NCBI GenBank assembly: GCA_963762255.1 | Contig: CAVXKA010000003.1 | Span: 704,001 to 768,000 of the forward strand | Origin: Candidatus Eiseniibacteriota bacterium | GTDB taxonomy: Bacteria > Eisenbacteria > RBG-16-71-46 > JABDJR01 | Reading direction: 5' to 3' | Length of the DNA stretch: 64,000 nt | In this document: positions 1 to 64,000 of the stretch, in pieces | Numbering within the stretch: position 1 is the first letter of the stretch | Layout of the letters: the number at the start of each line of letters is the position of its first letter | Notes under the pieces: generated by a model | Databases searched by the model: none | What the model was told of the DNA's origin: nothing | What the model saw: only the letters and a program-made list of their open reading frames with translations | Position numbers and translations under genes: made by a program

Positions 1-632
1 ACCGCCTCACCGGAGTCGATCAGCGTCACTCCGTCCCCCATCACCTCGGCGATCACTCCTCCCAGGAGCGGATAGTGCGTACACCCGAGGATGAGCGTGT
101 CCACGTTCGCCTCGCGCAGCGGCTTCAGGTATTCCTCCGCCACGCGCCGCGTGACCGCGTGTTCGATCCAACCTTCCTCGACCAGCGGCACGAAGAGGGG
201 GCAGGCCGCCGAGGTCGCGGCGATGCGCGACTCCAGTCTCGTGAGCGCGGCGTCGTAGCAACGCGAGCCCACGGTGGCGCGCGTGCCGATCACCCCGACG
301 CGGCCGGTCCGCGTGGCCTGGGCCGCTCGGCGCGCGCCCGCCTCTACCACGCCAAGCACCGGGAACGGAGCCTCGCCCTTGAGCGCGTCGAGCGCCAACG
401 CGGAGGCGGTGTTGCACGCCACCACCAGGGCCTTGATGTCGAAATGATGCAGAAAGCGCAACGCCTCCAGCGACAGCCTCGTCACCGTGGCCTTCGACTT
501 GTTGCCATAGGGGAGCCGCGCGGTGTCGCCGAAGTAGACGAGGCTCTCCGCGGGGAGTGCGCGGGTGAGAGCGCGCACGACGGTGAGCCCCCCCAGACCG
601 GAATCGAACACGCCCAGCGGGGCCAGGTTCAC
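1..632 (-). CDS. murI: glutamate racemase (3' end runs off the window)
   Basis: Not in the ORF track. Manual translation from GTG at 632 gives MNLAPLGVFDSGLGGLTVV...YFGDTARLPYGNKS...LVVACNTASA and later LILGCTHYPLL, i.e. both catalytic Cys motifs. GTGA overlap with the upstream stop. Confidence 0.96.
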   Translation of the reverse strand, partial: MNLAPLGVFDSGLGGLTVVRALTRALPAESLVYFGDTARLPYGNKSKATVTRLSLEALRFLHHFDIKALVVACNTASALALDALKGEAPFPVLGVVEAGARRAAQATRTGRVGVIGTRATVGSRCYDAALTRLESRIAATSAACPLFVPLVEEGWIEHAVTRRVAEEYLKPLREANVDTLILGCTHYPLLGGVIAEVMGDGVTLIDSGEA

Positions 633-1222
633 CACGATGCGACCTCCAGACGCGAGCCCGGCTCGAGATGCCTGCCCCACGTCGTGAGCGGGCGTCCCTC
701 CACGAGCACGCGGACCTCGCGGATGTTGGGGAGGTTCTCTCCCAGCGTTCGCACGAATGCGGAGAGCTTGAGACGTTCCTCGAGAATGCCCTTTCCCTCG
801 ACGGCGGCGAAGCGACGATTGAAGTCGAGCACCGCCGTCCCCTCGCCGTCCTCGAAGTAGTGCAGAAGCTCCGTGCCGGAAGGGAGCGGCGTTTCGAGCC
901 CCGGCGCAGGACGGGTGAGAAACGTCACGAGGTCCCGGGCCAGATCCTGGCGCGACGACTCGGCCAAGACCTCGCGCCGGCGCGGCGCGAGCGCCGTCGA
1001 GTCCGCGGAGATGTAGTACACAACGACCGGACGAAGCGCGGTGCCGCGGCCGGTCAGGTCGAGTTGATAGTGAACGGAGTCGGGCTGGCGGAGGTTCACG
1101 AAGACCGCCGCCGCGGCGAGGGTCACGGCCGCGATCACGACAAGCCCGACCCACGTGATGTGCCGCGCGCGCAGCAGCGCGGCGACGCGATTCGCGGGTC
1201 CATCGAGGCGAGCGCGGCTCAT
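629..1222 (-). CDS. GerMN domain-containing membrane-anchored protein
   Basis: N-terminal TM helix; LPSGTELLH...AVLDFN...EERLKLSAFVRTL...VRVLVEG is the GerMN pattern. Sits between amidase and murI; ATGA overlap at 1222. Confidence 0.85.
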   Translation of the reverse strand: MSRARLDGPANRVAALLRARHITWVGLVVIAAVTLAAAAVFVNLRQPDSVHYQLDLTGRGTALRPVVVYYISADSTALAPRRREVLAESSRQDLARDLVTFLTRPAPGLETPLPSGTELLHYFEDGEGTAVLDFNRRFAAVEGKGILEERLKLSAFVRTLGENLPNIREVRVLVEGRPLTTWGRHLEPGSRLEVASW

Positions 1223-2673
1223 CGCCATCCCTCCTCGAACGCACCCTGCTCGCCGCCCAGGAGGTAGAGACGCAGGCCATCGAGCACGCCCGCCGCCACC
1301 TTCTCCCGGTCCTCCTCATTCCAATCGCGTGTGCCGTCGCCGAAACCCAACTCCAGAAGCACCGCGGGCTGATCCGCGCTCATGAGTTCGGGGATCTCTT
1401 CGGCGAAGACTCCCTGCGGCTCCTCGCCCAGCGCGGCCGCGACGCCGTCCATCACCGAGCGCGCCAGAAGCCTGCTCGACGCCAGGTACGGACTCTGCCC
1501 CCCGTTGAGGGATCGAAACCCCAGCGCCGTCATGGATGCCGAGGGGGTATCGTCGGGGCCCACATCGGCCACGAACGCCGCCGGCCCGCCCTTGCGATCG
1601 TGTACGTGCACCGAGATGAAAAGGTCGGCCCGGCTCTGGGCGGCACGTTGCCCGCGAACGGCCGCCGACGGGTTTTCTCCGGCATCCCGGGTCAGAACGG
1701 CCTCCGCGCCCATTTCCTCGCGAAGGCGCGACGCGATGCGCCGCGAGAGATCCAGCGCGACATCCGCCTCGGCTCCCCCCGCCAGCGTCGCTCCACGCTC
1801 GCCTCCACCGTGTCCGGGGTCCAGCGCGATGACGCGGATTCCATCCGCGGTGATCGCCGGCGCGGCGAGCGGCCGCAGGCGCCCCTCGCGCAGATCCCGC
1901 TCGTCGAGGCCGAGCACGATGGAGAGACGGCGGCCGGAGACGTCCACCCGATAGCCCTGCGCCGCCGAGGTCGGCGTGAAACTCACTTCGAGGCCGTCGG
2001 GAACATTGTGCAGAAGAAGCCCCTGAAACGCTTCGTGGGCGGTGGGGAGAGGTAGAAGCAGCGGGTCGTAGCTGACCCCGCGAATCCGGATCACGACCGA
2101 GGAGCGTTCGGCGATGACGACCTCATACCGCGGGTCGACATCGGTCGCGATGTGGAGCCGCCAGCCGAGCGCATCGCTGGTGATCTGCGCTCCGATCACC
2201 TGCCCCTCGCGCTCGAAAGCGCTCAGTCGGCGGCGCTCCCGTGAGAACCGCACCGGCTTCGCGATCCAGGGGCGCGGGGCACCGTTCTCGTCGAGCACGA
2301 GGTCCAGAGGCACCATCAGCTCTCCGCCCCAGAAGAACACCGCGCTCGGGAGGTGAAATGTCCGCGTCGCGTCGATGACCGCGACGTCCGACCCCGCGGT
2401 CACCGCGATCTCGTGCTTGTCCGCGGAGAGGGTCACCCGCCCGAGTTCGGATCGCCAGTAAAGGGTCGCGTCCAGAAGGAGCGCGATCTCGTCGGCGGCG
2501 AGGTACAGGACGCCGTCCCGCTCCCAGGCCGTGGTCGCGCGGGGCGCGCCGCGGGCGGGCGCGAGTTGGAGTTCGAAGGGGACGGTGCCCGGAGGAGTCT
2601 GCGCCGAGCCGGCCGGGGCCATGGCGCCGAGAAGCAGCGCGACGAGCACACCGCGCAGAGCGAATTTCGGCAT
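1219..2673 (-). CDS. N-acetylmuramoyl-L-alanine amidase (Amidase_3) with N-terminal extension
   Basis: Signal peptide; IALDPGHGG, AEADVAL, AVLTR, ADLFISVH, PAVLLELGF retain the His/Glu/His Zn ligands and the catalytic Glu. Confidence 0.9.
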   Translation of the reverse strand: MPKFALRGVLVALLLGAMAPAGSAQTPPGTVPFELQLAPARGAPRATTAWERDGVLYLAADEIALLLDATLYWRSELGRVTLSADKHEIAVTAGSDVAVIDATRTFHLPSAVFFWGGELMVPLDLVLDENGAPRPWIAKPVRFSRERRRLSAFEREGQVIGAQITSDALGWRLHIATDVDPRYEVVIAERSSVVIRIRGVSYDPLLLPLPTAHEAFQGLLLHNVPDGLEVSFTPTSAAQGYRVDVSGRRLSIVLGLDERDLREGRLRPLAAPAITADGIRVIALDPGHGGGERGATLAGGAEADVALDLSRRIASRLREEMGAEAVLTRDAGENPSAAVRGQRAAQSRADLFISVHVHDRKGGPAAFVADVGPDDTPSASMTALGFRSLNGGQSPYLASSRLLARSVMDGVAAALGEEPQGVFAEEIPELMSADQPAVLLELGFGDGTRDWNEEDREKVAAGVLDGLRLYLLGGEQGAFEEGWR

Positions 2674-3161
2674 CAGCGTCCCTTCCTGCTCATGGCTCGC
2701 GCCATCTCCCGCTCGGCGTCGCGCTTGGCGATGTCCTCGCGTTTGTCATGCGCCTTCTTGCCGCGGGCGAGCGCCAGTTCGATCTTGGCCCACCCGTCAC
2801 GAAAATAGATGCGCAGGGGAATCAGCGTCAGCCCCTTCTCCTTGGTCTTGACCAGGAGGCGATGAATCTCGCGGTGGGAGAGCAGAAGCTTGCGGGGACG
2901 GAGCGGATCGTGGTTGAAGCGGCTTGCCTGCTCGTACGGACTGATGTGGAGACTGACCACCCAGGCCTCGCCGTCCTTGATCTCGCCGTGCGCGTCTCCC
3001 ATGTTCGCCCGGCCGTCCCGGAGCGACTTGACCTCGGTCCCGGTCAGAACCATCCCCGCCTCGATCGTCTCCAGAATGTGGTAGTAGTGGCGCGCCTTGC
3101 GGTTCGTGGCGACGAGCTTGATGTCGTCCTTGGCCGCGCCGGCGGCTGGTTTCGATGGCAA
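2673..3161 (-). CDS. smpB: SsrA-binding protein SmpB
   Basis: ATNRKARHYY...EAGMVLTGTEVKSLR...RKLLL...LARGKKAHDKRE. Start set at TTG 3161 behind AGAAAGG (162 aa). Confidence 0.97.
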   Translation of the reverse strand: MPSKPAAGAAKDDIKLVATNRKARHYYHILETIEAGMVLTGTEVKSLRDGRANMGDAHGEIKDGEAWVVSLHISPYEQASRFNHDPLRPRKLLLSHREIHRLLVKTKEKGLTLIPLRIYFRDGWAKIELALARGKKAHDKREDIAKRDAEREMARAMSRKGR

Positions 3162-3292
3162 GGGAGCCTTTCTCTCGATCGGTGTGCTCGGCGGTCGTGC
3201 GGGGACCGGGGCCGCCCGGAAATCCAGGCGCCGCGCGGCCGGCCGCGCGCGCAAAGACGTTACCCGCACGCCGGGACGGGGGCAAGCGGGCA

Positions 3293-3321
3293 TTGACACT
3301 GCGCGGGGCGGGCCTTAGTCT
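3293..3321 (+). promoter_or_regulatory. sigma70-type promoter of tRNA-Leu
   Basis: TTGACA(3293-3298)-N17-TAGTCT(3316-3321), 22 nt before the tRNA. Confidence 0.75.
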
Positions 3322-3342
3322 TTTCCGTCCGCAATCTGCGGC

Positions 3343-3429
3343 GCGGAAGTGGCGGAACTGGCAGACGCGCTGGGTTCAGGGTCCAGTGGTGGCAACACCG
3401 TGGGGGTTCAAGTCCCCCCTTCCGCACCA
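3343..3429 (+). tRNA. tRNA-Leu (anticodon CAG)
   Basis: Acceptor GCGGAAG/CTTCCGC-A-CCA; D-loop GGAACTGGCAGAC; anticodon arm CTGGG-TTCAGGG-TCCAG; long variable arm; T-arm GGGGG-TTCAAGT-CCCCC; 87 nt. Confidence 0.97.
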
Positions 3430-3502
3430 GTCTTTTCTTCAGTCCCCCGGCCTCGATCGGCTCGCCAGTGCCGTATCGAGGCCTCGGGGGATCCAGGCGA
3501 TC

Positions 3503-4945
3503 TTGGCCACGACCAACCGCCCCCTCACCGTCGCAGCGCTCCTCCTCGGCATGTTCATGGCCGCCGTGGAGTTGACCATCGTGTCCACGGCGATGCCATC
3601 GGTGATCGCCGACCTGGGCGGGATTCACCACTACTCCTGGGTCTTCACCGCGTATCTGCTCGCCTCGACCCTCACCGTCCCCCTGTACGGCAAGCTTGCC
3701 GACCTCTACGGGCGGAAGCCGATCCTCCTCGTCGGGACCGGGTTCTTCCTCGTCGGCTCCGCGGCGAGCGGTCTCTCATCCAACATGACGCAGCTCATCG
3801 CGGCCCGAGTCGTTCAGGGGTTGGGAGCGGGCGCAATGCAGCCGGTCTCGCTCACGATCATTGGCGACATCTTCAGTCTCGAGGAGCGGGCCCGCATGCA
3901 GGGACTCTTCGGCGCGGTGTGGGGGCTCGCCGGCCTCATCGGCCCGGTGCTGGGCGGCCTCATCGTGAAGTACCTGTCGTGGCACTGGGTCTTCTTCGTG
4001 AACGTTCCGTTCGGGCTGGCCTCGGCGGCGCTCCTGCTCGTCTCGCTGCACGAAAACGTTGAGCACAAACGCCACGCGCTGGACACCACGGGCGCCCTGC
4101 TCCTCGCGGCGTCGGTCACGCTGCTGCTTCTGGGCTCGCAGGGGGGCCACGGTCCGCTCCCGATCGTGGGGGCGGCCGTGCTCCTGGCCGCGTTCATCTT
4201 CCAGGAGCGGCGCGCGCGGGAGCCGATCGTCCCTCTCGGACTCTTCCGATCGCCGGTGATGGCCGTGTCGAGCGCGGCGGGGGTGATGATCGGGGGCTCG
4301 ATGCTCGCCACCGTCACCTACGTGCCGCTCTTCGTGCAGGGGGTCCTCGGCGGGTCCCCCACGATGGCCGGCAGCGCGATCACGCCCATGGTCATCGCGT
4401 GGCCGGTGGCGAGCGCTCTGGGGGGACGTCTCCTGCCCAGCGTGGGGTATCGCCCGCTCATCTGGCTGGGGCTCACCCTCTCCGCCGCCGGAGCGTTCGC
4501 GCTCGCGCTCGTAACCCATCCCTCCGAGAACATCAACGCGCTCCGGGCCGCCACCGCGGGCTTCGGGTTGGGGCTCGGCTTCGCCAACACCGCGCTCTTG
4601 ATCGCGGTGCAGACCGCGGTGGGGTGGGAACAACGAGGGATCGCCACCGCCAGCACGCTCTTCTTCCGGAGCATCGGCGGCGCGCTCGCGATCGGAGTCA
4701 CGGGCGGCGTGCTCTCGCGCGCTCTGGGGGCGGACCCTTCGATCCCCGCCGAGGCGGCGAACCGGCTCCTGGGCCCGGCGCGCGGGAGCGGGCTCGATCC
4801 CGGCGTCTTGCAGCGCCTGGGCAGCGCCATGGACTCGGGGCTGGACCGCGTGTTCTGGATCATCTTCGCGATGGCGGCGGCGGCGCTGGCGGCCTCGCTC
4901 TTCTTCCCCCACGTCCCGACCCGCCCGGCTCAGGACCGGGTCTGA
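3503..4945 (+). CDS. MFS drug/metabolite efflux transporter (DHA2/EmrB-QacA-like, 14 TM)
   Basis: TIVSTAMPSV, WVFTAYLL, GKLADLYGRK (motif A), ARVVQGLGAG, GPVLGG, WVFFVNVPFG. The longer ORF start overlaps the tRNA, so TTG 3503 was chosen. Confidence 0.92.
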   Translation: MATTNRPLTVAALLLGMFMAAVELTIVSTAMPSVIADLGGIHHYSWVFTAYLLASTLTVPLYGKLADLYGRKPILLVGTGFFLVGSAASGLSSNMTQLIAARVVQGLGAGAMQPVSLTIIGDIFSLEERARMQGLFGAVWGLAGLIGPVLGGLIVKYLSWHWVFFVNVPFGLASAALLLVSLHENVEHKRHALDTTGALLLAASVTLLLLGSQGGHGPLPIVGAAVLLAAFIFQERRAREPIVPLGLFRSPVMAVSSAAGVMIGGSMLATVTYVPLFVQGVLGGSPTMAGSAITPMVIAWPVASALGGRLLPSVGYRPLIWLGLTLSAAGAFALALVTHPSENINALRAATAGFGLGLGFANTALLIAVQTAVGWEQRGIATASTLFFRSIGGALAIGVTGGVLSRALGADPSIPAEAANRLLGPARGSGLDPGVLQRLGSAMDSGLDRVFWIIFAMAAAALAASLFFPHVPTRPAQDRV

Positions 4946-4977
4946 GTCGGGCGGGTCGTAGCTGCGGAGCGTTTTCC

Positions 4978-6135
4978 CTATTCGATCGTGAGGCTCGAGA
5001 GCGACGCCGACGGCGACGAGCCGGCCATCGCGTGACACTGATCGCAACCCGGCGCGCTGTACCCGTCGGAGAGGGGCCAGGTCATCGCGAACGCCTCGCC
5101 CGATCCGTGCGCCTTGTGGCAACTGAGACAGAAGACTCCGTTGTTGCGGGCGTTGACGGCGCCGGCGGCCCCGAAGTCGGCGGCCCCGCTCACCACGAAG
5201 CGCACGCGGGGCACCGAGAACCCCGAACCGGTTCCCGCTTCCCAGTGCATGGGGTCGGAGCCCCCGTCCACCGCACCCATGGCAATCGAATTCGGGGAAC
5301 CGCGCTCGCTATCGTAGCTGGGATGGCGACTGTGGATTCCGTCGCCGTCGGGGTCGATGGCGGTGCTCCCCGAGAAGATGTGGTGGCAGTCCACACACAT
5401 GTTGGACACTTCGCGCAACGCGTCGGAGTCGAGGGTTCCGTAGGAAACGTTTCGGGTTTCGTAGCGCGCCAAACCGGCGGCGCCCGGACTCACGAAGAGC
5501 CCCAGGTCGGGAGTCGACTCCGGGTCGCTCGCCCACTGCAGATTGCGGGCGACCCCGTTGCCGTGGGGGTTGTGGCAATCGATGCAGGTCACCTGCCTGT
5601 CGCTACCAACGCCGGAATGACATCGATCACACAGGCCGCTCCCCTCCCGCAGATCCCGCCCAAGGTCGTGGCCTCGCGGGTTCATGGTCCCGGTTCGGTC
5701 GAAGTGCCCCGCCGAGCGCTCGGCGAGCCCGTTCACATCCGCCCCCATCACGTCGGGCACACCCATGCGGCCGTCGTGACAGCTCAGGCACAGGTCCAGC
5801 GGATCCGGCGTCTTGAGCAGGTACGGGTTCATGGTCCCGTCGTAGGCAAGGGGTTCCATCGGACGCGGAGTCCCGGGATGCGGAGCGGGAGACGTGGACA
5901 CGTGCAAGAGGTGGCAATCCTCGCACACCGCCTCCGGGCCATTGTGGTGACGGGGCACGGCGTCCGGGTAGAGCGCGACCCCGGCGTCCGTGGCCGTCGA
6001 CGCACCGCCGGGCCGGCCGCCGATGTGAAGGGGAACCGAGGAGTGTTGCTCGAGTCCGTCCGCGAACGAGCCGGCCGACATGAAGCCGGCGGCCGCAAGA
6101 GCGATCCATGCACCTGCCCACACCGCGCGTCCCAT
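4978..6135 (-). CDS. secreted multiheme c-type cytochrome (7 CxxCH; doubled-CXXCH/cytochrome c3-like)
   Basis: Signal peptide; CEDCH, CLSCH, CDRCH, CIDCH, CVDCH, CLSCH, CDQCH, three of them CxxCHxxH. AAGGAG RBS. Confidence 0.9.
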   Translation of the reverse strand: MGRAVWAGAWIALAAAGFMSAGSFADGLEQHSSVPLHIGGRPGGASTATDAGVALYPDAVPRHHNGPEAVCEDCHLLHVSTSPAPHPGTPRPMEPLAYDGTMNPYLLKTPDPLDLCLSCHDGRMGVPDVMGADVNGLAERSAGHFDRTGTMNPRGHDLGRDLREGSGLCDRCHSGVGSDRQVTCIDCHNPHGNGVARNLQWASDPESTPDLGLFVSPGAAGLARYETRNVSYGTLDSDALREVSNMCVDCHHIFSGSTAIDPDGDGIHSRHPSYDSERGSPNSIAMGAVDGGSDPMHWEAGTGSGFSVPRVRFVVSGAADFGAAGAVNARNNGVFCLSCHKAHGSGEAFAMTWPLSDGYSAPGCDQCHAMAGSSPSASLSSLTIE

Positions 6136-6318
6136 CGGGACACTCCTTCAGGAAGCGATCGCCGTTGACCGGCAGTGCCCCGAGTCTTCCGGGCCAGCGT
6201 TGGCGCTGGTGCTCGCCGGAGGAGGGGCATCCCCTCTTGGAATCGGCTTCGAGAAGGCGCGCCTGAAGTTCGGAGAACAAACGAACGGATGTTTGCTATG
6301 GAATTCGAACTGTTGTCG

Positions 6319-6360
6319 AAAAACAGGAAAGCCGGGGCCGCCCCGCGGCCGCCCCGGCTT
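6319..6360 (-). terminator. probable intrinsic terminator after the lamin-tail gene
   Basis: AAGCCGGGGC...GCCCCGGCTT stem (6329-6360) followed on the minus strand by a T-rich tract (TCCTGTTTTT). Confidence 0.65.
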
Positions 6361-6369
6361 CGTGCGCCA

Positions 6370-7008
6370 TCAAGGCTCCGGCAGGAACCTCGATTTGATC
6401 GCCCCCCAGCTCTCGGCCTCGGCCGCCGTCGGGCAGTCCAGCAGCATTCCCGGTGATGGAGCGCACCCCGTGCTGGCCGGAAGACCCGACCCGGTGAAGG
6501 GGTTCATCCCGTCGAAGAGCCGCCAACTGGGTCCGCCGTCGGGAGCCCGGCCCGAACTGCGGTCGTCCTCAGCCTCGAGGTCCAGGTACGTGTAGGCATC
6601 CACGAGAATCGGGGCTCCTTCCGTCGTCCGCATGAGGAGAAGGGTTCCCCCGGTGTTGTTCAGACGCAGCCCGTACTGCGGCTCTCCGTTGGCTTGCTCC
6701 CACTGGTAGCTCTCTCCCCCGTACACCACGCGGACCTCTCCCGGATTGAGCACGCCGGTGAACTCGTAGCGCCAGGTCGTGTCGGCGGCGGCCAGTCGAT
6801 AGCCCTCCAGCGCCACCGGCGCCGCGCCGGCGTTGATGATCTCCACCCACTCGTCATCTCGGGAGCTGTACACGCCACTCCCATCCCAATCGAACAACGG
6901 ATCCGCCATCATCTCGTTGAGGAGCACCTCTGCTCCGACGCCTCCCGCCGCCGTCGCGAGGCCGATCGCGGTCAGGATCACGACAAAGAAACCGGTTCTC
7001 AAGGACAT
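6370..7008 (-). CDS. secreted lamin-tail-domain protein with C-terminal 'SWGAIK' tail
   Basis: Signal peptide; VLLNEMMADP...DEWVEIIN...L.GY.L...LNNTGG...SSGRAPDG...SPG is an LTD; ends TAAEAESWGAIKSRFLPEP. GGAGGT RBS. Confidence 0.85.
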   Translation of the reverse strand: MSLRTGFFVVILTAIGLATAAGGVGAEVLLNEMMADPLFDWDGSGVYSSRDDEWVEIINAGAAPVALEGYRLAAADTTWRYEFTGVLNPGEVRVVYGGESYQWEQANGEPQYGLRLNNTGGTLLLMRTTEGAPILVDAYTYLDLEAEDDRSSGRAPDGGPSWRLFDGMNPFTGSGLPASTGCAPSPGMLLDCPTAAEAESWGAIKSRFLPEP

Positions 7009-7104
7009 GGAAATACCTCCGTGTTGTGACTGGACGGAGGGTTGTGGGGAGGCGGGCCGATGCGGGGACGACTCGGGCGCGATGCGCCCGCCCGGGCCGT
7101 CGGG

Positions 7105-8283
7105 TCAGGTCTTCTTTGTCGCGGCGACGAAGGATGCGATGCGGTCGAGCGCCTTGTCGAGGTTCTCCAGCGAGTTGGCGTAGGAGAACCTGAGGTGCCC
7201 TTCGCCGAACGCTCCAAAAGCGGTGCCGCTCAGCGCGGCCACGCCGAAATCGTCGAGCAGTCCGCGGGCGATTTCGCGGGACGGGCGGCCGAGGGCACGC
7301 ACATCGGGGAAGACATAGAACGCGCCGTGTGGAAGCAGGCAGTCGATGCCTTCGATCCGGTTGAGTCCGGCCACCAGGTGGTCCCGGCGGCGGCGGAACT
7401 CGTCCCGCATGCGGCCCGGTTCGGTCTGGGATCCCCGTAACGCCTCCATGCCCGCCCGCTGCACGAAGGAGGCGGTGCAGGAGTTGCAGTTGGTGGCGAG
7501 TTGGGACACCCATCGTGCCAGGGGCTCCGGCATCACGCCGTAGCCCAGGCGCCAACCGGTCATGGCATAGGTCTTCGAGAACCCGTCCAGGATGATCGTG
7601 CGGTCGGCCATGCCCTCCTGGGTGGCGATCGAGAGGTGGTCCCCCTCGTAGATGATCTGGGAGTAGATCTCGTCGGAGAGCACCCACGTCTCGGGAAAGT
7701 CGCGCAGGATGGCGCCGATGCTGCGGATGTCCTCCGGAGGGAGCATCCCCCCCGTCGGGTTCTGCGGCGTGTTGAGGATCACCAGGCGCGTTTTCTGGGA
7801 TAGCTTGTCCCGAAATTCGTCGAGATCGAGACGAAATTCGTTCTCCTGCCGCAGCGGGAGCGGCACCGCCTTCGCTCCCGCGTACTGGATCACCGACTCG
7901 TAGATCGGGAACCCGGGGTTGGGGTAGAGCACCTCGTCGCCCGGGTCGAGGACCGCCAGCATCGTGTAGAACATGATCGGCTTGCCGCCAGGGGTCACCA
8001 CGACGTTGGCCGCCTTCGCGGTCACCCCCCGATCGCGGGAGATATGGTCGGCGATGACCTCGCGGAACTCGGGAAGCCCGGCGGAAGGGCCGTAGTGGGT
8101 GAAGCCCTGATCGAGAGCCGCCTTGGCCGCTTCGATGATGTTGGCCGGCGTGTTGAAATCAGGCTCGCCGATCTCGAGATGGACGACGTCCTTTCCCTGC
8201 GCCTCGAGTTGCTTGGCCCGCGCCAGCACCTCGAAGGCAGTCTCGGTGCCCAGCCGCTCCATCGCTCTGGCAAACCTCGGCAT
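7105..8283 (-). CDS. PLP-dependent aminotransferase class I/II (aspartate aminotransferase family)
   Basis: LEIGEPDF, THYGPSAG, NTPQNPTG, SDEIY, GFSKTYAMTGWRLG (PLP Lys), GAFYVF, LRFSYA. Start at ATG 8283 behind GGAG. Confidence 0.95.
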   Translation of the reverse strand: MPRFARAMERLGTETAFEVLARAKQLEAQGKDVVHLEIGEPDFNTPANIIEAAKAALDQGFTHYGPSAGLPEFREVIADHISRDRGVTAKAANVVVTPGGKPIMFYTMLAVLDPGDEVLYPNPGFPIYESVIQYAGAKAVPLPLRQENEFRLDLDEFRDKLSQKTRLVILNTPQNPTGGMLPPEDIRSIGAILRDFPETWVLSDEIYSQIIYEGDHLSIATQEGMADRTIILDGFSKTYAMTGWRLGYGVMPEPLARWVSQLATNCNSCTASFVQRAGMEALRGSQTEPGRMRDEFRRRRDHLVAGLNRIEGIDCLLPHGAFYVFPDVRALGRPSREIARGLLDDFGVAALSGTAFGAFGEGHLRFSYANSLENLDKALDRIASFVAATKKT

Positions 8284-8329
8284 GTCGTGCTCCATGATTG
8301 TTGCTGGGGGTGATTCCAAAATCGTGAGC

Positions 8330-9931
8330 CTAGTGGCCTCGCGGAGGCGGGTCAAGCTCGGCGGGCGGTTCCAGCCGGAAGCGAATCGCGGCAGCCCCTT
8401 CCCATCCGACGTCACGGGAATCCGCCGAGACCTCGAGCATCCAGCGCCCGCGAGGGATACCCACCCAGGCGCCGATCCACGTTCCCGCCTCCGGGCGATC
8501 CCATCCATAGAACCCGCCGGCCCGTCTGCGATGCCACCAGAGATCGGGGGCATCACCCTCGGAACGTGCGAGCGCCGCGCGGGCCTCCCAGTTCATCTTG
8601 CCTGCGTAGCCCGCGCGGAGCGTGGTGAGCCGGGCCCGACCCGCTGCTCGGCTTCGCTCCTCCGTGCGGAACAGGACGCGCCACTCCGTGCGCTCGTAGG
8701 CGATCTCGCCTCGGGCCAGGCGCTCCGTGTCCCCCGCGAACGGCTCTGAACCGGCCGCGCGCCGAGCGCGAGCGCGCCACACGAGACCGGCCCGCAACCC
8801 CGGAAGGAGGCGTTCCCCCACCTCCACGAGCTGCATCGAGGTTTCGCGAGACCACGCCCTGGTTGCCGGGTCGGGCTCTCGTCCGGCCTCGATCGCGGCG
8901 CGTATGAAACGCGACACGCCCCCCTGCCAGCGAGCATCCACACGCAGGCGGGACACGTCTTCGTCCTCGGGGTCTCGATAAAGCGGCGTCACCCGCACCG
9001 AGTAGCCCGCGCCGATACGGGTGAGGCTGCCTCGCAGCCGCCATGCGCCCTCCTGGACGCTCCACGATGCGCCCTGCGCGCTCCCGGCGCCCGCCCAGCG
9101 CCACTCCGCGCTCCAGGCGCCGGCCTCGGTCGTGCCGGCCGCGTCGAAGCCGCCGGACCATCCGTCTGCGCGCACGAGCGTGCCGCCCCATACTCCAAGC
9201 CTGCCGCGGCGACTCGCCTGAAGCGCACCCCAGGTGCGAGTCACCGCCTCCTGCACGGTGGAGCTTCGGCCGCGCAGAACCGCTCCCCCCACCGTCCATC
9301 GCGCTCCGGTTCGCGACAGAGCGGCCCCCGTTGCGGTGCGCTCATCGAACGAGAGGGACGGGCGCCAGATGCCGCTTGCAGGCTCGACAGGGGCGTCACC
9401 GCGCGGTTCGTCTCCGGCAGTCACCAGCAGCAGCCCCAGACCCTGCCGCGCGCGCAACGATCCCGCGGTGAGGGTCCACTCGCCGCGGGCGAGTCGAAGG
9501 GCGCCGCGCATCGAGGGGCCCGCGCCGGGGTCTCGGCGGGCCTTGCCCCGCAACTCCGCGCGACCGCGCGCGACCTGCACCGCGGATTCCTCCCGCACGC
9601 CGTCGTCACGCACGCGAATCCCGGCGGACGCGCGCGCCTCGACCGCGGGCTCCCAACACCACGCCCCCTCCAGTTCATCCCGCAGATCGGGGCTCGATCC
9701 CGGAAGCTCTTCGAGATCCTCCGGGCCTCGTAATCCCCCCTGACGCAGGCGCGCTCGGAGCCATTCCGCCTGCTCGGCGTCCAGGCTCAGCCGCTCGATC
9801 ACCGCCTCCAGCGAGGACGCATCCAACGGCTCGCAGTCGTCCGCGTCCTGCGCGCGCGCATCGCGTGTCACCATGGGAATCGCATACGCGAGCGACATCG
9901 CGAGAACCACGAGCATGAGCCGTCGCATCAT
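8330..9931 (-). CDS. secreted protein with N-terminal ComEA/helix-hairpin-helix-like region and probable outer-membrane beta-barrel
   Basis: Signal peptide; LDASSLEAVIERLSLDAEQAEWLRARLRQGGLRGPEDLEELPG resembles the ComEA HhH; then Trp/Gly/Arg-rich alternating strands with LRARQGLGL. ATGA overlap at 9931. Confidence 0.6.
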   Translation of the reverse strand: MMRRLMLVVLAMSLAYAIPMVTRDARAQDADDCEPLDASSLEAVIERLSLDAEQAEWLRARLRQGGLRGPEDLEELPGSSPDLRDELEGAWCWEPAVEARASAGIRVRDDGVREESAVQVARGRAELRGKARRDPGAGPSMRGALRLARGEWTLTAGSLRARQGLGLLLVTAGDEPRGDAPVEPASGIWRPSLSFDERTATGAALSRTGARWTVGGAVLRGRSSTVQEAVTRTWGALQASRRGRLGVWGGTLVRADGWSGGFDAAGTTEAGAWSAEWRWAGAGSAQGASWSVQEGAWRLRGSLTRIGAGYSVRVTPLYRDPEDEDVSRLRVDARWQGGVSRFIRAAIEAGREPDPATRAWSRETSMQLVEVGERLLPGLRAGLVWRARARRAAGSEPFAGDTERLARGEIAYERTEWRVLFRTEERSRAAGRARLTTLRAGYAGKMNWEARAALARSEGDAPDLWWHRRRAGGFYGWDRPEAGTWIGAWVGIPRGRWMLEVSADSRDVGWEGAAAIRFRLEPPAELDPPPRGH

Positions 9932-10692
9932 TGCCCACCTCCACCCAGGACGAGGCGGATACGGGAGATGCGGCCGAGGAGCGGGTGCGCGGTTTCCTCG
10001 GCGCGCAGTTCGACCGAGCGGCGACGGAGCGCGATGCCGATCGCGGGCGCCGAGCCCGCATAGGCAACGCTCCACACCAGGCCCGGTCGCGCATGCAACC
10101 CGAGCACGACGCGCAGATCTCCCGCGCGAGGGCCCATGTCGAAGCCCGCCCACCAGGGGCCGAGCGCGCCGTGCAGCGCGCAGATGACACTGGCGGCTTC
10201 GGCCCCCTCACCGGGGTACAGACTAGCTCTCACTCCGGCCAGCACTGGCGCGAACGGTTGGACACGCACATCGACGAGAGCGCGCTCCTGGCGCTCGCCC
10301 GCGAAGGCAAGCCTGCCGGCTCCTACCGCGAGACGGTGTCGGGCGCCTCGACGTACGAACCACCCTTCGACATCGTCGGCCGGGCCCGCGCGATCGCTCC
10401 ACGCGCGACGCCACCCCACCGCGAACCCGAAACCTCCCGCGGGCTCGCGCCCCGCGCGCAGCGCCGACTCCCACTCTCCGCTCACCGCCTCGCGGGAGAG
10501 CGCTCCCGCTTCCCAACGCCAGCCGCTCGTCGCGCCGAACCCCGCCGACGGATCGAGATGGTCGCACGCCTCCCAAGGTGTCGCGTCCCACGCTGCCCCG
10601 TCGCCTTGGGCCGGAGCCGCGTGCGCGACCGTCGCCGCGAAATACGCGGCGAAGAACGCGGCGAACACCAGGCCCATGGCGCCCGCCCTCAT
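9928..10692 (-). CDS. probable outer-membrane beta-barrel protein (PorV/PorQ-like, divergent)
   Basis: Signal peptide from ATG 10692 (ATGA overlap); amphipathic strands; C-terminal AHPLLGRISRIRLVL hairpin. Confidence 0.5.
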   Translation of the reverse strand: MRAGAMGLVFAAFFAAYFAATVAHAAPAQGDGAAWDATPWEACDHLDPSAGFGATSGWRWEAGALSREAVSGEWESALRAGREPAGGFGFAVGWRRAWSDRAGPADDVEGWFVRRGARHRLAVGAGRLAFAGERQERALVDVRVQPFAPVLAGVRASLYPGEGAEAASVICALHGALGPWWAGFDMGPRAGDLRVVLGLHARPGLVWSVAYAGSAPAIGIALRRRSVELRAEETAHPLLGRISRIRLVLGGGGQ

Positions 10693-11588
10693 CGCGACAC
10701 CCAGACGGAGCGACAGGCGCGCACGGGATCCGCGCCTTCCGCACGCCACTGCATACAGAGGAAGTAGCGCCCGCTGCGCGGCGGAAGCGGAGCATCGCTT
10801 CCCCAGACCCAACGACCCACCGCGGGCGTGGGCGCCGGCTCGCGCAACACCGCCACCTCGCGGCCTTCCACGTCGAGAAGCCGCAGTGCCATCGTGCCGG
10901 GAGCGGGAAGCGTGAAGTCGAAGACAGCGGGTCCGCGACTCGGACTCACGCGCGTCGGCCCATCGATCTCTCCGCGGTGCGACGCGCCGACGGGTCCGGC
11001 GAGGCTGTTCCGGCGACCCGGCGTGGCGCCGCGCACATCGAACGACCACCCCCAGGCTCCCGGCTCCAGCGCGGAACCGCGCGCATCCACGCGCTCCAGG
11101 CTCACGCCCGGATCGACCGGGAGCCACGCCTCGAAGTACGCCACCGAATCGATCGTCGCGCCGGAAGCATCGGCCAGCCTGAGCACGTCCGCCGGCGCAC
11201 CCGGCGCCGCATCGTGATCGTTGAGAACGGGCCAACCGTCCGGTCGCAGCACCACCACTGTGTCGGCGAGAGCGAACGCGACACGAACGCTATCGGGCTT
11301 GGAGGCGAGCACCAGGAAACCGCCCGGCGCGAGCACCGCCGGACCCGAAATCTTCTTCGGCTTGTTGGTGGCGTCGGCGAGCGTCCACCCCTCGATGGAG
11401 ACCGCGGCGGGCCCGGGGTTGTGGATCTCGATCCACTCGCCCTCTCCCCCGCGCGGGCGGGCGACGATCTCGTTGACGATCGGCGCGGCAGAGACCGCAC
11501 TCCGCGACGGCACGAGGACCGCCGCACTCCCCCCGATCATCAGGCCGACAATGAGGCCGGCACGCAAAGCCGCGCTGCGCGCGAGCAT
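10689..11588 (-). CDS. secreted lamin-tail-domain protein with C-terminal FlgD-Ig/CTD-like domain
   Basis: IVNEIVARP...EWIEIHN...IEGWTLAD...GVSLER...GATPGRRNS is an LTD; then FDFTLPAPG..ALRLLDVEGREVAVL...W.G...SGRYFL. Confidence 0.8.
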   Translation of the reverse strand: MLARSAALRAGLIVGLMIGGSAAVLVPSRSAVSAAPIVNEIVARPRGGEGEWIEIHNPGPAAVSIEGWTLADATNKPKKISGPAVLAPGGFLVLASKPDSVRVAFALADTVVVLRPDGWPVLNDHDAAPGAPADVLRLADASGATIDSVAYFEAWLPVDPGVSLERVDARGSALEPGAWGWSFDVRGATPGRRNSLAGPVGASHRGEIDGPTRVSPSRGPAVFDFTLPAPGTMALRLLDVEGREVAVLREPAPTPAVGRWVWGSDAPLPPRSGRYFLCMQWRAEGADPVRACRSVWVSR

Positions 11589-11658
11589 GGTGCACTCCTT
11601 TCGGACGGGGCGACCGAAAGGACGGAGAAACGACGGGGGCTACGTCACGACGAGGGGG

Positions 11659-13872
11659 CTAGATCATGCCGCGCCGCCGCCGCAGGAACCACTCCGCGGA
11701 AGCGAACGCCACGAACAAGACGAAGGCGAACGGGCTATCCCAGAGCGCAACCTGTACGCGCTCCTCCTCGGCCTGGGCGATGGCGCGGAACTCCTCGCTC
11801 AGTCCATCCAGCGAATCGGGAGACCAGAGCTTGCCGCCGCTGGCTTGCGCGATGCGGGCGAGGATCTCGTGATCGGCTTCGAGGCGCTCCATCTCCGCGC
11901 CCAACGAATCCACCGCGAAGACGCCCTCCACCGTGCCGAGCGCGTTCCCGCCGGAGCTGGCGCGGCCTTCATACCGATAGCGCCCGGGGGCGAGACCCTG
12001 AAGAGCGCCGCTCAGGATTCCCTCGCTCCCCTCCAGCGCCAACCGCTTCGGCTGTGCGTCGCCGCTGTCGGCGGGACTCACCGAGACCTCGGCCTCCGCT
12101 CCCGCCACCGGTTGATAGCTCTCGTCGGTGACGCGCGCGACGAAGATCACGGGCTTGCCGCGGCCGATCACGTTCTCCTCGGGGTGAATGTCCACGCGCG
12201 CTTCGATGTCGGGGCGCGCGAGCCAGTGCGCGGCGCGACGCCACCACGCCGGAAGCACGTTGCCGCCGGGCCCGAGGCCCGTGCTCTTGAAGTCCCACTT
12301 CCACATACCGCCCGCGGTGAAGGCGAGCACGCGCCCCTGTCCCGCGCGCATCCAGGTGAGGACGGGGAGTCCTTCCGCGCCTGCCGAACCTGCGAGGAGC
12401 GTCTCGGCGCCCCCCTTCGCCGGACCGAGCCCCGCGGGCATGCCCACCGGAGGGAGATCCGCCCAGGCGTCCAGTGTCGGCGCGCCGGGCACCGAGGGAT
12501 CGAAGAGCGCGTGACGACGCCCGGCGATCGTGAGCCGCGCCTGCGTGTCCTCACCGCCCGCGCCCGCGATCTGCACGGGAAGAAGCGCCTCGAGGGGACT
12601 CCCCCGCCACGCGGCAAGCACATCGTCGTCGCTTCCGGTCACGATGAACAACCCGCCGCCCGCGCGCACGAAGGCGAGCACGCCCTGCGCACCGTCCGGG
12701 CCGAGCTGCGCGGGGGATACGTGATCGAGCACGATCACCCGCACACCGTGCAGGCTCGCACCGTTCAGGGACGGCGGCGTTCGGGTGCCGGGCACCGTGC
12801 GGAACGATCCCTTGGTCCAATAGCCCGCGCTCAAGGCGAGCGTGGAGTCGGCTTCCAGCGCCCGCCGCAGGAATGTGTGGTCCCAGGTGAGCCGGCCGCT
12901 CAGCACGACGACGCCGGTCTTCTCTTCCCGCACGTCGATGGCGACCAGCCGCCGGTTGTTGGCGCCCGTGGCCTCGCCGGGAAGCGCCGGCACGCGAACT
13001 TCGATGAAGCGCAGTCCCGGACGCGGAGGCACGAAGCTCAGGTCGGCGCGTACCTCTGCGCCGTCGGGCTCGAGGCGCACGGTGCTCGTCGCAAGCTCGC
13101 GTTCGCCGTCGGTCACGTCGAGGAGCCGCGCCTGCACGGAGGTGCCGTCAAGCCCCTGCAAACGCAGCACCGCTTCCACCGGCGTGCGCTCACCCGCGAA
13201 CGCCTCGCGGTTGGCGCGCACGCGCGTCACGGCGAGATCGGGCGCCGGCAGGGGCGAACCCAGCGCCACGGTTTGCACCGGAATGCCGAGCCTGCGCGCA
13301 GTGGACACCGGATCCCCGCCCTGCGTGGCGGTCCCGTCGCTCACCAGCACCATGGCCCCCGGCCGTCCCGCGGGCCCGCCGCCGGCCATTCCCTGCTCGA
13401 GCGCGGCGGCGATATCGGTGGCCTCGCCGTCGGGAGGAGGAATTACGTCCGGCTCCAGGGGAGCGCCGAGCGCGGTCGCGAAGGGGCGCGCGCCCAGCGG
13501 ATACTCGCCCTCGAGTTCGCGCCGTACCGAGGCGGCGGCGCGGCGGAGCTCCTGGTCCCGGGTCTCGTCCGGCTGCGCGCCGGCCAGCGTGAGGCTTTCG
13601 CTGCGGTCGAGGAGCAAGAGCACGCCGCGGGCGGCGCCGCCGGGCACGGCGAGGCTCACCACCGGCCGGCAGAGGATCGCGATCAGGGTGAGGAGCGCCA
13701 TCGCGCGCAGACCGGCGAGAAGCGTGCGCAAGCCGGGCTTGAGCGGGGCGTCGGTGCGCCGGTACACGAACGCGGCATAGGCCACCGCAGCCACGGCGAG
13801 GATGATGAAGAGCCAGCCGGCGTGTCCGGGAGGATCCCAGGCAAGACCGCGCCAGCGTTCGATCCAATTCAA
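11659..13872 (-). CDS. membrane protein with VWA and glutamine-amidotransferase-like domains
   Basis: Two N-terminal TM helices; MIDAS-like LLDRSESL, TDIAAAL, VLVSDG; FVRAGGGL...LLPV GATase-like block; C-terminal TM ending EWFLRRRRGM. Confidence 0.85.
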   Translation of the reverse strand: MNWIERWRGLAWDPPGHAGWLFIILAVAAVAYAAFVYRRTDAPLKPGLRTLLAGLRAMALLTLIAILCRPVVSLAVPGGAARGVLLLLDRSESLTLAGAQPDETRDQELRRAAASVRRELEGEYPLGARPFATALGAPLEPDVIPPPDGEATDIAAALEQGMAGGGPAGRPGAMVLVSDGTATQGGDPVSTARRLGIPVQTVALGSPLPAPDLAVTRVRANREAFAGERTPVEAVLRLQGLDGTSVQARLLDVTDGERELATSTVRLEPDGAEVRADLSFVPPRPGLRFIEVRVPALPGEATGANNRRLVAIDVREEKTGVVVLSGRLTWDHTFLRRALEADSTLALSAGYWTKGSFRTVPGTRTPPSLNGASLHGVRVIVLDHVSPAQLGPDGAQGVLAFVRAGGGLFIVTGSDDDVLAAWRGSPLEALLPVQIAGAGGEDTQARLTIAGRRHALFDPSVPGAPTLDAWADLPPVGMPAGLGPAKGGAETLLAGSAGAEGLPVLTWMRAGQGRVLAFTAGGMWKWDFKSTGLGPGGNVLPAWWRRAAHWLARPDIEARVDIHPEENVIGRGKPVIFVARVTDESYQPVAGAEAEVSVSPADSGDAQPKRLALEGSEGILSGALQGLAPGRYRYEGRASSGGNALGTVEGVFAVDSLGAEMERLEADHEILARIAQASGGKLWSPDSLDGLSEEFRAIAQAEEERVQVALWDSPFAFVLFVAFASAEWFLRRRRGMI

Positions 13873-13963
13873 CTGTGAATGCCTTTGCTCGGGTTGCGAA
13901 CGGAGACGACCACCTGGACGGACCTGGACGGAGGGAAGAGAGCCATCACGGCGGGGATGAAAA

Positions 13964-13993
13964 ACGCTAGCAGGCGGTTTCGCACCATGTCAA
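13964..13993 (-). promoter_or_regulatory. putative sigma70 promoter of the VWA-LTD-barrel-HhH run
   Basis: TTGACA-N18-TAGCGT with TGn extended -10 on the minus strand. Confidence 0.5.
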
Positions 13994-14068
13994 AACATTC
14001 CTCTCGCCCGGGCGGGAGCGCTTGCGGCTGAGCCGCGTCAGAACGCCACCGCGCGTGCGGTGTCGGCC

Positions 14069-14833
14069 TCAAAGTGCTTCCGCGCCCATCCGGGCGCGGG
14101 CGAGCGCGGCCAGCCCCGCCGAGGCGGCAACGCGAAACGAGTACGGCAACTGCGCGGAGAGCGGCGTCTCGTCGGGGTTGATCTCAACGACCGGCACGCC
14201 CCGTCGCGCGGCGATCCCGGGAAGTGCCGCCGCCGGGTAGACCACCGAAGAGGTCCCCACCACCCAGGCCATGTCGGCCTCCTCCAGCGCCTGGGCCGCG
14301 TCGTCCATGGCGTCGGCGGGAAGGGACTCCCCGAACCAGACCACGTCGGGACGCAATCGCCCGCGGCCGCACGCGCAGGCGGTTGCGGCGGGATCCACTT
14401 CGTGCGCGCCGGCGGTGCGCCCGCAGCCGTCCTCGCAGCGCGCACGCGTGATGGTACCGTGGAGTTCGATCACGTTCGTGCTGCCCGAGCGCTGGTGCAT
14501 GCCGTCCACGTTCTGCGTGATGAGCGTGAAGCGCTTGAAGCCGCCGTCACGTTCGAGTGCTGCGAGCGCACGATGACCGGCGTGTGGCTGCGCCTCGCGC
14601 ACGCGATCGAGCCGCCAGCGGTACCAGCGCCACACGCGCTCGGGATCGCGGGCGAAGGCCTGCGGGGTGGCGAGTTCTTCGGGGCGGAAGCCCTCCCAGA
14701 GCCCTCCGGCGCCGCGGAAGACGGGCACGCCGCTCTCGGCCGACATGCCGGCGCCGGTGAGCACGACGAGGCGTCTGGCCGCGCGGATCGCGGCGGCGAG
14801 GTCTGTGGGGAGAGTGACGGAGTCCGTGGTCAT
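14069..14833 (-). CDS. cobB: NAD-dependent protein deacylase (class III sirtuin)
   Basis: LTGAGMSAESGVPVFRG, WYRWR (YxxR), TQNVDGMH, ELHG, four Zn Cys, LRPDVVWFGE, GTSSVVYPAA. ATGA overlap at 14833. Confidence 0.96.
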   Translation of the reverse strand: MTTDSVTLPTDLAAAIRAARRLVVLTGAGMSAESGVPVFRGAGGLWEGFRPEELATPQAFARDPERVWRWYRWRLDRVREAQPHAGHRALAALERDGGFKRFTLITQNVDGMHQRSGSTNVIELHGTITRARCEDGCGRTAGAHEVDPAATACACGRGRLRPDVVWFGESLPADAMDDAAQALEEADMAWVVGTSSVVYPAAALPGIAARRGVPVVEINPDETPLSAQLPYSFRVAASAGLAALARARMGAEAL

Positions 14834-15780
14834 CGAGATTCGGGCGGCGTCGCGGCCCCGTCTTCCACCCCCACCTTCCCCAGGATCACGGCCATCGGCC
14901 CGTGCGCCTCGGGGACATGCCCCGCGTGCCGCAAGTTGTAGATGCCGATGATCGCCACCTGCACCGTGGTGAGGAGGAGCACGAAACCGAGAGCGATTTC
15001 GAGCAACTCGACGAGTTGCGCTGCCGGCTCGGGTTGGAGCAAATGCCTCGCCAGCACCACCGCCAGTACAAGCCCGGTGGTAATGACACCGGCGGACTTG
15101 CCGAGCACGGTCGGCCGGATCGCCACCGGGCCGTGGGTGATGTAGATCCAGGCCGCGCCAAACATCAACAGGCCGTAGCGGATCAACACGAGGGTGAGGA
15201 TCCATCCCGAGAAGTAGCCCGCTCGCGTGAGCCCCACGACAACGCCCACATTGAAGAGCACGTCCACGATCGGGTCGAAGATGCGCCCCATGCGGGTGGA
15301 GGCGTTGAGTCGCCGCGCGGCCATGCCGTCGGCCACGTCGCTCAGGGCGCCGGTGAGAAACGCGGCCAGCGCGAGCGATTTGTGCTGCTCGATGATGAAG
15401 AGGTAGAAGGCGGGGATGGCCAGGAGTCGTCCCAGCGTGAGGAAGTTGGGCAGGCCGAGCCCGGTGAGGAAGAGTTCCTCGTCGGTGCGGAACATGCGCA
15501 GATGCAGGGTGATCCATGCAAGGCCGCCGAGGAGCCACCACGACGAGAAGATGAAGTACTCGACGGCAAGCCGCCGGTCGACCAGGAAGGAGACGGCGAC
15601 CGCGACGAGGAAAAGGAAGACGAGGTGACCGAGACCGGCCAGGATCACGCTTCGCAGCGCCTTCGGCCGGCTCAGGGCCGCGTCGTACGAGAGATGCAGG
15701 CAGCGCCAGACGTACCGACCCGCCGCCCGCGGGCCGTAGCGCGCCGCACGCAGATCCTGGAGGTAGGGCTCCACGAACAT
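14830..15780 (-). CDS. CDP-alcohol phosphatidyltransferase (PgsA/cardiolipin-synthase-like) with N-terminal membrane extension
   Basis: LPNFLTLGR; SDVADGMAARRLNASTRMGRIFDPIVD matches DxxDGxxAR...GxxxDxxxD; PTVLGK. Confidence 0.88.
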   Translation of the reverse strand: MFVEPYLQDLRAARYGPRAAGRYVWRCLHLSYDAALSRPKALRSVILAGLGHLVFLFLVAVAVSFLVDRRLAVEYFIFSSWWLLGGLAWITLHLRMFRTDEELFLTGLGLPNFLTLGRLLAIPAFYLFIIEQHKSLALAAFLTGALSDVADGMAARRLNASTRMGRIFDPIVDVLFNVGVVVGLTRAGYFSGWILTLVLIRYGLLMFGAAWIYITHGPVAIRPTVLGKSAGVITTGLVLAVVLARHLLQPEPAAQLVELLEIALGFVLLLTTVQVAIIGIYNLRHAGHVPEAHGPMAVILGKVGVEDGAATPPESR

Positions 15781-15935
15781 GGCGCCCCCATTCTAGCAGC
15801 GACGGATGGAATTCGTCGCCACGATGTGTACCCGGGTATCCGCGCGGCACCGCCTCGCTACGCGTCGCCGTGCGTGCTCGCGAACGGGTCCCGCCTAAGC
15901 GCCCGTCCGCGGAGCGGCGCACCCGGGGTGACACA

Positions 15936-15965
15936 GCGCGATGCTCACCCAGGTGAGCATCGCGC
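15936..15965. terminator. perfect inverted repeat immediately downstream of ppdK
   Basis: GCGCGATGCTCACC-CA-GGTGAGCATCGCGC, 11 nt after the ppdK stop. No U-tract, so either a terminator or an mRNA-stabilising hairpin. Confidence 0.5.
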
Positions 15966-15976
15966 CGCATGAAGCG

Positions 15977-18774
15977 CTACGCCGTGGTGCCGATCGCGGT
16001 CTCCGTTCCCTCGCTGAGCGCGGCGTGCGCCGCCGCCAGCCGCGCGATCGGCACGCGGTACGGCGAACACGACACGTAGTCGAACCCGAGCCCGTGACAG
16101 AAGAACACCGAGTCCGGATCCCCGCCGTGCTCGCCGCAGATGCCGATCTTGATCTTGGGGTTCGTGCTCCGCCCGCGCTCCACCGCGATCCGCACCAGGT
16201 CGCCCACGCCGGTCCGGTCGAGCGAAATGAACGGATCCTGCTTCAAGATCCCGTTGGCCAGGTAGAACGGCAGGAACCGCCCCACGTCGTCGCGGCTGAA
16301 GCCGAGCGTCATCTGCGTGAGATCGTTCGTCCCGAACGAGAAGAACTGCGCGGTCTCGGCGATCTCGTTCGCCGTCAGCGCCGCGCGCGGCACCTCGATC
16401 ATCGTCCCCACAAGGTAGTCCAGCTTCACGCCCATGCGCTCGAGGGTCTCGGTCGGCCACCCGCACCACCACGTCGCGCTGGTTGTCGAGCTCGGTCTTG
16501 TTGCCGACGAGCGGGATCATGATCTCGGGGAGAACCTCGACCCCTTCCTTCTTCAGGTCGCAGGCGGCCTCGATGATGGCCCGCACCTGCATCGCGGTGA
16601 TCTCGGGGAAGGTGATGCCGAGGCGGCATCCGCGGTGCCCCAGCATCGGGTTGAACTCGTGGAGGATCTCCACGCGCCGCAGGAGCAGCTTCTTCTCCTC
16701 CAGCTCCGCCCCCTTCTGCCCCTTGGCCTCCATCACCGCGATCTCCACCATCAGCTCTTCGCGCTTGGGGAGGAACTCGTGGAGCGGCGGATCGAGCGTG
16801 CGGATGGTGACCGGCTTGCCCGCCATCGCCTTGAGCACGCCGTAGAAGTCGCTCTTCTGCATGGGGAGGAGCATGTCGAGCGCCCCGAGGTATCCCTTGG
16901 CCGGAGCCGCCGCCTTCTGCTCGGCGTCCCGAAGCCGCGCTTCGCGCGTCCGCCTTGTCGTGCCCGCCCGCCTTTTCGCACGCGGCGCGCGCCGCAGCCA
17001 GCTCGGTCTGCGTGGCCCGATACTCGCCGGCGGAAAGGATCATCTCGCGCACCCAGCGGATGCGGTCCTCGCCGAAGAACATATGCTCGGTGCGGCAGAG
17101 GCCGATTCCCTCCGCGCCCATCTCGATCGCCTTCTTGGCATCGCGCGGAACGTCGGCGTTCGCGCGCACCTTCAAGCGGCGGAACGAGTCGGCCCACGAC
17201 ATGAACTCGGCGAACTCGCCGCCGACGGTGGGCTCCATCAGCTCGGCCTGGCCGAGCATGAGCTCGCCGGTGGTCCCGTCGATCGTGACCCAATCGCCTT
17301 CCTTGACCGTGACGTCGCCGACGCGCAGCAGCCGCTCCTTCTCGCTCACTTCCGCGGCGCCGCACCCGGCCACGCAGGGCTTGCCCATGCCGCGCGCCAC
17401 CACCGCCGCGTGCGAGGTCATGCCGCCGGTGGCCGTGAGAATCCCCTTGGCCGCATCCATGCCGTGGATATCGTCGGGGTTGGTCTCGGCGCGGATAAGT
17501 ACGACCTTCTCGCCCTTTTCCGACCAGGCCAGCGCGTCGTCGGCCAGGAACACCGCGCGACCCGCCGCGGCGCCGGGAGAGGCTGGAAGTCCCGTGGCGA
17601 GCGTCTTGGGCTTCTTGGCCGGGTTCACGCGCGGGTGCAGCAATTGGTCGAGATCGCCCGGCGGCACGCGCAGCACCGCCGTCTTCTTGTCGATGAGCCC
17701 CTCGTGCACCATGTCCACCGCGATCCTCACCGCGGCGGCGCCGGTGCGCTTGCCGGTTCGCGTCTGCAACAGGTAGAGCGTGCCGTCCTCGATGGTGAAT
17801 TCGAAATCCTGGATGTCCTTGTAGTGCTTCTCCAGGTGATCCGTGATCTCGCGCAATTGCTTGTAGGCTGCGGGCATCTCCTTGCCGAGTTCGACGATCG
17901 GCTTGGGGGTGCGAATGCCAGCCACCACGTCCTCTCCCTGCGCGTTCGTGAGGTACTCGCCGTAGAACTCCTTCACCCCGCTGGCGGGATTACGGGTGAA
18001 GCCCACGCCGGTGGCCGACGAAGGTCCCATGTTGCCGAACACCATCGCCTGCACGTTGACCGCGGTACCGAGATCGTCCGGGATCTTGTTCTGGCGGCGA
18101 TAGTAGGTCGCGCGCGGGTTGTTCCAGGAGCGGAACACCGCGTCGCGGGCCATGTCGAGCTGCGCCCTCGGATCCTGCGGGAAGTCCTTTCCCGAGGCTT
18201 CCTTCACGATCGCCCGGAACCGGGCGACCAGGAGCTTCAGATCCTCGGTCCCGAGATCGAGATCCAGCTTCACCCCGCGCTCCTTCTTGAGCGCGGAAAG
18301 CTCCTCCTCGAAGCGCCGCTTCGAGATGTCGAGTACGACGTCGCTGAACATCGAGATGAAGCGGCGATAGCAGTCCCACGCGAAGCGCTCGTTGCCGGTC
18401 TTCGCGGTGAGCCCCTGCACGCTCTTGTCGTTGAGCCCGAGGTTCAGGATCGTGTCCATCATCCCGGGCATCGAGAACTTGGCGCCGGATCGCACGCTCA
18501 CGAGGAGCGGATCGGCGGGATCGCCGAGCTTCTTGCCGAGGAGCTTCTCCAGGCGCTCGATGTACCGATCCTGCTCCGTCTGCACCGCCGGAGGAACCCG
18601 GCCTTCCTTCTGATACGCGATGCATACGCGGGTGGAGATGGTGAAGCCGGGCGGCACCGGGACACCGGCGTTCGTCATCTCGGCGAGCCCGGCCCCCTTT
18701 CCGCCCAACACGTCCTTCATGCCGCCGTTGCCGTCCGCTTTGCCGCCGCCGAAGAAGAAGATTTCCTGCTGCAA
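15977..18774 (-). CDS. ppdK: pyruvate, phosphate dikinase (two 1-nt frameshifts)
   Basis: [30 protein letters not shown] (phospho-His), [40 protein letters not shown] are spread over ORFs 16426-18774, 15945-16874 and 15977-16435. Removing one base near 16945 and one near 16451 gives 931 aa. Confidence 0.95.
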
Positions 18775-18865
18775 GGTCAGAGTCTCCTCATGCTGTGATA
18801 GGGATCGCCCGGTTCACCGGGCCGCTGCTCTATTCGTTCTATTGCGATCGTCGCGGCTCCGGGGG

Positions 18866-20113
18866 CTAGGCGAGGTAGACCGCGGGGTCCACCAGCTCGC
18901 CGGTGGCCGCGGCCACCGCCGCCGCCGCGGGGCTCAAGAGATGCACCTCGGGCAATCCCTGCCCGGGGCTCAACTGACGATGATACTCGGCGGTGGAGGC
19001 GATGCGCTCCCCCTCGCCGAAAATGGCCACTCCTCCGGCGCTCCCCGGGCCCGCGCCCGGCACACCCACCATGGCTCCCGCCTGGAGGAACGTCTCGTAG
19101 AAACCGGCCTGCAGGCACGCCCGCGCGGTCTCCAGGGTCGCCGGCGAGATCGCCAGCCGCACCGCCGGATGGACGTGTCCCGCCTTTTTCAACACCTCCG
19201 CCACCAGCGCGAGATCCTCGTAGCGTCCGCCGTAGCAGGAGCCGATGAAGGCGCCCTGGACCGGGAGGCCGCTTTTCTCGGGCAGCGGCGCGAAATTCCC
19301 CACATAGGCCGCGCCGATCACCGCGGGAAGCCCCTTCATCGCGAGCGTGACGCTCGCTTCGTAGGCATCGTCGGCCGCGGGTTCCATGTCGAGCGCCGCC
19401 GATTCGCCGCGCTCCAGGTAGAACTTCGCCAGCATCTCGTCGGGCGGGATGAGCGCGGTCGTCGCACCCATCTCGAGAAGAATCCCGCACACTCCCAACC
19501 GCAGGTTGAGCGACCACGAAGCCGTCTCGCCGACGAGTTCCACGATGCGCCCCGCGAGGCGCCCGTCGAGAGCGGCGGCGACGGCTGCCGCGATGTCGAT
19601 CGGGCCGGCCTGACGCGGCGGCTTGCCCTTGACCACGACCCGCACCGCGGAAGGCACGGTCAGGGTCGCGCGCCCCGTTCGTACGGCGCGCGCGAGGGCC
19701 TCGTCGTCGAGGTGCCACCCGAGTGCGCCGATCCCGCCGGTGACCCCGAGACACCGCCCGCAACCGGCCACGATCTGCCCGGGCATGACCCGCGCCGATT
19801 CCACCACCGCATGGGATCCGATGCCCGCGTTCAGGTCCAGCACGTGGCGGAGTCCGAACGTCTCCGCCAGCTCGCGGCAGAGCGAGCGACTGCGCGGCAC
19901 GACCGACTCCACTTCGGGCGCCACGAAATCCATGCTCAGAATGACCTGGTCGGGCGACCACGGCCCGCCCAGATCGCGCACCATGAGCAGGGTCGCCGGC
20001 GCGCGCGCCCCCGAGAGCAAGGCGCGATCGATCGCGATTTCGACGGTCTCGCCGGGTTTCACCGGCCGGCCGGCGGCGCGGGACAGAATGCGGTGGGCGA
20101 AGGCGACGCTCAA
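18866..20113 (-). CDS. aconitase-family LeuC/HacA large-subunit homolog with degenerate active site
   Basis: ILSRAAGRPVKPGE, AFIGSCYGGRYEDL, SPAAAAVAAATGELVDP give the LeuC fold, but the DH, DSHT and CxxC motifs are altered. Confidence 0.85.
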   Translation of the reverse strand: MSVAFAHRILSRAAGRPVKPGETVEIAIDRALLSGARAPATLLMVRDLGGPWSPDQVILSMDFVAPEVESVVPRSRSLCRELAETFGLRHVLDLNAGIGSHAVVESARVMPGQIVAGCGRCLGVTGGIGALGWHLDDEALARAVRTGRATLTVPSAVRVVVKGKPPRQAGPIDIAAAVAAALDGRLAGRIVELVGETASWSLNLRLGVCGILLEMGATTALIPPDEMLAKFYLERGESAALDMEPAADDAYEASVTLAMKGLPAVIGAAYVGNFAPLPEKSGLPVQGAFIGSCYGGRYEDLALVAEVLKKAGHVHPAVRLAISPATLETARACLQAGFYETFLQAGAMVGVPGAGPGSAGGVAIFGEGERIASTAEYHRQLSPGQGLPEVHLLSPAAAAVAAATGELVDPAVYLA

Positions 20114-20153
20114 GTCGCGCTCCTCTCTCGATGCCCGCCCCGTCCCGACGTGC

Positions 20154-21521
20154 TCACGCCGGGATCTCCTCGAGTCGGGCGGTGAAATGCCGAAGCACCG
20201 GCGCCGCGTACGTGAGCTTGAGCCCGCGCAGGCGGTCCCGGTTCTCGTACAGCCGGATCACGATGTCGGCCACGTAGTCCATTTGCATCGTCGTGTAGAC
20301 CCGCCGAGGAATCGCCAGCCGGACCATCTCCAGGGCCGGGTAGACCGCCTTCCCGTTCTCCTCGCGGCCGAACATGAGCGAGCCGATCTCCACGGCGCGG
20401 ATGCCCCCCTCGCGATAGAGCGCGGCGGTCAGGGCCTGGGCGGGAAACTGCGATTGCGGCAGGTGGGGCAGGAAGGCCCGCGCATTCAGATAGATCGCGT
20501 GCCCCCCGAAGGGCTTCAAGACCGGCACCCCCGCCGCGGTCAGGCGTTCGCCCAGCCGGCGCACCTGGCCGACACGGTACTCCAAGTAGTCCTCGTCGAC
20601 CACCTCCTCGAGACCCCGAGCGATGGCCTCGAGGTCGCGACCTGCCAGACCTCCGTAGGTCACGAACCCCTCGAGCAGGATCAGAAGGTTGGTGACGTCC
20701 CGCGCGATCGCGTCGTCGTTGAGGCCCAGGAACCCGCCCATGTTGACGAGGCCGTCCTTCTTGGCGCTCATCGTGCAACCGTCGCCGTTGCTGAAGATCT
20801 CGCGCGCGATTTCGAGAACGCTGCGGCTCTCCTGGCCCGCCTCGCGCTGCTTGATGAACCAGGAGTTCTCGGCGAACCGGCAGGCGTCGAAGATGAGCGG
20901 CACGCCGTGGCGGCGAGTCACCTCCCGCACCCGGCGGATGTTCTCCAGGCTCACCGGTTGCCCGCCGCCGGAGTTGTTGGTGATGGTGAGCATGACCATC
21001 GGCACCTTGGCCGAACCGTGCTCGCGCAGCACGTTGTCGAGCCTCTCGACGTCCATGTTCCCCTTGAAGGGGGCGAGATTCTCGGGGTCGAGGGCCTCGC
21101 GGATCACGCAGTCGAGGGCCAGCCCTCCGTTGTGCTCCACGTTGGCCCGAGTGGTGTCGAAGTGGATGTTGTTGGGCACGATCATGCCCGGCTTCACCTT
21201 CACGGAGAAGAGCAGGTTCTCGGCCACGCGTCCCTGATGGGTGGGGATGATGTGCTTGAAGCCGAAGATGTTGCGAACGGATTTCTCGAAGCGGTAGAAG
21301 GAGCGGCTCCCCGCGTAGGCCTCGTCCCCCACCATCAACGCCGCCCACTGCCGGTCGCTCATGGCGGAGGTCCCGGAGTCGGTGAGGAGATCGATGAAGA
21401 CGTTCTCGGAGGCAATGTTGAACGTATTGAAGCCCGCCTCGCGGATGATGCGTTCGCGGTCTTCCAGCGCCGGGAGCGAGATGCGCTCCACCACCTTGAT
21501 GCGGAACGGTTCGATGAGCAT
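20154..21521 (-). CDS. tnaA: tryptophanase (tryptophan indole-lyase)
   Basis: EPFRIKVVE, DLLTDSGT, GDEAYAGS, THQGR, SAKKD (PLP Lys), YGGLAGRD. VEIGS and LRHFTA favour tryptophanase over tyrosine phenol-lyase (ERG / RFFT). Confidence 0.9.
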   Translation of the reverse strand: MLIEPFRIKVVERISLPALEDRERIIREAGFNTFNIASENVFIDLLTDSGTSAMSDRQWAALMVGDEAYAGSRSFYRFEKSVRNIFGFKHIIPTHQGRVAENLLFSVKVKPGMIVPNNIHFDTTRANVEHNGGLALDCVIREALDPENLAPFKGNMDVERLDNVLREHGSAKVPMVMLTITNNSGGGQPVSLENIRRVREVTRRHGVPLIFDACRFAENSWFIKQREAGQESRSVLEIAREIFSNGDGCTMSAKKDGLVNMGGFLGLNDDAIARDVTNLLILLEGFVTYGGLAGRDLEAIARGLEEVVDEDYLEYRVGQVRRLGERLTAAGVPVLKPFGGHAIYLNARAFLPHLPQSQFPAQALTAALYREGGIRAVEIGSLMFGREENGKAVYPALEMVRLAIPRRVYTTMQMDYVADIVIRLYENRDRLRGLKLTYAAPVLRHFTARLEEIPA

Positions 21522-21587
21522 GGGTGTGGCGGGGACTCCGGTCCCCCCTCCTTCGGCAGCGCGAGGGGCGCACGGCCCCTCACGGGG

Positions 21588-23075
21588 TCAGTTGTTGTCG
21601 ATCTGAGCGCGCTGGAGCTTGCCGCTATAGTCGATATAGACCGACTTCCATTCGGTGAAGATGTCCAGCACGGTGTGTGAAGCCTCGCGGTGACCGTTCC
21701 CGGTCTCTTTCACCCCCCCGAAGGGAAGGTGCACTTCCGCCCCGATCGTGGGGCCGTTGATGTACGTGATGCCGGCCTCGATGTCGCGGACGGCGCGCAT
21801 GGCGCGGTTCACGTCCTGCGTGTAGATCGATGAGGAGAGACCGAAGACGGTGTCGTTCAGCACGTGGATCGCCTCTTCGAACGAGTCGACCACCAGGACC
21901 GAGAGCACCGGACCGAAGATCTCTTCCTGGGCGAGGCGCATCGAGGGTTTCACGCCCCCGAAAACGGTCGGTTCGTAGAAGAAGCCGCGATCGAAGCCCG
22001 CCCCGGCGAGCGGGCGCCCGCCGCACAGCAGCTCGGCGCCCTCCTTCTTGCCGATCTCGACATACTTCGCGACCACTTGGCGCTGCGACTCGCTCACGAG
22101 AGGACCGACCTGAACGTCCTCGTCGAGGCCGTTCCCCACGCGCAGCGCGCGGGTCGCCGCCACCAGGCGGTCGGTGAACTTCTGCGCGATCGGCCGGTGG
22201 AGGATGAGCCGACTCGTGGCGGTGCAGCGCTGACCGGTGGTGCCGAACGCACCCCAGAGGATTCCCTCCAGAGCGAGATCCATGTTGGCGTCGTCCATCA
22301 CGATCTGCGCGTTCTTTCCACCCAACTCCAGCGAGACACGCTTCAAGGACTTGCCGCACTGCTCGGCAAGCCCCTTGCCGATGTCGGAGGATCCGGTGAA
22401 GGAGATCACGCGGACGTCGGGGTGCGTCACCAGCGGTGTACCCACGCGCGATCCCCGTCCCGTAAGGAAGTTCACGACACCGGAGGGAATCCCGGCGTCG
22501 GCCAGCGCGGCCACGAATCGCGCGGCGGAGGCCGGAGTGTCGGTCGCGGGCTTGAACACCACGGTGTTCCCGCACACGAGCGCCGGGAAGATCTTCCACG
22601 ATGGAATCGCCATCGGGAAGTTCCACGGCGTGATCATCGCGCAGACCCCGATCGGCATGCGGAAGCTCATGCACATCTTGTTGGGGAGTTCCGAGGGCGT
22701 GGTGTCGCCGTAGAGGCGGCGGCCCTCACCCGCGGCGAAGAACCCGCAGTCGATCGCCTCTTGCACATCGCCCCGAGCCTCGGTCAGGACTTTTCCCATC
22801 TCCCGAGTCATGGTCCGGGCGAGGTCTTCCTTCCGCTCCTGGAGGAGCCGGGCCGCTCCCTGGACGATCTCGGCACGCTTGGGGGCGGGGACGAGGCGCC
22901 ATTCGTCAAAGGCGCGGCGCGCCGCGGCCACCGCGGCATGGACGTCCTCTTCGGTGGAATCCTGAAAGAGACCGACAAGATCGTCGTGATCCGCGGGGTT
23001 TCGATTCTCAAAAGTCTTTCCCGACCGCGCGGGCACCCAACGCCCATCGATCAGATTCAGAAATGTCTCCGCCAT
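21588..23075 (-). CDS. NAD(P)-dependent aldehyde dehydrogenase
   Basis: ITPWNFP, FTGS, LELGGKN, GQRCTA, EEIFGPV, PFGG. ATG 23075 behind GGAGGAG. Confidence 0.96.
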   Translation of the reverse strand: MAETFLNLIDGRWVPARSGKTFENRNPADHDDLVGLFQDSTEEDVHAAVAAARRAFDEWRLVPAPKRAEIVQGAARLLQERKEDLARTMTREMGKVLTEARGDVQEAIDCGFFAAGEGRRLYGDTTPSELPNKMCMSFRMPIGVCAMITPWNFPMAIPSWKIFPALVCGNTVVFKPATDTPASAARFVAALADAGIPSGVVNFLTGRGSRVGTPLVTHPDVRVISFTGSSDIGKGLAEQCGKSLKRVSLELGGKNAQIVMDDANMDLALEGILWGAFGTTGQRCTATSRLILHRPIAQKFTDRLVAATRALRVGNGLDEDVQVGPLVSESQRQVVAKYVEIGKKEGAELLCGGRPLAGAGFDRGFFYEPTVFGGVKPSMRLAQEEIFGPVLSVLVVDSFEEAIHVLNDTVFGLSSSIYTQDVNRAMRAVRDIEAGITYINGPTIGAEVHLPFGGVKETGNGHREASHTVLDIFTEWKSVYIDYSGKLQRAQIDNN

Positions 23076-23236
23076 CTCTCTCCTCCCACCGCACACCGTC
23101 TCAACCCGCCGCGGCGGCGCGCCGGCTGAGCGGGACATCGAGCGGATTCATCTCGCAAGGGAAACGCACCCACGCCGCGAGGCCGCGGGGTCGAGGCGGC
23201 CAGGCAGCTCCACGAGTGCGCCGCGTCGCGCCGCGG

Positions 23237-25045
23237 TCAGCGGACGATTACGAAACGGCCGGTGGCCGTCTCCCCCGACGCCTCCACGCGATAGAGGTAG
23301 ATCCCCGGAGCGACATCTTTTCCACCGTCATTCTTGAGATCCCAGTCCAGGGAGTCGTCGCCCTCCTCATGGCTCAAGCTGCGGACAAGGTCCCCGGACA
23401 CCGTGTAGACGTCGACTTTGGCCCGTGAAGGCAAATTGACGAACTGAACCCGGGGCTCGCCCGGAAAGGTCTGTTTCTCGGCCGCCGCATGGGGGTTGTA
23501 CGGATTGGGAACGACCCTCACCTCGCCTAGGAGCGGCGTTTCCACCCGCGCCGTCTTGCCGGGGTAGAGGGGGTTGTTCTCGTACATCCCCTCCTCGATG
23601 GTCTGACGTTCGAAGATCTCCGCCCGAGGAGGATTGGTGATCGGGTCGAGATGGGCGGCGAACCACGTAATCGAGTACCAGTAGGCGAACCCGTTGAAGG
23701 GTCCCTCGAGGGGCTCCAACGCGCCTGTCGGCTCATCGGGCCGCAAAGGGTCCCGTCCCGTTCCGCGGGTAATGATCGAGTCGGGGTCGACGAATCGCCT
23801 CGGCCCACCCACCCCAAAAGTCCAGGTCGAGTCCAGGAGCGAATAGGTCCGCAGAAGTTGGGCGGCGGACGGATCGGAACTCGTTCCTCTCCAGATCTGA
23901 TAGCCGGCGAAGGCCGTATCGGACTGAGTGAGCGTGTAGCGAACGACGCCGGCAGCACCATCCGCTTCCGCCCGACTTACGCGCGCCTGCGTCTCGATGT
24001 AGGTACCCTCCCAACCGCTCGATAGGGCCCGACGCACCGTCATCCGGAGCGGGGCCAGCGCGGGTTGGCTGTCCGCCAAGAGCACGGATTGGTAATTCGT
24101 CAACTGCACGGTTGTCCCGGAAAGCACGACACTGCCGGTGACCGCCGCCACCCGACCGATCGCGTTGAGCGGGGCCTGGGTGAGTCCGTAGACGTTGATG
24201 CCACGACCGGATCCGTCCTGGATATAGCCGCTGGGCACATCGGTGCGCGCACCCACGGGGACGAAGACCTGTCCGATCACGGTCACCGGACCCGCGGCGA
24301 ACGAGGCCGGGTTGGCCTGGATCTGATCGATGTTTACGACCGATCCCGCCACAGTCTGGAAGGCCGCAGGACTCCCGCCGCTGAGAGCCGCGCCGTCTGC
24401 GCCGGTGACGCCGGAGACCGCGACCGAATAGCCGGTCGCGCTCGGCAGGGCGGCCGATGTCCGGAGGATCACGGTCTGCCCGTTCTGCTGGAGCCGCGCC
24501 GCCTGCACGGTGAGGCTCGGCGTGAACGCGTAGTTCTGCGCGAGCACGGCTTGCTGGGCATTCACCGGCCGACTGAAGGTGACCGCCACATAGTCCCGGC
24601 CGTACTGGAAGGCTCCAACAAGTACGAAGGCCGCCGGGTATTGAACCTCAGGCCTCGCCCCAGGTACGAAGATGTCGCGCCGCGCTCCCACCAGAAGCTG
24701 GTAGTTGCCCGGGCGCTGCCCTCCTGCGCCGGCTCCACCGAGCAAGCCGCCCAGCACCGCGGAGGAAGACGGAAACCCCAGGCTGTTGGGGACGACGAGC
24801 TGCAGCGTCGGGATGTCCTGGCGTTGGGCCGGAGTCACCGTATCCCCGGGGGCTGCATTCCACTCGATCTGGACCTTCCGGTCGCCCGAGCTCGCGGCGG
24901 TGATCTGCACCGATTGAGCGCGCGCGGCGACAGCGGTCAACAACACCGTGGCGATGGGAACCAGAAGGGTGACGAACGCCGTCCGAATCCCATGGCGCAA
25001 ACGATCCTGCTTGATCACGACGATACTCCTAGCCCGAGCCGACAT
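23237..25045 (-). CDS. secreted multidomain protein (Ig-like, OB-fold-like) with C-terminal FlgD-Ig/CTD-like domain; start uncertain
   Basis: Hydrophobic signal ending AARA-Q; VTFSRPV...YSVAVSGV Ig-like; VTVIGQV...YIQDGSGRGINVY OB-like; FAGYQIWR; VRVVPNPY...FVNLP...VYTVSGDLVR...WDLKNDGGKDVAPGIYLY. Confidence 0.8.
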   Translation of the reverse strand: MSARARSIVVIKQDRLRHGIRTAFVTLLVPIATVLLTAVAARAQSVQITAASSGDRKVQIEWNAAPGDTVTPAQRQDIPTLQLVVPNSLGFPSSSAVLGGLLGGAGAGGQRPGNYQLLVGARRDIFVPGARPEVQYPAAFVLVGAFQYGRDYVAVTFSRPVNAQQAVLAQNYAFTPSLTVQAARLQQNGQTVILRTSAALPSATGYSVAVSGVTGADGAALSGGSPAAFQTVAGSVVNIDQIQANPASFAAGPVTVIGQVFVPVGARTDVPSGYIQDGSGRGINVYGLTQAPLNAIGRVAAVTGSVVLSGTTVQLTNYQSVLLADSQPALAPLRMTVRRALSSGWEGTYIETQARVSRAEADGAAGVVRYTLTQSDTAFAGYQIWRGTSSDPSAAQLLRTYSLLDSTWTFGVGGPRRFVDPDSIITRGTGRDPLRPDEPTGALEPLEGPFNGFAYWYSITWFAAHLDPITNPPRAEIFERQTIEEGMYENNPLYPGKTARVETPLLGEVRVVPNPYNPHAAAEKQTFPGEPRVQFVNLPSRAKVDVYTVSGDLVRSLSHEEGDDSLDWDLKNDGGKDVAPGIYLYRVEASGETATGRFVIVR

Positions 25046-25119
25046 CGGCTCAACATGCCGAGGCGCCCCGCCCATCTCTGGACACGGGCGCCTCCCCTGA
25101 CCTCAGAACCATGCGCCCC

Positions 25120-27294
25120 CTACGGGTTGGCGGTTGGGGGCTGCTCCTCGCGGAACCAATCGATGGCGCGGTTGAAGGTCTCCTGCGCCTGGTCCTTCTT
25201 CATGAAGTACAACTGGAACCCGAACCACTGCGTCCGACCGTGTGGACGCGCCAAGTCGGGGTCGTGCCACCGCACGGCGTTGAGCTTGTTGTTATAGGTG
25301 CTACTGGACTTCTTGGCTTGATAGGCGAAGAGCGAGTCAATGACCCCGGTGTAGCCCGCGTCGTAGGTGTAGATCGCCTCGAAGACCGCCTCCTGGTGAC
25401 TGATCGAACCCTTATAGGGGCTGATCTTGAGCGGATCCATATCCATCTGAGGGTAGATCACGGGTTCCCCCGGGAAGGGCTTGACCCCGATCATGTTGTC
25501 ATTGGGCACTGTGCCCCTGCCATTCATGATGCGGTCCGAGGCGAGCTTCATGAACTGGAAAGCAAAGGAGTTGGGCTCATCGTTGACATTCTTGGGGTAG
25601 GTCAAGTCGGCTTTCCCGTTGCCCCCGGCCGGCATCATCGGCGGAACGGTCATCGCTCCCCCGATCCACACCTTCCCCCCCGCGCTGAGGTACGCGCCGA
25701 GGAAGCGCCTCAGGGACGTGACCGCGATCAGTCCGGTAGCACCGTCGTAGCCGCTGCCGTAGCACTCCCAGACGACCAGCTTGTAGCGACCCAACTGCTC
25801 CAGCGTGGGTGGGATCGGCGCCGGGCTGAAGACGTCGCCCGGACCGTGGATATCGAAGGTGAAGAAGTCGGTGTCCATATCGAAGCGGCCGGAATCCTGA
25901 AACAGGGACAGCCAGAACGCGTCGCTCTGGTCGTCCTCGGGGTAGGTCGTTTCACGGCTGTCATCCACCAAGAGGACCTCTCGATCCAGCGAGAAATCCA
26001 GCACCTTCATGATCAGGGTCGCCATCGCGATCTTCCCGGAGAGGTCCCGAGCCCGCACATAGAGCACATGAATCCCCGGCTTCGTGAAGACGATGGGTTG
26101 GATGTTGCTCTTAATCTGACCCCAACCGCTCCACCCGGAATTGGGACCCTCACGCTCGAGATCGGGGATGTCGAGCCCCCAACTGTAGCCCTCGATGGTC
26201 CCACCGTAATCATCGGCGTTGCCGGTCCAGGTGAAGCGCAGCTTCGCGCCTACTGGAACCTCTACGGTGAAGGCGGTTCCGGCGCCGCGAAACAGGAAGG
26301 TCCCCAACGAGGGTTCGGTAAGCGTCAGGTACGGGTTGCCGCTTCCCGCCAACGCCTGGAACCTGAATACATTGCGCCCGAATTCCAGGAAGGGCTCCAC
26401 CGCCCCCGCCTCGTCGACGGCGCGCACGCCGAACAGGTAGCTTCCCGGGACCGCCAGGAATAACGTCTTGCTGAGCGTGTCGCCCCGCTGGTACGTCCAG
26501 GTCGGATCGCCCTTCGTATACAAGTGGGTGGGATTGGCTGAGAGAATCGGGAGCGCCGGCACCAGCGTGTCCAGCCGAAGGAGCTTATAGACGTACCCGA
26601 CCGGCTTCTTACGGGGGTCCGAGGAGTCCGGATCGATGCCGTCCCAGGCCACCGTCACCGAAGTGCCCAGGGCCAGCGGTTGATCCGAGATGACCGGTCT
26701 GGAGATCGTGGCCTTCGGCGTGATCGTGAACGCGCGGTAGCCGATGCGGTCGAACTTGGAGTACGCCCCGTCATCGTCCATCGCACGCAAGTACACGGCG
26801 TGGAGTCCCGAGAAAGTATCCGCCGGCCCCCGGCCCGATGATCCAATCGAGATCGTGTCCGCTACGGGGGTCATGAACGCGAAGGACCGGCTGAACTCGA
26901 TGGTCTCGATCCACCGGAAGGAATAGGTGTTCCCGTCCACCGATCGAGACACCACAAGCGTGTCCTGACGATCGGAGGGACCCGGCAGGATCCGAATCGA
27001 AATGTCGGCGAACCTCTCGGGGTACGCGATCATGGAATCCGTGAATCCCTCAGAGGGCGGATCGACCGCGTACTCGAAGTGCTGGATGATCCCGTCGAAG
27101 TCCCATCCGCTCCAGTACACGCGGGCGGTGTACGCGGCCAGGCTCCCGGTGAGAGGCCCCCCGGTGATCTGGACGGTCGGCGGCTGGTTGAGGATCAGAT
27201 TGTCCTTCTCGTGGCCGCACCCGGCCGCGAGTCCTAGGAATACGATGCATACCAGGATGGGCAGCACGCCTGGCAGTCGATGGCTCTTCATCAT
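25120..27294 (-). CDS. large lipoprotein with repeated Ig/FN3-like 'WxGxDxDG' domains and C-terminal alpha/beta domain
   Basis: Lipobox LAAG-C; NQPPTVQI...WSGWDFDG, WDGIDPD, WTGNADDYGG; xRAxD strands; VLLVDD...YKLVVW...GGKVWIGG. Confidence 0.8.
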   Translation of the reverse strand: MMKSHRLPGVLPILVCIVFLGLAAGCGHEKDNLILNQPPTVQITGGPLTGSLAAYTARVYWSGWDFDGIIQHFEYAVDPPSEGFTDSMIAYPERFADISIRILPGPSDRQDTLVVSRSVDGNTYSFRWIETIEFSRSFAFMTPVADTISIGSSGRGPADTFSGLHAVYLRAMDDDGAYSKFDRIGYRAFTITPKATISRPVISDQPLALGTSVTVAWDGIDPDSSDPRKKPVGYVYKLLRLDTLVPALPILSANPTHLYTKGDPTWTYQRGDTLSKTLFLAVPGSYLFGVRAVDEAGAVEPFLEFGRNVFRFQALAGSGNPYLTLTEPSLGTFLFRGAGTAFTVEVPVGAKLRFTWTGNADDYGGTIEGYSWGLDIPDLEREGPNSGWSGWGQIKSNIQPIVFTKPGIHVLYVRARDLSGKIAMATLIMKVLDFSLDREVLLVDDSRETTYPEDDQSDAFWLSLFQDSGRFDMDTDFFTFDIHGPGDVFSPAPIPPTLEQLGRYKLVVWECYGSGYDGATGLIAVTSLRRFLGAYLSAGGKVWIGGAMTVPPMMPAGGNGKADLTYPKNVNDEPNSFAFQFMKLASDRIMNGRGTVPNDNMIGVKPFPGEPVIYPQMDMDPLKISPYKGSISHQEAVFEAIYTYDAGYTGVIDSLFAYQAKKSSSTYNNKLNAVRWHDPDLARPHGRTQWFGFQLYFMKKDQAQETFNRAIDWFREEQPPTANP

Positions 27295-27304
27295 GACGCT
27301 CACC

Positions 27305-28990
27305 TCACTGCTCAAGGGTGACTCGGAAAGCGAACGAGAGACTCGTGACCCGCCCCGACGCGTCGCGCGCCGTCAGTTCCAGGGTGTTGACCCCGGGGCG
27401 GATGACGTTGGCGCCGCCGGCCGGCGATACCGGATACGACCGTTCCCCGGGAGCATCCAGAGAATCCGTCGGTTCGTACCCGCCGGTCGCGCCGTTCAGC
27501 TTCGCCGAGTACTCTTCGACGTGGCTGAGTTCCTCCTCGACGACCCGGTTGATCTCGAGGGCATGGGAGTTGGGGGGCGGTTCGTGAATGTCCAAGGCCA
27601 CGAACCGGATCTGGAACTCGGGGTACGTGCCGTCACCATTCCGTGGGATGGTGACCGAGACGGTGTCGGGTCGGCCGCCGCCGGGCTTTGGCACCCAGAG
27701 CGGTTGTTCGGCCCCCTGGGCGTCGAGATACGTCACCGACACGAAGAAGGCGTTGTAGTTGACCTTCACCACGAGGGTGTCGGGATTCCCCCACCGGCCC
27801 AACAGATCGCGGGCACGGATAAGGAACATGTAGTCCCCGGACTTGAGATCTCTCGCCGCGCTGAGGGCAAAGCTGTTGATGGCGGGAAACGGTTTCCAAC
27901 TCCCGAACCGGACACCCGTACTGTCGTAGGCCGGTCCGCCACCATTGGTCAACTTGCGGTAGCTATAGGAACTGATGTCGTAGTCGCTGCCGGGATTCAC
28001 CCTCGCGTCCCGATGATCATCGAACGCGGTGTAGCTGAACACGATTTCCCGACCGGCGCCGGTGAGATCGGACAGGGTCGTCCCGCTTGGATAGATCTTG
28101 CCTGTGCTGAACTCGCGGAAAACGCGCGCACGGACCGGAGTCGTCTCCTCGCGGGGGTCCACGATCCAAGTCACCGGGTTGAAGTTGACGATCACCGAGC
28201 GGACGGAATCCGGCTGGGTCTTGGCGCCGGCGTCATCGATGGACCGCACCTGCAAGACCTCACTGCCGCTGAAGTAGACCAGCTTCCCTCCGCTCAGCTT
28301 GGGAGTGAAGTCGCGCGAGAAGCTTGTGTCGGCGAGCGAGCCGCCGCGGAAGCCGAGGTCCGTGCTCGATCGGAACTCGTACCCCACCACATAACCGCCA
28401 TCATCCAGGTCGAAGCCGTCCCAGCTTGCCGAGATCGCCCCTCCCACACCGATGGTGTCGGTGGGATTGTACCGGTCGTTCGAACGGAGGACCAGGCGGC
28501 GCGGATTTCCGGCCCGGTCGGTCCATGTGCCCTCGGAGGCTTTGAACCGGACGCCCGGGAAATTGAAATCGTGGGCGACGAAGTAGGCCCAGGCGGGAGA
28601 GGGGTCCACCTTGCCTTCGTTGTCCACGGCGCGAACATAGAACCGGTGCCCCAGAAGCTGCGGGTTGTCCGCAGTGAGCACGAAGACGCTGTCGGTGCTG
28701 GTCGTCCGGTAATAGCCGGCAAACCCCGGGGTGTCCTCCCCTGGGACCTTGTTGGAATCGGTGACTGAGTACTCGTAGTGGTCGATCAGGCCGTCGGGAT
28801 CTTCACCGTTCCAGAACAGTCGGATGCGGTAGTAGGCGAGGGAACTCTCCGCCGGGGCGCGCGAGATGTAGGTCTCAGGAGGCAGATTTCGATCGAAGGT
28901 CGACGGCGTCTCGCGACGGCAGCTCCAAAGGAAGAGAAGACCGGGAAGGCATGCCCAGCCCAGAAGCCCCCCCCAGCGCGAAACCTTCAT
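27305..28990 (-). CDS. lipoprotein, paralog of the downstream lipoprotein
   Basis: Lipobox-like LWS-C; NLPPETYI...WNGEDPDG, WDGFDLDDGG; VRAVDNEG, VRSIDDAG, IRARDLLG, LTARDASG. Confidence 0.8.
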   Translation of the reverse strand: MKVSRWGGLLGWACLPGLLFLWSCRRETPSTFDRNLPPETYISRAPAESSLAYYRIRLFWNGEDPDGLIDHYEYSVTDSNKVPGEDTPGFAGYYRTTSTDSVFVLTADNPQLLGHRFYVRAVDNEGKVDPSPAWAYFVAHDFNFPGVRFKASEGTWTDRAGNPRRLVLRSNDRYNPTDTIGVGGAISASWDGFDLDDGGYVVGYEFRSSTDLGFRGGSLADTSFSRDFTPKLSGGKLVYFSGSEVLQVRSIDDAGAKTQPDSVRSVIVNFNPVTWIVDPREETTPVRARVFREFSTGKIYPSGTTLSDLTGAGREIVFSYTAFDDHRDARVNPGSDYDISSYSYRKLTNGGGPAYDSTGVRFGSWKPFPAINSFALSAARDLKSGDYMFLIRARDLLGRWGNPDTLVVKVNYNAFFVSVTYLDAQGAEQPLWVPKPGGGRPDTVSVTIPRNGDGTYPEFQIRFVALDIHEPPPNSHALEINRVVEEELSHVEEYSAKLNGATGGYEPTDSLDAPGERSYPVSPAGGANVIRPGVNTLELTARDASGRVTSLSFAFRVTLEQ

Positions 28991-29059
28991 GAAACACTAG
29001 CTCCTTTCGAACGAGCACAAAACGCCTCCGCAGCTAGGGTTGCCTCCCTGAAACAACGG

Positions 29060-29088
29060 AAAGTACCAAAGGCGTTCAGCACTGTCAA
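29060..29088 (-). promoter_or_regulatory. sigma70 promoter of the lipoprotein operon
   Basis: TTGACA-N17-TACTTT with TGn extension, upstream of AAAGGAG RBS and ATG 28990. Confidence 0.65.
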
Positions 29089-29122
29089 GTCCTCGGCCGC
29101 GGCGCCTCGTCGGAGGCGGCGC

Positions 29123-29163
29123 AAAAAAGCAAGGGGCTGGAGGCCAAGCCTCCAACCCCTTGC
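29123..29163 (-). terminator. Rho-independent terminator of the large surface-protein gene
   Basis: GCAAGGGGTTGGAGGC-TTG-GCCTCCAGCCCCTTGC stem followed by TTTTTT on the minus strand. Confidence 0.9.
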
Positions 29164-29217
29164 GAACCAACTTACCGAACTTGATCCGGCAGCCGCCGGA
29201 TCGGCAGCTAACTGAGA

Positions 29218-32200
29218 CTAGTTACCGTTGCGAACGACAACCAGCTTCTTGGCGTATTCCTCGTCGTTGGCCTTCAGGCGGTAGAAGTACACACCGCTGG
29301 CCACCGAACGAGAACCAGAGTCCGTGCCGTCCCAGTGAACGACGTTGAGACCTTCCTTGGCCACGCCGTCGAACACGGTGCGAACCAAGCGGCCGTTGAC
29401 GTCGAAGATCTCCACGGCAGCCTTGGCATCACGCGCCATGGTGAACTGGATCGTCCCCTTCGCACCGTTCAGGAGCGGGTTGGGGGCGAAGTTCGCCAGA
29501 GCGGTCTTGAAGCTGGGCTGACGCGGATCCGTCGGCACGAAGGTGCCGGCGGTCGGGTCGTCGCAAGGAGCGGGCGCACCGGTGTAACCGAACCAGGTGA
29601 GCACTTCCTCAAGACGCTCCGCGATCGCGGGCTCCGGGGTCGGAGCGAGAAGACCGAACTCACAAACACCGACGTCGTCACGACGATAGTGGAGGGAGAC
29701 GCCGTCCACCACGGTCTTGTAGTCCGGGCCGCCGGTTGCTGCGTTGTACACCGACGCGTACTGAACCACACCCTTGAAGGTGTCGTTGTACTCTTCGTCG
29801 CCCGCCGGGGCACCCATGCCGCCGACGAACAGGTCGAGCACGTCGAACGAACGAAGCTGCGGGCAGCCGTTGCCCTGAGCTTGGTGATTGTACACGCGGC
29901 CGAGGCTGCCGGCGACGAGCGATCCGCTCACCGGATCGAGCGGCACGCAGGTAGCCAAGGACTGGATACCCGAGGTGCTCGGGCAGGACGGATCGCGCAG
30001 CGTGGCGCAGTTGAACGTGACGCCGCAGAACTCGTTGAGGAGACGGAGCGCGCTCGGCTCCGAGGCCGCCTCGAGCGTCATGCTCTCGGCGATGCCGTCA
30101 CCGTTCAGGTACAGGTTGTTATACCCGAGACCCGGTTCGGTGAGGGACAGCCACGGAATGAGAACGTCCGCGTCTTCCTTCACGAGGGTGAACGCGTTCA
30201 GAGCGGCACTGTTCCAGACGATCGCCTTGTAGCCAAGGGCCTGGACGATCGTGGCGCCGAACTCCGTGTTCAACGGACGCCCGAAGGACGCCTGCTGGCT
30301 GGACGGAGCCAGAACGCGGTACTTGTCCCACGCCGTTCCCTCGAAGTTGGCCGAAGATCCGGTCAGGACCGCACCCAGGGCGGGCTCGATCCAAGGCGCA
30401 GAACCGCGGTCGGTCGCGTGATCCACGAACAACACGCAGTTGAACGTGGAGTCGGCGGCCATCGAGGACGGATGGACCTCGAACGGGAAGGGAGCGGTCG
30501 TTGCGGTGTCAGGCAGCGTGTACCAGGCGGTACCCGCGATGAACTTCGTCTTGAAGAACATCTCGATCCGCGTCCCGGGCGTGAACAGATTGTCCGGGAA
30601 GATGTCGTTCACAAGACGAGTCTGCTGGCCTTGCGGATCCAGGTCGGCCGGATCGCGATCGGTGTCGTTACCGACCAATCCGAAGCCTTCCATGTAGGCG
30701 GTCATCCAGCGGTTTGCAACCGTGCTGCCACCCTGCTCGGCCGTGTCGATGCGGGCTGCGTACCAGTTGAGACCGTCTTTGGTCTCCTGGAACACGAGGC
30801 CCGGGTTCCCTGCGAGCCACGCGGCCACAGCCGCGGTGACAACCGGGGCCGGGGTCCACGCCAAACTGCACGTACACTTCGGCGCCACCCGCCGCACCAC
30901 CGATGGTGATCGTGTCACCAGTCGAGCTGTTCGGCTCGGGGACGGAGAAGCCCTTGATGTTGTTGCAGTCGAGGCGGCCGGCCGCGTTGATGCGCAGCGA
31001 ACCGTTCTCGGGGAACGAGTCCTGAGGTTCGTCGATCTCACGAGCGGTGATCACCGGAGCGCCGGGGATGCCGGCCGCGCCGAAGGCCACGTTGTCGAAG
31101 TACGGGGTGTGATTGGTCACGCCCGAGCAGTTCCCGTAGTAACGGCAGTAGTTGAGAGTCCCAAGGCCGATACGGATCTGCTCGGCACCCGTCGAGATCA
31201 CGGAGTTGAAGTACCGGGTGTAGACCGCGGAGTCAGCACCGATCTCGTACTTGCGGCAGGTCGGAATGCCGCCGAAGTAGTAGACGTAGCCGTCCCCCAC
31301 GATTCCCGACGTGATGATCTTGCCAGTGTTGGCGCAGACTTCGGGATACCACTGAACAGCCTGGACCACGAAGATGTAGTTCAGGAGGGGCAGCTCGAAG
31401 TAGCCGTCATACCGGAAGAACTTCTCCGGAGCGCCCACGCGGCCGGCGGCCACGAGGTCGATCCAGGGAGACATGGCCACGTTGTCCTGGTAGAGGCCGT
31501 GGCCGCCCACGGACAGATCCTCAAACACCAGAACGGTGTCCTTGCCGTCCTTCATGAAGTCGCAACCGCAGGGGGTCAGCACATCGGGCAGGTCCGCCTG
31601 CGACACGAGGTCCGACCACTCACCGCCAGCACCCGGGGTCGCAGGAGCGAGCACCCAGCCGCCGCGGAGGTCTCGAAGGTTGGCGGAATGGATCACGGTA
31701 GCCCCGTCAAGGATCGAGATGTCGTCGATCACGAGCGGGCAGGTCGTAGCGTAGAGGCCGTCCTCGTCAGAGTAGGCACCGTCCGCAGCAAGGCAGAACT
31801 TGATGTTGAACGCACCCGAGTCGCCACGCATGTCGGTGCCTTCGGCCAGCACCAAGGAGGCGGTGCCGGAGGCGGGGCCGGTGTAGCTCGTGACGGTCAC
31901 GTCGCCGGAGCCGTCACCCGCGCCGGAGGTGTCGACGATCACGTAGCTGTAGTCCCAGCCGGGCTCCGTGTCGTTGACGTACTTGTAGCTCAGCGTCACG
32001 CTGGCGCCGGCGGTGTGGGTGAAGTTCGTGCTGTGGTAGATGCAAACGTACCAACTGTTGCCGTAACCAGAGCCACCCGCGTAGCAGAGTGCTTCCGCTT
32101 CGCCCTGGAACACGCCGGCATACAGCGAGCCGACGCCGGTGATGGCGCAAGCAGGCTCACCGGCCTGGCCGGAGATCCAGCGGAAGTACGGGAGGAGGCT

Positions 32201-32557
32201 GAACGTGTTGTCAACCCCGATCCACCCTTCCATCAAGGTGTGGAGTCCAGCGGCTTTGAAGGGGTTCAAGCCGGGTACAGAGCTGAAACTCGACCCGACG
32301 CCCGTGTCGAACGTCCAGATCGAATCCGGCAGTGCTTCCCAGCGCGCCGAATCTGCCGCCCAGACGGTGCCACCAAAATAGGTGGTCGCGATCTGGGCTG
32401 CTCCGAACACCCCCGTGTTGCTCGTCAAGTTCGCGTTGGGGGTCGTGTCCTCCAACATGAACTTCTGGAGGCCACCGGTCTGATCCACGGGCTTCGCGAG
32501 AGCCGGGACCGCCAGGGCCACCACGAGCATCAGGGTGATGCTCAAGGCTTTTCTCAT
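29218..32557 (-). CDS. ~1,112-aa Cys-rich secreted protein with C-terminal FlgD-Ig/CTD-like domain; candidate major surface protein (one 1-nt frameshift)
   Basis: GGAGGT RBS and signal MRKALSITLMLVVALAVPALA. ORFs 30668-32767 and 29218-31041 join by removing one base near 30841 (PGPG|VTAAVAAW). Ends NFAPNPL...IFDVNGRLVRTV...WDGTDSGSRSVASGVYFYRL...KKLVVVR. Confidence 0.85.
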
Positions 32558-32930
32558 CGTGCTACCTCCATCGTTGCAAGGCACTAGAGTTGAGCGCATC
32601 GAGTGATGGATGTTGTGCCATCCCACAGGGTGCCGGCCATCGTTCCCATATTCCTCGCACGACCGCCAGAGCGCGGTTCCAGCGGTGCCGCGAACTCGGT
32701 GAAGGCTTGCACCCCTGCCGAACTCACGGTCACGTCTCCGGCACTCTGATCCCCGGCTGAGCGACAACAGGGTTGTGTCAGGCTGGGGACTTAGTAACCA
32801 CCTGAAGACGAGTCAACCGCAACCCGATTACGGCTCACACGCGGGAACGCGCTCGCACCGGATGGGGAATCCCGAGACCGAGCTGACACGTCCCCTGGAG
32901 TATCAGGGAATAGCTACCGAACCCGAAAAC

Positions 32931-32959
32931 AGTATAAGGCCATTGGCTTTCCGTGTCAA
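32931..32959 (-). promoter_or_regulatory. near-consensus sigma70 promoter of the large surface-protein gene
   Basis: TTGACA(32959-32954)-N17-TATACT(32936-32931). Confidence 0.8.
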
Positions 32960-33765
32960 CCGAGACCGGCTTCTGATGACAGCAGGGTATGGAGTTGCGC
33001 GGGCTTGGAAATCCTTGGAGCCGGCTCATCCAGCCCCCCCCAACCAGTCCCAGCAGCCTCCCGAAGAGCGTCCCAGAGGCGGGTGGCGGGGCGGTGCGTC
33101 AAGGCCGCCAATCTCGCAACTTCCGACTTGCAAAGGACCTCCCCGATCTCCCCCGTCGCCGCCGTCCGCCCCCGATCCAGGACAAGCACCCACGGTCGAA
33201 GCGACACGAAGACCTCGTGCCGGTGAGTGGCTACCCAGAGACCACCCCGCATGGAGTCACTTCGCTCACGAAGTAATGCGACCACGCGATCCACCCCGGT
33301 TGCATCCAGAGCCGCATCCGGCTCGTCCAGAGCCCAGTGGTCGTGACCGGACAGCAGGAGCAGTGCGATTGCCGCGCGGCGTCGCTCCCCTGCGGAGAGG
33401 GTCCGAGAGGGGCGGGACAATCCGGCTCCCACGAGATCCACCGCCCTCAACACGGCCCGCAGCTCGGAGCGCCGTGAGCGGGGCGGCCGCGCGTCGCCGC
33501 ATAGATCCTCGGCCAGGTTTCGCCCCGCCAGGGCTCGCTCGGGGAGTTGAGGCAGATACGCAGCGTGTCCCCGCGGAGCGAGACCCTCCACTCGCCCCGC
33601 CGTGGGGCGAAGCGAGCCGCCGAGGAGTCGCAGCAGCGTGCTCTTCCCCGATCCTGAAGCGCCGAGCACGAGCCAGGGCCGATCGTCGGGACCCTCGACG
33701 TCCAGGGGGCCGAGACAGAAGGAACCCGGCCCCGGGTAGCGGTAGGTCAGCGCGTCGAGCCTCAT
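32956..33765 (-). CDS. ECF/CbiO-type ABC ATPase
   Basis: Walker A GASGSGKST, YLPQLPE, signature LSAGERRR, Walker B ALDEPD, ATH. Confidence 0.8.
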   Translation of the reverse strand: MRLDALTYRYPGPGSFCLGPLDVEGPDDRPWLVLGASGSGKSTLLRLLGGSLRPTAGRVEGLAPRGHAAYLPQLPERALAGRNLAEDLCGDARPPRSRRSELRAVLRAVDLVGAGLSRPSRTLSAGERRRAAIALLLLSGHDHWALDEPDAALDATGVDRVVALLRERSDSMRGGLWVATHRHEVFVSLRPWVLVLDRGRTAATGEIGEVLCKSEVARLAALTHRPATRLWDALREAAGTGWGGLDEPAPRISKPAQLHTLLSSEAGLG

Positions 33766-34604
33766 GGCATCACTTCCGGGGCGAGTCGGCGGGCCATCTC
33801 AGCCACGGAGTACCCCGTGCCGTCGACGGCCCACCCGAGATCGCGGAGCCGGCGCTCCATCCGCAGGCCCAGAGGCGGCTCGATCGAGGCGGGAAGCTCC
33901 GCGCGAAGCGCCTCGGCGGGCGGCCCCCAGACAAGGAGACGCCCCCGATCCAACACGCCCGCCACATCGGCCTCGGCTGCCAGTTCCCCATCGTGCGCGG
34001 CGAGAAGAATGGCCTGCACGTGCCCCCGATCCACGGCTTCGCGCAGGCGCTCCCAGATCATGCGACCCTCGCCCGGGCCCAGATAGAGAAACGGATCGTC
34101 GAGGAGGAGCAGCGCGGGGCGGAGCGCCAGCGCGGTCGCCACGAGAAGTCGCTCCTGCTCTCCCGGGGACATCGTAAGAGGATCGCGTCCGGCGAACGCT
34201 TCCAGGTCGAACTCGCGAAGCGCTCCCTCGACGCGGCGCACGACCTCCTCGCGGGGGAGATCGGCGTTCTCCAGAGTGAACGCGATCTCCTCCGCCGCGG
34301 TGGACGTCACGAACTGCGCGGCGGGATCTTCGAGCAGGAGCGCGCAGGACCGGGGATCGAGCCCTCCCCCGGCGGGGGACCGAACGACCCCGCGCGCGGG
34401 CGGCCAAAGCCCCGCGGCCGCACGGAGCAACGTGCTCTTGCCCGCGCCGTTGCCGCCCAGAAGGACACCGATCTCCCCGCGGCGCAGCGTGAGCGTCACT
34501 CCGACGAGCATCGGGCGGTGCGCCCCGGGAGGAACAACGTCGATGCCGGCCAATTCGAGGATCGGTTCGGCTTCACCGCCGCCCTCAACCGTCGACTCGA
34601 TCAC
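33762..34604 (-). CDS. ECF/CbiO-type ABC ATPase (divergent)
   Basis: Walker A GGNGAGKST, EDPAAQF...EEIAFTLEN (EcfA-like), MSPGEQER, LLLLDDP. GTGA overlap with the larC stop. Confidence 0.8.
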   Translation of the reverse strand: MIESTVEGGGEAEPILELAGIDVVPPGAHRPMLVGVTLTLRRGEIGVLLGGNGAGKSTLLRAAAGLWPPARGVVRSPAGGGLDPRSCALLLEDPAAQFVTSTAAEEIAFTLENADLPREEVVRRVEGALREFDLEAFAGRDPLTMSPGEQERLLVATALALRPALLLLDDPFLYLGPGEGRMIWERLREAVDRGHVQAILLAAHDGELAAEADVAGVLDRGRLLVWGPPAEALRAELPASIEPPLGLRMERRLRDLGWAVDGTGYSVAEMARRLAPEVMP

Positions 34605-35880
34605 GAACCCTGAAGCCACCGCCGCTCCACCTCGCGCCGCAGCTCGACCAGGGAAACGCCGCGGCGGCGCGCCAGCGCCGAGAGATCCTCGTACTCCGCG
34701 TGCGGGCGCTCCTCACCGTCGGGCAGGATGGCCACCTTGACTCGCACCTCCCCGTCCTCGAGCCGCACCGTATCGATCCGACGCGCGAGTTCCAGGCGCT
34801 CTTCGATCCGCCACCGGGCGCCGAGCGATGACGACTCCCGCACCACGCGCGCGGCGAATTCCTCGACCCTCTCCGGGGAGGAGAGCACCCGCAGAAGGAA
34901 ACCGGGGCGGCTCTTCTTCATGATCATCGGCGTGAGGGTCGCATCGAGGGCTCCCGCATCGAGGAGCGACCCGATCAGGTGCCCGGCGTCCTCGGGGGTG
35001 CAATCGTCGAGGGCGGCCTCGAGGACGGCTACCCGTACGCGGGGCACGGATCCGGTGAGGCCTTCCCCGACCACCAGACGTGCGAGGTTCGGCCGATGCG
35101 CGGGGTCCTTCCCCCCGCCCCGTAGCCGGTGCGCTCGGGTCGCAACGCGAACTCCGCCGGAACAGGCTCCGCGTGCACCGCCAGGAGCGCCGCGCCGGTG
35201 GGGGTGGTGAGTTCCCCCGCCCCCTCTTCGAAGATGCAGGAGCGCCCGTCGAGAAGATCGAGGGTGGCGGGAGCGGGAATGGGGAGCACCCCGTGCGCCG
35301 CGTGCGCGACTCCGCCCCCTACCGCCACCGGACCGTGGTAGAGACGGTCGAACCCCAACGCGCGCAGGCCGGCAGCGGCCCCGACAACGTCGGCGATGGC
35401 GTCCCACGAGCCCACCTCGTGGAACTCCACCGCATGCGGGGGGCGGCCGTGAAGGCGTCCCTCCACGTCGGCCAAGCGGGCGAACACGCGTCGTGCCCCA
35501 TCCCGCACCGTCGCGTCCAACGAGGCGCGGTCGAGGAGGCGGATGATCTCCGAGTAGGGACGGTGAACGGGGTGGTCGTGCCCGCCGATGGGGTGCCCGT
35601 GCGCTCCGCCAGGGTGGTCGTGCGCGTGGTCGTGGGCATGCGACGCGGCCTCCACCGGGCCGCCGGTCTCTTGAACGGGAGCGCCGTCCAGAAGCACGTC
35701 GACCTTGATCCCGCGAAGCCCGGCCCGGGTCACCTCGCTCGCGCGCAGGTCGACGCGGTCGCCCCCCACCGCGCGCACCGCGTCGCGCAGCGTATCCAGC
35801 GGGGCGCCGGCGTCCACAAGGGCGCCCAGAAACATATCTCCAGATATTCCAGAGGGAAGGTGAAAAATTCCAACCCGCAT
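34601..35880 (-). CDS. larC: nickel pincer cofactor biosynthesis protein LarC (frameshift near 35113)
   Basis: SGISGDMFLGALVDAG, His-rich linker, FHEVGSWDAIAD, PAPATL, ELTTPTGAA, GYGAG. Continues in another frame as KDPAHRPNLAR...LDD...MKKSRPG...ESSSLGAR...VRVK...EYED. One added G gives 426 aa. Confidence 0.92.
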
Positions 35881-36665
35881 CAGTCGCGCCTTTCCCCGGT
35901 TTCCGCTCCCGGAGCGGCGGCCAGCCGGGCGATCAAGGCGGCGGCGTAACCCGCGGAGAATCCGTTGTCGATGTTCACGACCGTCACCCCGGACGCGCAG
36001 GAGTTGAGCATGGCGAGCAAGGGGGTCAGCCCGCCGAAATGCGCGCCGTAGCCGACGCTGGTGGGCACCGCGATAACCGGGCGATCCGTCAGCCCTCCCA
36101 CCACCGAGGGGAGCGCTCCTTCCATGCCGGCCACCACGACCAGCGCCGCCGCACGGTGAAGCAGGTCTTGGTGGCGCAGGATGCGATGCAGGCCGGCCAC
36201 GCCGACGTCCCGCAGCCGCTCCACCGGCGCCCCCAGCGCCTGCGCGGTCCAGGCCGCCTCCTCCGCCACCGGTTGATCGGAAGTGCCCGCCGATATCACG
36301 ACGACCAGCGCCGCCGGTGGCAGCGGCTCGGTCCCCGACCGGTGGAAGAGCCGGGCCTCGCGCACCCACGCGCCGTCCGGAAAGCGCTCGGCAAGCGCGC
36401 GCGCCGCCTCGTCGGCAAGCCGCGTGGCCAGGAGCGGAGCGCCTCCTTCCGCCACGCGCTCGGCGATGGCCAGCACCTGCTCCACGGTCTTGCGCTCGCC
36501 GAAGATCACCTCGGGAAAGCCGCACCGCAGCGCGCGCTGATGATCCACCGTCGCCTCGGCGAGGTCGTCGGCGGGAAAACCGCGCAATTCCTCCATCGCG
36601 GAGTCGGGGGCGATCTCGCCCGAGGCCACCCGTTCGAGCAGGCGCCGCAGCGACTCCGGGTTCAT
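35880..36665 (-). CDS. larB: nickel pincer cofactor biosynthesis protein LarB
   Basis: DHQRALRCGFPEVIFGERKT, SAGTSD, DVGVAGLHR, AGMEGALPS, PTSVGYG, NSCASG, VNIDNGF. Confidence 0.96.
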   Translation of the reverse strand: MNPESLRRLLERVASGEIAPDSAMEELRGFPADDLAEATVDHQRALRCGFPEVIFGERKTVEQVLAIAERVAEGGAPLLATRLADEAARALAERFPDGAWVREARLFHRSGTEPLPPAALVVVISAGTSDQPVAEEAAWTAQALGAPVERLRDVGVAGLHRILRHQDLLHRAAALVVVAGMEGALPSVVGGLTDRPVIAVPTSVGYGAHFGGLTPLLAMLNSCASGVTVVNIDNGFSAGYAAALIARLAAAPGAETGERRD

Positions 36666-37681
36666 GCCGCGGCCCCGTTCAGTGAGCCCACCGGCTCCGC
36701 AGCGGCGTCCCCCAGGGAACGGCGGTACTCCTCGAGCAATTCGATCACGCGCTCCCATTCGGGTTCCCGGAAGATCAACGGGCGAAGCCGCGCGGCATTT
36801 GGAAAACCGCGCACGTAGGCGGCCAGGGTCTTCCGCATCTCGTGCAATCCGCGCGGGAGTCCCTTGCGCGCCACCGCGCGGCGAAGGTGTTCGACGGCCA
36901 GCGCGATCACCTCATCGCGCGTCGGACGCTGGAGATCGATCCCTTCCTCCAAGAGAGAGCGTGCCTCGCGAAAGATCCAGGGATTTCCCACCGCACCGCG
37001 CCCCACCAGCACGCCGTCGCAGCCGGTTTCCTCCAGCATCCGCAACGCGTCGCGCCCGGTGCGCACGTCGCCGTTGCCGATGACCGGAATGGAAACCGCG
37101 CGTTTCAACCGCGCAATGTCGTCCCAGTTTGCCTTGCCTTCAAACCGTTCGCTGCGCGTGCGCGCATGGATGGCGATGGCGGCGATGCCGGCGCGCTCGA
37201 GGATCCCGCCGACGGCTTCGATGTCTGAAGATGCCCTGTCCCAGCCGCTGCGGATCTTGGCGGTGACCGGCACGCCCGCTCCCTGCACCACCGCGCCGGC
37301 GAGATCGGCAAGAAGGCCGCGGTTGCGCAGGAGCGCGGCTCCGGCTTCCTTGGTGACGACTTTGGGCACCGGGCAACCCATGTTGATGTCGATGAAGTCG
37401 GGCCTGAGCGCGGTCAGGAGCGCCGCCGCGCGGCCCATGGTATCCGGATCGGAGCCGAAGAGCTGCATGCCGATCGGGCGCTCGCTCTCCTCGTACTCGA
37501 GGTAGCGGTTGGAGCGCTCGCCGCCGCGGATGAGCCCCTCGCTGCTCACCAACTCGGTCACCACAAACGCAGCGCCGTAATCGCGGCAGAGACCGCGAAA
37601 CACCGGTTCGGTGTGGCCGGCCATGGGGGCCAAGCCCACCACGCCGTCAATTTGAAGGGGGCCGATGGCGAGACGATTCAT
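36662..37681 (-). CDS. dusB: tRNA-dihydrouridine synthase B
   Basis: LAPMAG, QLFGS, IDINMGCP, GAALL, KIRSGWD, IHARTR, GNGDV, GRGAVGNPWIF. Confidence 0.95.
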   Translation of the reverse strand: MNRLAIGPLQIDGVVGLAPMAGHTEPVFRGLCRDYGAAFVVTELVSSEGLIRGGERSNRYLEYEESERPIGMQLFGSDPDTMGRAAALLTALRPDFIDINMGCPVPKVVTKEAGAALLRNRGLLADLAGAVVQGAGVPVTAKIRSGWDRASSDIEAVGGILERAGIAAIAIHARTRSERFEGKANWDDIARLKRAVSIPVIGNGDVRTGRDALRMLEETGCDGVLVGRGAVGNPWIFREARSLLEEGIDLQRPTRDEVIALAVEHLRRAVARKGLPRGLHEMRKTLAAYVRGFPNAARLRPLIFREPEWERVIELLEEYRRSLGDAAAEPVGSLNGAAA

Positions 37682-37751
37682 GATTCCAATCGGTGGTTCC
37701 GGTGCAGGGACGCAGTAGGGACCGAAGGAGTCTAGCACCGGCGAGGGCCGG

Positions 37752-38453
37752 TCAGACGAGCCCGCCGTCGGCGCGGCGGCGCACCAGACGGGGCTCCACC
37801 TCGCCCAGGACCCGCGCCGCGAGTTCCGGCTTGGGTACGGTGGCGTCGAGCACGGCAAAGCGATCCGGCTCGCGGCGGGCGAGACTCAGGTAGACCTCGC
37901 GCACCGCTTCATGGAACTCGCGATACTCGCGGTCGAATCGTGTCAGGTCTCCTCCCTCCGCGCTCCGGCGTCCGACGCGGATGAGCGACTCGTCCACGGG
38001 CACGTCGAAGAGAAGGGTGAGATCGGGTCGGATCCCCGAGGCGGCGAGATCGTTGGCGGCGGCCACGCGTTCGAGACCGAGACCGCGGCCGCCCCCCTGA
38101 TACGCGAGGCTCGCGTCGCTGAAGCGATCGCAGATGACGACGTCACCGGCGTCCAGTCGCGGAAGGATCCGCTTCTGGAGATGCTGCGCTCGGGAAGCGA
38201 GGAGCATGAAGAGTTCCGCCTCGGCGACCGGCGTCTCGCCCTCGGTGCCGAGCAGAAGGCTCCGGAGGGCTTCGGCGAGCGGGGTGCCGCCCGGCTCGCG
38301 AGTTCCGTCGACTCGATAGCCGCGCTCTTCGAGGGCGGTCTTGAGCAAGCGGACGTGGGTGGTCTTGCCGCTCCCTTCGGTCCCCTCGAAGGTAAGGAAG
38401 AAGCCGCGCGGCACCCCGCTCGCGGCGCGCGCGCGCTCGAGCGGCGCTCTCAT
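37752..38453 (-). CDS. tmk: thymidylate kinase
   Basis: FEGTEGSGKTT, TREPGGT, CDRFSDASLAYQGGGRG, PDLTLLFD. ATGA overlap at 38453. Confidence 0.96.
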   Translation of the reverse strand: MRAPLERARAASGVPRGFFLTFEGTEGSGKTTHVRLLKTALEERGYRVDGTREPGGTPLAEALRSLLLGTEGETPVAEAELFMLLASRAQHLQKRILPRLDAGDVVICDRFSDASLAYQGGGRGLGLERVAAANDLAASGIRPDLTLLFDVPVDESLIRVGRRSAEGGDLTRFDREYREFHEAVREVYLSLARREPDRFAVLDATVPKPELAARVLGEVEPRLVRRRADGGLV

Positions 38454-39037
38454 AGCGTGCGCGTCCGCTCCTGCACGTGGAGCACGCGCTGAAGCGACGT
38501 GAAGAAGACGAGCGGGGTGAGTACCCAGAGAGCCACCTTCACGCCGATTCCACCGACGAAGCAGGCGATAAGGAGCAGCACCATGCGCTCGGGGCGCTCC
38601 ATCATGCCGACCTGGCAATCGACGCCGAGGCCCTCGGCGCGCGCTCGCGTGTAGCTCACGAGAAGCGAGCCTCCGGCGGCGAAGAAGGTGAGAAGCGCGT
38701 AGAGGACGGACGGTTCCACGCGAGTGAAATAGACGAGCGACCCGGCGAAGAAGAGGAGTTCGGCGAGACGGTCGCTGGTGGAATCGAAGAAGGCGCCGAA
38801 TTTCGTGCTCACGCCGCTGCTGCGCGCCACCGCGCCGTCCAGCATGTCGCACACTCCGCCGACGAGGAGCGCAACTCCGGCGCCGCGGAACGACCCGAGC
38901 GCGAGCAGAGCGCCGGAACCTGCCATCGCGACCAGCCCGGCCAGGGTGACCTGGTTGGGCGAGACGTGAAGTCGGGTCAGGCCTTCCGCTACCGGCGCCA
39001 GCGCACGGCGGCCCATATCCTTGATCGCGCTCTTCAT
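38450..39037 (-). CDS. CDP-alcohol phosphatidyltransferase, phosphatidylinositol-phosphate-synthase-like
   Basis: SPNQVT, CDMLDGAVAR...GAFFDSTSDR, SYTRARAEGLG, GMMERPER. Confidence 0.88.
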   Translation of the reverse strand: MKSAIKDMGRRALAPVAEGLTRLHVSPNQVTLAGLVAMAGSGALLALGSFRGAGVALLVGGVCDMLDGAVARSSGVSTKFGAFFDSTSDRLAELLFFAGSLVYFTRVEPSVLYALLTFFAAGGSLLVSYTRARAEGLGVDCQVGMMERPERMVLLLIACFVGGIGVKVALWVLTPLVFFTSLQRVLHVQERTRTL

Positions 39038-40083
39038 GCCCGCGCTCCCGTCCGCGCACCCAACACGGCGCGCAGCGCGCGGATCGCGCGTTCGATGCCC
39101 GCGTCGTCCACGTCGAGGTGCGTGACCAGACGGATGCGGGCGGCGCCGAAGCCTATGGCGAGTAACCCTTCCCGCTGGAGGCTTTCCACGACCTCTTCCT
39201 GCGTGCGGCCGGTGGGAGTGAAGTCGGCGATCACGATGTTCGTATCCACCGGGAACACCTCGACCCCGGGACACTCGCGAAGCGCATCGCCGAGCGTCTT
39301 CGCCCGCGCGTGGTCCTCGGCGAGGCGCTCGCGATGATGCCGCAATGCGTGCAGGGCGCCGGCGGCGATGATGCCCACCTGACGCATGCCGCCGCCAAGT
39401 CGTTTGCGCTGAAAACGCGCGCGACGGATGCGCTCCGACGTCGACGCGATCGCGGAGCCGATCGGCGCGCCGAGTCCCTTCGAAAAGCAGACGGAAACGG
39501 TGTCTGCGGACGCGGCGAGTTCTGCCGGCGCGCGACCGCCCGCAACGGCGGCGTTCCACAAGCGCGCCCCGTCGAGGTGGACGAGGAGGCCGATGTCGTG
39601 CGCGGCGCGAGCCGAGGCGTCGAACGCCTCCGGTGGCCACACCGCGCCCCCGGCACGATTGTGAGTGTTCTCGAGCCCGACCGCGACCAGCGGAGCGTAG
39701 TGCTCGTTCACTGGGCGCAACGCCGCGCGAATCTGCTCCGGCGACAGCATGCCGCGCTGTCCCGCTACCGGGCGAACGGTCACACCCCAGAGCGCGGCGG
39801 GAGCGCCGGCTTCGTAGTTCCAGATGTGGCAACCGTCGTCCACCAGGAGTTCGGTGCCCGGTCCGGCCACCAGCGACACCGAGATCTGGTTGGCCATGGT
39901 GCCGGAGGGGACGAAGAGGGCGGCCTCCTTGCCGAGAACGGCAGCGGTCTCTTCCTCGAGCCGTCGCACGGTGGGATCGTCACCCAGCACATCGTCCCCG
40001 ACTTCGGCGTCGGCTATGGCTCTGCGCATGGCCGCGGTGGGCCGGGTGACGGTGTCGCTGCGCAGATCGACGAGTGCGCTCAT
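39034..40083 (-). CDS. ltaE: low-specificity L-threonine aldolase
   Basis: DLRSDTVTRP, GDDV, SGTMANQ, LENTHN, HLDGARLWNA, CFSKGLGAP, GGGMRQ. Confidence 0.96.
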   Translation of the reverse strand: MSALVDLRSDTVTRPTAAMRRAIADAEVGDDVLGDDPTVRRLEEETAAVLGKEAALFVPSGTMANQISVSLVAGPGTELLVDDGCHIWNYEAGAPAALWGVTVRPVAGQRGMLSPEQIRAALRPVNEHYAPLVAVGLENTHNRAGGAVWPPEAFDASARAAHDIGLLVHLDGARLWNAAVAGGRAPAELAASADTVSVCFSKGLGAPIGSAIASTSERIRRARFQRKRLGGGMRQVGIIAAGALHALRHHRERLAEDHARAKTLGDALRECPGVEVFPVDTNIVIADFTPTGRTQEEVVESLQREGLLAIGFGAARIRLVTHLDVDDAGIERAIRALRAVLGARTGARA

Positions 40084-40131
40084 GCTGAATGGAGCCTCAA
40101 TGCGGGCAGATGCGCGGCCACAGCCCGGGCG

Positions 40132-40178
40132 AAAAAAAGGGACGAACCGACCCGAGCCCGATCCGGGGGTTCGTCCCT
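40132..40178 (-). terminator. Rho-independent terminator after hup
   Basis: AGGGACGAACC...GGTTCGTCCCT stem followed by a T run on the minus strand. Confidence 0.8.
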
Positions 40179-40245
40179 CAACTCAGGGCCACGCCGCACG
40201 AAGGCGGCAGCGGCACAAGCCCTCTCTCGACCGGCAGGACGGTGC

Positions 40246-40578
40246 CTAAGCGGAAGTGGACTGCGCGCCGGCGCCGGTGTGCCCGGCCGGGGCGTCGGAG
40301 TCCAGGGAAGCCACGCGATCCTTGAGCTCCTTGGACACCTTGAATACCGGCACCTTGCGCGGCGGAACGTGGACCGCGTCCCCGGTGCGCGGGTTACGCG
40401 CCGTGCGGGGCTTGCGGTCCTTTACCTTGAACGTGCCGAACCCGCGGATCTCAATGTGCTTACCCTGCACGAGCGCGCGCGACACCGCTTCCAAGAACTC
40501 ATCCACCGTGTCGGCGACGTCCTTCTTGGTGAGTCCGGTGCGCTGGGCGATTTCATCCACGAGATCTGCCTTGGTCAT
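40246..40578 (-). CDS. hup: HU/IHF family DNA-binding protein
   Basis: MTKADLVDEIA...IEIRGFGTF...RTARNPRTG...VPVFKVSKELK. AGGAGGT RBS. Confidence 0.93.
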   Translation of the reverse strand: MTKADLVDEIAQRTGLTKKDVADTVDEFLEAVSRALVQGKHIEIRGFGTFKVKDRKPRTARNPRTGDAVHVPPRKVPVFKVSKELKDRVASLDSDAPAGHTGAGAQSTSA

Positions 40579-40697
40579 TCGGAACCTCCTCTGCCCCGTT
40601 CCGGGGTCTACCCCGGCTTGGACGGTGACCGGACTGTCGCGGTGGATGGATGCACCGACGGCCGACCGACACCCCGTCCGCGGACGTATCTTGGCGG

Positions 40698-40815
40698 AAT
40701 CTACATGGTTACCCCATCCATGTCAAACGGGGTCACCGATCCCGGTCCAACCGGAGGGAAACGGTGGGCCGGAACATCCGGGCGCACTCTAGTGGAGGCT
40801 AACTTGGCCCGTCAA
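40698..40815 (-). promoter_or_regulatory. tandem sigma70 promoters upstream of hup
   Basis: TTGACA-N17-TAGATT (40726-40698) and TTGACG-N18-TAGAGT (40815-40786). Confidence 0.6.
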
Positions 40816-40839
40816 CAAGGGTTCTGAGCACGGGCCCGT

Positions 40840-41784
40840 TCAGGGCCCGAAACGTGTCAGTTCGACCAGGACCCGGCCGGGTTGGACCCCTTCAAGGCGC
40901 AGCTCCGGCGCGAGCAGGTTCACCTGGGGCGTGAGCAGGTGCCGGCCCGCAGGAAGGTTGGTGGCGTCCACGAAGACCATGATCTGACTGGAGATGGCGG
41001 AATCCGGCTGATCGGTGGGAACGGACACGGTGACCGCCGCCGACTCGGGCTCGACACGCGCAACGAGATCGGAGGCCACGCCGAGCACGGCCACCACCAG
41101 CGGCGGGAGCCGCCGGCTTTCCACATGCACGAGGGCGATCTCCACGACCACGGAGTCGGGGGATACGCGCAACCCTCCTCGTTCCGCGGTCACGCGCAGC
41201 GAGCGGCGGGTGGAAGCCTGAAGTCGATCCAGCCAGAGCGGCTCCGTTCCGAGCGATTCGATGTCGCGCAGCAGAGCGGACGGACCACTCACCTGCACCT
41301 GAGCAGGTTCGACGCGCAGAGGGCTCTCGAGTCCAAGCCCGGATGGAAGATCCCCAACCAAGGCAAGGTGTACCGGCACCCGGCGCGTCATCAAGGTGTC
41401 GATGTCGATGGTGATCGAACGCGGGGCGAGGATCTCGGTCACTTCCGGTTGCACCTTGCCCGAGATCTGCAGATCGTCTGGAGCAAGCCTGTGCTGCACC
41501 CGCCCCGGCCGCGCCTCGCGCAGATCCAGTACCACACGCGCTCCGTGCATGCGGAGCTTCAAGAAGTCCATGCCCTTCCCGCGAACGCGCAGGTCGACGG
41601 ACTCGACAGGTTCGCCGGCGAATACCAAACCGGAGGGAAGATTGCGGACTTCCAGCGGTACGCGCAGACGCCATTCCCGTTCCGCCCCCAAGCGCGCGTA
41701 GGCGAAGACCGCCATCGCGAGGAGGAGCGCCAGGAACTTGGGACCCAGATTGCGGCCGAGATCGGCCAGAGACCGGATAGCCAT
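40840..41784 (-). CDS. YbbR/CdaR family protein
   Basis: N-terminal TM KFLALLLAMAVFAY; three repeats of the form V.V.G...V.P..V.V.GP, with VLDLREARPG and VDATNLPAG. Confidence 0.85.
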   Translation of the reverse strand: MAIRSLADLGRNLGPKFLALLLAMAVFAYARLGAEREWRLRVPLEVRNLPSGLVFAGEPVESVDLRVRGKGMDFLKLRMHGARVVLDLREARPGRVQHRLAPDDLQISGKVQPEVTEILAPRSITIDIDTLMTRRVPVHLALVGDLPSGLGLESPLRVEPAQVQVSGPSALLRDIESLGTEPLWLDRLQASTRRSLRVTAERGGLRVSPDSVVVEIALVHVESRRLPPLVVAVLGVASDLVARVEPESAAVTVSVPTDQPDSAISSQIMVFVDATNLPAGRHLLTPQVNLLAPELRLEGVQPGRVLVELTRFGP

Positions 41785-41839
41785 GCCCGACATTCTAGAA
41801 GGTTCGGACCACTCCGAGGGTGACTAACGTGATCCCCCC

Positions 41840-42232
41840 CTACCGCACGATCACGCGGCCGGTGAACTCGCGACCGGCAGGAAGACGGGAAAAGTAGAAC
41901 ACGGTGTCGGGCTCGTCGAACCGAAAGACGAAAGTCTCGCCGGTGCGGTCGCCAGAGCCGTAGCCATCCAACTCCTCGTCGAACAGGACGCCGGCTTGCG
42001 GATCGGCGGGACCGGTGCCGCTCGTCACCGTGCGGCGGCTGTCCGTCCCCTGACGCAGGATGCTCACCCAGCGCACGCGCTCGCCGGCGGCGATATCGAG
42101 CGTGACCGGGAAGAAGTCCTCGGTGCGCACTTGCACCTCGTGCTCCGCATCGGGAAGGGACGCTTCATCGCCGCAGCCGGCGGCAAGCGCACCGAGGACG
42201 AGCGAACAGACGAGCAGTCGTGATCCGGACAT
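41840..42232 (-). CDS. small lipoprotein with cupredoxin-like fold, copper ligands absent
   Basis: Lipobox LAAG-C; FFPVTLDIAAGERVRW...TVTSG...FD...F.F.EP...YF...GRVIV. Confidence 0.7.
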   Translation of the reverse strand: MSGSRLLVCSLVLGALAAGCGDEASLPDAEHEVQVRTEDFFPVTLDIAAGERVRWVSILRQGTDSRRTVTSGTGPADPQAGVLFDEELDGYGSGDRTGETFVFRFDEPDTVFYFSRLPAGREFTGRVIVR

Positions 42233-42406
42233 CGGCGTGATCTCCCCGGGTTGCGCGAGTCAACAGCGCGGCGAAGGGATGCTTGAGGCCGCGCATCGGC
42301 CTGTCAAGGGTCTACGGGCTCCCATGATATACTGCCTCACCAATTTGCCGGTCGCGTCGGTGGGCCGACCCGCCGCCCGGCCCGAGCCCGAGGAGGCCCA
42401 CTCTCG

Positions 42407-44572
42407 ATGTGTGTTCCGAGCACAGCGCGCGCCGTCGCGCTCGTCCTGATCCTTGCCGCCGTTGCGCTCCCCGCTTTCGCCGCCCCCGCGGAGACCGGAG
42501 ATCGCCGAGTCATCGTGCTCGGATTCGACGGCGCCGACTCGCACCTCACCGAACAGTATATGGACGAGGGGTATCTCCCCAACCTGGCGAAGCTGCGCGC
42601 GGAGGGTTGCTACGCGCCTCTCGGCACCACCACCCCGCCGCAGACGCCGGTGTCATGGTCTTCGTTCGCGACCGGGAAGAACCCGGGCAAGCACGGCATC
42701 TTCGACTTCCTTCGGCGCGATCTCGCAACGTATCAGCCCGACTTTGCCATGTACCGGATCGGTTCACAGCCGGTGCTGTGGGGGAAGAACAATCACTACC
42801 TGGTCGCGCTGGCGCTCCTGGCCCTGTGCGTTCTCTTGGGCGCGCTCTTCGGCGCGATCGTGCGCCGACCGGCGCGCGGGCTCTTGATCGGCGGAGGAGT
42901 GGGCGTCGTGCTGGGCGTGGCCGCCGTCTTCCTGGCCAAGGACCTCATTCCCTACCGGCGCCCCACGATCGAGAACACGCGCAAGGGGGACACCTTCTGG
43001 GAGATCGCCGGACGCAACGGGATCGCCACCGAGGTGGTGCGCGTGCCCGCCACGTTTCCCCCCGCCGCCTTCGACCACGGTCACATTCTCTCCGGTCTCG
43101 GCGTGCCGGACATCCGAGGGACCTTCGGCACGTTCACCTACTACACGACCGAACCGCTGCCGGAGAGCGTGGACGAGAACACCGAGATGGGGGGCAAGAT
43201 CATCCAGGTCTCGCTCCTGAACGGGGAGACCGATTCGTTCGTCTTCGGCCCCCGCAACCGGCTCTTCGACACGCCGCCCGATATCGAACCCAAGGTGCAC
43301 TTCAAGGTGGATCGCAGCGTCGATCCCCCCACCGTGACCGTCACCACCGCCGACGAGTCGAAGACGGTCAGGCTCGGAGAGTGGAGCGACTGGTTCACGC
43401 TGCGGTTCACATTCAGCCCGCTCGTCACCGCCGCCGGCATCGCGCGGTTCTACTTCCAGTCCTCGGAACCGTTCGGCCTCTACATGTCGGCGATCAATCT
43501 GGACCCGCATCGTCCGGTGATGTCGGTGTCGGAACCGCCCGCGTGGAGCGCGGAACTCGCCGAGGAGTTCGGCTCCTACAAGACCCTGGGCTGGGCCATG
43601 GATACCTGGGCGTTGAACGAGCTGCGCATCGACGAGAAGACGTTCCTGGAAGACGTCTACTTCACCGAGTCGAAATACGCCGAGATCATGCGGACGCTGC
43701 TCGACCGCGACGATTGGACGCTTTACGTGCACTGCTACGAGCTCACCGACCGGGTGGCCCACGTCTTCTGGCGGTTCCTGGATCCCACGCACCCCGCCTA
43801 CGACTCGACCCTCGCCGCAACCTACGGAAACGCGGTGCGCGACTCCTACGTGTTCATGGACGACGTGGTGGGCGACACGATGAAGCGGATGCGCCCCACC
43901 GACATCCTCTACGTTCTCTCCGATCACGGCTTCCACACCTGGCACCAGTCGGTGAACTACAACACCTGGCTCGTGCGTCACGGCTACATGACGCTCAAGA
44001 ACAACAGCCCCGACACCCAGAAGAAGCTGGAGGATCTGTTCGGTCAGGGGCAGTTCTGGCCGAACGTGGACTGGTCGCGGACGAAGGCCTATGCGATGGG
44101 CCTGGGCGACGTCTACATCAACTTGAAGGGGCGCGAGGCGCACGGAATCGTGGAGCCGGGCGAGGAGTACGAGCGCATCCGCGAGCAACTCATCGCCGAT
44201 CTCACCGCGTGGGCGGACACCGCCAGCGGCGACCACCCGGTTCGCCGGCTGATCAAGCGAGAGGACGTCTACAACGGGTACGATCCTGACTTGATCCCGG
44301 ATCTCTTCGCAGCCAACGCCCCTAAGTACCGCGTGTCGTGGCAGACCTCTCTCGGAGGAATCCCGCCCGATCTGCTCACGCCCAACAACCGGAAGTGGAG
44401 CGGCGATCATTGCAGCTTCGACGCCGAGATCACCAAGGGGGTCTTCTTCGCCAATCGTCGGCTCGACGCCGCCGGGGCGACGATCTACGACCTCTTCCCG
44501 ACCATCCTTCAGGACTTCGGGATCGCGGTGCCGGCGGACGTGGACGGCGAGACGCTCGCGCCACTCCCCTAG
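42407..44572 (+). CDS. alkaline-phosphatase-superfamily (nucleotide pyrophosphatase/phosphodiesterase) protein with internal TM hairpin
   Basis: VLGFDGAD, PPQTPVSWSSFATG.NPGKHGIFDF, DRVAH, SDHGF, SGDH. Two TM helices are inserted after the nucleophile region. Confidence 0.9.
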   Translation: MCVPSTARAVALVLILAAVALPAFAAPAETGDRRVIVLGFDGADSHLTEQYMDEGYLPNLAKLRAEGCYAPLGTTTPPQTPVSWSSFATGKNPGKHGIFDFLRRDLATYQPDFAMYRIGSQPVLWGKNNHYLVALALLALCVLLGALFGAIVRRPARGLLIGGGVGVVLGVAAVFLAKDLIPYRRPTIENTRKGDTFWEIAGRNGIATEVVRVPATFPPAAFDHGHILSGLGVPDIRGTFGTFTYYTTEPLPESVDENTEMGGKIIQVSLLNGETDSFVFGPRNRLFDTPPDIEPKVHFKVDRSVDPPTVTVTTADESKTVRLGEWSDWFTLRFTFSPLVTAAGIARFYFQSSEPFGLYMSAINLDPHRPVMSVSEPPAWSAELAEEFGSYKTLGWAMDTWALNELRIDEKTFLEDVYFTESKYAEIMRTLLDRDDWTLYVHCYELTDRVAHVFWRFLDPTHPAYDSTLAATYGNAVRDSYVFMDDVVGDTMKRMRPTDILYVLSDHGFHTWHQSVNYNTWLVRHGYMTLKNNSPDTQKKLEDLFGQGQFWPNVDWSRTKAYAMGLGDVYINLKGREAHGIVEPGEEYERIREQLIADLTAWADTASGDHPVRRLIKREDVYNGYDPDLIPDLFAANAPKYRVSWQTSLGGIPPDLLTPNNRKWSGDHCSFDAEITKGVFFANRRLDAAGATIYDLFPTILQDFGIAVPADVDGETLAPLP

Positions 44573-44574
44573 AT

Positions 44575-44634
44575 CCGCGGTTCAAGCGCACCGCTTCCGT
44601 GCGCCCGCGCTTCGAGCGCGCCGCCTTCGAGCGC
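44575..44634. repeat. four imperfect 15-bp tandem repeats
   Basis: CCGCGGTTCAAGCGC / ACCGCTTCCGTGCGC / CCGCGCTTCGAGCGC / GCCGCCTTCGAGCGC. Confidence 0.55.
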
Positions 44635-44701
44635 GGGGATACCCTTCGGCAATGATCCGGGCTAGACTCAAGCTCATGCAACCTACGATGGAGGAACGTC
44701 C

Positions 44702-45541
44702 TTGAGTCATCGGCAGAGCGCCTGGCACGGGGCGGGGAGCATCCTCGGCTTTCCCCCCGCCATCAGCCAGCTCGTCCTCATCAACGTCATCGTCTTTCTG
44801 CTGCAGCAGCTCACGCCGCAGATCCAGGCGTGGTTCGCCCTGGTACCCCAGCAAGTGGTTACTCAGGGGAGGATTTGGCAACTCGTCTCCTACATGTTCC
44901 TGCATGGCGGATTCACCCACATCCTCTTCAACATGTTCGGGCTCGTCATCTTCGGCAGCGATCTCGAGCGCTACTGGGGCTCCCGCGACTTCCTCAAGTA
45001 CTACTTCATCACCGGGATCGGGGCGGGGCTGATTCACATCCTGGCCGCGTACGCATTTCCCGGGAATTTCCCGCCTTCCTACATCGTTCCCACGATCGGC
45101 GCCTCGGGGGCGATCTTCGGCATCCTGGTCGCCTACGCGATGGCGTTTCCCAACCGCCAGGTCCTGCTCTGGTTCGTGATCCCGGTCTCGGCGCGCACGA
45201 TGGTAATCCTGTTCGGGTTGATCGAGCTGGTCACCGCGTTTGAGCACCAAGGCGGAGACGGCGTGGCGCGGTTCGCCCACCTGGGCGGGATGCTGGTCGG
45301 GTATGTCTACTTGAAGCAGGAGACCCTGCTCCGGCGGGCGAAGCGGAACTTGCACGGCGCGCGCGCGCGCTCGGCGCGGCCTGCCGAGTCGCCCGAGGAC
45401 GACGCGGAACGCAAGGAGCAGATCGACCGGATCCTGGAGAAGATCAGCCGCGACGGGATGGGGTCGCTAAGTAAGGAAGAGCGACGGATCCTGGCGGAGT
45501 CCGCCGAGCGGGCGCGCCGCCAGCGCGGCGGCAGCGCCTGA
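44702..45541 (+). CDS. rhomboid family intramembrane serine protease
   Basis: WQLVSYMFLH, HILFNM, GASG (Ser), AHLGG (His); C-terminal IDRILEKISRDG..SL..EE tail. GGAGG RBS. Confidence 0.95.
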   Translation: MSHRQSAWHGAGSILGFPPAISQLVLINVIVFLLQQLTPQIQAWFALVPQQVVTQGRIWQLVSYMFLHGGFTHILFNMFGLVIFGSDLERYWGSRDFLKYYFITGIGAGLIHILAAYAFPGNFPPSYIVPTIGASGAIFGILVAYAMAFPNRQVLLWFVIPVSARTMVILFGLIELVTAFEHQGGDGVARFAHLGGMLVGYVYLKQETLLRRAKRNLHGARARSARPAESPEDDAERKEQIDRILEKISRDGMGSLSKEERRILAESAERARRQRGGSA

Positions 45542-45550
45542 CCGCGCCCT

Positions 45551-46528
45551 CTACGCGAGGCCCTTGGCCCGCTTCACCGCCTCGGTGAGCTTGGGCACGA
45601 TCTCCACCGCGTCCCCCACGATGCCGTAGTCCGCGACCTTGAAGACTGGGGCATCGGGATCCTTGTTCACGGCCACGATGCGCTTGGATGTGCGCATGCC
45701 GGCCAGGTGCTGGATCGCGCCCGAGATGCCGAACGCGAGGTAGAGGTTGGGGCTCACGGTCTTGCCGGTCTGACCGACCTGATGCTCGTGATCGATCCAC
45801 CCCGCGTCCACGACGGCACGGCTCGCACCCACCGCGGCGCCCATCGCCTTGGCGAGATCGAAGAGGGCGGGGAAGTTCTCCGGGCCCTTGAGACCGCGGC
45901 CACCTGCCACGATGACGTCGGCCTCGGCCACATCCACCATGCCGGCCTCGGAGGTCTTCATCTCCGTGCAGCGCGCGCGCAGCGCGACACCCGAGACATC
46001 CAGCGCGACGGTCTCGGCGGCGACCGGCGCAACGGCTGCCGGGAACACGTTCGGCCGCGAGGCGAGCACTGCGTGCGACGCAGGCGCGTCAAGCATCCAC
46101 TCCGCCTTGCCCGCGTACTGCGGGCGCGACACCACGAGGCGCCCGTTCTCGACCGCGGCCGCGGTGACGTCCGCCAGGTAGGTCCAGTCGAGGCGCGCGG
46201 CGAGGCGGGGCGCCAGATCCTTCCCCATCGCGGTGGCCGAGACCACGAGGATCTCCGCACCCGACTTTTCGATCGCCTGCGCAGCCGCGGCGGCGTAGCC
46301 CTCGGTGGAGTAGAGGGCGAGCGCCGAGGCGTCGGCCACGTAGACCGCGCTCGCGCCGTGCTCGGCGATGCGCGCAACGAGGCCGCTCACGCCCTCACCC
46401 GCCAGGACCGCCGCCATCGTCCCCCCCGATTCCTCGGCGAGCCGCTTGCCCAGCGACAGGGCTTCGAGAGAACTCTTCTTGATCGCACCGGCGCGCTGCT
46501 CGACGAACGTCAACACCTTGTGAGCCAT
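45551..46528 (-). CDS. etfA: electron transfer flavoprotein alpha subunit
   Basis: [43 protein letters not shown] 46528 behind GGAGAGGGAG. Confidence 0.97.
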
Positions 46529-46545
46529 GGTCTCCCTCTCCTCCC

Positions 46546-47325
46546 CTAGAGCATCTTCTCGTCGTCGCGCAATGCGCGGACGAGTTCGGCCACCTGGGCG
46601 TCGGCATCGCCCTCGATCATCTTCATCTTGCGTTCCTGCGAGGGCTGGGTCACCGCGAGCACCTCGAAGCGCACCGCCGGAGCGGCGAGTCCCAGATCGC
46701 CCGCGCTCACGAGTTCGATCGGCTTCTTCTTGGCGGCCATGATCCCCTTGAGGCTCGGGTAGCGAGGCTCGTTCAAACCCTTCTGCGCCGCGATCACCGC
46801 GGGGAGCGAGAAGGCCACCTGCTCGAGACCGCCCTCCACCTCGCGCACCGCCTGACCGGACATGCCGTCGGCGGCGAACTCGAGGCCCACCACCACCGTC
46901 ACTTGAGGCCAATCGAGGCGCTCGGCCAGCATGGCCGGAATCGCCATCTGGTCGTCGTCCAGCGCCTGCTTCCCGCAGAAGATCACATCGGGCGATTCGC
47001 GCCTGACCAGCGCGGCCAGGGCCGCGGACACGGCGAGGGCGTCGGCCTGCGCGTAGACCGGATCCTTCAGCACCAACGCCTTGTCGGCCCCCAACGCCAG
47101 CGCGGCGCGCATGGCCTCCTCGATCTTCTCGCCGCCCACCGAGACCACCACCACCTCGCCCCCCTGCTTCTCCTTGAGTTGCAGGGCCGCTTCCATGGCG
47201 TACTGATCGTAGGCGTTGACTTCCCACTCCACGCCGGCCAGGTCGGCGGACTTGCCGTCGGCGGCGGGCTTGATCCGCGATTCCGTCGAGGGGACCTGCT
47301 TGAGACACACCACGATCTTCACCAC
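46546..47325 (-). CDS. etfB: electron transfer flavoprotein beta subunit
   Basis: VCLKQVP, NAYDQYAMEAAL, ALALGAD, GKQALD, REVEGG, NEPRYPSLKGIMAAKKK. Confidence 0.97.
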   Translation of the reverse strand: MVKIVVCLKQVPSTESRIKPAADGKSADLAGVEWEVNAYDQYAMEAALQLKEKQGGEVVVVSVGGEKIEEAMRAALALGADKALVLKDPVYAQADALAVSAALAALVRRESPDVIFCGKQALDDDQMAIPAMLAERLDWPQVTVVVGLEFAADGMSGQAVREVEGGLEQVAFSLPAVIAAQKGLNEPRYPSLKGIMAAKKKPIELVSAGDLGLAAPAVRFEVLAVTQPSQERKMKMIEGDADAQVAELVRALRDDEKML

Positions 47326-47499
47326 ATCCTCCTTCTGCTGAGGTCCGGCGGGGTTGGTCCGAGGCGAAAGGCGCCGCGAAGCCTACCAGCGGGCCGCAGG
47401 GAGGGTCAAACTCCGCGGCGGGTGGCGGCGCGACGCGCGTCCGGGCGAACGCGGGCGGCGTTGTTCCGGCGATCGCGCACGTGGTAGCCTCGCGCGCCC

Positions 47500-48219
47500 A
47501 TGGATCACGTACACGGCTCGACATCGCCGGGCGCCCCGCGCGCCTTCTACGAGGGCCTCGCGGGGCGCGCCCTCGATCGCTCCACCATCCGCGGCATCGC
47601 CTATCGCAACCTGGTCGTGGCGCGCCACGTCCCCGAGCGCGGGCAACGCGTGCTCGAAGTGGGCCCCGGCGAAGGATGGCTCACCCGAACGCTCGCCGGG
47701 CGCGGCCATCGCGTGATCGCAGTCGATCTCTCGCGACCCTGGCTCGCCGCGATCCGAAGCGACGCGGTCGCCGGCAAGGCGGCGGCCGAGATGACGCGCC
47801 TTCCCTTCGCCGACGCGAGCTTCGACGCCGTGGTCGCCGCCGAGGTGATCGAGCACATCCCCGACATGGCGGGCGCGCTCGCCGAAGCGGCGCGGGTGCT
47901 GGCGAGCGGCGGCCGGCTCGTGGTGACCGTGCCCTACCGCGAAACGCTTAAGTTCGCCCTCTGCGCCGACTGCGGGATCCGATACGAGGTGAACGGCCAC
48001 GTGCGCTCGTTCGACGAGGCGGATCTCGAAGCCGCACTCCAAGCCGCCGGGCTCGTGCCCGAGCGGCGCTTCATCGGACCCACCCGCTTCTCGCGCGAGA
48101 TCCTGCGGCGAGCCCCCATCGCTCCTCTGCTTCCGCTCCTCAACGCGCTCGACCGCGCGACCTATCGATCGCAACGTGTGAGCGACACGTGGATGCTCGC
48201 CACGGCCAGGCGTCCGTGA
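47500..48219 (+). CDS. class I SAM-dependent methyltransferase
   Basis: VLEVGPGEG, AVDLS, LPFADASFDAV, EVIEH, RVLASGG; CADC then GHVRSF. Confidence 0.9.
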   Translation: MDHVHGSTSPGAPRAFYEGLAGRALDRSTIRGIAYRNLVVARHVPERGQRVLEVGPGEGWLTRTLAGRGHRVIAVDLSRPWLAAIRSDAVAGKAAAEMTRLPFADASFDAVVAAEVIEHIPDMAGALAEAARVLASGGRLVVTVPYRETLKFALCADCGIRYEVNGHVRSFDEADLEAALQAAGLVPERRFIGPTRFSREILRRAPIAPLLPLLNALDRATYRSQRVSDTWMLATARRP

Positions 48220-49469
48220 ACCGAAGCGTCCGCGCGCAGCTTCGCAGCATGGGGTCGGTGTCCGCGGTGACGCTGGCCACGCTCGCCGCGTACCTGGTGG
48301 CGGTTCTTCTCCTTGGGCGCAGCCTCCCGCGCGATCGCTTCGGCTACCTCACGCTCTGGGTCTACGCGCTGAACCTGCTCGGCGCGGCGTCGCTCCTCGG
48401 TTTTCCCAACGCGGTGCTCCGCCATTTGCCGCGCGAGCGGCTGCGCGAGAGCCGCTGGCCCTCGCTCTACCCGTCCATGGCCGCGCTCAACGTCGCGGTA
48501 TGCGCGGCGGGCGCGCTCGTCTTTCGCGCGCTCTACGCCGCCTCGTGGTGGGACGCCGGCGCGCTCTTCGTAGCCAGCGCCTCGGTGGGGTTCTCGCTCC
48601 TGCCGGTCACGATGCTCCAGATCTTTCGCCGGTTCGCGATCGCTCAGGCCATCTATACCCTCTGGCGGCCGGTCCTCCTCGCAACCACGCTTCTTCTGCT
48701 CCTGCGCGGGGATCTCACCGAGCGCCCGCTGCTCGCCGCCGTCGCCGCGGCGGGGATCGCACAGCTCGGTCTCGCCCTTGTCGCGATGCGGCGCGAGCCT
48801 CGCGGCGAGACCCCGGTGCGGTTGCGCGAGATGGCACCGGATGCCGCGGTGTTCAGCGGCCTCTACGTCACCGCGATGCTCATCCTGCGGCTGGACAGCT
48901 TCTTTCTTCCCAAGCTCATGGACCTGGACGCGCTGGGGCTCTATTCCGCGCTGAGCTTCCTGATGCTGACCGGATACGGCGTGGTGTCGCTGGCACTCGG
49001 GCAGGTGCTCTCCCCCAAGCTTGCGAGCCGCGAGCCGGTGCCGCTCGGCGCGCTGACCGCGATCCTCGCCGCGGGAGGGATCGCCGTCGGCCTTGCGCTG
49101 GCGGCGGCATCGAACACGCTCCTTCCGTTCCTCTTCGGCGACCGCTACGCCGGCGACCATCGCACCGCGGCGGCGGCGCTGGCACTGGCGGGACTTCTCC
49201 AGATGCTCTACGCGGTTCCTTCGAGCCGGATCGGAGTGCTGGCCTCGGCGAGGACGTTGAGGCTCTTTCTCCCGCTCAGCCTCACCTCGCTGGCGGTGGA
49301 CGCGGCGCTGCTCTGGCTGCTCGTTCCCCGCTGGGGAATCACCGGCGCGGCCGCCGCGAGCGCGTTCACGTGGCTCTGGCGAACCGCCGGCGCCTGGGCG
49401 GTGGAGCGGATCGCGGTGCGACGCAACGGCGCAGCGCCGGCGCCGGAGCGATCGAGCCCGAGGCCCTAG
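48216..49469 (+). CDS. Wzx/MATE-like oligosaccharide flippase family membrane protein
   Basis: About 12 hydrophobic segments; LGRSL...FG, LRLDSFFL...LGLYS, LVPRWGITGAA. GTGA overlap with the methyltransferase. Confidence 0.75.
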   Translation: MNRSVRAQLRSMGSVSAVTLATLAAYLVAVLLLGRSLPRDRFGYLTLWVYALNLLGAASLLGFPNAVLRHLPRERLRESRWPSLYPSMAALNVAVCAAGALVFRALYAASWWDAGALFVASASVGFSLLPVTMLQIFRRFAIAQAIYTLWRPVLLATTLLLLLRGDLTERPLLAAVAAAGIAQLGLALVAMRREPRGETPVRLREMAPDAAVFSGLYVTAMLILRLDSFFLPKLMDLDALGLYSALSFLMLTGYGVVSLALGQVLSPKLASREPVPLGALTAILAAGGIAVGLALAAASNTLLPFLFGDRYAGDHRTAAAALALAGLLQMLYAVPSSRIGVLASARTLRLFLPLSLTSLAVDAALLWLLVPRWGITGAAAASAFTWLWRTAGAWAVERIAVRRNGAAPAPERSSPRP

Positions 49470-50176
49470 CGCGGATCGCGGTCGGGGTCGATCTCCGGAC
49501 CCAACTCGCGCGGCGGCGCGCTCCCGTCGATGATCTCCATCCCGGGCGGGATGCGAAGCGCGGTGAGCGCGTCCGCGTCGCGCGGGTTGCGCTCCACCTT
49601 GGTGAAGGTGAAGGCCACGGTGTCCCCGGTCACCTCGCGGAAGAAGAGCTTCTCGGGAAGTCCGTTCTTGCCCACCACCACGCGCACTTCCTCGAGCGGG
49701 TAGCCGGGATCGGCTTGCCGGGGGAGGAGACGCAGCGACGCGCGATGATTCCCCCACGATTCCTGGTTGATGTGAAACGCTTCCGATAGCGTGCGGTTCC
49801 GACCGCCGAAGAGGAGAAATATCTCGCTCCCCGGAGAATCCTCGCTGAAGGGATAGCGCTGGACCTGGTTCTCGCTCGGCATCACGACCCAGAGCGAGTC
49901 GCCGCGGATGACGAGCTCCTGCGGCTCCGGGGTGGTGTAGGCCAGACGGAAACGGTGCGGGGGAACGAATGCGAGCATCCCGCGCGCTTCGATCTCCTCG
50001 CCGGTGAGCGAAACACTGCGGATCTGGATGAACTCCGCGCGGACTCCGCGCAGTTCCTTGAGCGCCGCCTCCATGCGCGCCGCCTCGGGAGGCAGCGGCG
50101 GCGTGGCGGTCTGCGCGCGCACCGGGGCCGCGCCGCAGATCAGCGCGAAGAGCGTCGTCATCAGCACGGATCGCAT
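49466..50176 (-). CDS. lolA: outer-membrane lipoprotein carrier LolA
   Basis: Signal peptide; RAEFIQ...GMLAFVPPHRFRLAYTTPEPQELVIRGDSLWV..P.ENQV. Confidence 0.85.
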   Translation of the reverse strand: MRSVLMTTLFALICGAAPVRAQTATPPLPPEAARMEAALKELRGVRAEFIQIRSVSLTGEEIEARGMLAFVPPHRFRLAYTTPEPQELVIRGDSLWVVMPSENQVQRYPFSEDSPGSEIFLLFGGRNRTLSEAFHINQESWGNHRASLRLLPRQADPGYPLEEVRVVVGKNGLPEKLFFREVTGDTVAFTFTKVERNPRDADALTALRIPPGMEIIDGSAPPRELGPEIDPDRDPR

Positions 50177-50187
50177 CGGGGTCCTCC

Positions 50188-51087
50188 TCACCTCTCGTCC
50201 TCCGCTTCGGGCAAGAAATCGGGCGATAGCTCCTCGGGGCGCAGCTCGCGTGTTCCCGCCGGTACCTTGAGATCGAAGGTCGCGAGCGCGACCTCCGTGT
50301 TGATGCGCACGGTCTGGAACACGAAGCGCGCCCACTGGCCGTCGTCCTTGAGCCGCACCGTCACGTGCACCGGGAACGCCTCGGCGCCCTTCCCCTCGTA
50401 CTTCTCGTACTCCGCGACCAGGAGCGGCGCTTCGAGCTGGCTCTCGCGGCGGATCTCCAGTCGGAAGGGCTTGCCGTCGCGGCGGTCCAGCCAGATCACG
50501 CGGTGGAAGGGACTCCCCGCGCCGCCGCGCCCGGGCGGAACGACCACGCGCAGCGAGTCGCCCTCGATCGAGGCCGCGCCCCCCTCCTCCAGATCGCGCG
50601 GAGGAATCCCGGCGGGGAGGAGCACGCTGTACAGCTCGGTGGGCGGAAGGAGGAGCCCCACCGAGGCCTCGCCTTCCGGCGCCCGCACCACCGCGCGATC
50701 GCGGGGAAGGTAGAGCGTCCAACCGTCGCCGCCGCCGCTCAGGTCGAAGAGGGTAGCGAGACTCCCCCACCGTCCCTGGATGCGCGCGTTCGAGGGACGC
50801 GAGAGCACCATGGAGAAATCGAAGGCGCGCGGCCGCTGGCCCTCGGCGCCGACCCGCGCGCGCCCTCCGGCCCGCAGGGTGCGCAGCGCGGCGGCCCAAC
50901 GGTTATGGGCTTCGACGAGACGCGATACCTCGGCGCTCTCGGGCGCGGCGGGGTCCGGCCGCGACGCGGCGGCGGGTTCGTCCTTCGCGGCAGCGGCAGC
51001 GGCCGCTGCTACGGCCGGCGGAATCGTGGTGAGGAGAAGCAGCGCGGCGGCGAGGGACCCGACGCGCAGATGGGGCGATCGCATCAT
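50188..51087 (-). CDS. secreted LolA/LolB-fold protein (DUF4292-like)
   Basis: Signal peptide; TLRAGG...RPSNARIQG...LFDL...LYLP...AEYEKY...FPVHVTV...INT.V...F....P; adjacent to lolA. Confidence 0.6.
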   Translation of the reverse strand: MMRSPHLRVGSLAAALLLLTTIPPAVAAAAAAAAKDEPAAASRPDPAAPESAEVSRLVEAHNRWAAALRTLRAGGRARVGAEGQRPRAFDFSMVLSRPSNARIQGRWGSLATLFDLSGGGDGWTLYLPRDRAVVRAPEGEASVGLLLPPTELYSVLLPAGIPPRDLEEGGAASIEGDSLRVVVPPGRGGAGSPFHRVIWLDRRDGKPFRLEIRRESQLEAPLLVAEYEKYEGKGAEAFPVHVTVRLKDDGQWARFVFQTVRINTEVALATFDLKVPAGTRELRPEELSPDFLPEAEDER

Positions 51088-51140
51088 CGGCGGGGTATAC
51101 CCGCGGCGATCCCGATTGCATCCGGGCCGGCGCTTGAGGC

Positions 51141-52424
51141 TCAGTCGATGTAGCCGAGGGAGCGCAAGCGTTCCTTCAGCTCCTCGTCCACCGGGCTCTC
51201 GAGAGAGGAACCCGCGGCGGGCCGCTCGCCGGTCTCGTAGGTGGCGATGAGGTGCGTGAACTTGTCGCGCGAAACCTCGGGAGAGAGCGCCGACCAGAGG
51301 ATCTTTCCGCGCATGTCCTGCGCGGGGGGAAGCCCGAGCAGCGCGAGCACGGTGGGCGTGACGTCGTACACCCCGGCCCCGGTGATCTCTCCCTTGCCCA
51401 CCCCGCGGCCCGCCATGATGATGACGCCATCGAGCTTGTGCATCTCGACGCCGCGGTCGAGGCCACCGTGGAAGCCGTGATCGGAGACGACCAGAATCGT
51501 GGTGTTGGGGTCGGCGCTATCGAGGAAGGGTTTGATGAGCTCATCGACGTATCGGTAATAGGCGCGCATCGCCCCCTTGGCGTAGGTCATCCCCTCGGGA
51601 AGCAACGTCCCCTCCGGCACCGCCTCCGGGGTCATGTAGTTCCAGTAGAGATGCCCCATGGCATCGGTACCGCGCAGGTACACCGCGAAGAAGTCGGGCC
51701 GCTCTTCGCGGTATAGCTTCGCTCCGATGCGCGCGAACGTCTCGTCGCCGGCCATGATCCATTTGATCGGCCGCACGAACTGCTCCAGCTCCGGGGTCAT
51801 CGCCGCGGTGTCGAGGGGCGCGTCGAGGAATCGCTGCACGGAGCTCCAGGGCATCGTTCGCCACTGGACCACGTCGGGTGAGACCACCGCTTCGAGGGGT
51901 CGGGATAGGTTCGGCCTTGCACGCGCGCGCCCCTCGCCGGCCGCGTACTGAAGGTAGTCCGACACCACGAAGCCGTTCACTTCCTCCGCCGGCCAGCTCA
52001 TGAGCCAGCCCACTACTCCCGCGCTCCGACCTACGCCGGAAACGATGTTCCAGACCGCGCGCACGCGGCGGATATTCCGGGTGAGCGGCCGTCCGTTGAT
52101 CTGATCCACGAAAGACTTGATGCCATGCTCGGCCGGGCTCTTGCCGGTGGCGATGGTGGTCCAGATGGCGGGCGACTTGGCCAGAGGCTCGAGGCTGCGC
52201 AGGTTGCCGTGAACGCCCTCCGCCATCAGCCGTCCCAGGTTGGGGAGCTCTCCGGCCGCGACCATCGGGTTGATGAGATCCCACTCCGCCCCGTCGAGAC
52301 CGATGAGCAGCACCTTCCCCACCGGCTCGTGTTTGGCGCGGCCGCCGCAGGCACCGAGAGCCGCCGCGGCCGCGATTGCGAGCAGTGGAAGCCACCACGA
52401 GCGCGGACCGGACTTCGAACTCAA
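51141..52424 (-). CDS. alkaline-phosphatase-superfamily lipoprotein (phosphodiesterase-like)
   Basis: Lipobox LGA-C; LIGLDGAEW, SPAIWTTIATG...HGI, DAMGH, SDHGF, H..DG, DVTPT; C-terminal ERLRSLGYI. Confidence 0.88.
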   Translation of the reverse strand: MSSKSGPRSWWLPLLAIAAAAALGACGGRAKHEPVGKVLLIGLDGAEWDLINPMVAAGELPNLGRLMAEGVHGNLRSLEPLAKSPAIWTTIATGKSPAEHGIKSFVDQINGRPLTRNIRRVRAVWNIVSGVGRSAGVVGWLMSWPAEEVNGFVVSDYLQYAAGEGRARARPNLSRPLEAVVSPDVVQWRTMPWSSVQRFLDAPLDTAAMTPELEQFVRPIKWIMAGDETFARIGAKLYREERPDFFAVYLRGTDAMGHLYWNYMTPEAVPEGTLLPEGMTYAKGAMRAYYRYVDELIKPFLDSADPNTTILVVSDHGFHGGLDRGVEMHKLDGVIIMAGRGVGKGEITGAGVYDVTPTVLALLGLPPAQDMRGKILWSALSPEVSRDKFTHLIATYETGERPAAGSSLESPVDEELKERLRSLGYID

Positions 52425-52618
52425 TGGGTTCTTACCTTTCCCTGAGGGTTGGTCCCGCGGCGACGCGAACGAACGCCGCGACCGCATAACTCTATCAGGG
52501 GGTCCCACCCCGCTCAAGGCGGCCCCGGTTGCGCCCCCGCCCGCTTCCGGTATGCTGTCTCGCTCCGGGCACGACCACATCGGGTCGGGTGCGGGCGAAG
52601 GATCACGAAGAGGCCCAG

Positions 52619-53599
52619 ATGACGACGTCGTTCAGGCGAATCGCGGTGCTCACCAGCGGAGGGGATGCTCCGGGGATGAACGCCGCACTGCGGGCGGTGG
52701 TGCGCACCGCTCACGCCAAGGGTATCGAGGTGCTGGGGGTTCGCTTCGGCTACCGCGGTCTACTGGCGCGCGACCACTGCCTGATGGGCCCTCGGGACGT
52801 CTCCAACATCATCCAGCGCGGGGGCACGGTGCTGGGCACCAGCCGCTGCCCCGAATTCTTTCAACCGGACGGTCGGCGGCGCGCGCACGAGACCCTCGTC
52901 GATGCAAGGGTCGACGGCCTCGTCGTGATCGGCGGCAACGGAAGCTACCAGGGGGCGCACCTCCTCTTCGAGGAGTTCGGCGCGCGCGTGATCGGGATTC
53001 CCGGCACGATCGACAACGACGTGAGCGGAACCGAGACCACGATCGGCTTCGACACCGCGGTCAACACCGCACTCCAGGCCATCGACCGCATTCGCGATAC
53101 CGCGTTCAGCACCGACCAGGCGTTCTTCGTGGAGGTGATGGGACGTCACTGCGGCGCCATCGCGATCGCGTCCGCGATCGCGGGAGGCGCGGAGGAGGTG
53201 CTGGTGCCGGAGTGGCCGGACGAGGTCGCCCGCCTGACCGAGCGCCTTCGCGACGGCCTCGCGCGCGGCAAGCGCAGTCTGATCGTGATCGTGGCCGAAG
53301 GCGAGGACCTGGGCGGCGCGGAGGCCGTGGCGCAGCGAATGAGCGAGACGCTCGGCATCTCGACCCGGGTCACCGTGCTCGGGCATATCCAGCGCGGAGG
53401 AAGCCCCACCGCCGCCGATCGCATTCTCGCGAGCCGCATGGGGGTAGCTGCGGTCGAGGCGCTCCTGAGAGGTGAAACCGACGTCATGACCTGCGCGCGC
53501 GGCGGCGCGATCGTCACCGCGCCGCTTCGTGAAGGATGGGCGGAACGCGGCAAGGCGGACGAGGAGCTGTTGCGGTTGTGCGCAATCCTCGCTCAGTGA
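52619..53599 (+). CDS. pfkA: ATP-dependent 6-phosphofructokinase
   Basis: LTSGGDAPGMN, GGTVLGTSR, GGNGS, PGTIDND, EVMGR, VAEG, LGHIQRGG. Confidence 0.96.
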   Translation: MTTSFRRIAVLTSGGDAPGMNAALRAVVRTAHAKGIEVLGVRFGYRGLLARDHCLMGPRDVSNIIQRGGTVLGTSRCPEFFQPDGRRRAHETLVDARVDGLVVIGGNGSYQGAHLLFEEFGARVIGIPGTIDNDVSGTETTIGFDTAVNTALQAIDRIRDTAFSTDQAFFVEVMGRHCGAIAIASAIAGGAEEVLVPEWPDEVARLTERLRDGLARGKRSLIVIVAEGEDLGGAEAVAQRMSETLGISTRVTVLGHIQRGGSPTAADRILASRMGVAAVEALLRGETDVMTCARGGAIVTAPLREGWAERGKADEELLRLCAILAQ

Positions 53600-54939
53600 G
53601 GCCGGCCCCCATCCCGGCACGGTGCCCGCGAGTTCTCTTTGCGGTCGCGGCCGCGCTGGCAGCGCTCGCGGCCGGCGGGCTCGTCCCGACGTCCGCGCCG
53701 GCAGGACCCGTCCGCTTCAGCCGGCTCACCGCGTGTCCGGAGGCCCGGGGATTCGCTTTCCTCGCTCAGGACGACGAATTCCAGCGGCCCGACACGCTCT
53801 TCGCCGCCCCTTCCGTGGGCCGTCTCGAGTGGCTGGGCGGTCCTGTGCGGGGGTTCGCTCTGCGGGGTGACACCGCATACGCCGCCACCCTGCTCGGAGT
53901 GTGCGAGATTCCCCCGAAGGGACCCGGATCGTTCTTCGCCTGGGAAGGCGTGGTTCCGGGCCGACTCGAGGTGGATCCCTCGCGATGGCCGGCCCGGCGC
54001 GGCGGAGCGATCCGAGGCTCCGGCGCCCATCCCGTCGGCGACGTATGGATATTTCCCGAGCGGTACCTGCCCCTGCGCGATTCCAGCCGCGTCTTCCTCA
54101 CCGACGCAGAGCATCCCCCGGGGCGCGGAACCATGCTCTACGACCTCCATACGCGCGACCCTCAGGGGACCGAGTACATGGCGGTGCGGAACCTGGAGGT
54201 GCGCACCTGGGTTGTATCGGACGATAGCCTGCACTGGGCGTTGGCCGCGCGCCTCCATCGACCCGACTATGGCGGCGAGGTCCTCGAAGCGGTTGTGGCC
54301 GGCATCGGGGCGCGGGTCGAGACCTTCGCTCTGGGCGAGCCGCGGTCCCTGGTCTGGGATGGGGCGAATCACTTGTGGGTGCTTCTCCAAAACGGCGATC
54401 TGCGGCGCTTGACCCCGGGTCCGTCCGCGTGGTCGAACACGCGGGTCGATCCCTCGGCGGGCGCGCTCCCCTGCCCTTTGGGCCCGCCGGAGACGGTCTG
54501 GGTATGGCGGTCTCCCCTCAAGTACACGCAGCCGCAGGCCGCGGAGCGGTTCGCGGCAACGGTGCAGTCCCGGCTCGACTGCGGGCGTACCTGGGTGGTG
54601 GCGCACGAGGACGGTTCGTGGCGGCCGGTGTGGGGAGGGTTTCTCACACGCGAGGCGCTGCTTCAGGAGATGCCGAAGCCGCCCGTCCCCGACGCGGCCG
54701 CGGTTGCGGTACCGGCCGGGGACTCGCATCCCGAGGGGACGGTGGCGCGCGTACGCATGATGGAGGAGAACGGCGTGGCCACGCTGCGCAACATCACCCG
54801 CAACGGGCGGACCGCATCGGAGTTCTGGTGGCGGTACCTCCCGAAACAACAGGGAGTACGCATCGCGGGGCCGTGGGGCCTCGGCGGGCCCGACTCCTGG
54901 GGGGGCGGATCGATTGACACCCCCGGCACCGGCCCCTAG
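53596..54939 (+). CDS. secreted hypothetical protein, possible SPOR-like segment
   Basis: GTGA overlap with pfkA; signal-like hydrophobic stretch; YTQPQAAERFAATVQ...WVV...WRPVWGGFLTREA resembles SPOR. Confidence 0.55.
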   Translation: MRPAPIPARCPRVLFAVAAALAALAAGGLVPTSAPAGPVRFSRLTACPEARGFAFLAQDDEFQRPDTLFAAPSVGRLEWLGGPVRGFALRGDTAYAATLLGVCEIPPKGPGSFFAWEGVVPGRLEVDPSRWPARRGGAIRGSGAHPVGDVWIFPERYLPLRDSSRVFLTDAEHPPGRGTMLYDLHTRDPQGTEYMAVRNLEVRTWVVSDDSLHWALAARLHRPDYGGEVLEAVVAGIGARVETFALGEPRSLVWDGANHLWVLLQNGDLRRLTPGPSAWSNTRVDPSAGALPCPLGPPETVWVWRSPLKYTQPQAAERFAATVQSRLDCGRTWVVAHEDGSWRPVWGGFLTREALLQEMPKPPVPDAAAVAVPAGDSHPEGTVARVRMMEENGVATLRNITRNGRTASEFWWRYLPKQQGVRIAGPWGLGGPDSWGGGSIDTPGTGP

Positions 54940-54942
54940 ATT
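54914..54942 (+). promoter_or_regulatory. sigma70 promoter of the repeat-protein/PorV-like operon
   Basis: TTGACA-N17-TAGATT, 21 nt before ATG 54964. Confidence 0.7.
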
Positions 54943-54963
54943 GCCGATGATGCGAGAATCGCC

Positions 54964-57615
54964 ATGCCAAGCACGATGAACTGCCGGCCTCGCCGAGTGC
55001 CCACCACGGGACGGATTCTCCTTGCCATCGGGCTCCTCCTTGTCGCCGCCGACGCCTACGCCAGCCCGGTCTTCGACCGCGCGTCTCTCTCCCCCAGCGC
55101 CATCTCACCCAACAACGACGGCGTGCAGGAGTACACCGAGATCCGCTACACCCTGAGCGCCGACTCCGCTGACGTGCGCATCCTTCTCACCCGCGCGGGG
55201 GGAGCGTCGGTCGTGGCCACGCTGCAGGTCTTGACGCGGCAGGGGGGCACGAAGAGCCGTCTCTTCGACGGCAGCGTGGGTTCGGACCCGGTGGCCGACG
55301 GCAGCTACGAAATCCGAATCCTCGGCTCGGGAACCGGGGGCGAGGGAACCGAGGAGGTCGTCCTGCCTCTGGAGATCGATCGCGTGGCTCCGATCATCTC
55401 CTCGTTGACCCTGCTTTCTCCGGCGGCGCCGGTGGTGCAGAACGGCACGCGGGTGACGTTGCAGGCCTGCATGGACGGCAACTTCGACCAGGTGAGCGCG
55501 GATTTCTCCGCCCTCGACAGCGGGTTCATCGCGGGCGCCGTGTCGGTGACGTCGGTGAGCGACGCCTGCCGGCGTTTCACCTACACGATCACGCCGTCCA
55601 ACGCCCTGACCGACCGGAGCGGGCTTGAAGTCACCGTGACCGCACGCGATCGCGCGGGGAACCGGTCGACGGGTTCGCTCGAATTCTGCCTGTCGAACTC
55701 GCCGCCCGTGCTCCTGACCGCCACCCTGCTCAGCTCGGTGCCGGTCTTCCAGAACGGCGACCAGATCCGCACGGAGATCCAGGTGAACTCCCCCAACGAG
55801 GTCACTGTGCGGGGCGACTTCGTGAACCTGGACTCCGGCTTCGGGCCGGGCCTCACCGGGGTCGAGCGGATCGGCACGGGGCGTTTCCGGCTCACCTACA
55901 CGATTTCGGCCGTCAACAATCGGCCCGATGGCGAGTACCGACTGCGTCTCTATGCCTACGACGTCAACGGCTGCGGCGTGGATGCGGACTCGAGCCTCAC
56001 GGTGACCCTGGACAATGCAGGGGCCCTGCCCGCTCTGATCGGAGCGGTCTCGGTCACTCCCGCTGCGTACTCTCCCAACGGCGATGGAGTAAAGGACGAC
56101 GTGACCATCAACTACACGGTGCTGGAGGACACCGTCAAGGTCATCGTCTGGGTCGAGTTCTTGGTCAAGAACGACTCCGTAGTCAAGACCCACACCCTTC
56201 TCCCTCCCGGGAACGTGCTCCGCGGATCCCACACCCTGCACTGGGACGGGCTCTTCCAGGTGGAGCTCAACCAGATCGCCGATCAGGTGCTGAATGTGGT
56301 GGTTCGCGCGAGCAGCACGAAGCTGGGTCTGAACCGCAGTGAAATCCTGAAGGTCGAACTCGACCGCGCGCCGCCCGTGTTCAAGACGATTCGCCTCCCG
56401 CTCTCCACCGTCGTGCGCAACGATCGTCAAGTCGCGTTCTCGGTCGTCTATGACCGGGCGGGTTACGATCTGAGCGCCGACTTCAGCGAACTCGACTCCA
56501 ATTTCCCGCGCGCGGTCTCGGTGGCGGACAGCGGCAACGGCGCCTATCGCATCGCCTACACGATCAGCCCGACCAACGCCCGTCCGGACGGCATCAACAA
56601 GGACGTGCGACTCACCGCGATCGATGCAGCCGGCAACTCCGGGGTGGTCGAGGACCATGCGCGTTTCTGCCTGAGCAATCTCCCGCCGCGGCTGGCCTCC
56701 GCCCAGCTCCTGAGCAAGCCGGGCCCCTATCGCAAGCTCGATCAGATCTCGCTACGCACGAAGTGGGTGGACGGGCAGTGGACGTCGACCAAGCCGCTGC
56801 AGGTGACTGCGAACTTCTCGAGCTTGGACACGGATTTCAATGATCGATTGGACCAACTCCTCATCGCCGATGTCTCGTCGGCGGCCAGCCCCGACACCGC
56901 CGTGTTCGACATCGCCTACCGGCTCTCCGCCGGCAACGAGAACGAAACCGGTGAGGGGACGATCACGGTCACCGCCCGCGACAACGCCGACCTGGGCTGC
57001 GCCTCCGTCACCGTGAACGCGCTGAAGATCACCCTCGACAGCGAGCCCCCGTTCCGACCGACGCTCACCGCCTCCGGAGGCGTCGTGCGCGCCGCGGTGG
57101 ACACGCTGCGGGGCGTGGCCGAGGACGCAGTGATGGTGATCATCAACCGCGGCACGACCCCGGTGGACACCTTCGCGGTCCCGTTGCTGGACGGCAAGTT
57201 CTCGGGCCCGATCACCCTCGAGCCGGGTGAGAACAAGTTCAACGCGGTGAGCGTCGACGCTGCGGGGAACACGTCCAAGCCCTCGGTCCCGGACTTGGTC
57301 ATCTTCTTCGTGCAGGGTGATGTCGTGCAGATCCCCGGCCCCTTCACCCCGGGCAAGGAATTCTTCATCGGCCTGGTGAGCCCGGCCCGGCAACTGTCCG
57401 TGCGCATCTTCAACCTCGACGGCGTCGAGATCGCGCGGCTGGAAGCGGAAGGGGGCGATCTCTTCCATGTCCCCTGGGATGGAAAGGACGCGAACGGGGC
57501 ACTCGTTTCGAGCGGGCCATACTTCGCGGTGGTGGAAGTCGTGGATGCGGCTAGCGGGCGAACCGATCGCTTCAAGAAGGCGTTCGTGTTTGCGCGACGG
57601 GGGACGGGCTTGTGA
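54964..57615 (+). CDS. large secreted Ig-like repeat protein with internal and C-terminal FlgD-Ig-like domains
   Basis: Signal ending AYA-S; SPNxDG twice; four (A/G)(D/N)FxxLD(S/T)xF repeats; C-terminal RIFNLDGVEIARL...WDGKDANGALVSSGPY. Confidence 0.85.
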   Translation: MPSTMNCRPRRVPTTGRILLAIGLLLVAADAYASPVFDRASLSPSAISPNNDGVQEYTEIRYTLSADSADVRILLTRAGGASVVATLQVLTRQGGTKSRLFDGSVGSDPVADGSYEIRILGSGTGGEGTEEVVLPLEIDRVAPIISSLTLLSPAAPVVQNGTRVTLQACMDGNFDQVSADFSALDSGFIAGAVSVTSVSDACRRFTYTITPSNALTDRSGLEVTVTARDRAGNRSTGSLEFCLSNSPPVLLTATLLSSVPVFQNGDQIRTEIQVNSPNEVTVRGDFVNLDSGFGPGLTGVERIGTGRFRLTYTISAVNNRPDGEYRLRLYAYDVNGCGVDADSSLTVTLDNAGALPALIGAVSVTPAAYSPNGDGVKDDVTINYTVLEDTVKVIVWVEFLVKNDSVVKTHTLLPPGNVLRGSHTLHWDGLFQVELNQIADQVLNVVVRASSTKLGLNRSEILKVELDRAPPVFKTIRLPLSTVVRNDRQVAFSVVYDRAGYDLSADFSELDSNFPRAVSVADSGNGAYRIAYTISPTNARPDGINKDVRLTAIDAAGNSGVVEDHARFCLSNLPPRLASAQLLSKPGPYRKLDQISLRTKWVDGQWTSTKPLQVTANFSSLDTDFNDRLDQLLIADVSSAASPDTAVFDIAYRLSAGNENETGEGTITVTARDNADLGCASVTVNALKITLDSEPPFRPTLTASGGVVRAAVDTLRGVAEDAVMVIINRGTTPVDTFAVPLLDGKFSGPITLEPGENKFNAVSVDAAGNTSKPSVPDLVIFFVQGDVVQIPGPFTPGKEFFIGLVSPARQLSVRIFNLDGVEIARLEAEGGDLFHVPWDGKDANGALVSSGPYFAVVEVVDAASGRTDRFKKAFVFARRGTGL

Positions 57616-58574
57616 GGCCCGCCCGGCGGCGGCGTCTGCGCGGAGCGTTCGCGGCGGCGGTTCTATGCGGTGTATTCACCGCGAACCCGACGCCCGCAGC
57701 CACCCGCACCGCAGCCTTCGCTCCCGCCGACCCGGGCGTGCGCGCGGCGGCGATGGGGGGCGCGTTCACGGCGCTCGGCGGGGAGCCGGCGGCCCTCTAC
57801 TGGAACCCGGCCGCGCTCTATTACCAGCCTGGTCGCACCGTCGAGGCCACCTACGCCGATCTCTACGGCCTCGGTCTCGCGCGACGCACCTCGCTCACGT
57901 TCGGCATGAAATCGATCTACGACGTGCCCCGCTTCGTTCGCGATCGCGTCGAGGTGCGTCGGGATGCCGCGTCCGGGCCGGGGTACGGCTTCGGAATCCA
58001 GTCGCTCTTCGTGGATGTGGACGGCGGCGGCTACTCGGAGCTGCGCGTTGGCGGCGGCGCGGCGTGGGGCTACGGCGACCGGCTCGCCGCCGGGGTGTCG
58101 CTCCACGGTCTCTTCGTCTCGAGCGATTTCGAGGACGTCTCCGCTATCGGCTACGACTTGGGATTCGGGATCGGCTGGCAGTACTCGCAGCACGAGCGGA
58201 TCGCGGTGGCGGTGCCGCATCTTCTGAGCCGCCTCTTCTGGCGGTTCGACAGCACCGAGCGGCTGCCGTTGAGCGCGACGGCGGGATGGACGCGCCGGCT
58301 CGGGAAGCACGCGACGGTGAGCGCGGAGGCGGAACTGCGCGAGGGCGAGGAATCGCCGTACCGGCTGGCGGCGGGCGCGGAGGCGTGGATCGTCCCCGAC
58401 CGGCTCGCGCTGCGGGCGGGCTACCGCCGGCTCGACGGCGGCATCGAGACGATCGCCAAGCCCACCTTCGGTGCCGGCGTTCGCTTCAACCGGCTGCGTC
58501 TCGATTACGCCTATCGCCTGGAGCCGGACGCCCTGGGAGACAGCCACCGGCTGGGACTTCTGGTGGGGTTCTAG
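57612..58574 (+). CDS. PorV/PorQ-family (FadL-like) outer-membrane beta-barrel
   Basis: [28 protein letters not shown]; GYDLG; LALRAGY; TFGAGV...LDYAY...LGDSHRLG; terminal Phe. GTGA overlap with the upstream gene. Confidence 0.85.
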
Positions 58575-59280
58575 CGCGGATCCTCGTGCGCGCACTCGCC
58601 GGGCGCGCCCACCCACACGCCGCCGTCGGCGAAGAACTCCTTCTTCCAGATCGGCACGTCGGCCTTGAGCCGCTCGATGAGATGGCGGCAGGCCTCGAAG
58701 GCCTCGCCCGCGATGCGGGCAGCTCGCCACCGCAACCACGCTCGCCTCCCCCACCTCGACCCGCCCGAGCCGATGGTGCAGGAACAGCGCGATCACCGGC
58801 CAGCGCTCGCGCGCCTCGCTCACGATCCGCTCCATCTGCGCGAGCGCCATCGGCTCGTGGGCTTCGTACTCGAGGTAGAGCACGTCGCGCCCGTGCGACG
58901 GCGAGCGCACCGTGCCCTCGAACACGACGACCGCTCCCGCCGCGGCGTGCGTGGCGGCGTTCTTGAGGAGCGACCCGTCGAGGGGCTCGCGCGTGAGGCG
59001 CACGACGGGAGGGGCATCGGGAGCGGGCGCACCGCTCCCGCCGCTCACCGGCGGGATGAGGAGCACTCTCCGCGCCCTCGGCGAGCGGGACGCGATCGTC
59101 CACGAACTCGGTGCCGCGGGCGAGCCGGCAGGCCTGTACGAGATCCCGCCAGCGCGGATGCATCTCGGCCACGCGCGCGCGCAGGTCCACGCCGGTGGCG
59201 CCCTCGGCCACTTCGACGACGATGCGCTCGGCTCCCAGCGCCTCGCGCAGGGCGGCGAACGCGACGACCTCAACCCGCAT
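58571..59280 (-). CDS. moaE: molybdopterin synthase MoaD-MoaE fusion (two 1-nt frameshifts)
   Basis: [13 protein letters not shown]...LIPPVSGG (MoaD), linker, then [33 protein letters not shown] (MoaE). Removing bases near 59067 and 58709 gives 235 aa. Confidence 0.9.
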
Positions 59281-59328
59281 GGCGACCTCCGATCCGTGCG
59301 GCGCAGACCCGATGTTCATCCGCGTATG

Positions 59329-60230
59329 TTAGCGCGTGCCCGCGGCGGGAGCCAACGCGCGCCGGGGTTCGAGGAGGAGCGCGGCGAAGGCCTGCGCGGC
59401 GGGCTCGAGGCCTGCGCCACGCAGGCGGAGGAGGCCGAGGCGCCGCTCGACCGAGAACCGCCGTGCGGGCACGCGATGCACCGCACCGCGACGGAAGGGC
59501 GCCTCGCTCACCGCTTCCGGAAGCACGCTCACGCCGAGCCCCGTCTCCACGAGGCGCGCCATCACCGACGGACGGCCGATCTCCATCACCGGGCGCACGG
59601 CGAAGCCGGCCGAGGCCAGCGCGGCGTCGATCAGGCGCCGGGTGATCGAGTCGCGCGGATAGGCGATGAAGGGCTGCTCGGCCAGCACGCGCGCGAGCGG
59701 CATCCCCTTGGCCGAGGAAGGCAGCACGAGACCCGAGGCGCTCCACCGCCAGCGGGGTCACCTCCACGTCGGCGGCCTCGACCGGCAGCGTGCCCAGCAC
59801 GAGATCGAACCGGCCGTCGCGCAATCGGACCAGGAGCGGCTCGGTCGAGTTCACCTCCACGGCCACCTCGATTCCGGGAAAGCGGCGATGGAAGCGCATG
59901 AAGGTCCGCGGCAGGACGTCGGTGGCCGCGGCGTCGGTCACGCCGAGGCGAAGCACCCCTCGGGTGACGCCGCGGATCTGCTCGACTTCGAGGCGGCCCG
60001 CCTGCACCGCGGCCAGCGCGCGCCGCGCCTGGCGGGCCAGCGCGCGGCCGGCTTCGGTGAGATCCACGCCGCGGCCTCGACGATGGAAGAGGGCGGCGCC
60101 GAGATCCTGCTCCAGCGCCTTGATCTGCAGGCTCACCGCGGGCTGGGTGAGGTGACGGAGCTCGCGCGGCGGCGGAGAGACTTCCCGCTTCCTCCGCCGC
60201 GAGCAGGGTCTTGAGTTGTTCCAGATCCAC
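59329..60230 (-). CDS. LysR family transcriptional regulator (two 1-nt frameshifts)
   Basis: MDLEQLKTL..AEEAGSLSAAA|HLTQPAVSLQIKALEQDLG..LFHR...LTEAG, F..RFPGI, VETGLGVSVLP. Repaired near 60164 and 59731 it is 299 aa. Confidence 0.92.
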
Positions 60231-60259
60231 GAGTGCCCCTCCGGCGGGCGCGATGGCCC

Positions 60260-60274
60260 ATAAGCACAGCTTAT
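60260..60274. promoter_or_regulatory. LysR-type binding box between divergent lysR and ino1
   Basis: Palindrome ATAAGC-ACA-GCTTAT containing T-N11-A (60261/60273). Confidence 0.75.
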
Positions 60275-60367
60275 CGATTCCATAGATACAATAAACTGGC
60301 CTGATCGACCTGCCCAGCCCAGAATCGCGCGATTCACAAACCCCGCATGGGTCAGGAGGATCCGAAC

Positions 60368-61679
<1,312 letters not shown>

Positions 61680-61683
<4 letters not shown>

Positions 61684-62903
61684 GTCGGTGGTTCGGGGAG
61701 GGCGCCCGCCCTCCCCGTCTTCCCTGGACCGTCGTCGCGCTCGGTTTCGCGAGCCTCCTCAACGATGTCGGTTCGGAGATGGCATTCCCCCTCCTGCCGC
61801 TGTTCCTCACGGAGACCCTTCGCGCGGGGCCGGGCTTCGTCGGGCTCGTGGAAGGCACCGCTGAGACCGTCTCCAATTTTCTGAAGCTCGTCTCGGGATA
61901 CTGGGCGGACCGGCTGAAGCGGCGTAAGCCGCTCGTGGCCGGAGGCTACGCGGTGGCCGCGCTGGGGCGCCCGCTTCTGGGGCTTGCCACCGCACCCTGG
62001 CACGCGCTCCTCGTCCGCGTCATCGATCGCGTGGGCAAAGGGGTGCGCACCTCGCCGCGCGACGTCCTCATCGCGGAGGCGGCAGGACCGGGTCAGGCCG
62101 GACGCGCGTTCGGATTCCATCGCGCGATGGATCACGCGGGGGCGGTGATCGGGCCGCTCCTGGCCGCCGCTCTTCTCGCCGTCGGGTTGGAAACCCGCAG
62201 CGTTCTTCTCCTCACCGCGATCCCCGGCGTTCTCGCCGTGTTCGCGGTGCTCACGGTGCGGGAGCGGCGCGCCGAGGCACCTCGGCAGGCGCCCCACGCG
62301 CAGGAGACACCCGGGCCCGGCGCGACGACAAAGACCGCGATGCCCCGAGCTTTCTTGGCCTATCTCGGCATCCTGCTCCTCTTCTCCTTCGGGAACTCGA
62401 CGGACGCCTTCCTTCTCTTGCGCGCGCGCGATCTGGGCCTGAGCGCGGCTGCGATCCCGATCCTCTGGGCGGTGCTGCACGTGTCCAAGATGGTGACCGC
62501 CTATTACGGCGGAGGTCTCGCCGACCGCGTCTCCCCCACGCGCGTGATCGTGATGGGATGGGGCGTGTACATGCTTGTCTACCTGGGACTGGGCGCGGCG
62601 AGCGAACCGTGGCACGTCTGGGCGCTGTTCACGGTGTATGGCCTCTATTACGGGCTCACCGAGCCGGCGGAGAAGGTGCTGGTGCGCGCGCTAGCGCCGG
62701 TCGAGTCCCGTGGACGAGCCTTCGGCCTGTACCACTTCACGGTGGGTGCGAGCGCGCTGCCCGCCAGCCTGCTCACCGCGTGGCTGTGGCGCGTCGCGGG
62801 GGCTCCCGTCGCTCTCGCAGTCTGCGCGGCGCTCGCCGCGGTGGCCTCGGTGCTGCTGCTCGCTTGGGACTTCCGGGCACGCCGGGTCGGGTTGGTCTCC
62901 TGA
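61680..62903 (+). CDS. MFS transporter
   Basis: SLLNDVGSEM, GYWADRLKRRK, DRVGKGVRTSPRD, GFHRAMD..GAVIGP, GGLADRV. Confidence 0.92.
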
Positions 62904-63011
62904 CCCTCGATTTGCTATGCTTCCCGGTCCCTCGCCCACCTCACGAAGGTGTTTGCCAAGGATCCGAGATGGCGCCCGATTCGGCGCCCGTTCCCAGGAG
63001 GCTCTTCCGTC

Positions 63012-63578
63012 ATGCCGATTCCAGCGACCCAGATGCGGGTGGGTTCCATCATCCTCCACGAGGGGAAGCTTCACCGCGTTGTGTTCAAGCAGCACGTCAC
63101 CCCCGGCAACTGGCGTGGCATGGTCCAGACCAAGCTCCAGAACGTGGAGACCGGATCCACCTCCGAATACCGCTTCCGATCCACCGACACCGTGGAGCCG
63201 GCGCGTCTCGAGAACCACGAGCTGCAATACCTCTATCGGTCGGGTGACGACTTCACGTTCATGAACCAGGAGAACTACGAGATGATCAACCTCTCCGGAG
63301 AGGTGCTGGGCGACGCCGCCAAGTACCTTCAGGAGAACATGGTCATCGTCGCCCAGTATTTCCAGGGGAAGGTGATCGCCATCGACGTGCCGATGACGGC
63401 CATCTATCGGATCACCGAGACCGACCCCGCGATGAAGGGCGCCACCGCCTCGGGGGGAGCCAAGCTGGCCGTCCTCGAGAACGGCATCCAGATCAAGGTG
63501 CCGCAGCACCTGGGCGTGGGCGATCTGGTCAAGATCGACACCCGCGACGACAGCTTCATCGAGCGGGCGAACGGATAG
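63012..63578 (+). CDS. efp: elongation factor P (TPGNWRG loop)
   Basis: QYLY, FMNQENYE, TDPAMKGATA, K.AVLENG, VP...GD.VKIDTR..FIERA. AGGAGG RBS. Confidence 0.95.
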   Translation: MPIPATQMRVGSIILHEGKLHRVVFKQHVTPGNWRGMVQTKLQNVETGSTSEYRFRSTDTVEPARLENHELQYLYRSGDDFTFMNQENYEMINLSGEVLGDAAKYLQENMVIVAQYFQGKVIAIDVPMTAIYRITETDPAMKGATASGGAKLAVLENGIQIKVPQHLGVGDLVKIDTRDDSFIERANG

Positions 63579-63610
63579 CGGTCGGCTCAGGCGGTCCGGC
63601 GCCCCCCCCT

Positions 63611-63639
63611 TTGACACCACCGCGGGCGCGCGCTCTAAT
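63611..63639 (+). promoter_or_regulatory. putative sigma70 promoter
   Basis: TTGACA-N17-TCTAAT upstream of ATG 63691. Confidence 0.55.
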
Positions 63640-63690
63640 GGTCGTCACGGAGACGGGTTCCCGCGGGGAAACCATCCGGGGAAGGCCTGC

Positions 63691-64000
63691 ATGATCCGAA
63701 CCTGGCGCCTGGTCGCGACAGCCCTGGCCCTGGCGGCGCTCGCCGGCCCCTTCGACGCGCGCGCGCAGACCCCACCCGTGCTGGATCGCGCTCTACGAGC
63801 GGTCCTGGGATCGGACACCTCGTCAGCGCCCGGCGACACCACGCGCGCCGCCCTCGCCGACACCGGCGCGTCCAGCGCGAGCCGCATCGTGCTGTGGGTG
63901 GAACTCGACGACGTCATCGGCTCCATCTCCGCGCGCTACCTCACCGACGCCATCCGCTCCGCCAACGACCGCGAGGCGGAAGCGCTGGTGATCCAGATGG
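63691..64000 (+). CDS. NfeD family membrane-bound ClpP-class protease (5' part)
   Basis: Not in the ORF track. Manual translation MIRTWRLVATALALAALAG...VLWVELDDVIGSISARYLTDAIRSANDREAEALVIQM matches the NfeD N-terminus just before the usual DTPGG motif. Confidence 0.75.
   Translation, partial: MIRTWRLVATALALAALAGPFDARAQTPPVLDRALRAVLGSDTSSAPGDTTRAALADTGASSASRIVLWVELDDVIGSISARYLTDAIRSANDREAEALVIQM

Follow-up and report, generated by a model that had tools for sequence, protein, structure and literature searches.

Organization of the locus

The window analyzed here, a stretch of 64,000 nucleotides, belongs to the near-complete metagenome-assembled genome of a member of Candidatus Eisenbacteria, an uncultured soil bacterium, and hence to a lineage outside the Bacteroidota, as the earlier note on this DNA had supposed. 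That note had marked about 10 kb of envelope genes, and positions 23237-32959 are indeed filled by four such genes, all on the minus strand, which we call A, B, C and D (Table 1). They are arranged in two conserved transcription units, A and B-C-D. The stop codon of B either overlaps the start of C or precedes it by about 10 nt, and 44 nt separate C from D. The milder base composition that had been seen by eye is also borne out, with a G+C content of 0.632-0.646 at 24-32 kb compared to 0.66-0.72 in most of the flanking 2-kb bins. Horizontal transfer was considered as a source of this lower G+C content and dropped, as orthologous loci exist across the class.

No part of a translocon, outer-membrane barrel or motor is encoded at the locus, and a catalytic domain was recognized in none of the four proteins: Pfam and NCBIfam gave no glycosidase, esterase or peptidase domain, and a motif scan found no HExxH in any of A to D. 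An Rfam search of positions 22000-34000 returned a single match at chance level (P11, 24 bits compared to a gathering score of 70). The four proteins define four families, which public records describe only as "hypothetical" or "FlgD Ig-like domain containing".

Table 1. Features of the A-B-C-D locus (positions in the window).
Feature	Position	Strand	Basis and description
Promoter-like site P1 of gene A	32931..32959	-	TTGACA-17 nt-TATACT; 11/12 positions match
5' leader of A (~370 nt)	32558..32930	-	Alignments, including one of 8 loci
Gene A	29218..32557	-	Sequence and orthologues; Sec signal peptide, jelly-roll modules, GATase1-like domain, type-A C-terminal sorting domain (CTD)
N-terminal beta-sandwich region of A	31060..32389, approximate	-	Mapped from orthologue residues 57-500 (VIA-align)
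GATase1/ThuA-like alpha/beta domain of A	29560..30440, approximate	-	Orthologue residues 706-1000, model
Type-A CTD of A	29236..29484	-	TIGR04183 42.4 bits (cut-off 23), FlgD_ig 41.1 (cut-off 27)
Intrinsic terminator after A	29129..29163	-	16-pair stem with 11 G-C pairs, then T run
Promoter-like site P2 of the B-C-D unit	29060..29088	-	TTGACA-17 nt-TG-n-TACTTT; read from sequence
Gene B (561 aa)	27305..28990	-	Sequence; lipoprotein (Cys24) of Ig-like modules
Gene C (724-731 aa)	25120..27315	-	AF2 model, pLDDT 87; lipoprotein, four beta-sandwich domains and GATase1-like domain
GATase1/ThuA-like domain of C	25138..25986	-	Model residues 437-719
Gene D (612 aa)	23237..25075	-	Sequence, profiles; signal peptide, Big_5-like Ig domain, middle domain, FN3-like region, type-A CTD
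Type-A CTD of D	23246..23446	-	TIGR04183 24.0 bits (cut-off 23, marginal), FlgD_ig 26.3 (just under 27)

Promoters, leader and terminator

Two transcription units with a promoter each had been proposed, and both sites exist and are conserved. By itself the consensus scan does not exceed chance (one site found, 1.1 expected), and P2 scores below its threshold. The support comes instead from conservation across loci: both hexamers of P1 are invariant in all five aligned orthologous loci, and TTGACA together with TGnTA is kept at P2 in 8/8 loci. Between P1 and gene A lies a long leader. Its 5' block is conserved and contains a hairpin; a spacer without conservation follows, and the last block, some 85 nt beside the ATG, is almost invariant and carries a GGAGG Shine-Dalgarno sequence. 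The leader occurs as a single copy in the genome and has no match in Rfam. RNAalifold found 0 covarying pairs over eight loci, because the block is invariant. Between the A and B-C-D units the hairpin core of the terminator is kept in all eight loci.

The tagged proteins A and D

Gene A had been described as encoding a giant protein. This does not hold, as it is present here as two overlapping frames (30668-32767 and 29218-31041) and amounts to about 1,112 aa when intact, compared to CTD-ending frames of up to 3,478 aa elsewhere in the genome. The two frames result from a single extra base at approximately 30839. The base is missing from all covering contigs in four out of four public runs, and the orthologues at the loci L003-L006 are each one open reading frame of 1,113-1,121 codons, stop included. 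Other genes of the same assembly are broken as well, the gene for pyruvate phosphate dikinase into three frames and that for SprA into two. For these reasons a pseudogene or a programmed recoding event was rejected as the main reading of the frameshift.

The signal peptide of A, read from the sequence, has a hydrophobic stretch ending with ALA before KP. Structure comparison relates residues 54-500 of an orthologue to jelly rolls of the CBM/MAM type (Z ~10), and residues 138-311 of the orthologue model to the accessory domain of the InhA2 M6 peptidase (4yu5_A, Z 14.0, rmsd 2.4, 138 residues aligned). The resemblance to InhA2 is confined to this accessory domain and there is no HExxH, which does not agree with A being an M6 (InhA-type) metallopeptidase. 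The model NF052323 matches A only at the CTD, and all protein-atlas scores for the N-terminal part are below 0.8 and serve as leads only. The alpha/beta domain that follows is closest in structure to 3rht_A (Z 15.6, rmsd 3.3, 210 aligned), 5xb7_A (Z 14.3) and 2gk3_A (Z 13.9). Within residues 700-1004 no histidine is conserved at 85% or more; the four conserved cysteines of this region (709, 873, 903 and 969) may form disulfides.

Protein D has a signal peptide as well, whose hydrophobic stretch, again read from the sequence, ends with ARA before QS. Its orthologue at locus L004 passes the Big_5 model (33.7 bits, cut-off 23.6), and its middle domain recurs in proteins encoded at C2:908147-911245. 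A search of PDB sequences with D gave nothing meaningful.

FlgD-Ig/CTD-like C-termini had been claimed for two products of the locus, and A and D both pass TIGR04183 (Table 1). The Pfam model Por_Secre_tail (PF18962) stays under its cut-off of 27 for both (A 25.0, D 15.0). The two tags share 35% identity over 66 aa. The fold was checked on A: the CTD of the orthologue model (1017-1113) superposes on that of PorZ (5m11_A, 684-776) with Z 10.1, rmsd 2.6, 88 aligned residues and 18% identity. [quoted passage not shown]

These features raise the question of what A is. The S-layer of Tannerella forsythia is exported by the T9SS, and A could likewise be a major surface-layer or coat protein exported by this route, with B, C and D as anchoring or accessory parts. 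Its monocistronic unit combines a conserved near-consensus promoter, a strong Shine-Dalgarno sequence at the end of a long leader whose ends are both invariant, and a strong terminator of its own. The protein is acidic (pI 4.3-4.6) with a mass of about 118 kDa, and 3-5 A-like paralogues occur in each genome. A further hint arises from public data, as the top six holders of the stretch, runs that contain most of A, are all metatranscriptomes, produced by two studies, which is a weak indication of expression. Contigs from RNA libraries cover nearly all of A; however, contig depth cannot rank expression and the libraries may contain DNA. The 20 cysteines and the mixed multidomain build, in which no lattice-forming repeat is seen, argue against this role of A as the major coat protein, which we regard as improbable.

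The lipoproteins B and C

Proteins B and C had been named paralogous lipoproteins, and we agree: both carry a lipobox, and their first modules share 38% identity over 77 aa (E 3e-10). The lipobox of B is L-W-S-C, where the cysteine, preceded by G or S, is kept in the orthologues of L003-L006 (n=4). That of C is A-A-G-C, and its Cys26 is almost always kept in the 20 family members compared; the database form of C starts at 27294 and has 724 aa. The same claim described both proteins as built from WxGxDxDG repeats. Ig-like repeats are present, but the strict motif occurs just once each in B and C, and the later modules are looser. B has a weak match to Y_Y_Y (E 0.0023, below the Pfam cut-off) and gave nothing meaningful in a search of PDB sequences. 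Among the 120 matches of its family none is functionally named, and a few carry Y_Y_Y (PF07495) or fn3. The C family has 114 matches and no Pfam match, and the top Foldseek matches of the C model are tandem FN3/Ig arrays. One paralogue of C carries a plain signal peptide and a CTD instead of the lipobox.

The C-terminal domain of C has the fold already met in A, with 5xb7_A (Z 15.2, rmsd 3.3, 198 aligned), 1t0b_A (Z 13.6) and 3rht_A (Z 13.6) as structural matches. In the family alignment no Cys or His of this domain is invariant or nearly so; its invariant positions include D444, D445, W509, G539, G540, G546, R675 and W713. In the protein atlas the domain scores 0.92-0.94 to a "xanthan lyase fragment" and to DUF4960, which are leads only. 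The fold of a class I glutamine amidotransferase is thus present in A and C, and the conserved Cys-His-Glu triad is not. A comparison of the two families by hhalign gave a probability of 4.5% (E 0.009), which does not suffice to call their GATase1-like domains homologous. Complex prediction with residues 690-1012 of an A orthologue and 430-739 of a C orthologue scored 0.00, which is uninformative either way.

Could these domains be catalytic, or belong to a carbohydrate-active complex, so that the module would process an extracellular polymer? The best structural neighbors are accessory domains of GH42, GH164 and GH5-type glycosidases, a beta-1,2-glucosyltransferase, Agd3, PelA and NDST1, and this company is the argument for such an activity. 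In the neighbor enzymes, however, the GATase1-like domain itself is non-catalytic, as is known for GH42. Together with the lack of conserved histidine in the A domain, of invariant Cys or His in the C domain, and of HExxH and any glycosidase, esterase or peptidase domain (Pfam, NCBIfam) at the locus, this makes a catalytic role highly improbable.

Conservation and linkage of the four genes

To see the four genes in their genomic context we examined 34 loci of the C family, each of at least 6 kb. The complete block ABC-A-B-C-D-ALDH is found in 11 of them, and 23 are without A, B and D. Order and orientation of A-B-C-D are kept in 8/12 loci of seven other families, at 24-47% identity. Among these 12 distant loci ALDH adjoins D in four, and in three the fetched stretch shows neither flank; as exceptions, one locus has B-C only, and in another a different CTD protein replaces A. 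Gene B is near single-copy (16 out of 17 matches at E <= 1e-20 are one per genome, genome G030 having two) and adjoins a C gene in 14/14 fetched loci. At the same threshold B was not found in 25 of the 41 sampled genomes, with 0/15 and 0/9 in two families.

Members of the A and C families also occur apart. The A paralogues at C2:991555-995064 and C1:925409-928759 and the C paralogues at C2:959621-963969 and C1:815502-818132 lie away from each other, among housekeeping genes. Six copies of C are found in L040 and two each in L010 and L036. The separation of these paralogues, together with the 23 C loci that have no A, B and D, indicates that the parts can work alone, and the ALDH flank kept in many loci shows that part of the synteny is plain descent.

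One may therefore ask whether A to D are simply four independent surface proteins, adjacent by descent, each exported and acting alone without any assembly. The dispersed paralogues and the tandem C copies without the other genes would fit this, as would the housekeeping flanks, which family f1 and 4/12 distant loci retain beside the block, and the organization of A as a separate unit with its own promoter and terminator. Against independence stand the tight spacing of B, C and D, the constant pairing of the near single-copy B with C, and the order and orientation retained across seven families, including the three loci without either flank. We consider independence rather unlikely. The order kept across families, with both flanks changed in three loci, identifies the four genes as a conserved module, which is also the outcome of the synteny check that had been suggested for relatives.

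Type IX secretion genes in the genome and the phylum

To our knowledge nearly all work on type IX secretion has concerned Bacteroidota. A profile search for SprA, PorV, PorU and GldKLMN, suggested together with the original claim, recovered the first two in this genome, together with a PorU-like candidate. SprA scores 356.9 bits with TIGR04189 (cut-off 200); relatives encode it in one unbroken frame, whose length is about 2,000-2,300 aa and reaches 3,118 aa. The PorV family reaches 163.5 bits with NF033709 (cut-off 90), compared to 104.9 bits with the stricter NF033710 (cut-off 250), and has seven barrels in this genome. A PorU-like protein lies just below its cut-off (NF033707, 418.5 compared to 420 bits, model positions 62-1092) and adjoins PorV in a PorU-PorV operon. 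The PorZ model NF052228 matches C-terminal parts only (best 54.9 bits, cut-off 260). PorP/SprF-type barrels adjoin other CTD genes of this genome and none is found in the A-B-C-D locus. The FlgD_ig matches above cut-off counted over the genome all (70/70) end 10-24 codons before an in-frame stop.

The motor side looks different. GldL and GldM have no match in this genome with TIGR03513, TIGR03517, PF12081 or PF12080, and GldN has no profile match in a search that had no positive control. The best GldK score is 72.2 bits compared to a cut-off of 350, and belongs to FGE-fold lipoproteins without K-L-M-N neighbors. Across the phylum sample SprA and the PorV family are each present in 41/41 genomes, and GldM and GldL each in 0/41, where the TIGRFAM models matched no control genome and divergent forms are possible. 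The apparent reduction of the T9SS is a trait of the whole phylum and not of the A-B-C-D locus. Of the proposal that the locus represents a T9SS-related or simplified system, the simplification stands at the level of the genome, where the detectable machinery is reduced; the locus itself is not a secretion or assembly system of this kind.

In Bacteroidota the proton-driven GldLM/PorLM motor counts as indispensable to the T9SS. If it is truly missing, this lineage would show a translocon working without a motor; if it is not, a very divergent energizer would be indicated. A gene set without PorKLMN has a precedent in "incertae sedis" Bacteroidetes (PMC7323717), and published work already mentions the T9SS in other FCB phyla. 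Among the papers listed by our literature search none joins Eisenbacteria or Eiseniibacteriota with type IX secretion, and nothing relevant was listed on the T9SS in five other candidate phyla searched by name.

A proposed surface assembly

From these observations we propose that the locus is a conserved four-gene surface module, in which T9SS cargo and lipoproteins most likely form an assembly at the cell surface, a reading to which we assign a probability of roughly 55%. Since the genes stay together across distant relatives, A to D probably work as one surface assembly and not as a new secretion machine. The analysis establishes how the genes are built, their tags and folds, the presence of machinery genes and the conserved linkage. 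How the proteins leave the cell, that they sit on its surface, associate with each other and bind a ligand, we infer as follows.

A would be transcribed alone and B-C-D as one unit. Both A and D would be exported by Sec, and their type-A CTDs would hand them to the T9SS-type outer-membrane machinery of the phylum, namely the SprA translocon, the PorV-family barrels and the PorU-like sortase. B and C would be anchored by lipid, their Ig-like modules (Y_Y_Y/FN3-type) forming a stalk. A and C could each present a GATase1/ThuA-like domain without the conserved Cys-His-Glu triad, to which A may add its CBM/MAM-type jelly rolls. Tagged cargo and lipoproteins would act together in such an assembly, with a function that is most likely non-enzymatic, either as a coat or as an adhesin complex binding a polymer or glycan.

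A bolder version combines several of these points: a T9SS truly without the GldKLMN motor and ring, reduced to SprA, several PorV-family barrels and a PorU-like sortase and serving about 70 tagged proteins per genome, with A-B-C-D as its conserved flagship and A as a highly expressed coat, controlled by its invariant leader RNA and held on the cell by B and C once exported. This combination we judge distinctly unlikely. For the surface assembly proposed above, the module offers a defined conserved cargo with candidate partners for tests of export and surface retention outside the Bacteroidota.

Comparison with known systems

The outer-membrane end of the canonical Bacteroidota T9SS (SprA, the PorV family and, in this genome, an operon of PorV with a PorU-like gene) is present in Eisenbacteria, whereas GldL and GldM (0/41) are unmatched, as is GldN in this genome, and GldK is found there at the level of the FGE fold only, in searches without a positive control. 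Proteins A and D resemble Bacteroidota type-A cargo in having a signal peptide and, as their very last part, an Ig-like domain of some 80 aa that passes TIGR04183. They differ in that FlgD_ig outscores Por_Secre_tail, which stays under its cut-off, in passenger domains that fit no described cargo family, and in a host, Candidatus Eisenbacteria, where GldL, GldM, GldN and PorZ were undetected.

In gliding Bacteroidota the adhesin gene sprB is encoded together with the accessory genes sprC, sprD and sprF. The locus resembles such operons in placing a presumably T9SS-exported surface protein beside conserved accessory envelope genes, but no sequence relation was found, the tags of A and D are type A and not type B, and the locus has no PorP/SprF-type barrel.

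Both B and C have repeat modules similar to the Y_Y_Y domain (PF07495) found in hybrid two-component sensors of Bacteroides such as BT4663 (4a2l), and residues 190-317 of C match 4a2l_A with Z 8.8 and 21% identity. Unlike these sensors, B and C have no sensor or kinase context, and their first module has a WxGxDxDG motif of its own. With its lipid anchor, Ig-like stalk and globular C-terminal domain C also recalls the surface glycan-binding lipoproteins of Bacteroidota. One of them, the SGBP of the levan utilisome (8aa2_G), comes fifth in the Foldseek ranking (E 9.2e-09), a match resting on the Ig repeats. In contrast to the SGBP, C has no SusC/SusD-type genes near its locus, its terminal domain is GATase1-like, and its glycan binding is hypothetical.

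Finally, the domains in A and C share their fold with non-catalytic GATase1-like domains (Z 12-15.6 over about 200 residues), a group that includes the ThuA-like proteins, domain B of GH42 and the GIFT domain of IFT52/GldG. Sequence similarity to the known GATase1-like families is below detection by Pfam and NCBIfam. What sets A and C apart from these is that their domains are presumably extracellular and are fused to Ig or jelly-roll modules together with a lipid anchor or a CTD.

Conservation of the four-gene locus

The locus, lying between an ABC ATPase gene and an aldehyde dehydrogenase (ALDH) gene, encodes two proteins with a type-A C-terminal sorting domain (CTD) of the T9SS kind, A and D, and two lipoproteins, B and C. 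B is close to single-copy and was found in 16 of the 41 genomes of our phylum sample; it was not found in two families (0/15 and 0/9 genomes) and is present in the ten others, counting the family of the genome under study (G000). A and C may be able to act apart, the block simply being kept with its flanks. This would agree with the A-like and C-like paralogues of G000, which lie apart from each other amid housekeeping genes, and with the C-family loci of at least 6 kb from genomes and metagenomes, 23 of 34 of which lack A, B and D. One C paralogue possesses a CTD instead of a lipobox, some loci hold tandem C copies, and where the contig extends far enough, both flanks, ABC and ALDH, are retained by the 11 C-family loci with the block.

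More distant loci argue against this. Synteny across related MAGs was a check proposed in the earlier note. We followed the linkage in 11 genomes belonging to eight other families, which gave 12 loci; in eight of them, from seven families, A-B-C-D keeps its order and orientation at 24-47% identity. Of the remaining four, two are cut by contig ends and are consistent with this order, in one a different CTD protein precedes B-C-D, and one has B-C only. The ALDH gene adjoins D in just 4 of the 12; in five no ALDH occurs within 3.2-4.9 kb, and in three neither flank gene was found within the fetched stretch. That the genes stay linked at such divergence while their neighbours change suggests that their co-location is under selection, and we propose with moderate confidence that the four genes represent one functional module.

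Tandem arrays of C were also observed, with six copies at the fetched locus L040, two each at L036 and L010, and others in G000, L060 and L061. In one family (f2) D is followed by further copies of C, so that the gene order reads A-B-C-D-C or A-B-C-D-C-C.

Features of the window and of related sites in the genome (window coordinates unless prefixed G000:contig)
Feature	Position	Strand	Remarks
ALDH gene	21588-23138		flanks D side
Gene D	25075 to 23237	minus	612 aa
Gene C	27315 or 27294 to 25120	minus	731 or 724 aa
Gene B	28990 to 27305	minus	561 aa
B leader	28991-29059	minus	alignment A5
P2	29088-29060	minus	promoter-like; TTGACA and TGnTA kept in 8/8 loci
Terminator after A's stop	29163-29129	minus	16-bp G+C-rich hairpin and T run; core kept in 8/8 loci
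Gene A	32557 to 29218	minus	between ALDH and ABC ATPase genes
A leader	32558-32959	minus	alignments A4, A6
P1	32959-32931	minus	promoter-like; TTGACA, 17 nt, TATACT; 11/12 positions match
ABC ATPase gene	32956-33765		flanks A side
Pyruvate phosphate dikinase gene	15977-18774	minus	three frames
Another tagged protein	54964-57615	plus	883 aa; FlgD_ig/CTD 27.8 bits at 57352-57540
SprA gene	G000:C2:443578-448808		two frames
PorU-PorV run (L018)	G000:C3:162246-170878		three genes
CTD gene and barrel	G000:C3:165547-169855		
CTD gene and barrel	G000:C1:1452336-1453675		
CTD gene and barrel	G000:C2:499954-501660		
CTD gene and barrel	G000:C3:492478-493697		
CTD gene and barrel	G000:C1:275841-276867		
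C paralogue with CTD (L020)	G000:C1:815502-818132		876 aa
Tandem C array	G000:C2:959621-964011		

Gene A and the transcription units

The earlier description of about 10 kb of envelope genes is essentially right but for two corrections, both regarding A. The genes are indeed less GC-extreme than their surroundings (G+C 0.632-0.646 compared to 0.66-0.72 in most flanking bins and about 68% overall); the window lies at G000:C3:704001-768000 in a genome of 4.14 Mb (three contigs, 93.6% complete). A is split into two overlapping ORFs in different frames here; its syntenic orthologues at four fetched loci (L003-L006) are single ORFs of 1,113-1,121 codons including the stop. We compared gene A with Logan contigs from two RNA and two DNA runs, and in all four runs every covering contig lacks one letter at position 30839, which is exactly the change that joins both frames. 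Other genes are split as well, namely pyruvate phosphate dikinase (one ORF in L004) and SprA (unsplit in most relatives, at about 2,000-2,300 aa). On these grounds we regard the frameshift as an indel of the assembly, at most a lesion particular to the strain, and take A to be intact in the population, with a length of about 1,112 aa. It is hardly the giant it was called, as other tagged frames in G000 are up to 3,478 aa long. Given such single-base errors, other "split" genes of this genome should be distrusted.

The proposed two transcription units, A alone and B-C-D, are supported by the conservation of P1, terminator core and P2 together with the tight spacing of B, C and D: the stop of B and the start of C overlap or are about 10 nt apart, and 44 nt separate C from D. 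A consensus scan for P1 by itself is at chance (1 site found, 1.1 expected), while both hexamers are invariant in 5/5 aligned orthologous loci.

The 5' leader of A (about 370 nt) has ends that are nearly invariant in 5-8 orthologous loci with proteins only about 50-57% identical. Its 5' block carries a CCCTG/CAGGG hairpin, and a block of about 85 nt beside the ATG contains a GGAGG Shine-Dalgarno as well as a GGATG/CATCC hairpin whose loop varies. The leader may be a cis-regulatory RNA. Rfam has no match for it, and the invariance of the block leaves no covariation to be seen. In a relative, one RNA-library contig runs straight from 32924 to 32605, dropping the unconserved leader spacer. In the B leader the 12-nt motif GGGAGGCAACCC is invariant in 8/8 loci, about 40 nt upstream of the conserved ribosome-binding site GAAAGGAG.

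All six runs with the largest share of this stretch's sampled words are metatranscriptomes, and they come from two studies. The contigs of these runs cover nearly all of A, a weak hint at its expression from data that can neither prove transcription nor rank genes.

Domains and relatives of the four proteins

FlgD-Ig/CTD-like ends had been predicted for two products, and the motif is present in both. The tag is clear in A (FlgD_ig 41.1 bits, cut-off 27; NCBIfam TIGR04183 42.4 bits, cut-off 23) and marginal in D (26.3 and 24.0 bits against the same cut-offs). The intact L004 orthologue of A was modelled from 39 sequences (pLDDT 80.5, pTM 0.72), and in the model its C-terminus folds as a CTD: residues 1017-1113 superpose on the PorZ CTD (Z 10.1, rmsd 2.6, 88 aligned). 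Roughly residues 57-700 of the model hold beta-sandwich and jelly-roll modules, of which one is similar to an InhA2 M6-peptidase accessory domain (Z 14.0) and others to CBM/MAM jelly rolls (Z about 10). They are followed at 706-1000 by the same GATase1-like fold as in C (3rht_A, Z 15.6). A has no HExxH motif, nor a conserved His in its GATase1-like region.

The AlphaFold2 model of C (20 family members, pLDDT 87) comprises four beta-sandwich domains, with tandem FN3/Ig arrays as best Foldseek matches, and an alpha/beta domain at residues 437-719. The latter matches domain B of GH42 (5xb7_A, Z 15.2, rmsd 3.3, 198 aligned) and, each at Z 13.6, the ThuA-like 1t0b_A and the GATase1-like 3rht_A. The family alignment contains no invariant Cys or His in this domain, thus the glutamine amidotransferase triad is not conserved. 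B and C have the lipobox region and first module in common (38% over 77 aa); B matches Y_Y_Y weakly, and a few of its distant relatives carry Y_Y_Y or fn3. D contains a Big_5-type Ig domain which passes in the L004 orthologue (33.7 bits, cut-off 23.6). Domain-profile searches recognised a catalytic domain in none of the four.

C has 114 relatives at E <= 1e-3, B has 120, and the A orthologue retrieves 262 representative clusters at E <= 1e-30. Those with names are "hypothetical protein" or "FlgD immunoglobulin-like domain containing protein", nearly all from Candidatus Eisenbacteria; the genome-collection scan found relatives in Candidatus Eisenbacteria/Eiseniibacteriota MAGs and on one contig labelled Gemmatimonadota. 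The C paralogue at L020 has a plain signal peptide, no lipobox and a C-terminal CTD, and two database relatives of C (866-899 aa) carry FlgD_ig too, indicating that the same passenger can be lipid-anchored or T9SS-tagged.

T9SS machinery in the genome and the phylum

A full and a reduced T9SS were to be told apart by the components present. In G000, SprA is over its cut-off, a full-length PorU-like protein reaches 418.5 bits (cut-off 420), and a PorV-family barrel (163.5 bits, cut-off 90) immediately adjoins it. PorZ is matched in C-terminal parts only, GldK by FGE-fold lipoproteins without operon partner, and PorP by 31 bits at best. GldL, GldN and GldM (the last with TIGRFAM and two Pfam domain models) gave no match. 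In the phylum sample (31 genera; tallies include G015, flagged unpublished) SprA and the PorV family occur in 41/41 genomes, the latter with at least 3-9 matches each, and GldL and GldM in 0/41. As the TIGRFAM GldL, GldM and GldN models matched 0 control genomes, these negatives mean undetectable by Bacteroidota-trained models, not absence.

FlgD_ig has 90 matches in G000 at E <= 0.01. All 70 over the cut-off end 10-24 codons before an in-frame stop, which marks them as C-terminal tags rather than flagellar FlgD domains.

The third gene of the PorU-PorV run, which follows PorV, has a product of 1,080 aa related to the "T9SS-dependent M6-like inactivated metalloprotease" (196 bits against a cut-off of 600). 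The PorV model finds seven PorV-family barrel genes, and five of them directly follow a CTD-ending gene, PorU-PorV included, which suggests dedicated tag-barrel pairs. In Porphyromonas, PorU-PorV and PorZ-PorQ are such pairs.

Proposed mechanism and comparison with known systems

Sec may carry A and D across the inner membrane, after which a PorV-family barrel at SprA would bind their CTDs and a PorU-like sortase would process them. A lipid would anchor B and C, with their Ig-like modules extending as stalks. Binding or assembly, rather than catalysis, could be the task of the jelly rolls of A and of the GATase1-like domains in A and C, and the four proteins together might form a coat or a polymer-binding adhesin; binding between cargo and lipoprotein is hypothesised here. 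The earlier idea of a T9SS-related or simplified surface assembly in a non-Bacteroidota lineage (Candidatus Eisenbacteria) holds with respect to T9SS-type cargo, lipoproteins, a reduced detectable T9SS and a conserved module, but the locus is no secretion or assembly machine.

Among the papers listed in our literature search, none pairs Eisenbacteria or Eiseniibacteriota with T9SS terms; supplementary taxon tables may reach wider. In the 2013 data set of the TXSScan preprint (10.1101/031039), T9SS was confined to Bacteroidetes. Published precedents show that a reduced complement is in itself nothing new, among them "incertae sedis" Bacteroidetes, for which a phylogenetic survey (PMC7323717) lists 11 components only, without PorK, L, M or N. 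Judged by the papers listed in the search, the phylum-wide reduced pattern in Eisenbacteria and the cargo-lipoprotein module are what is so far undescribed.
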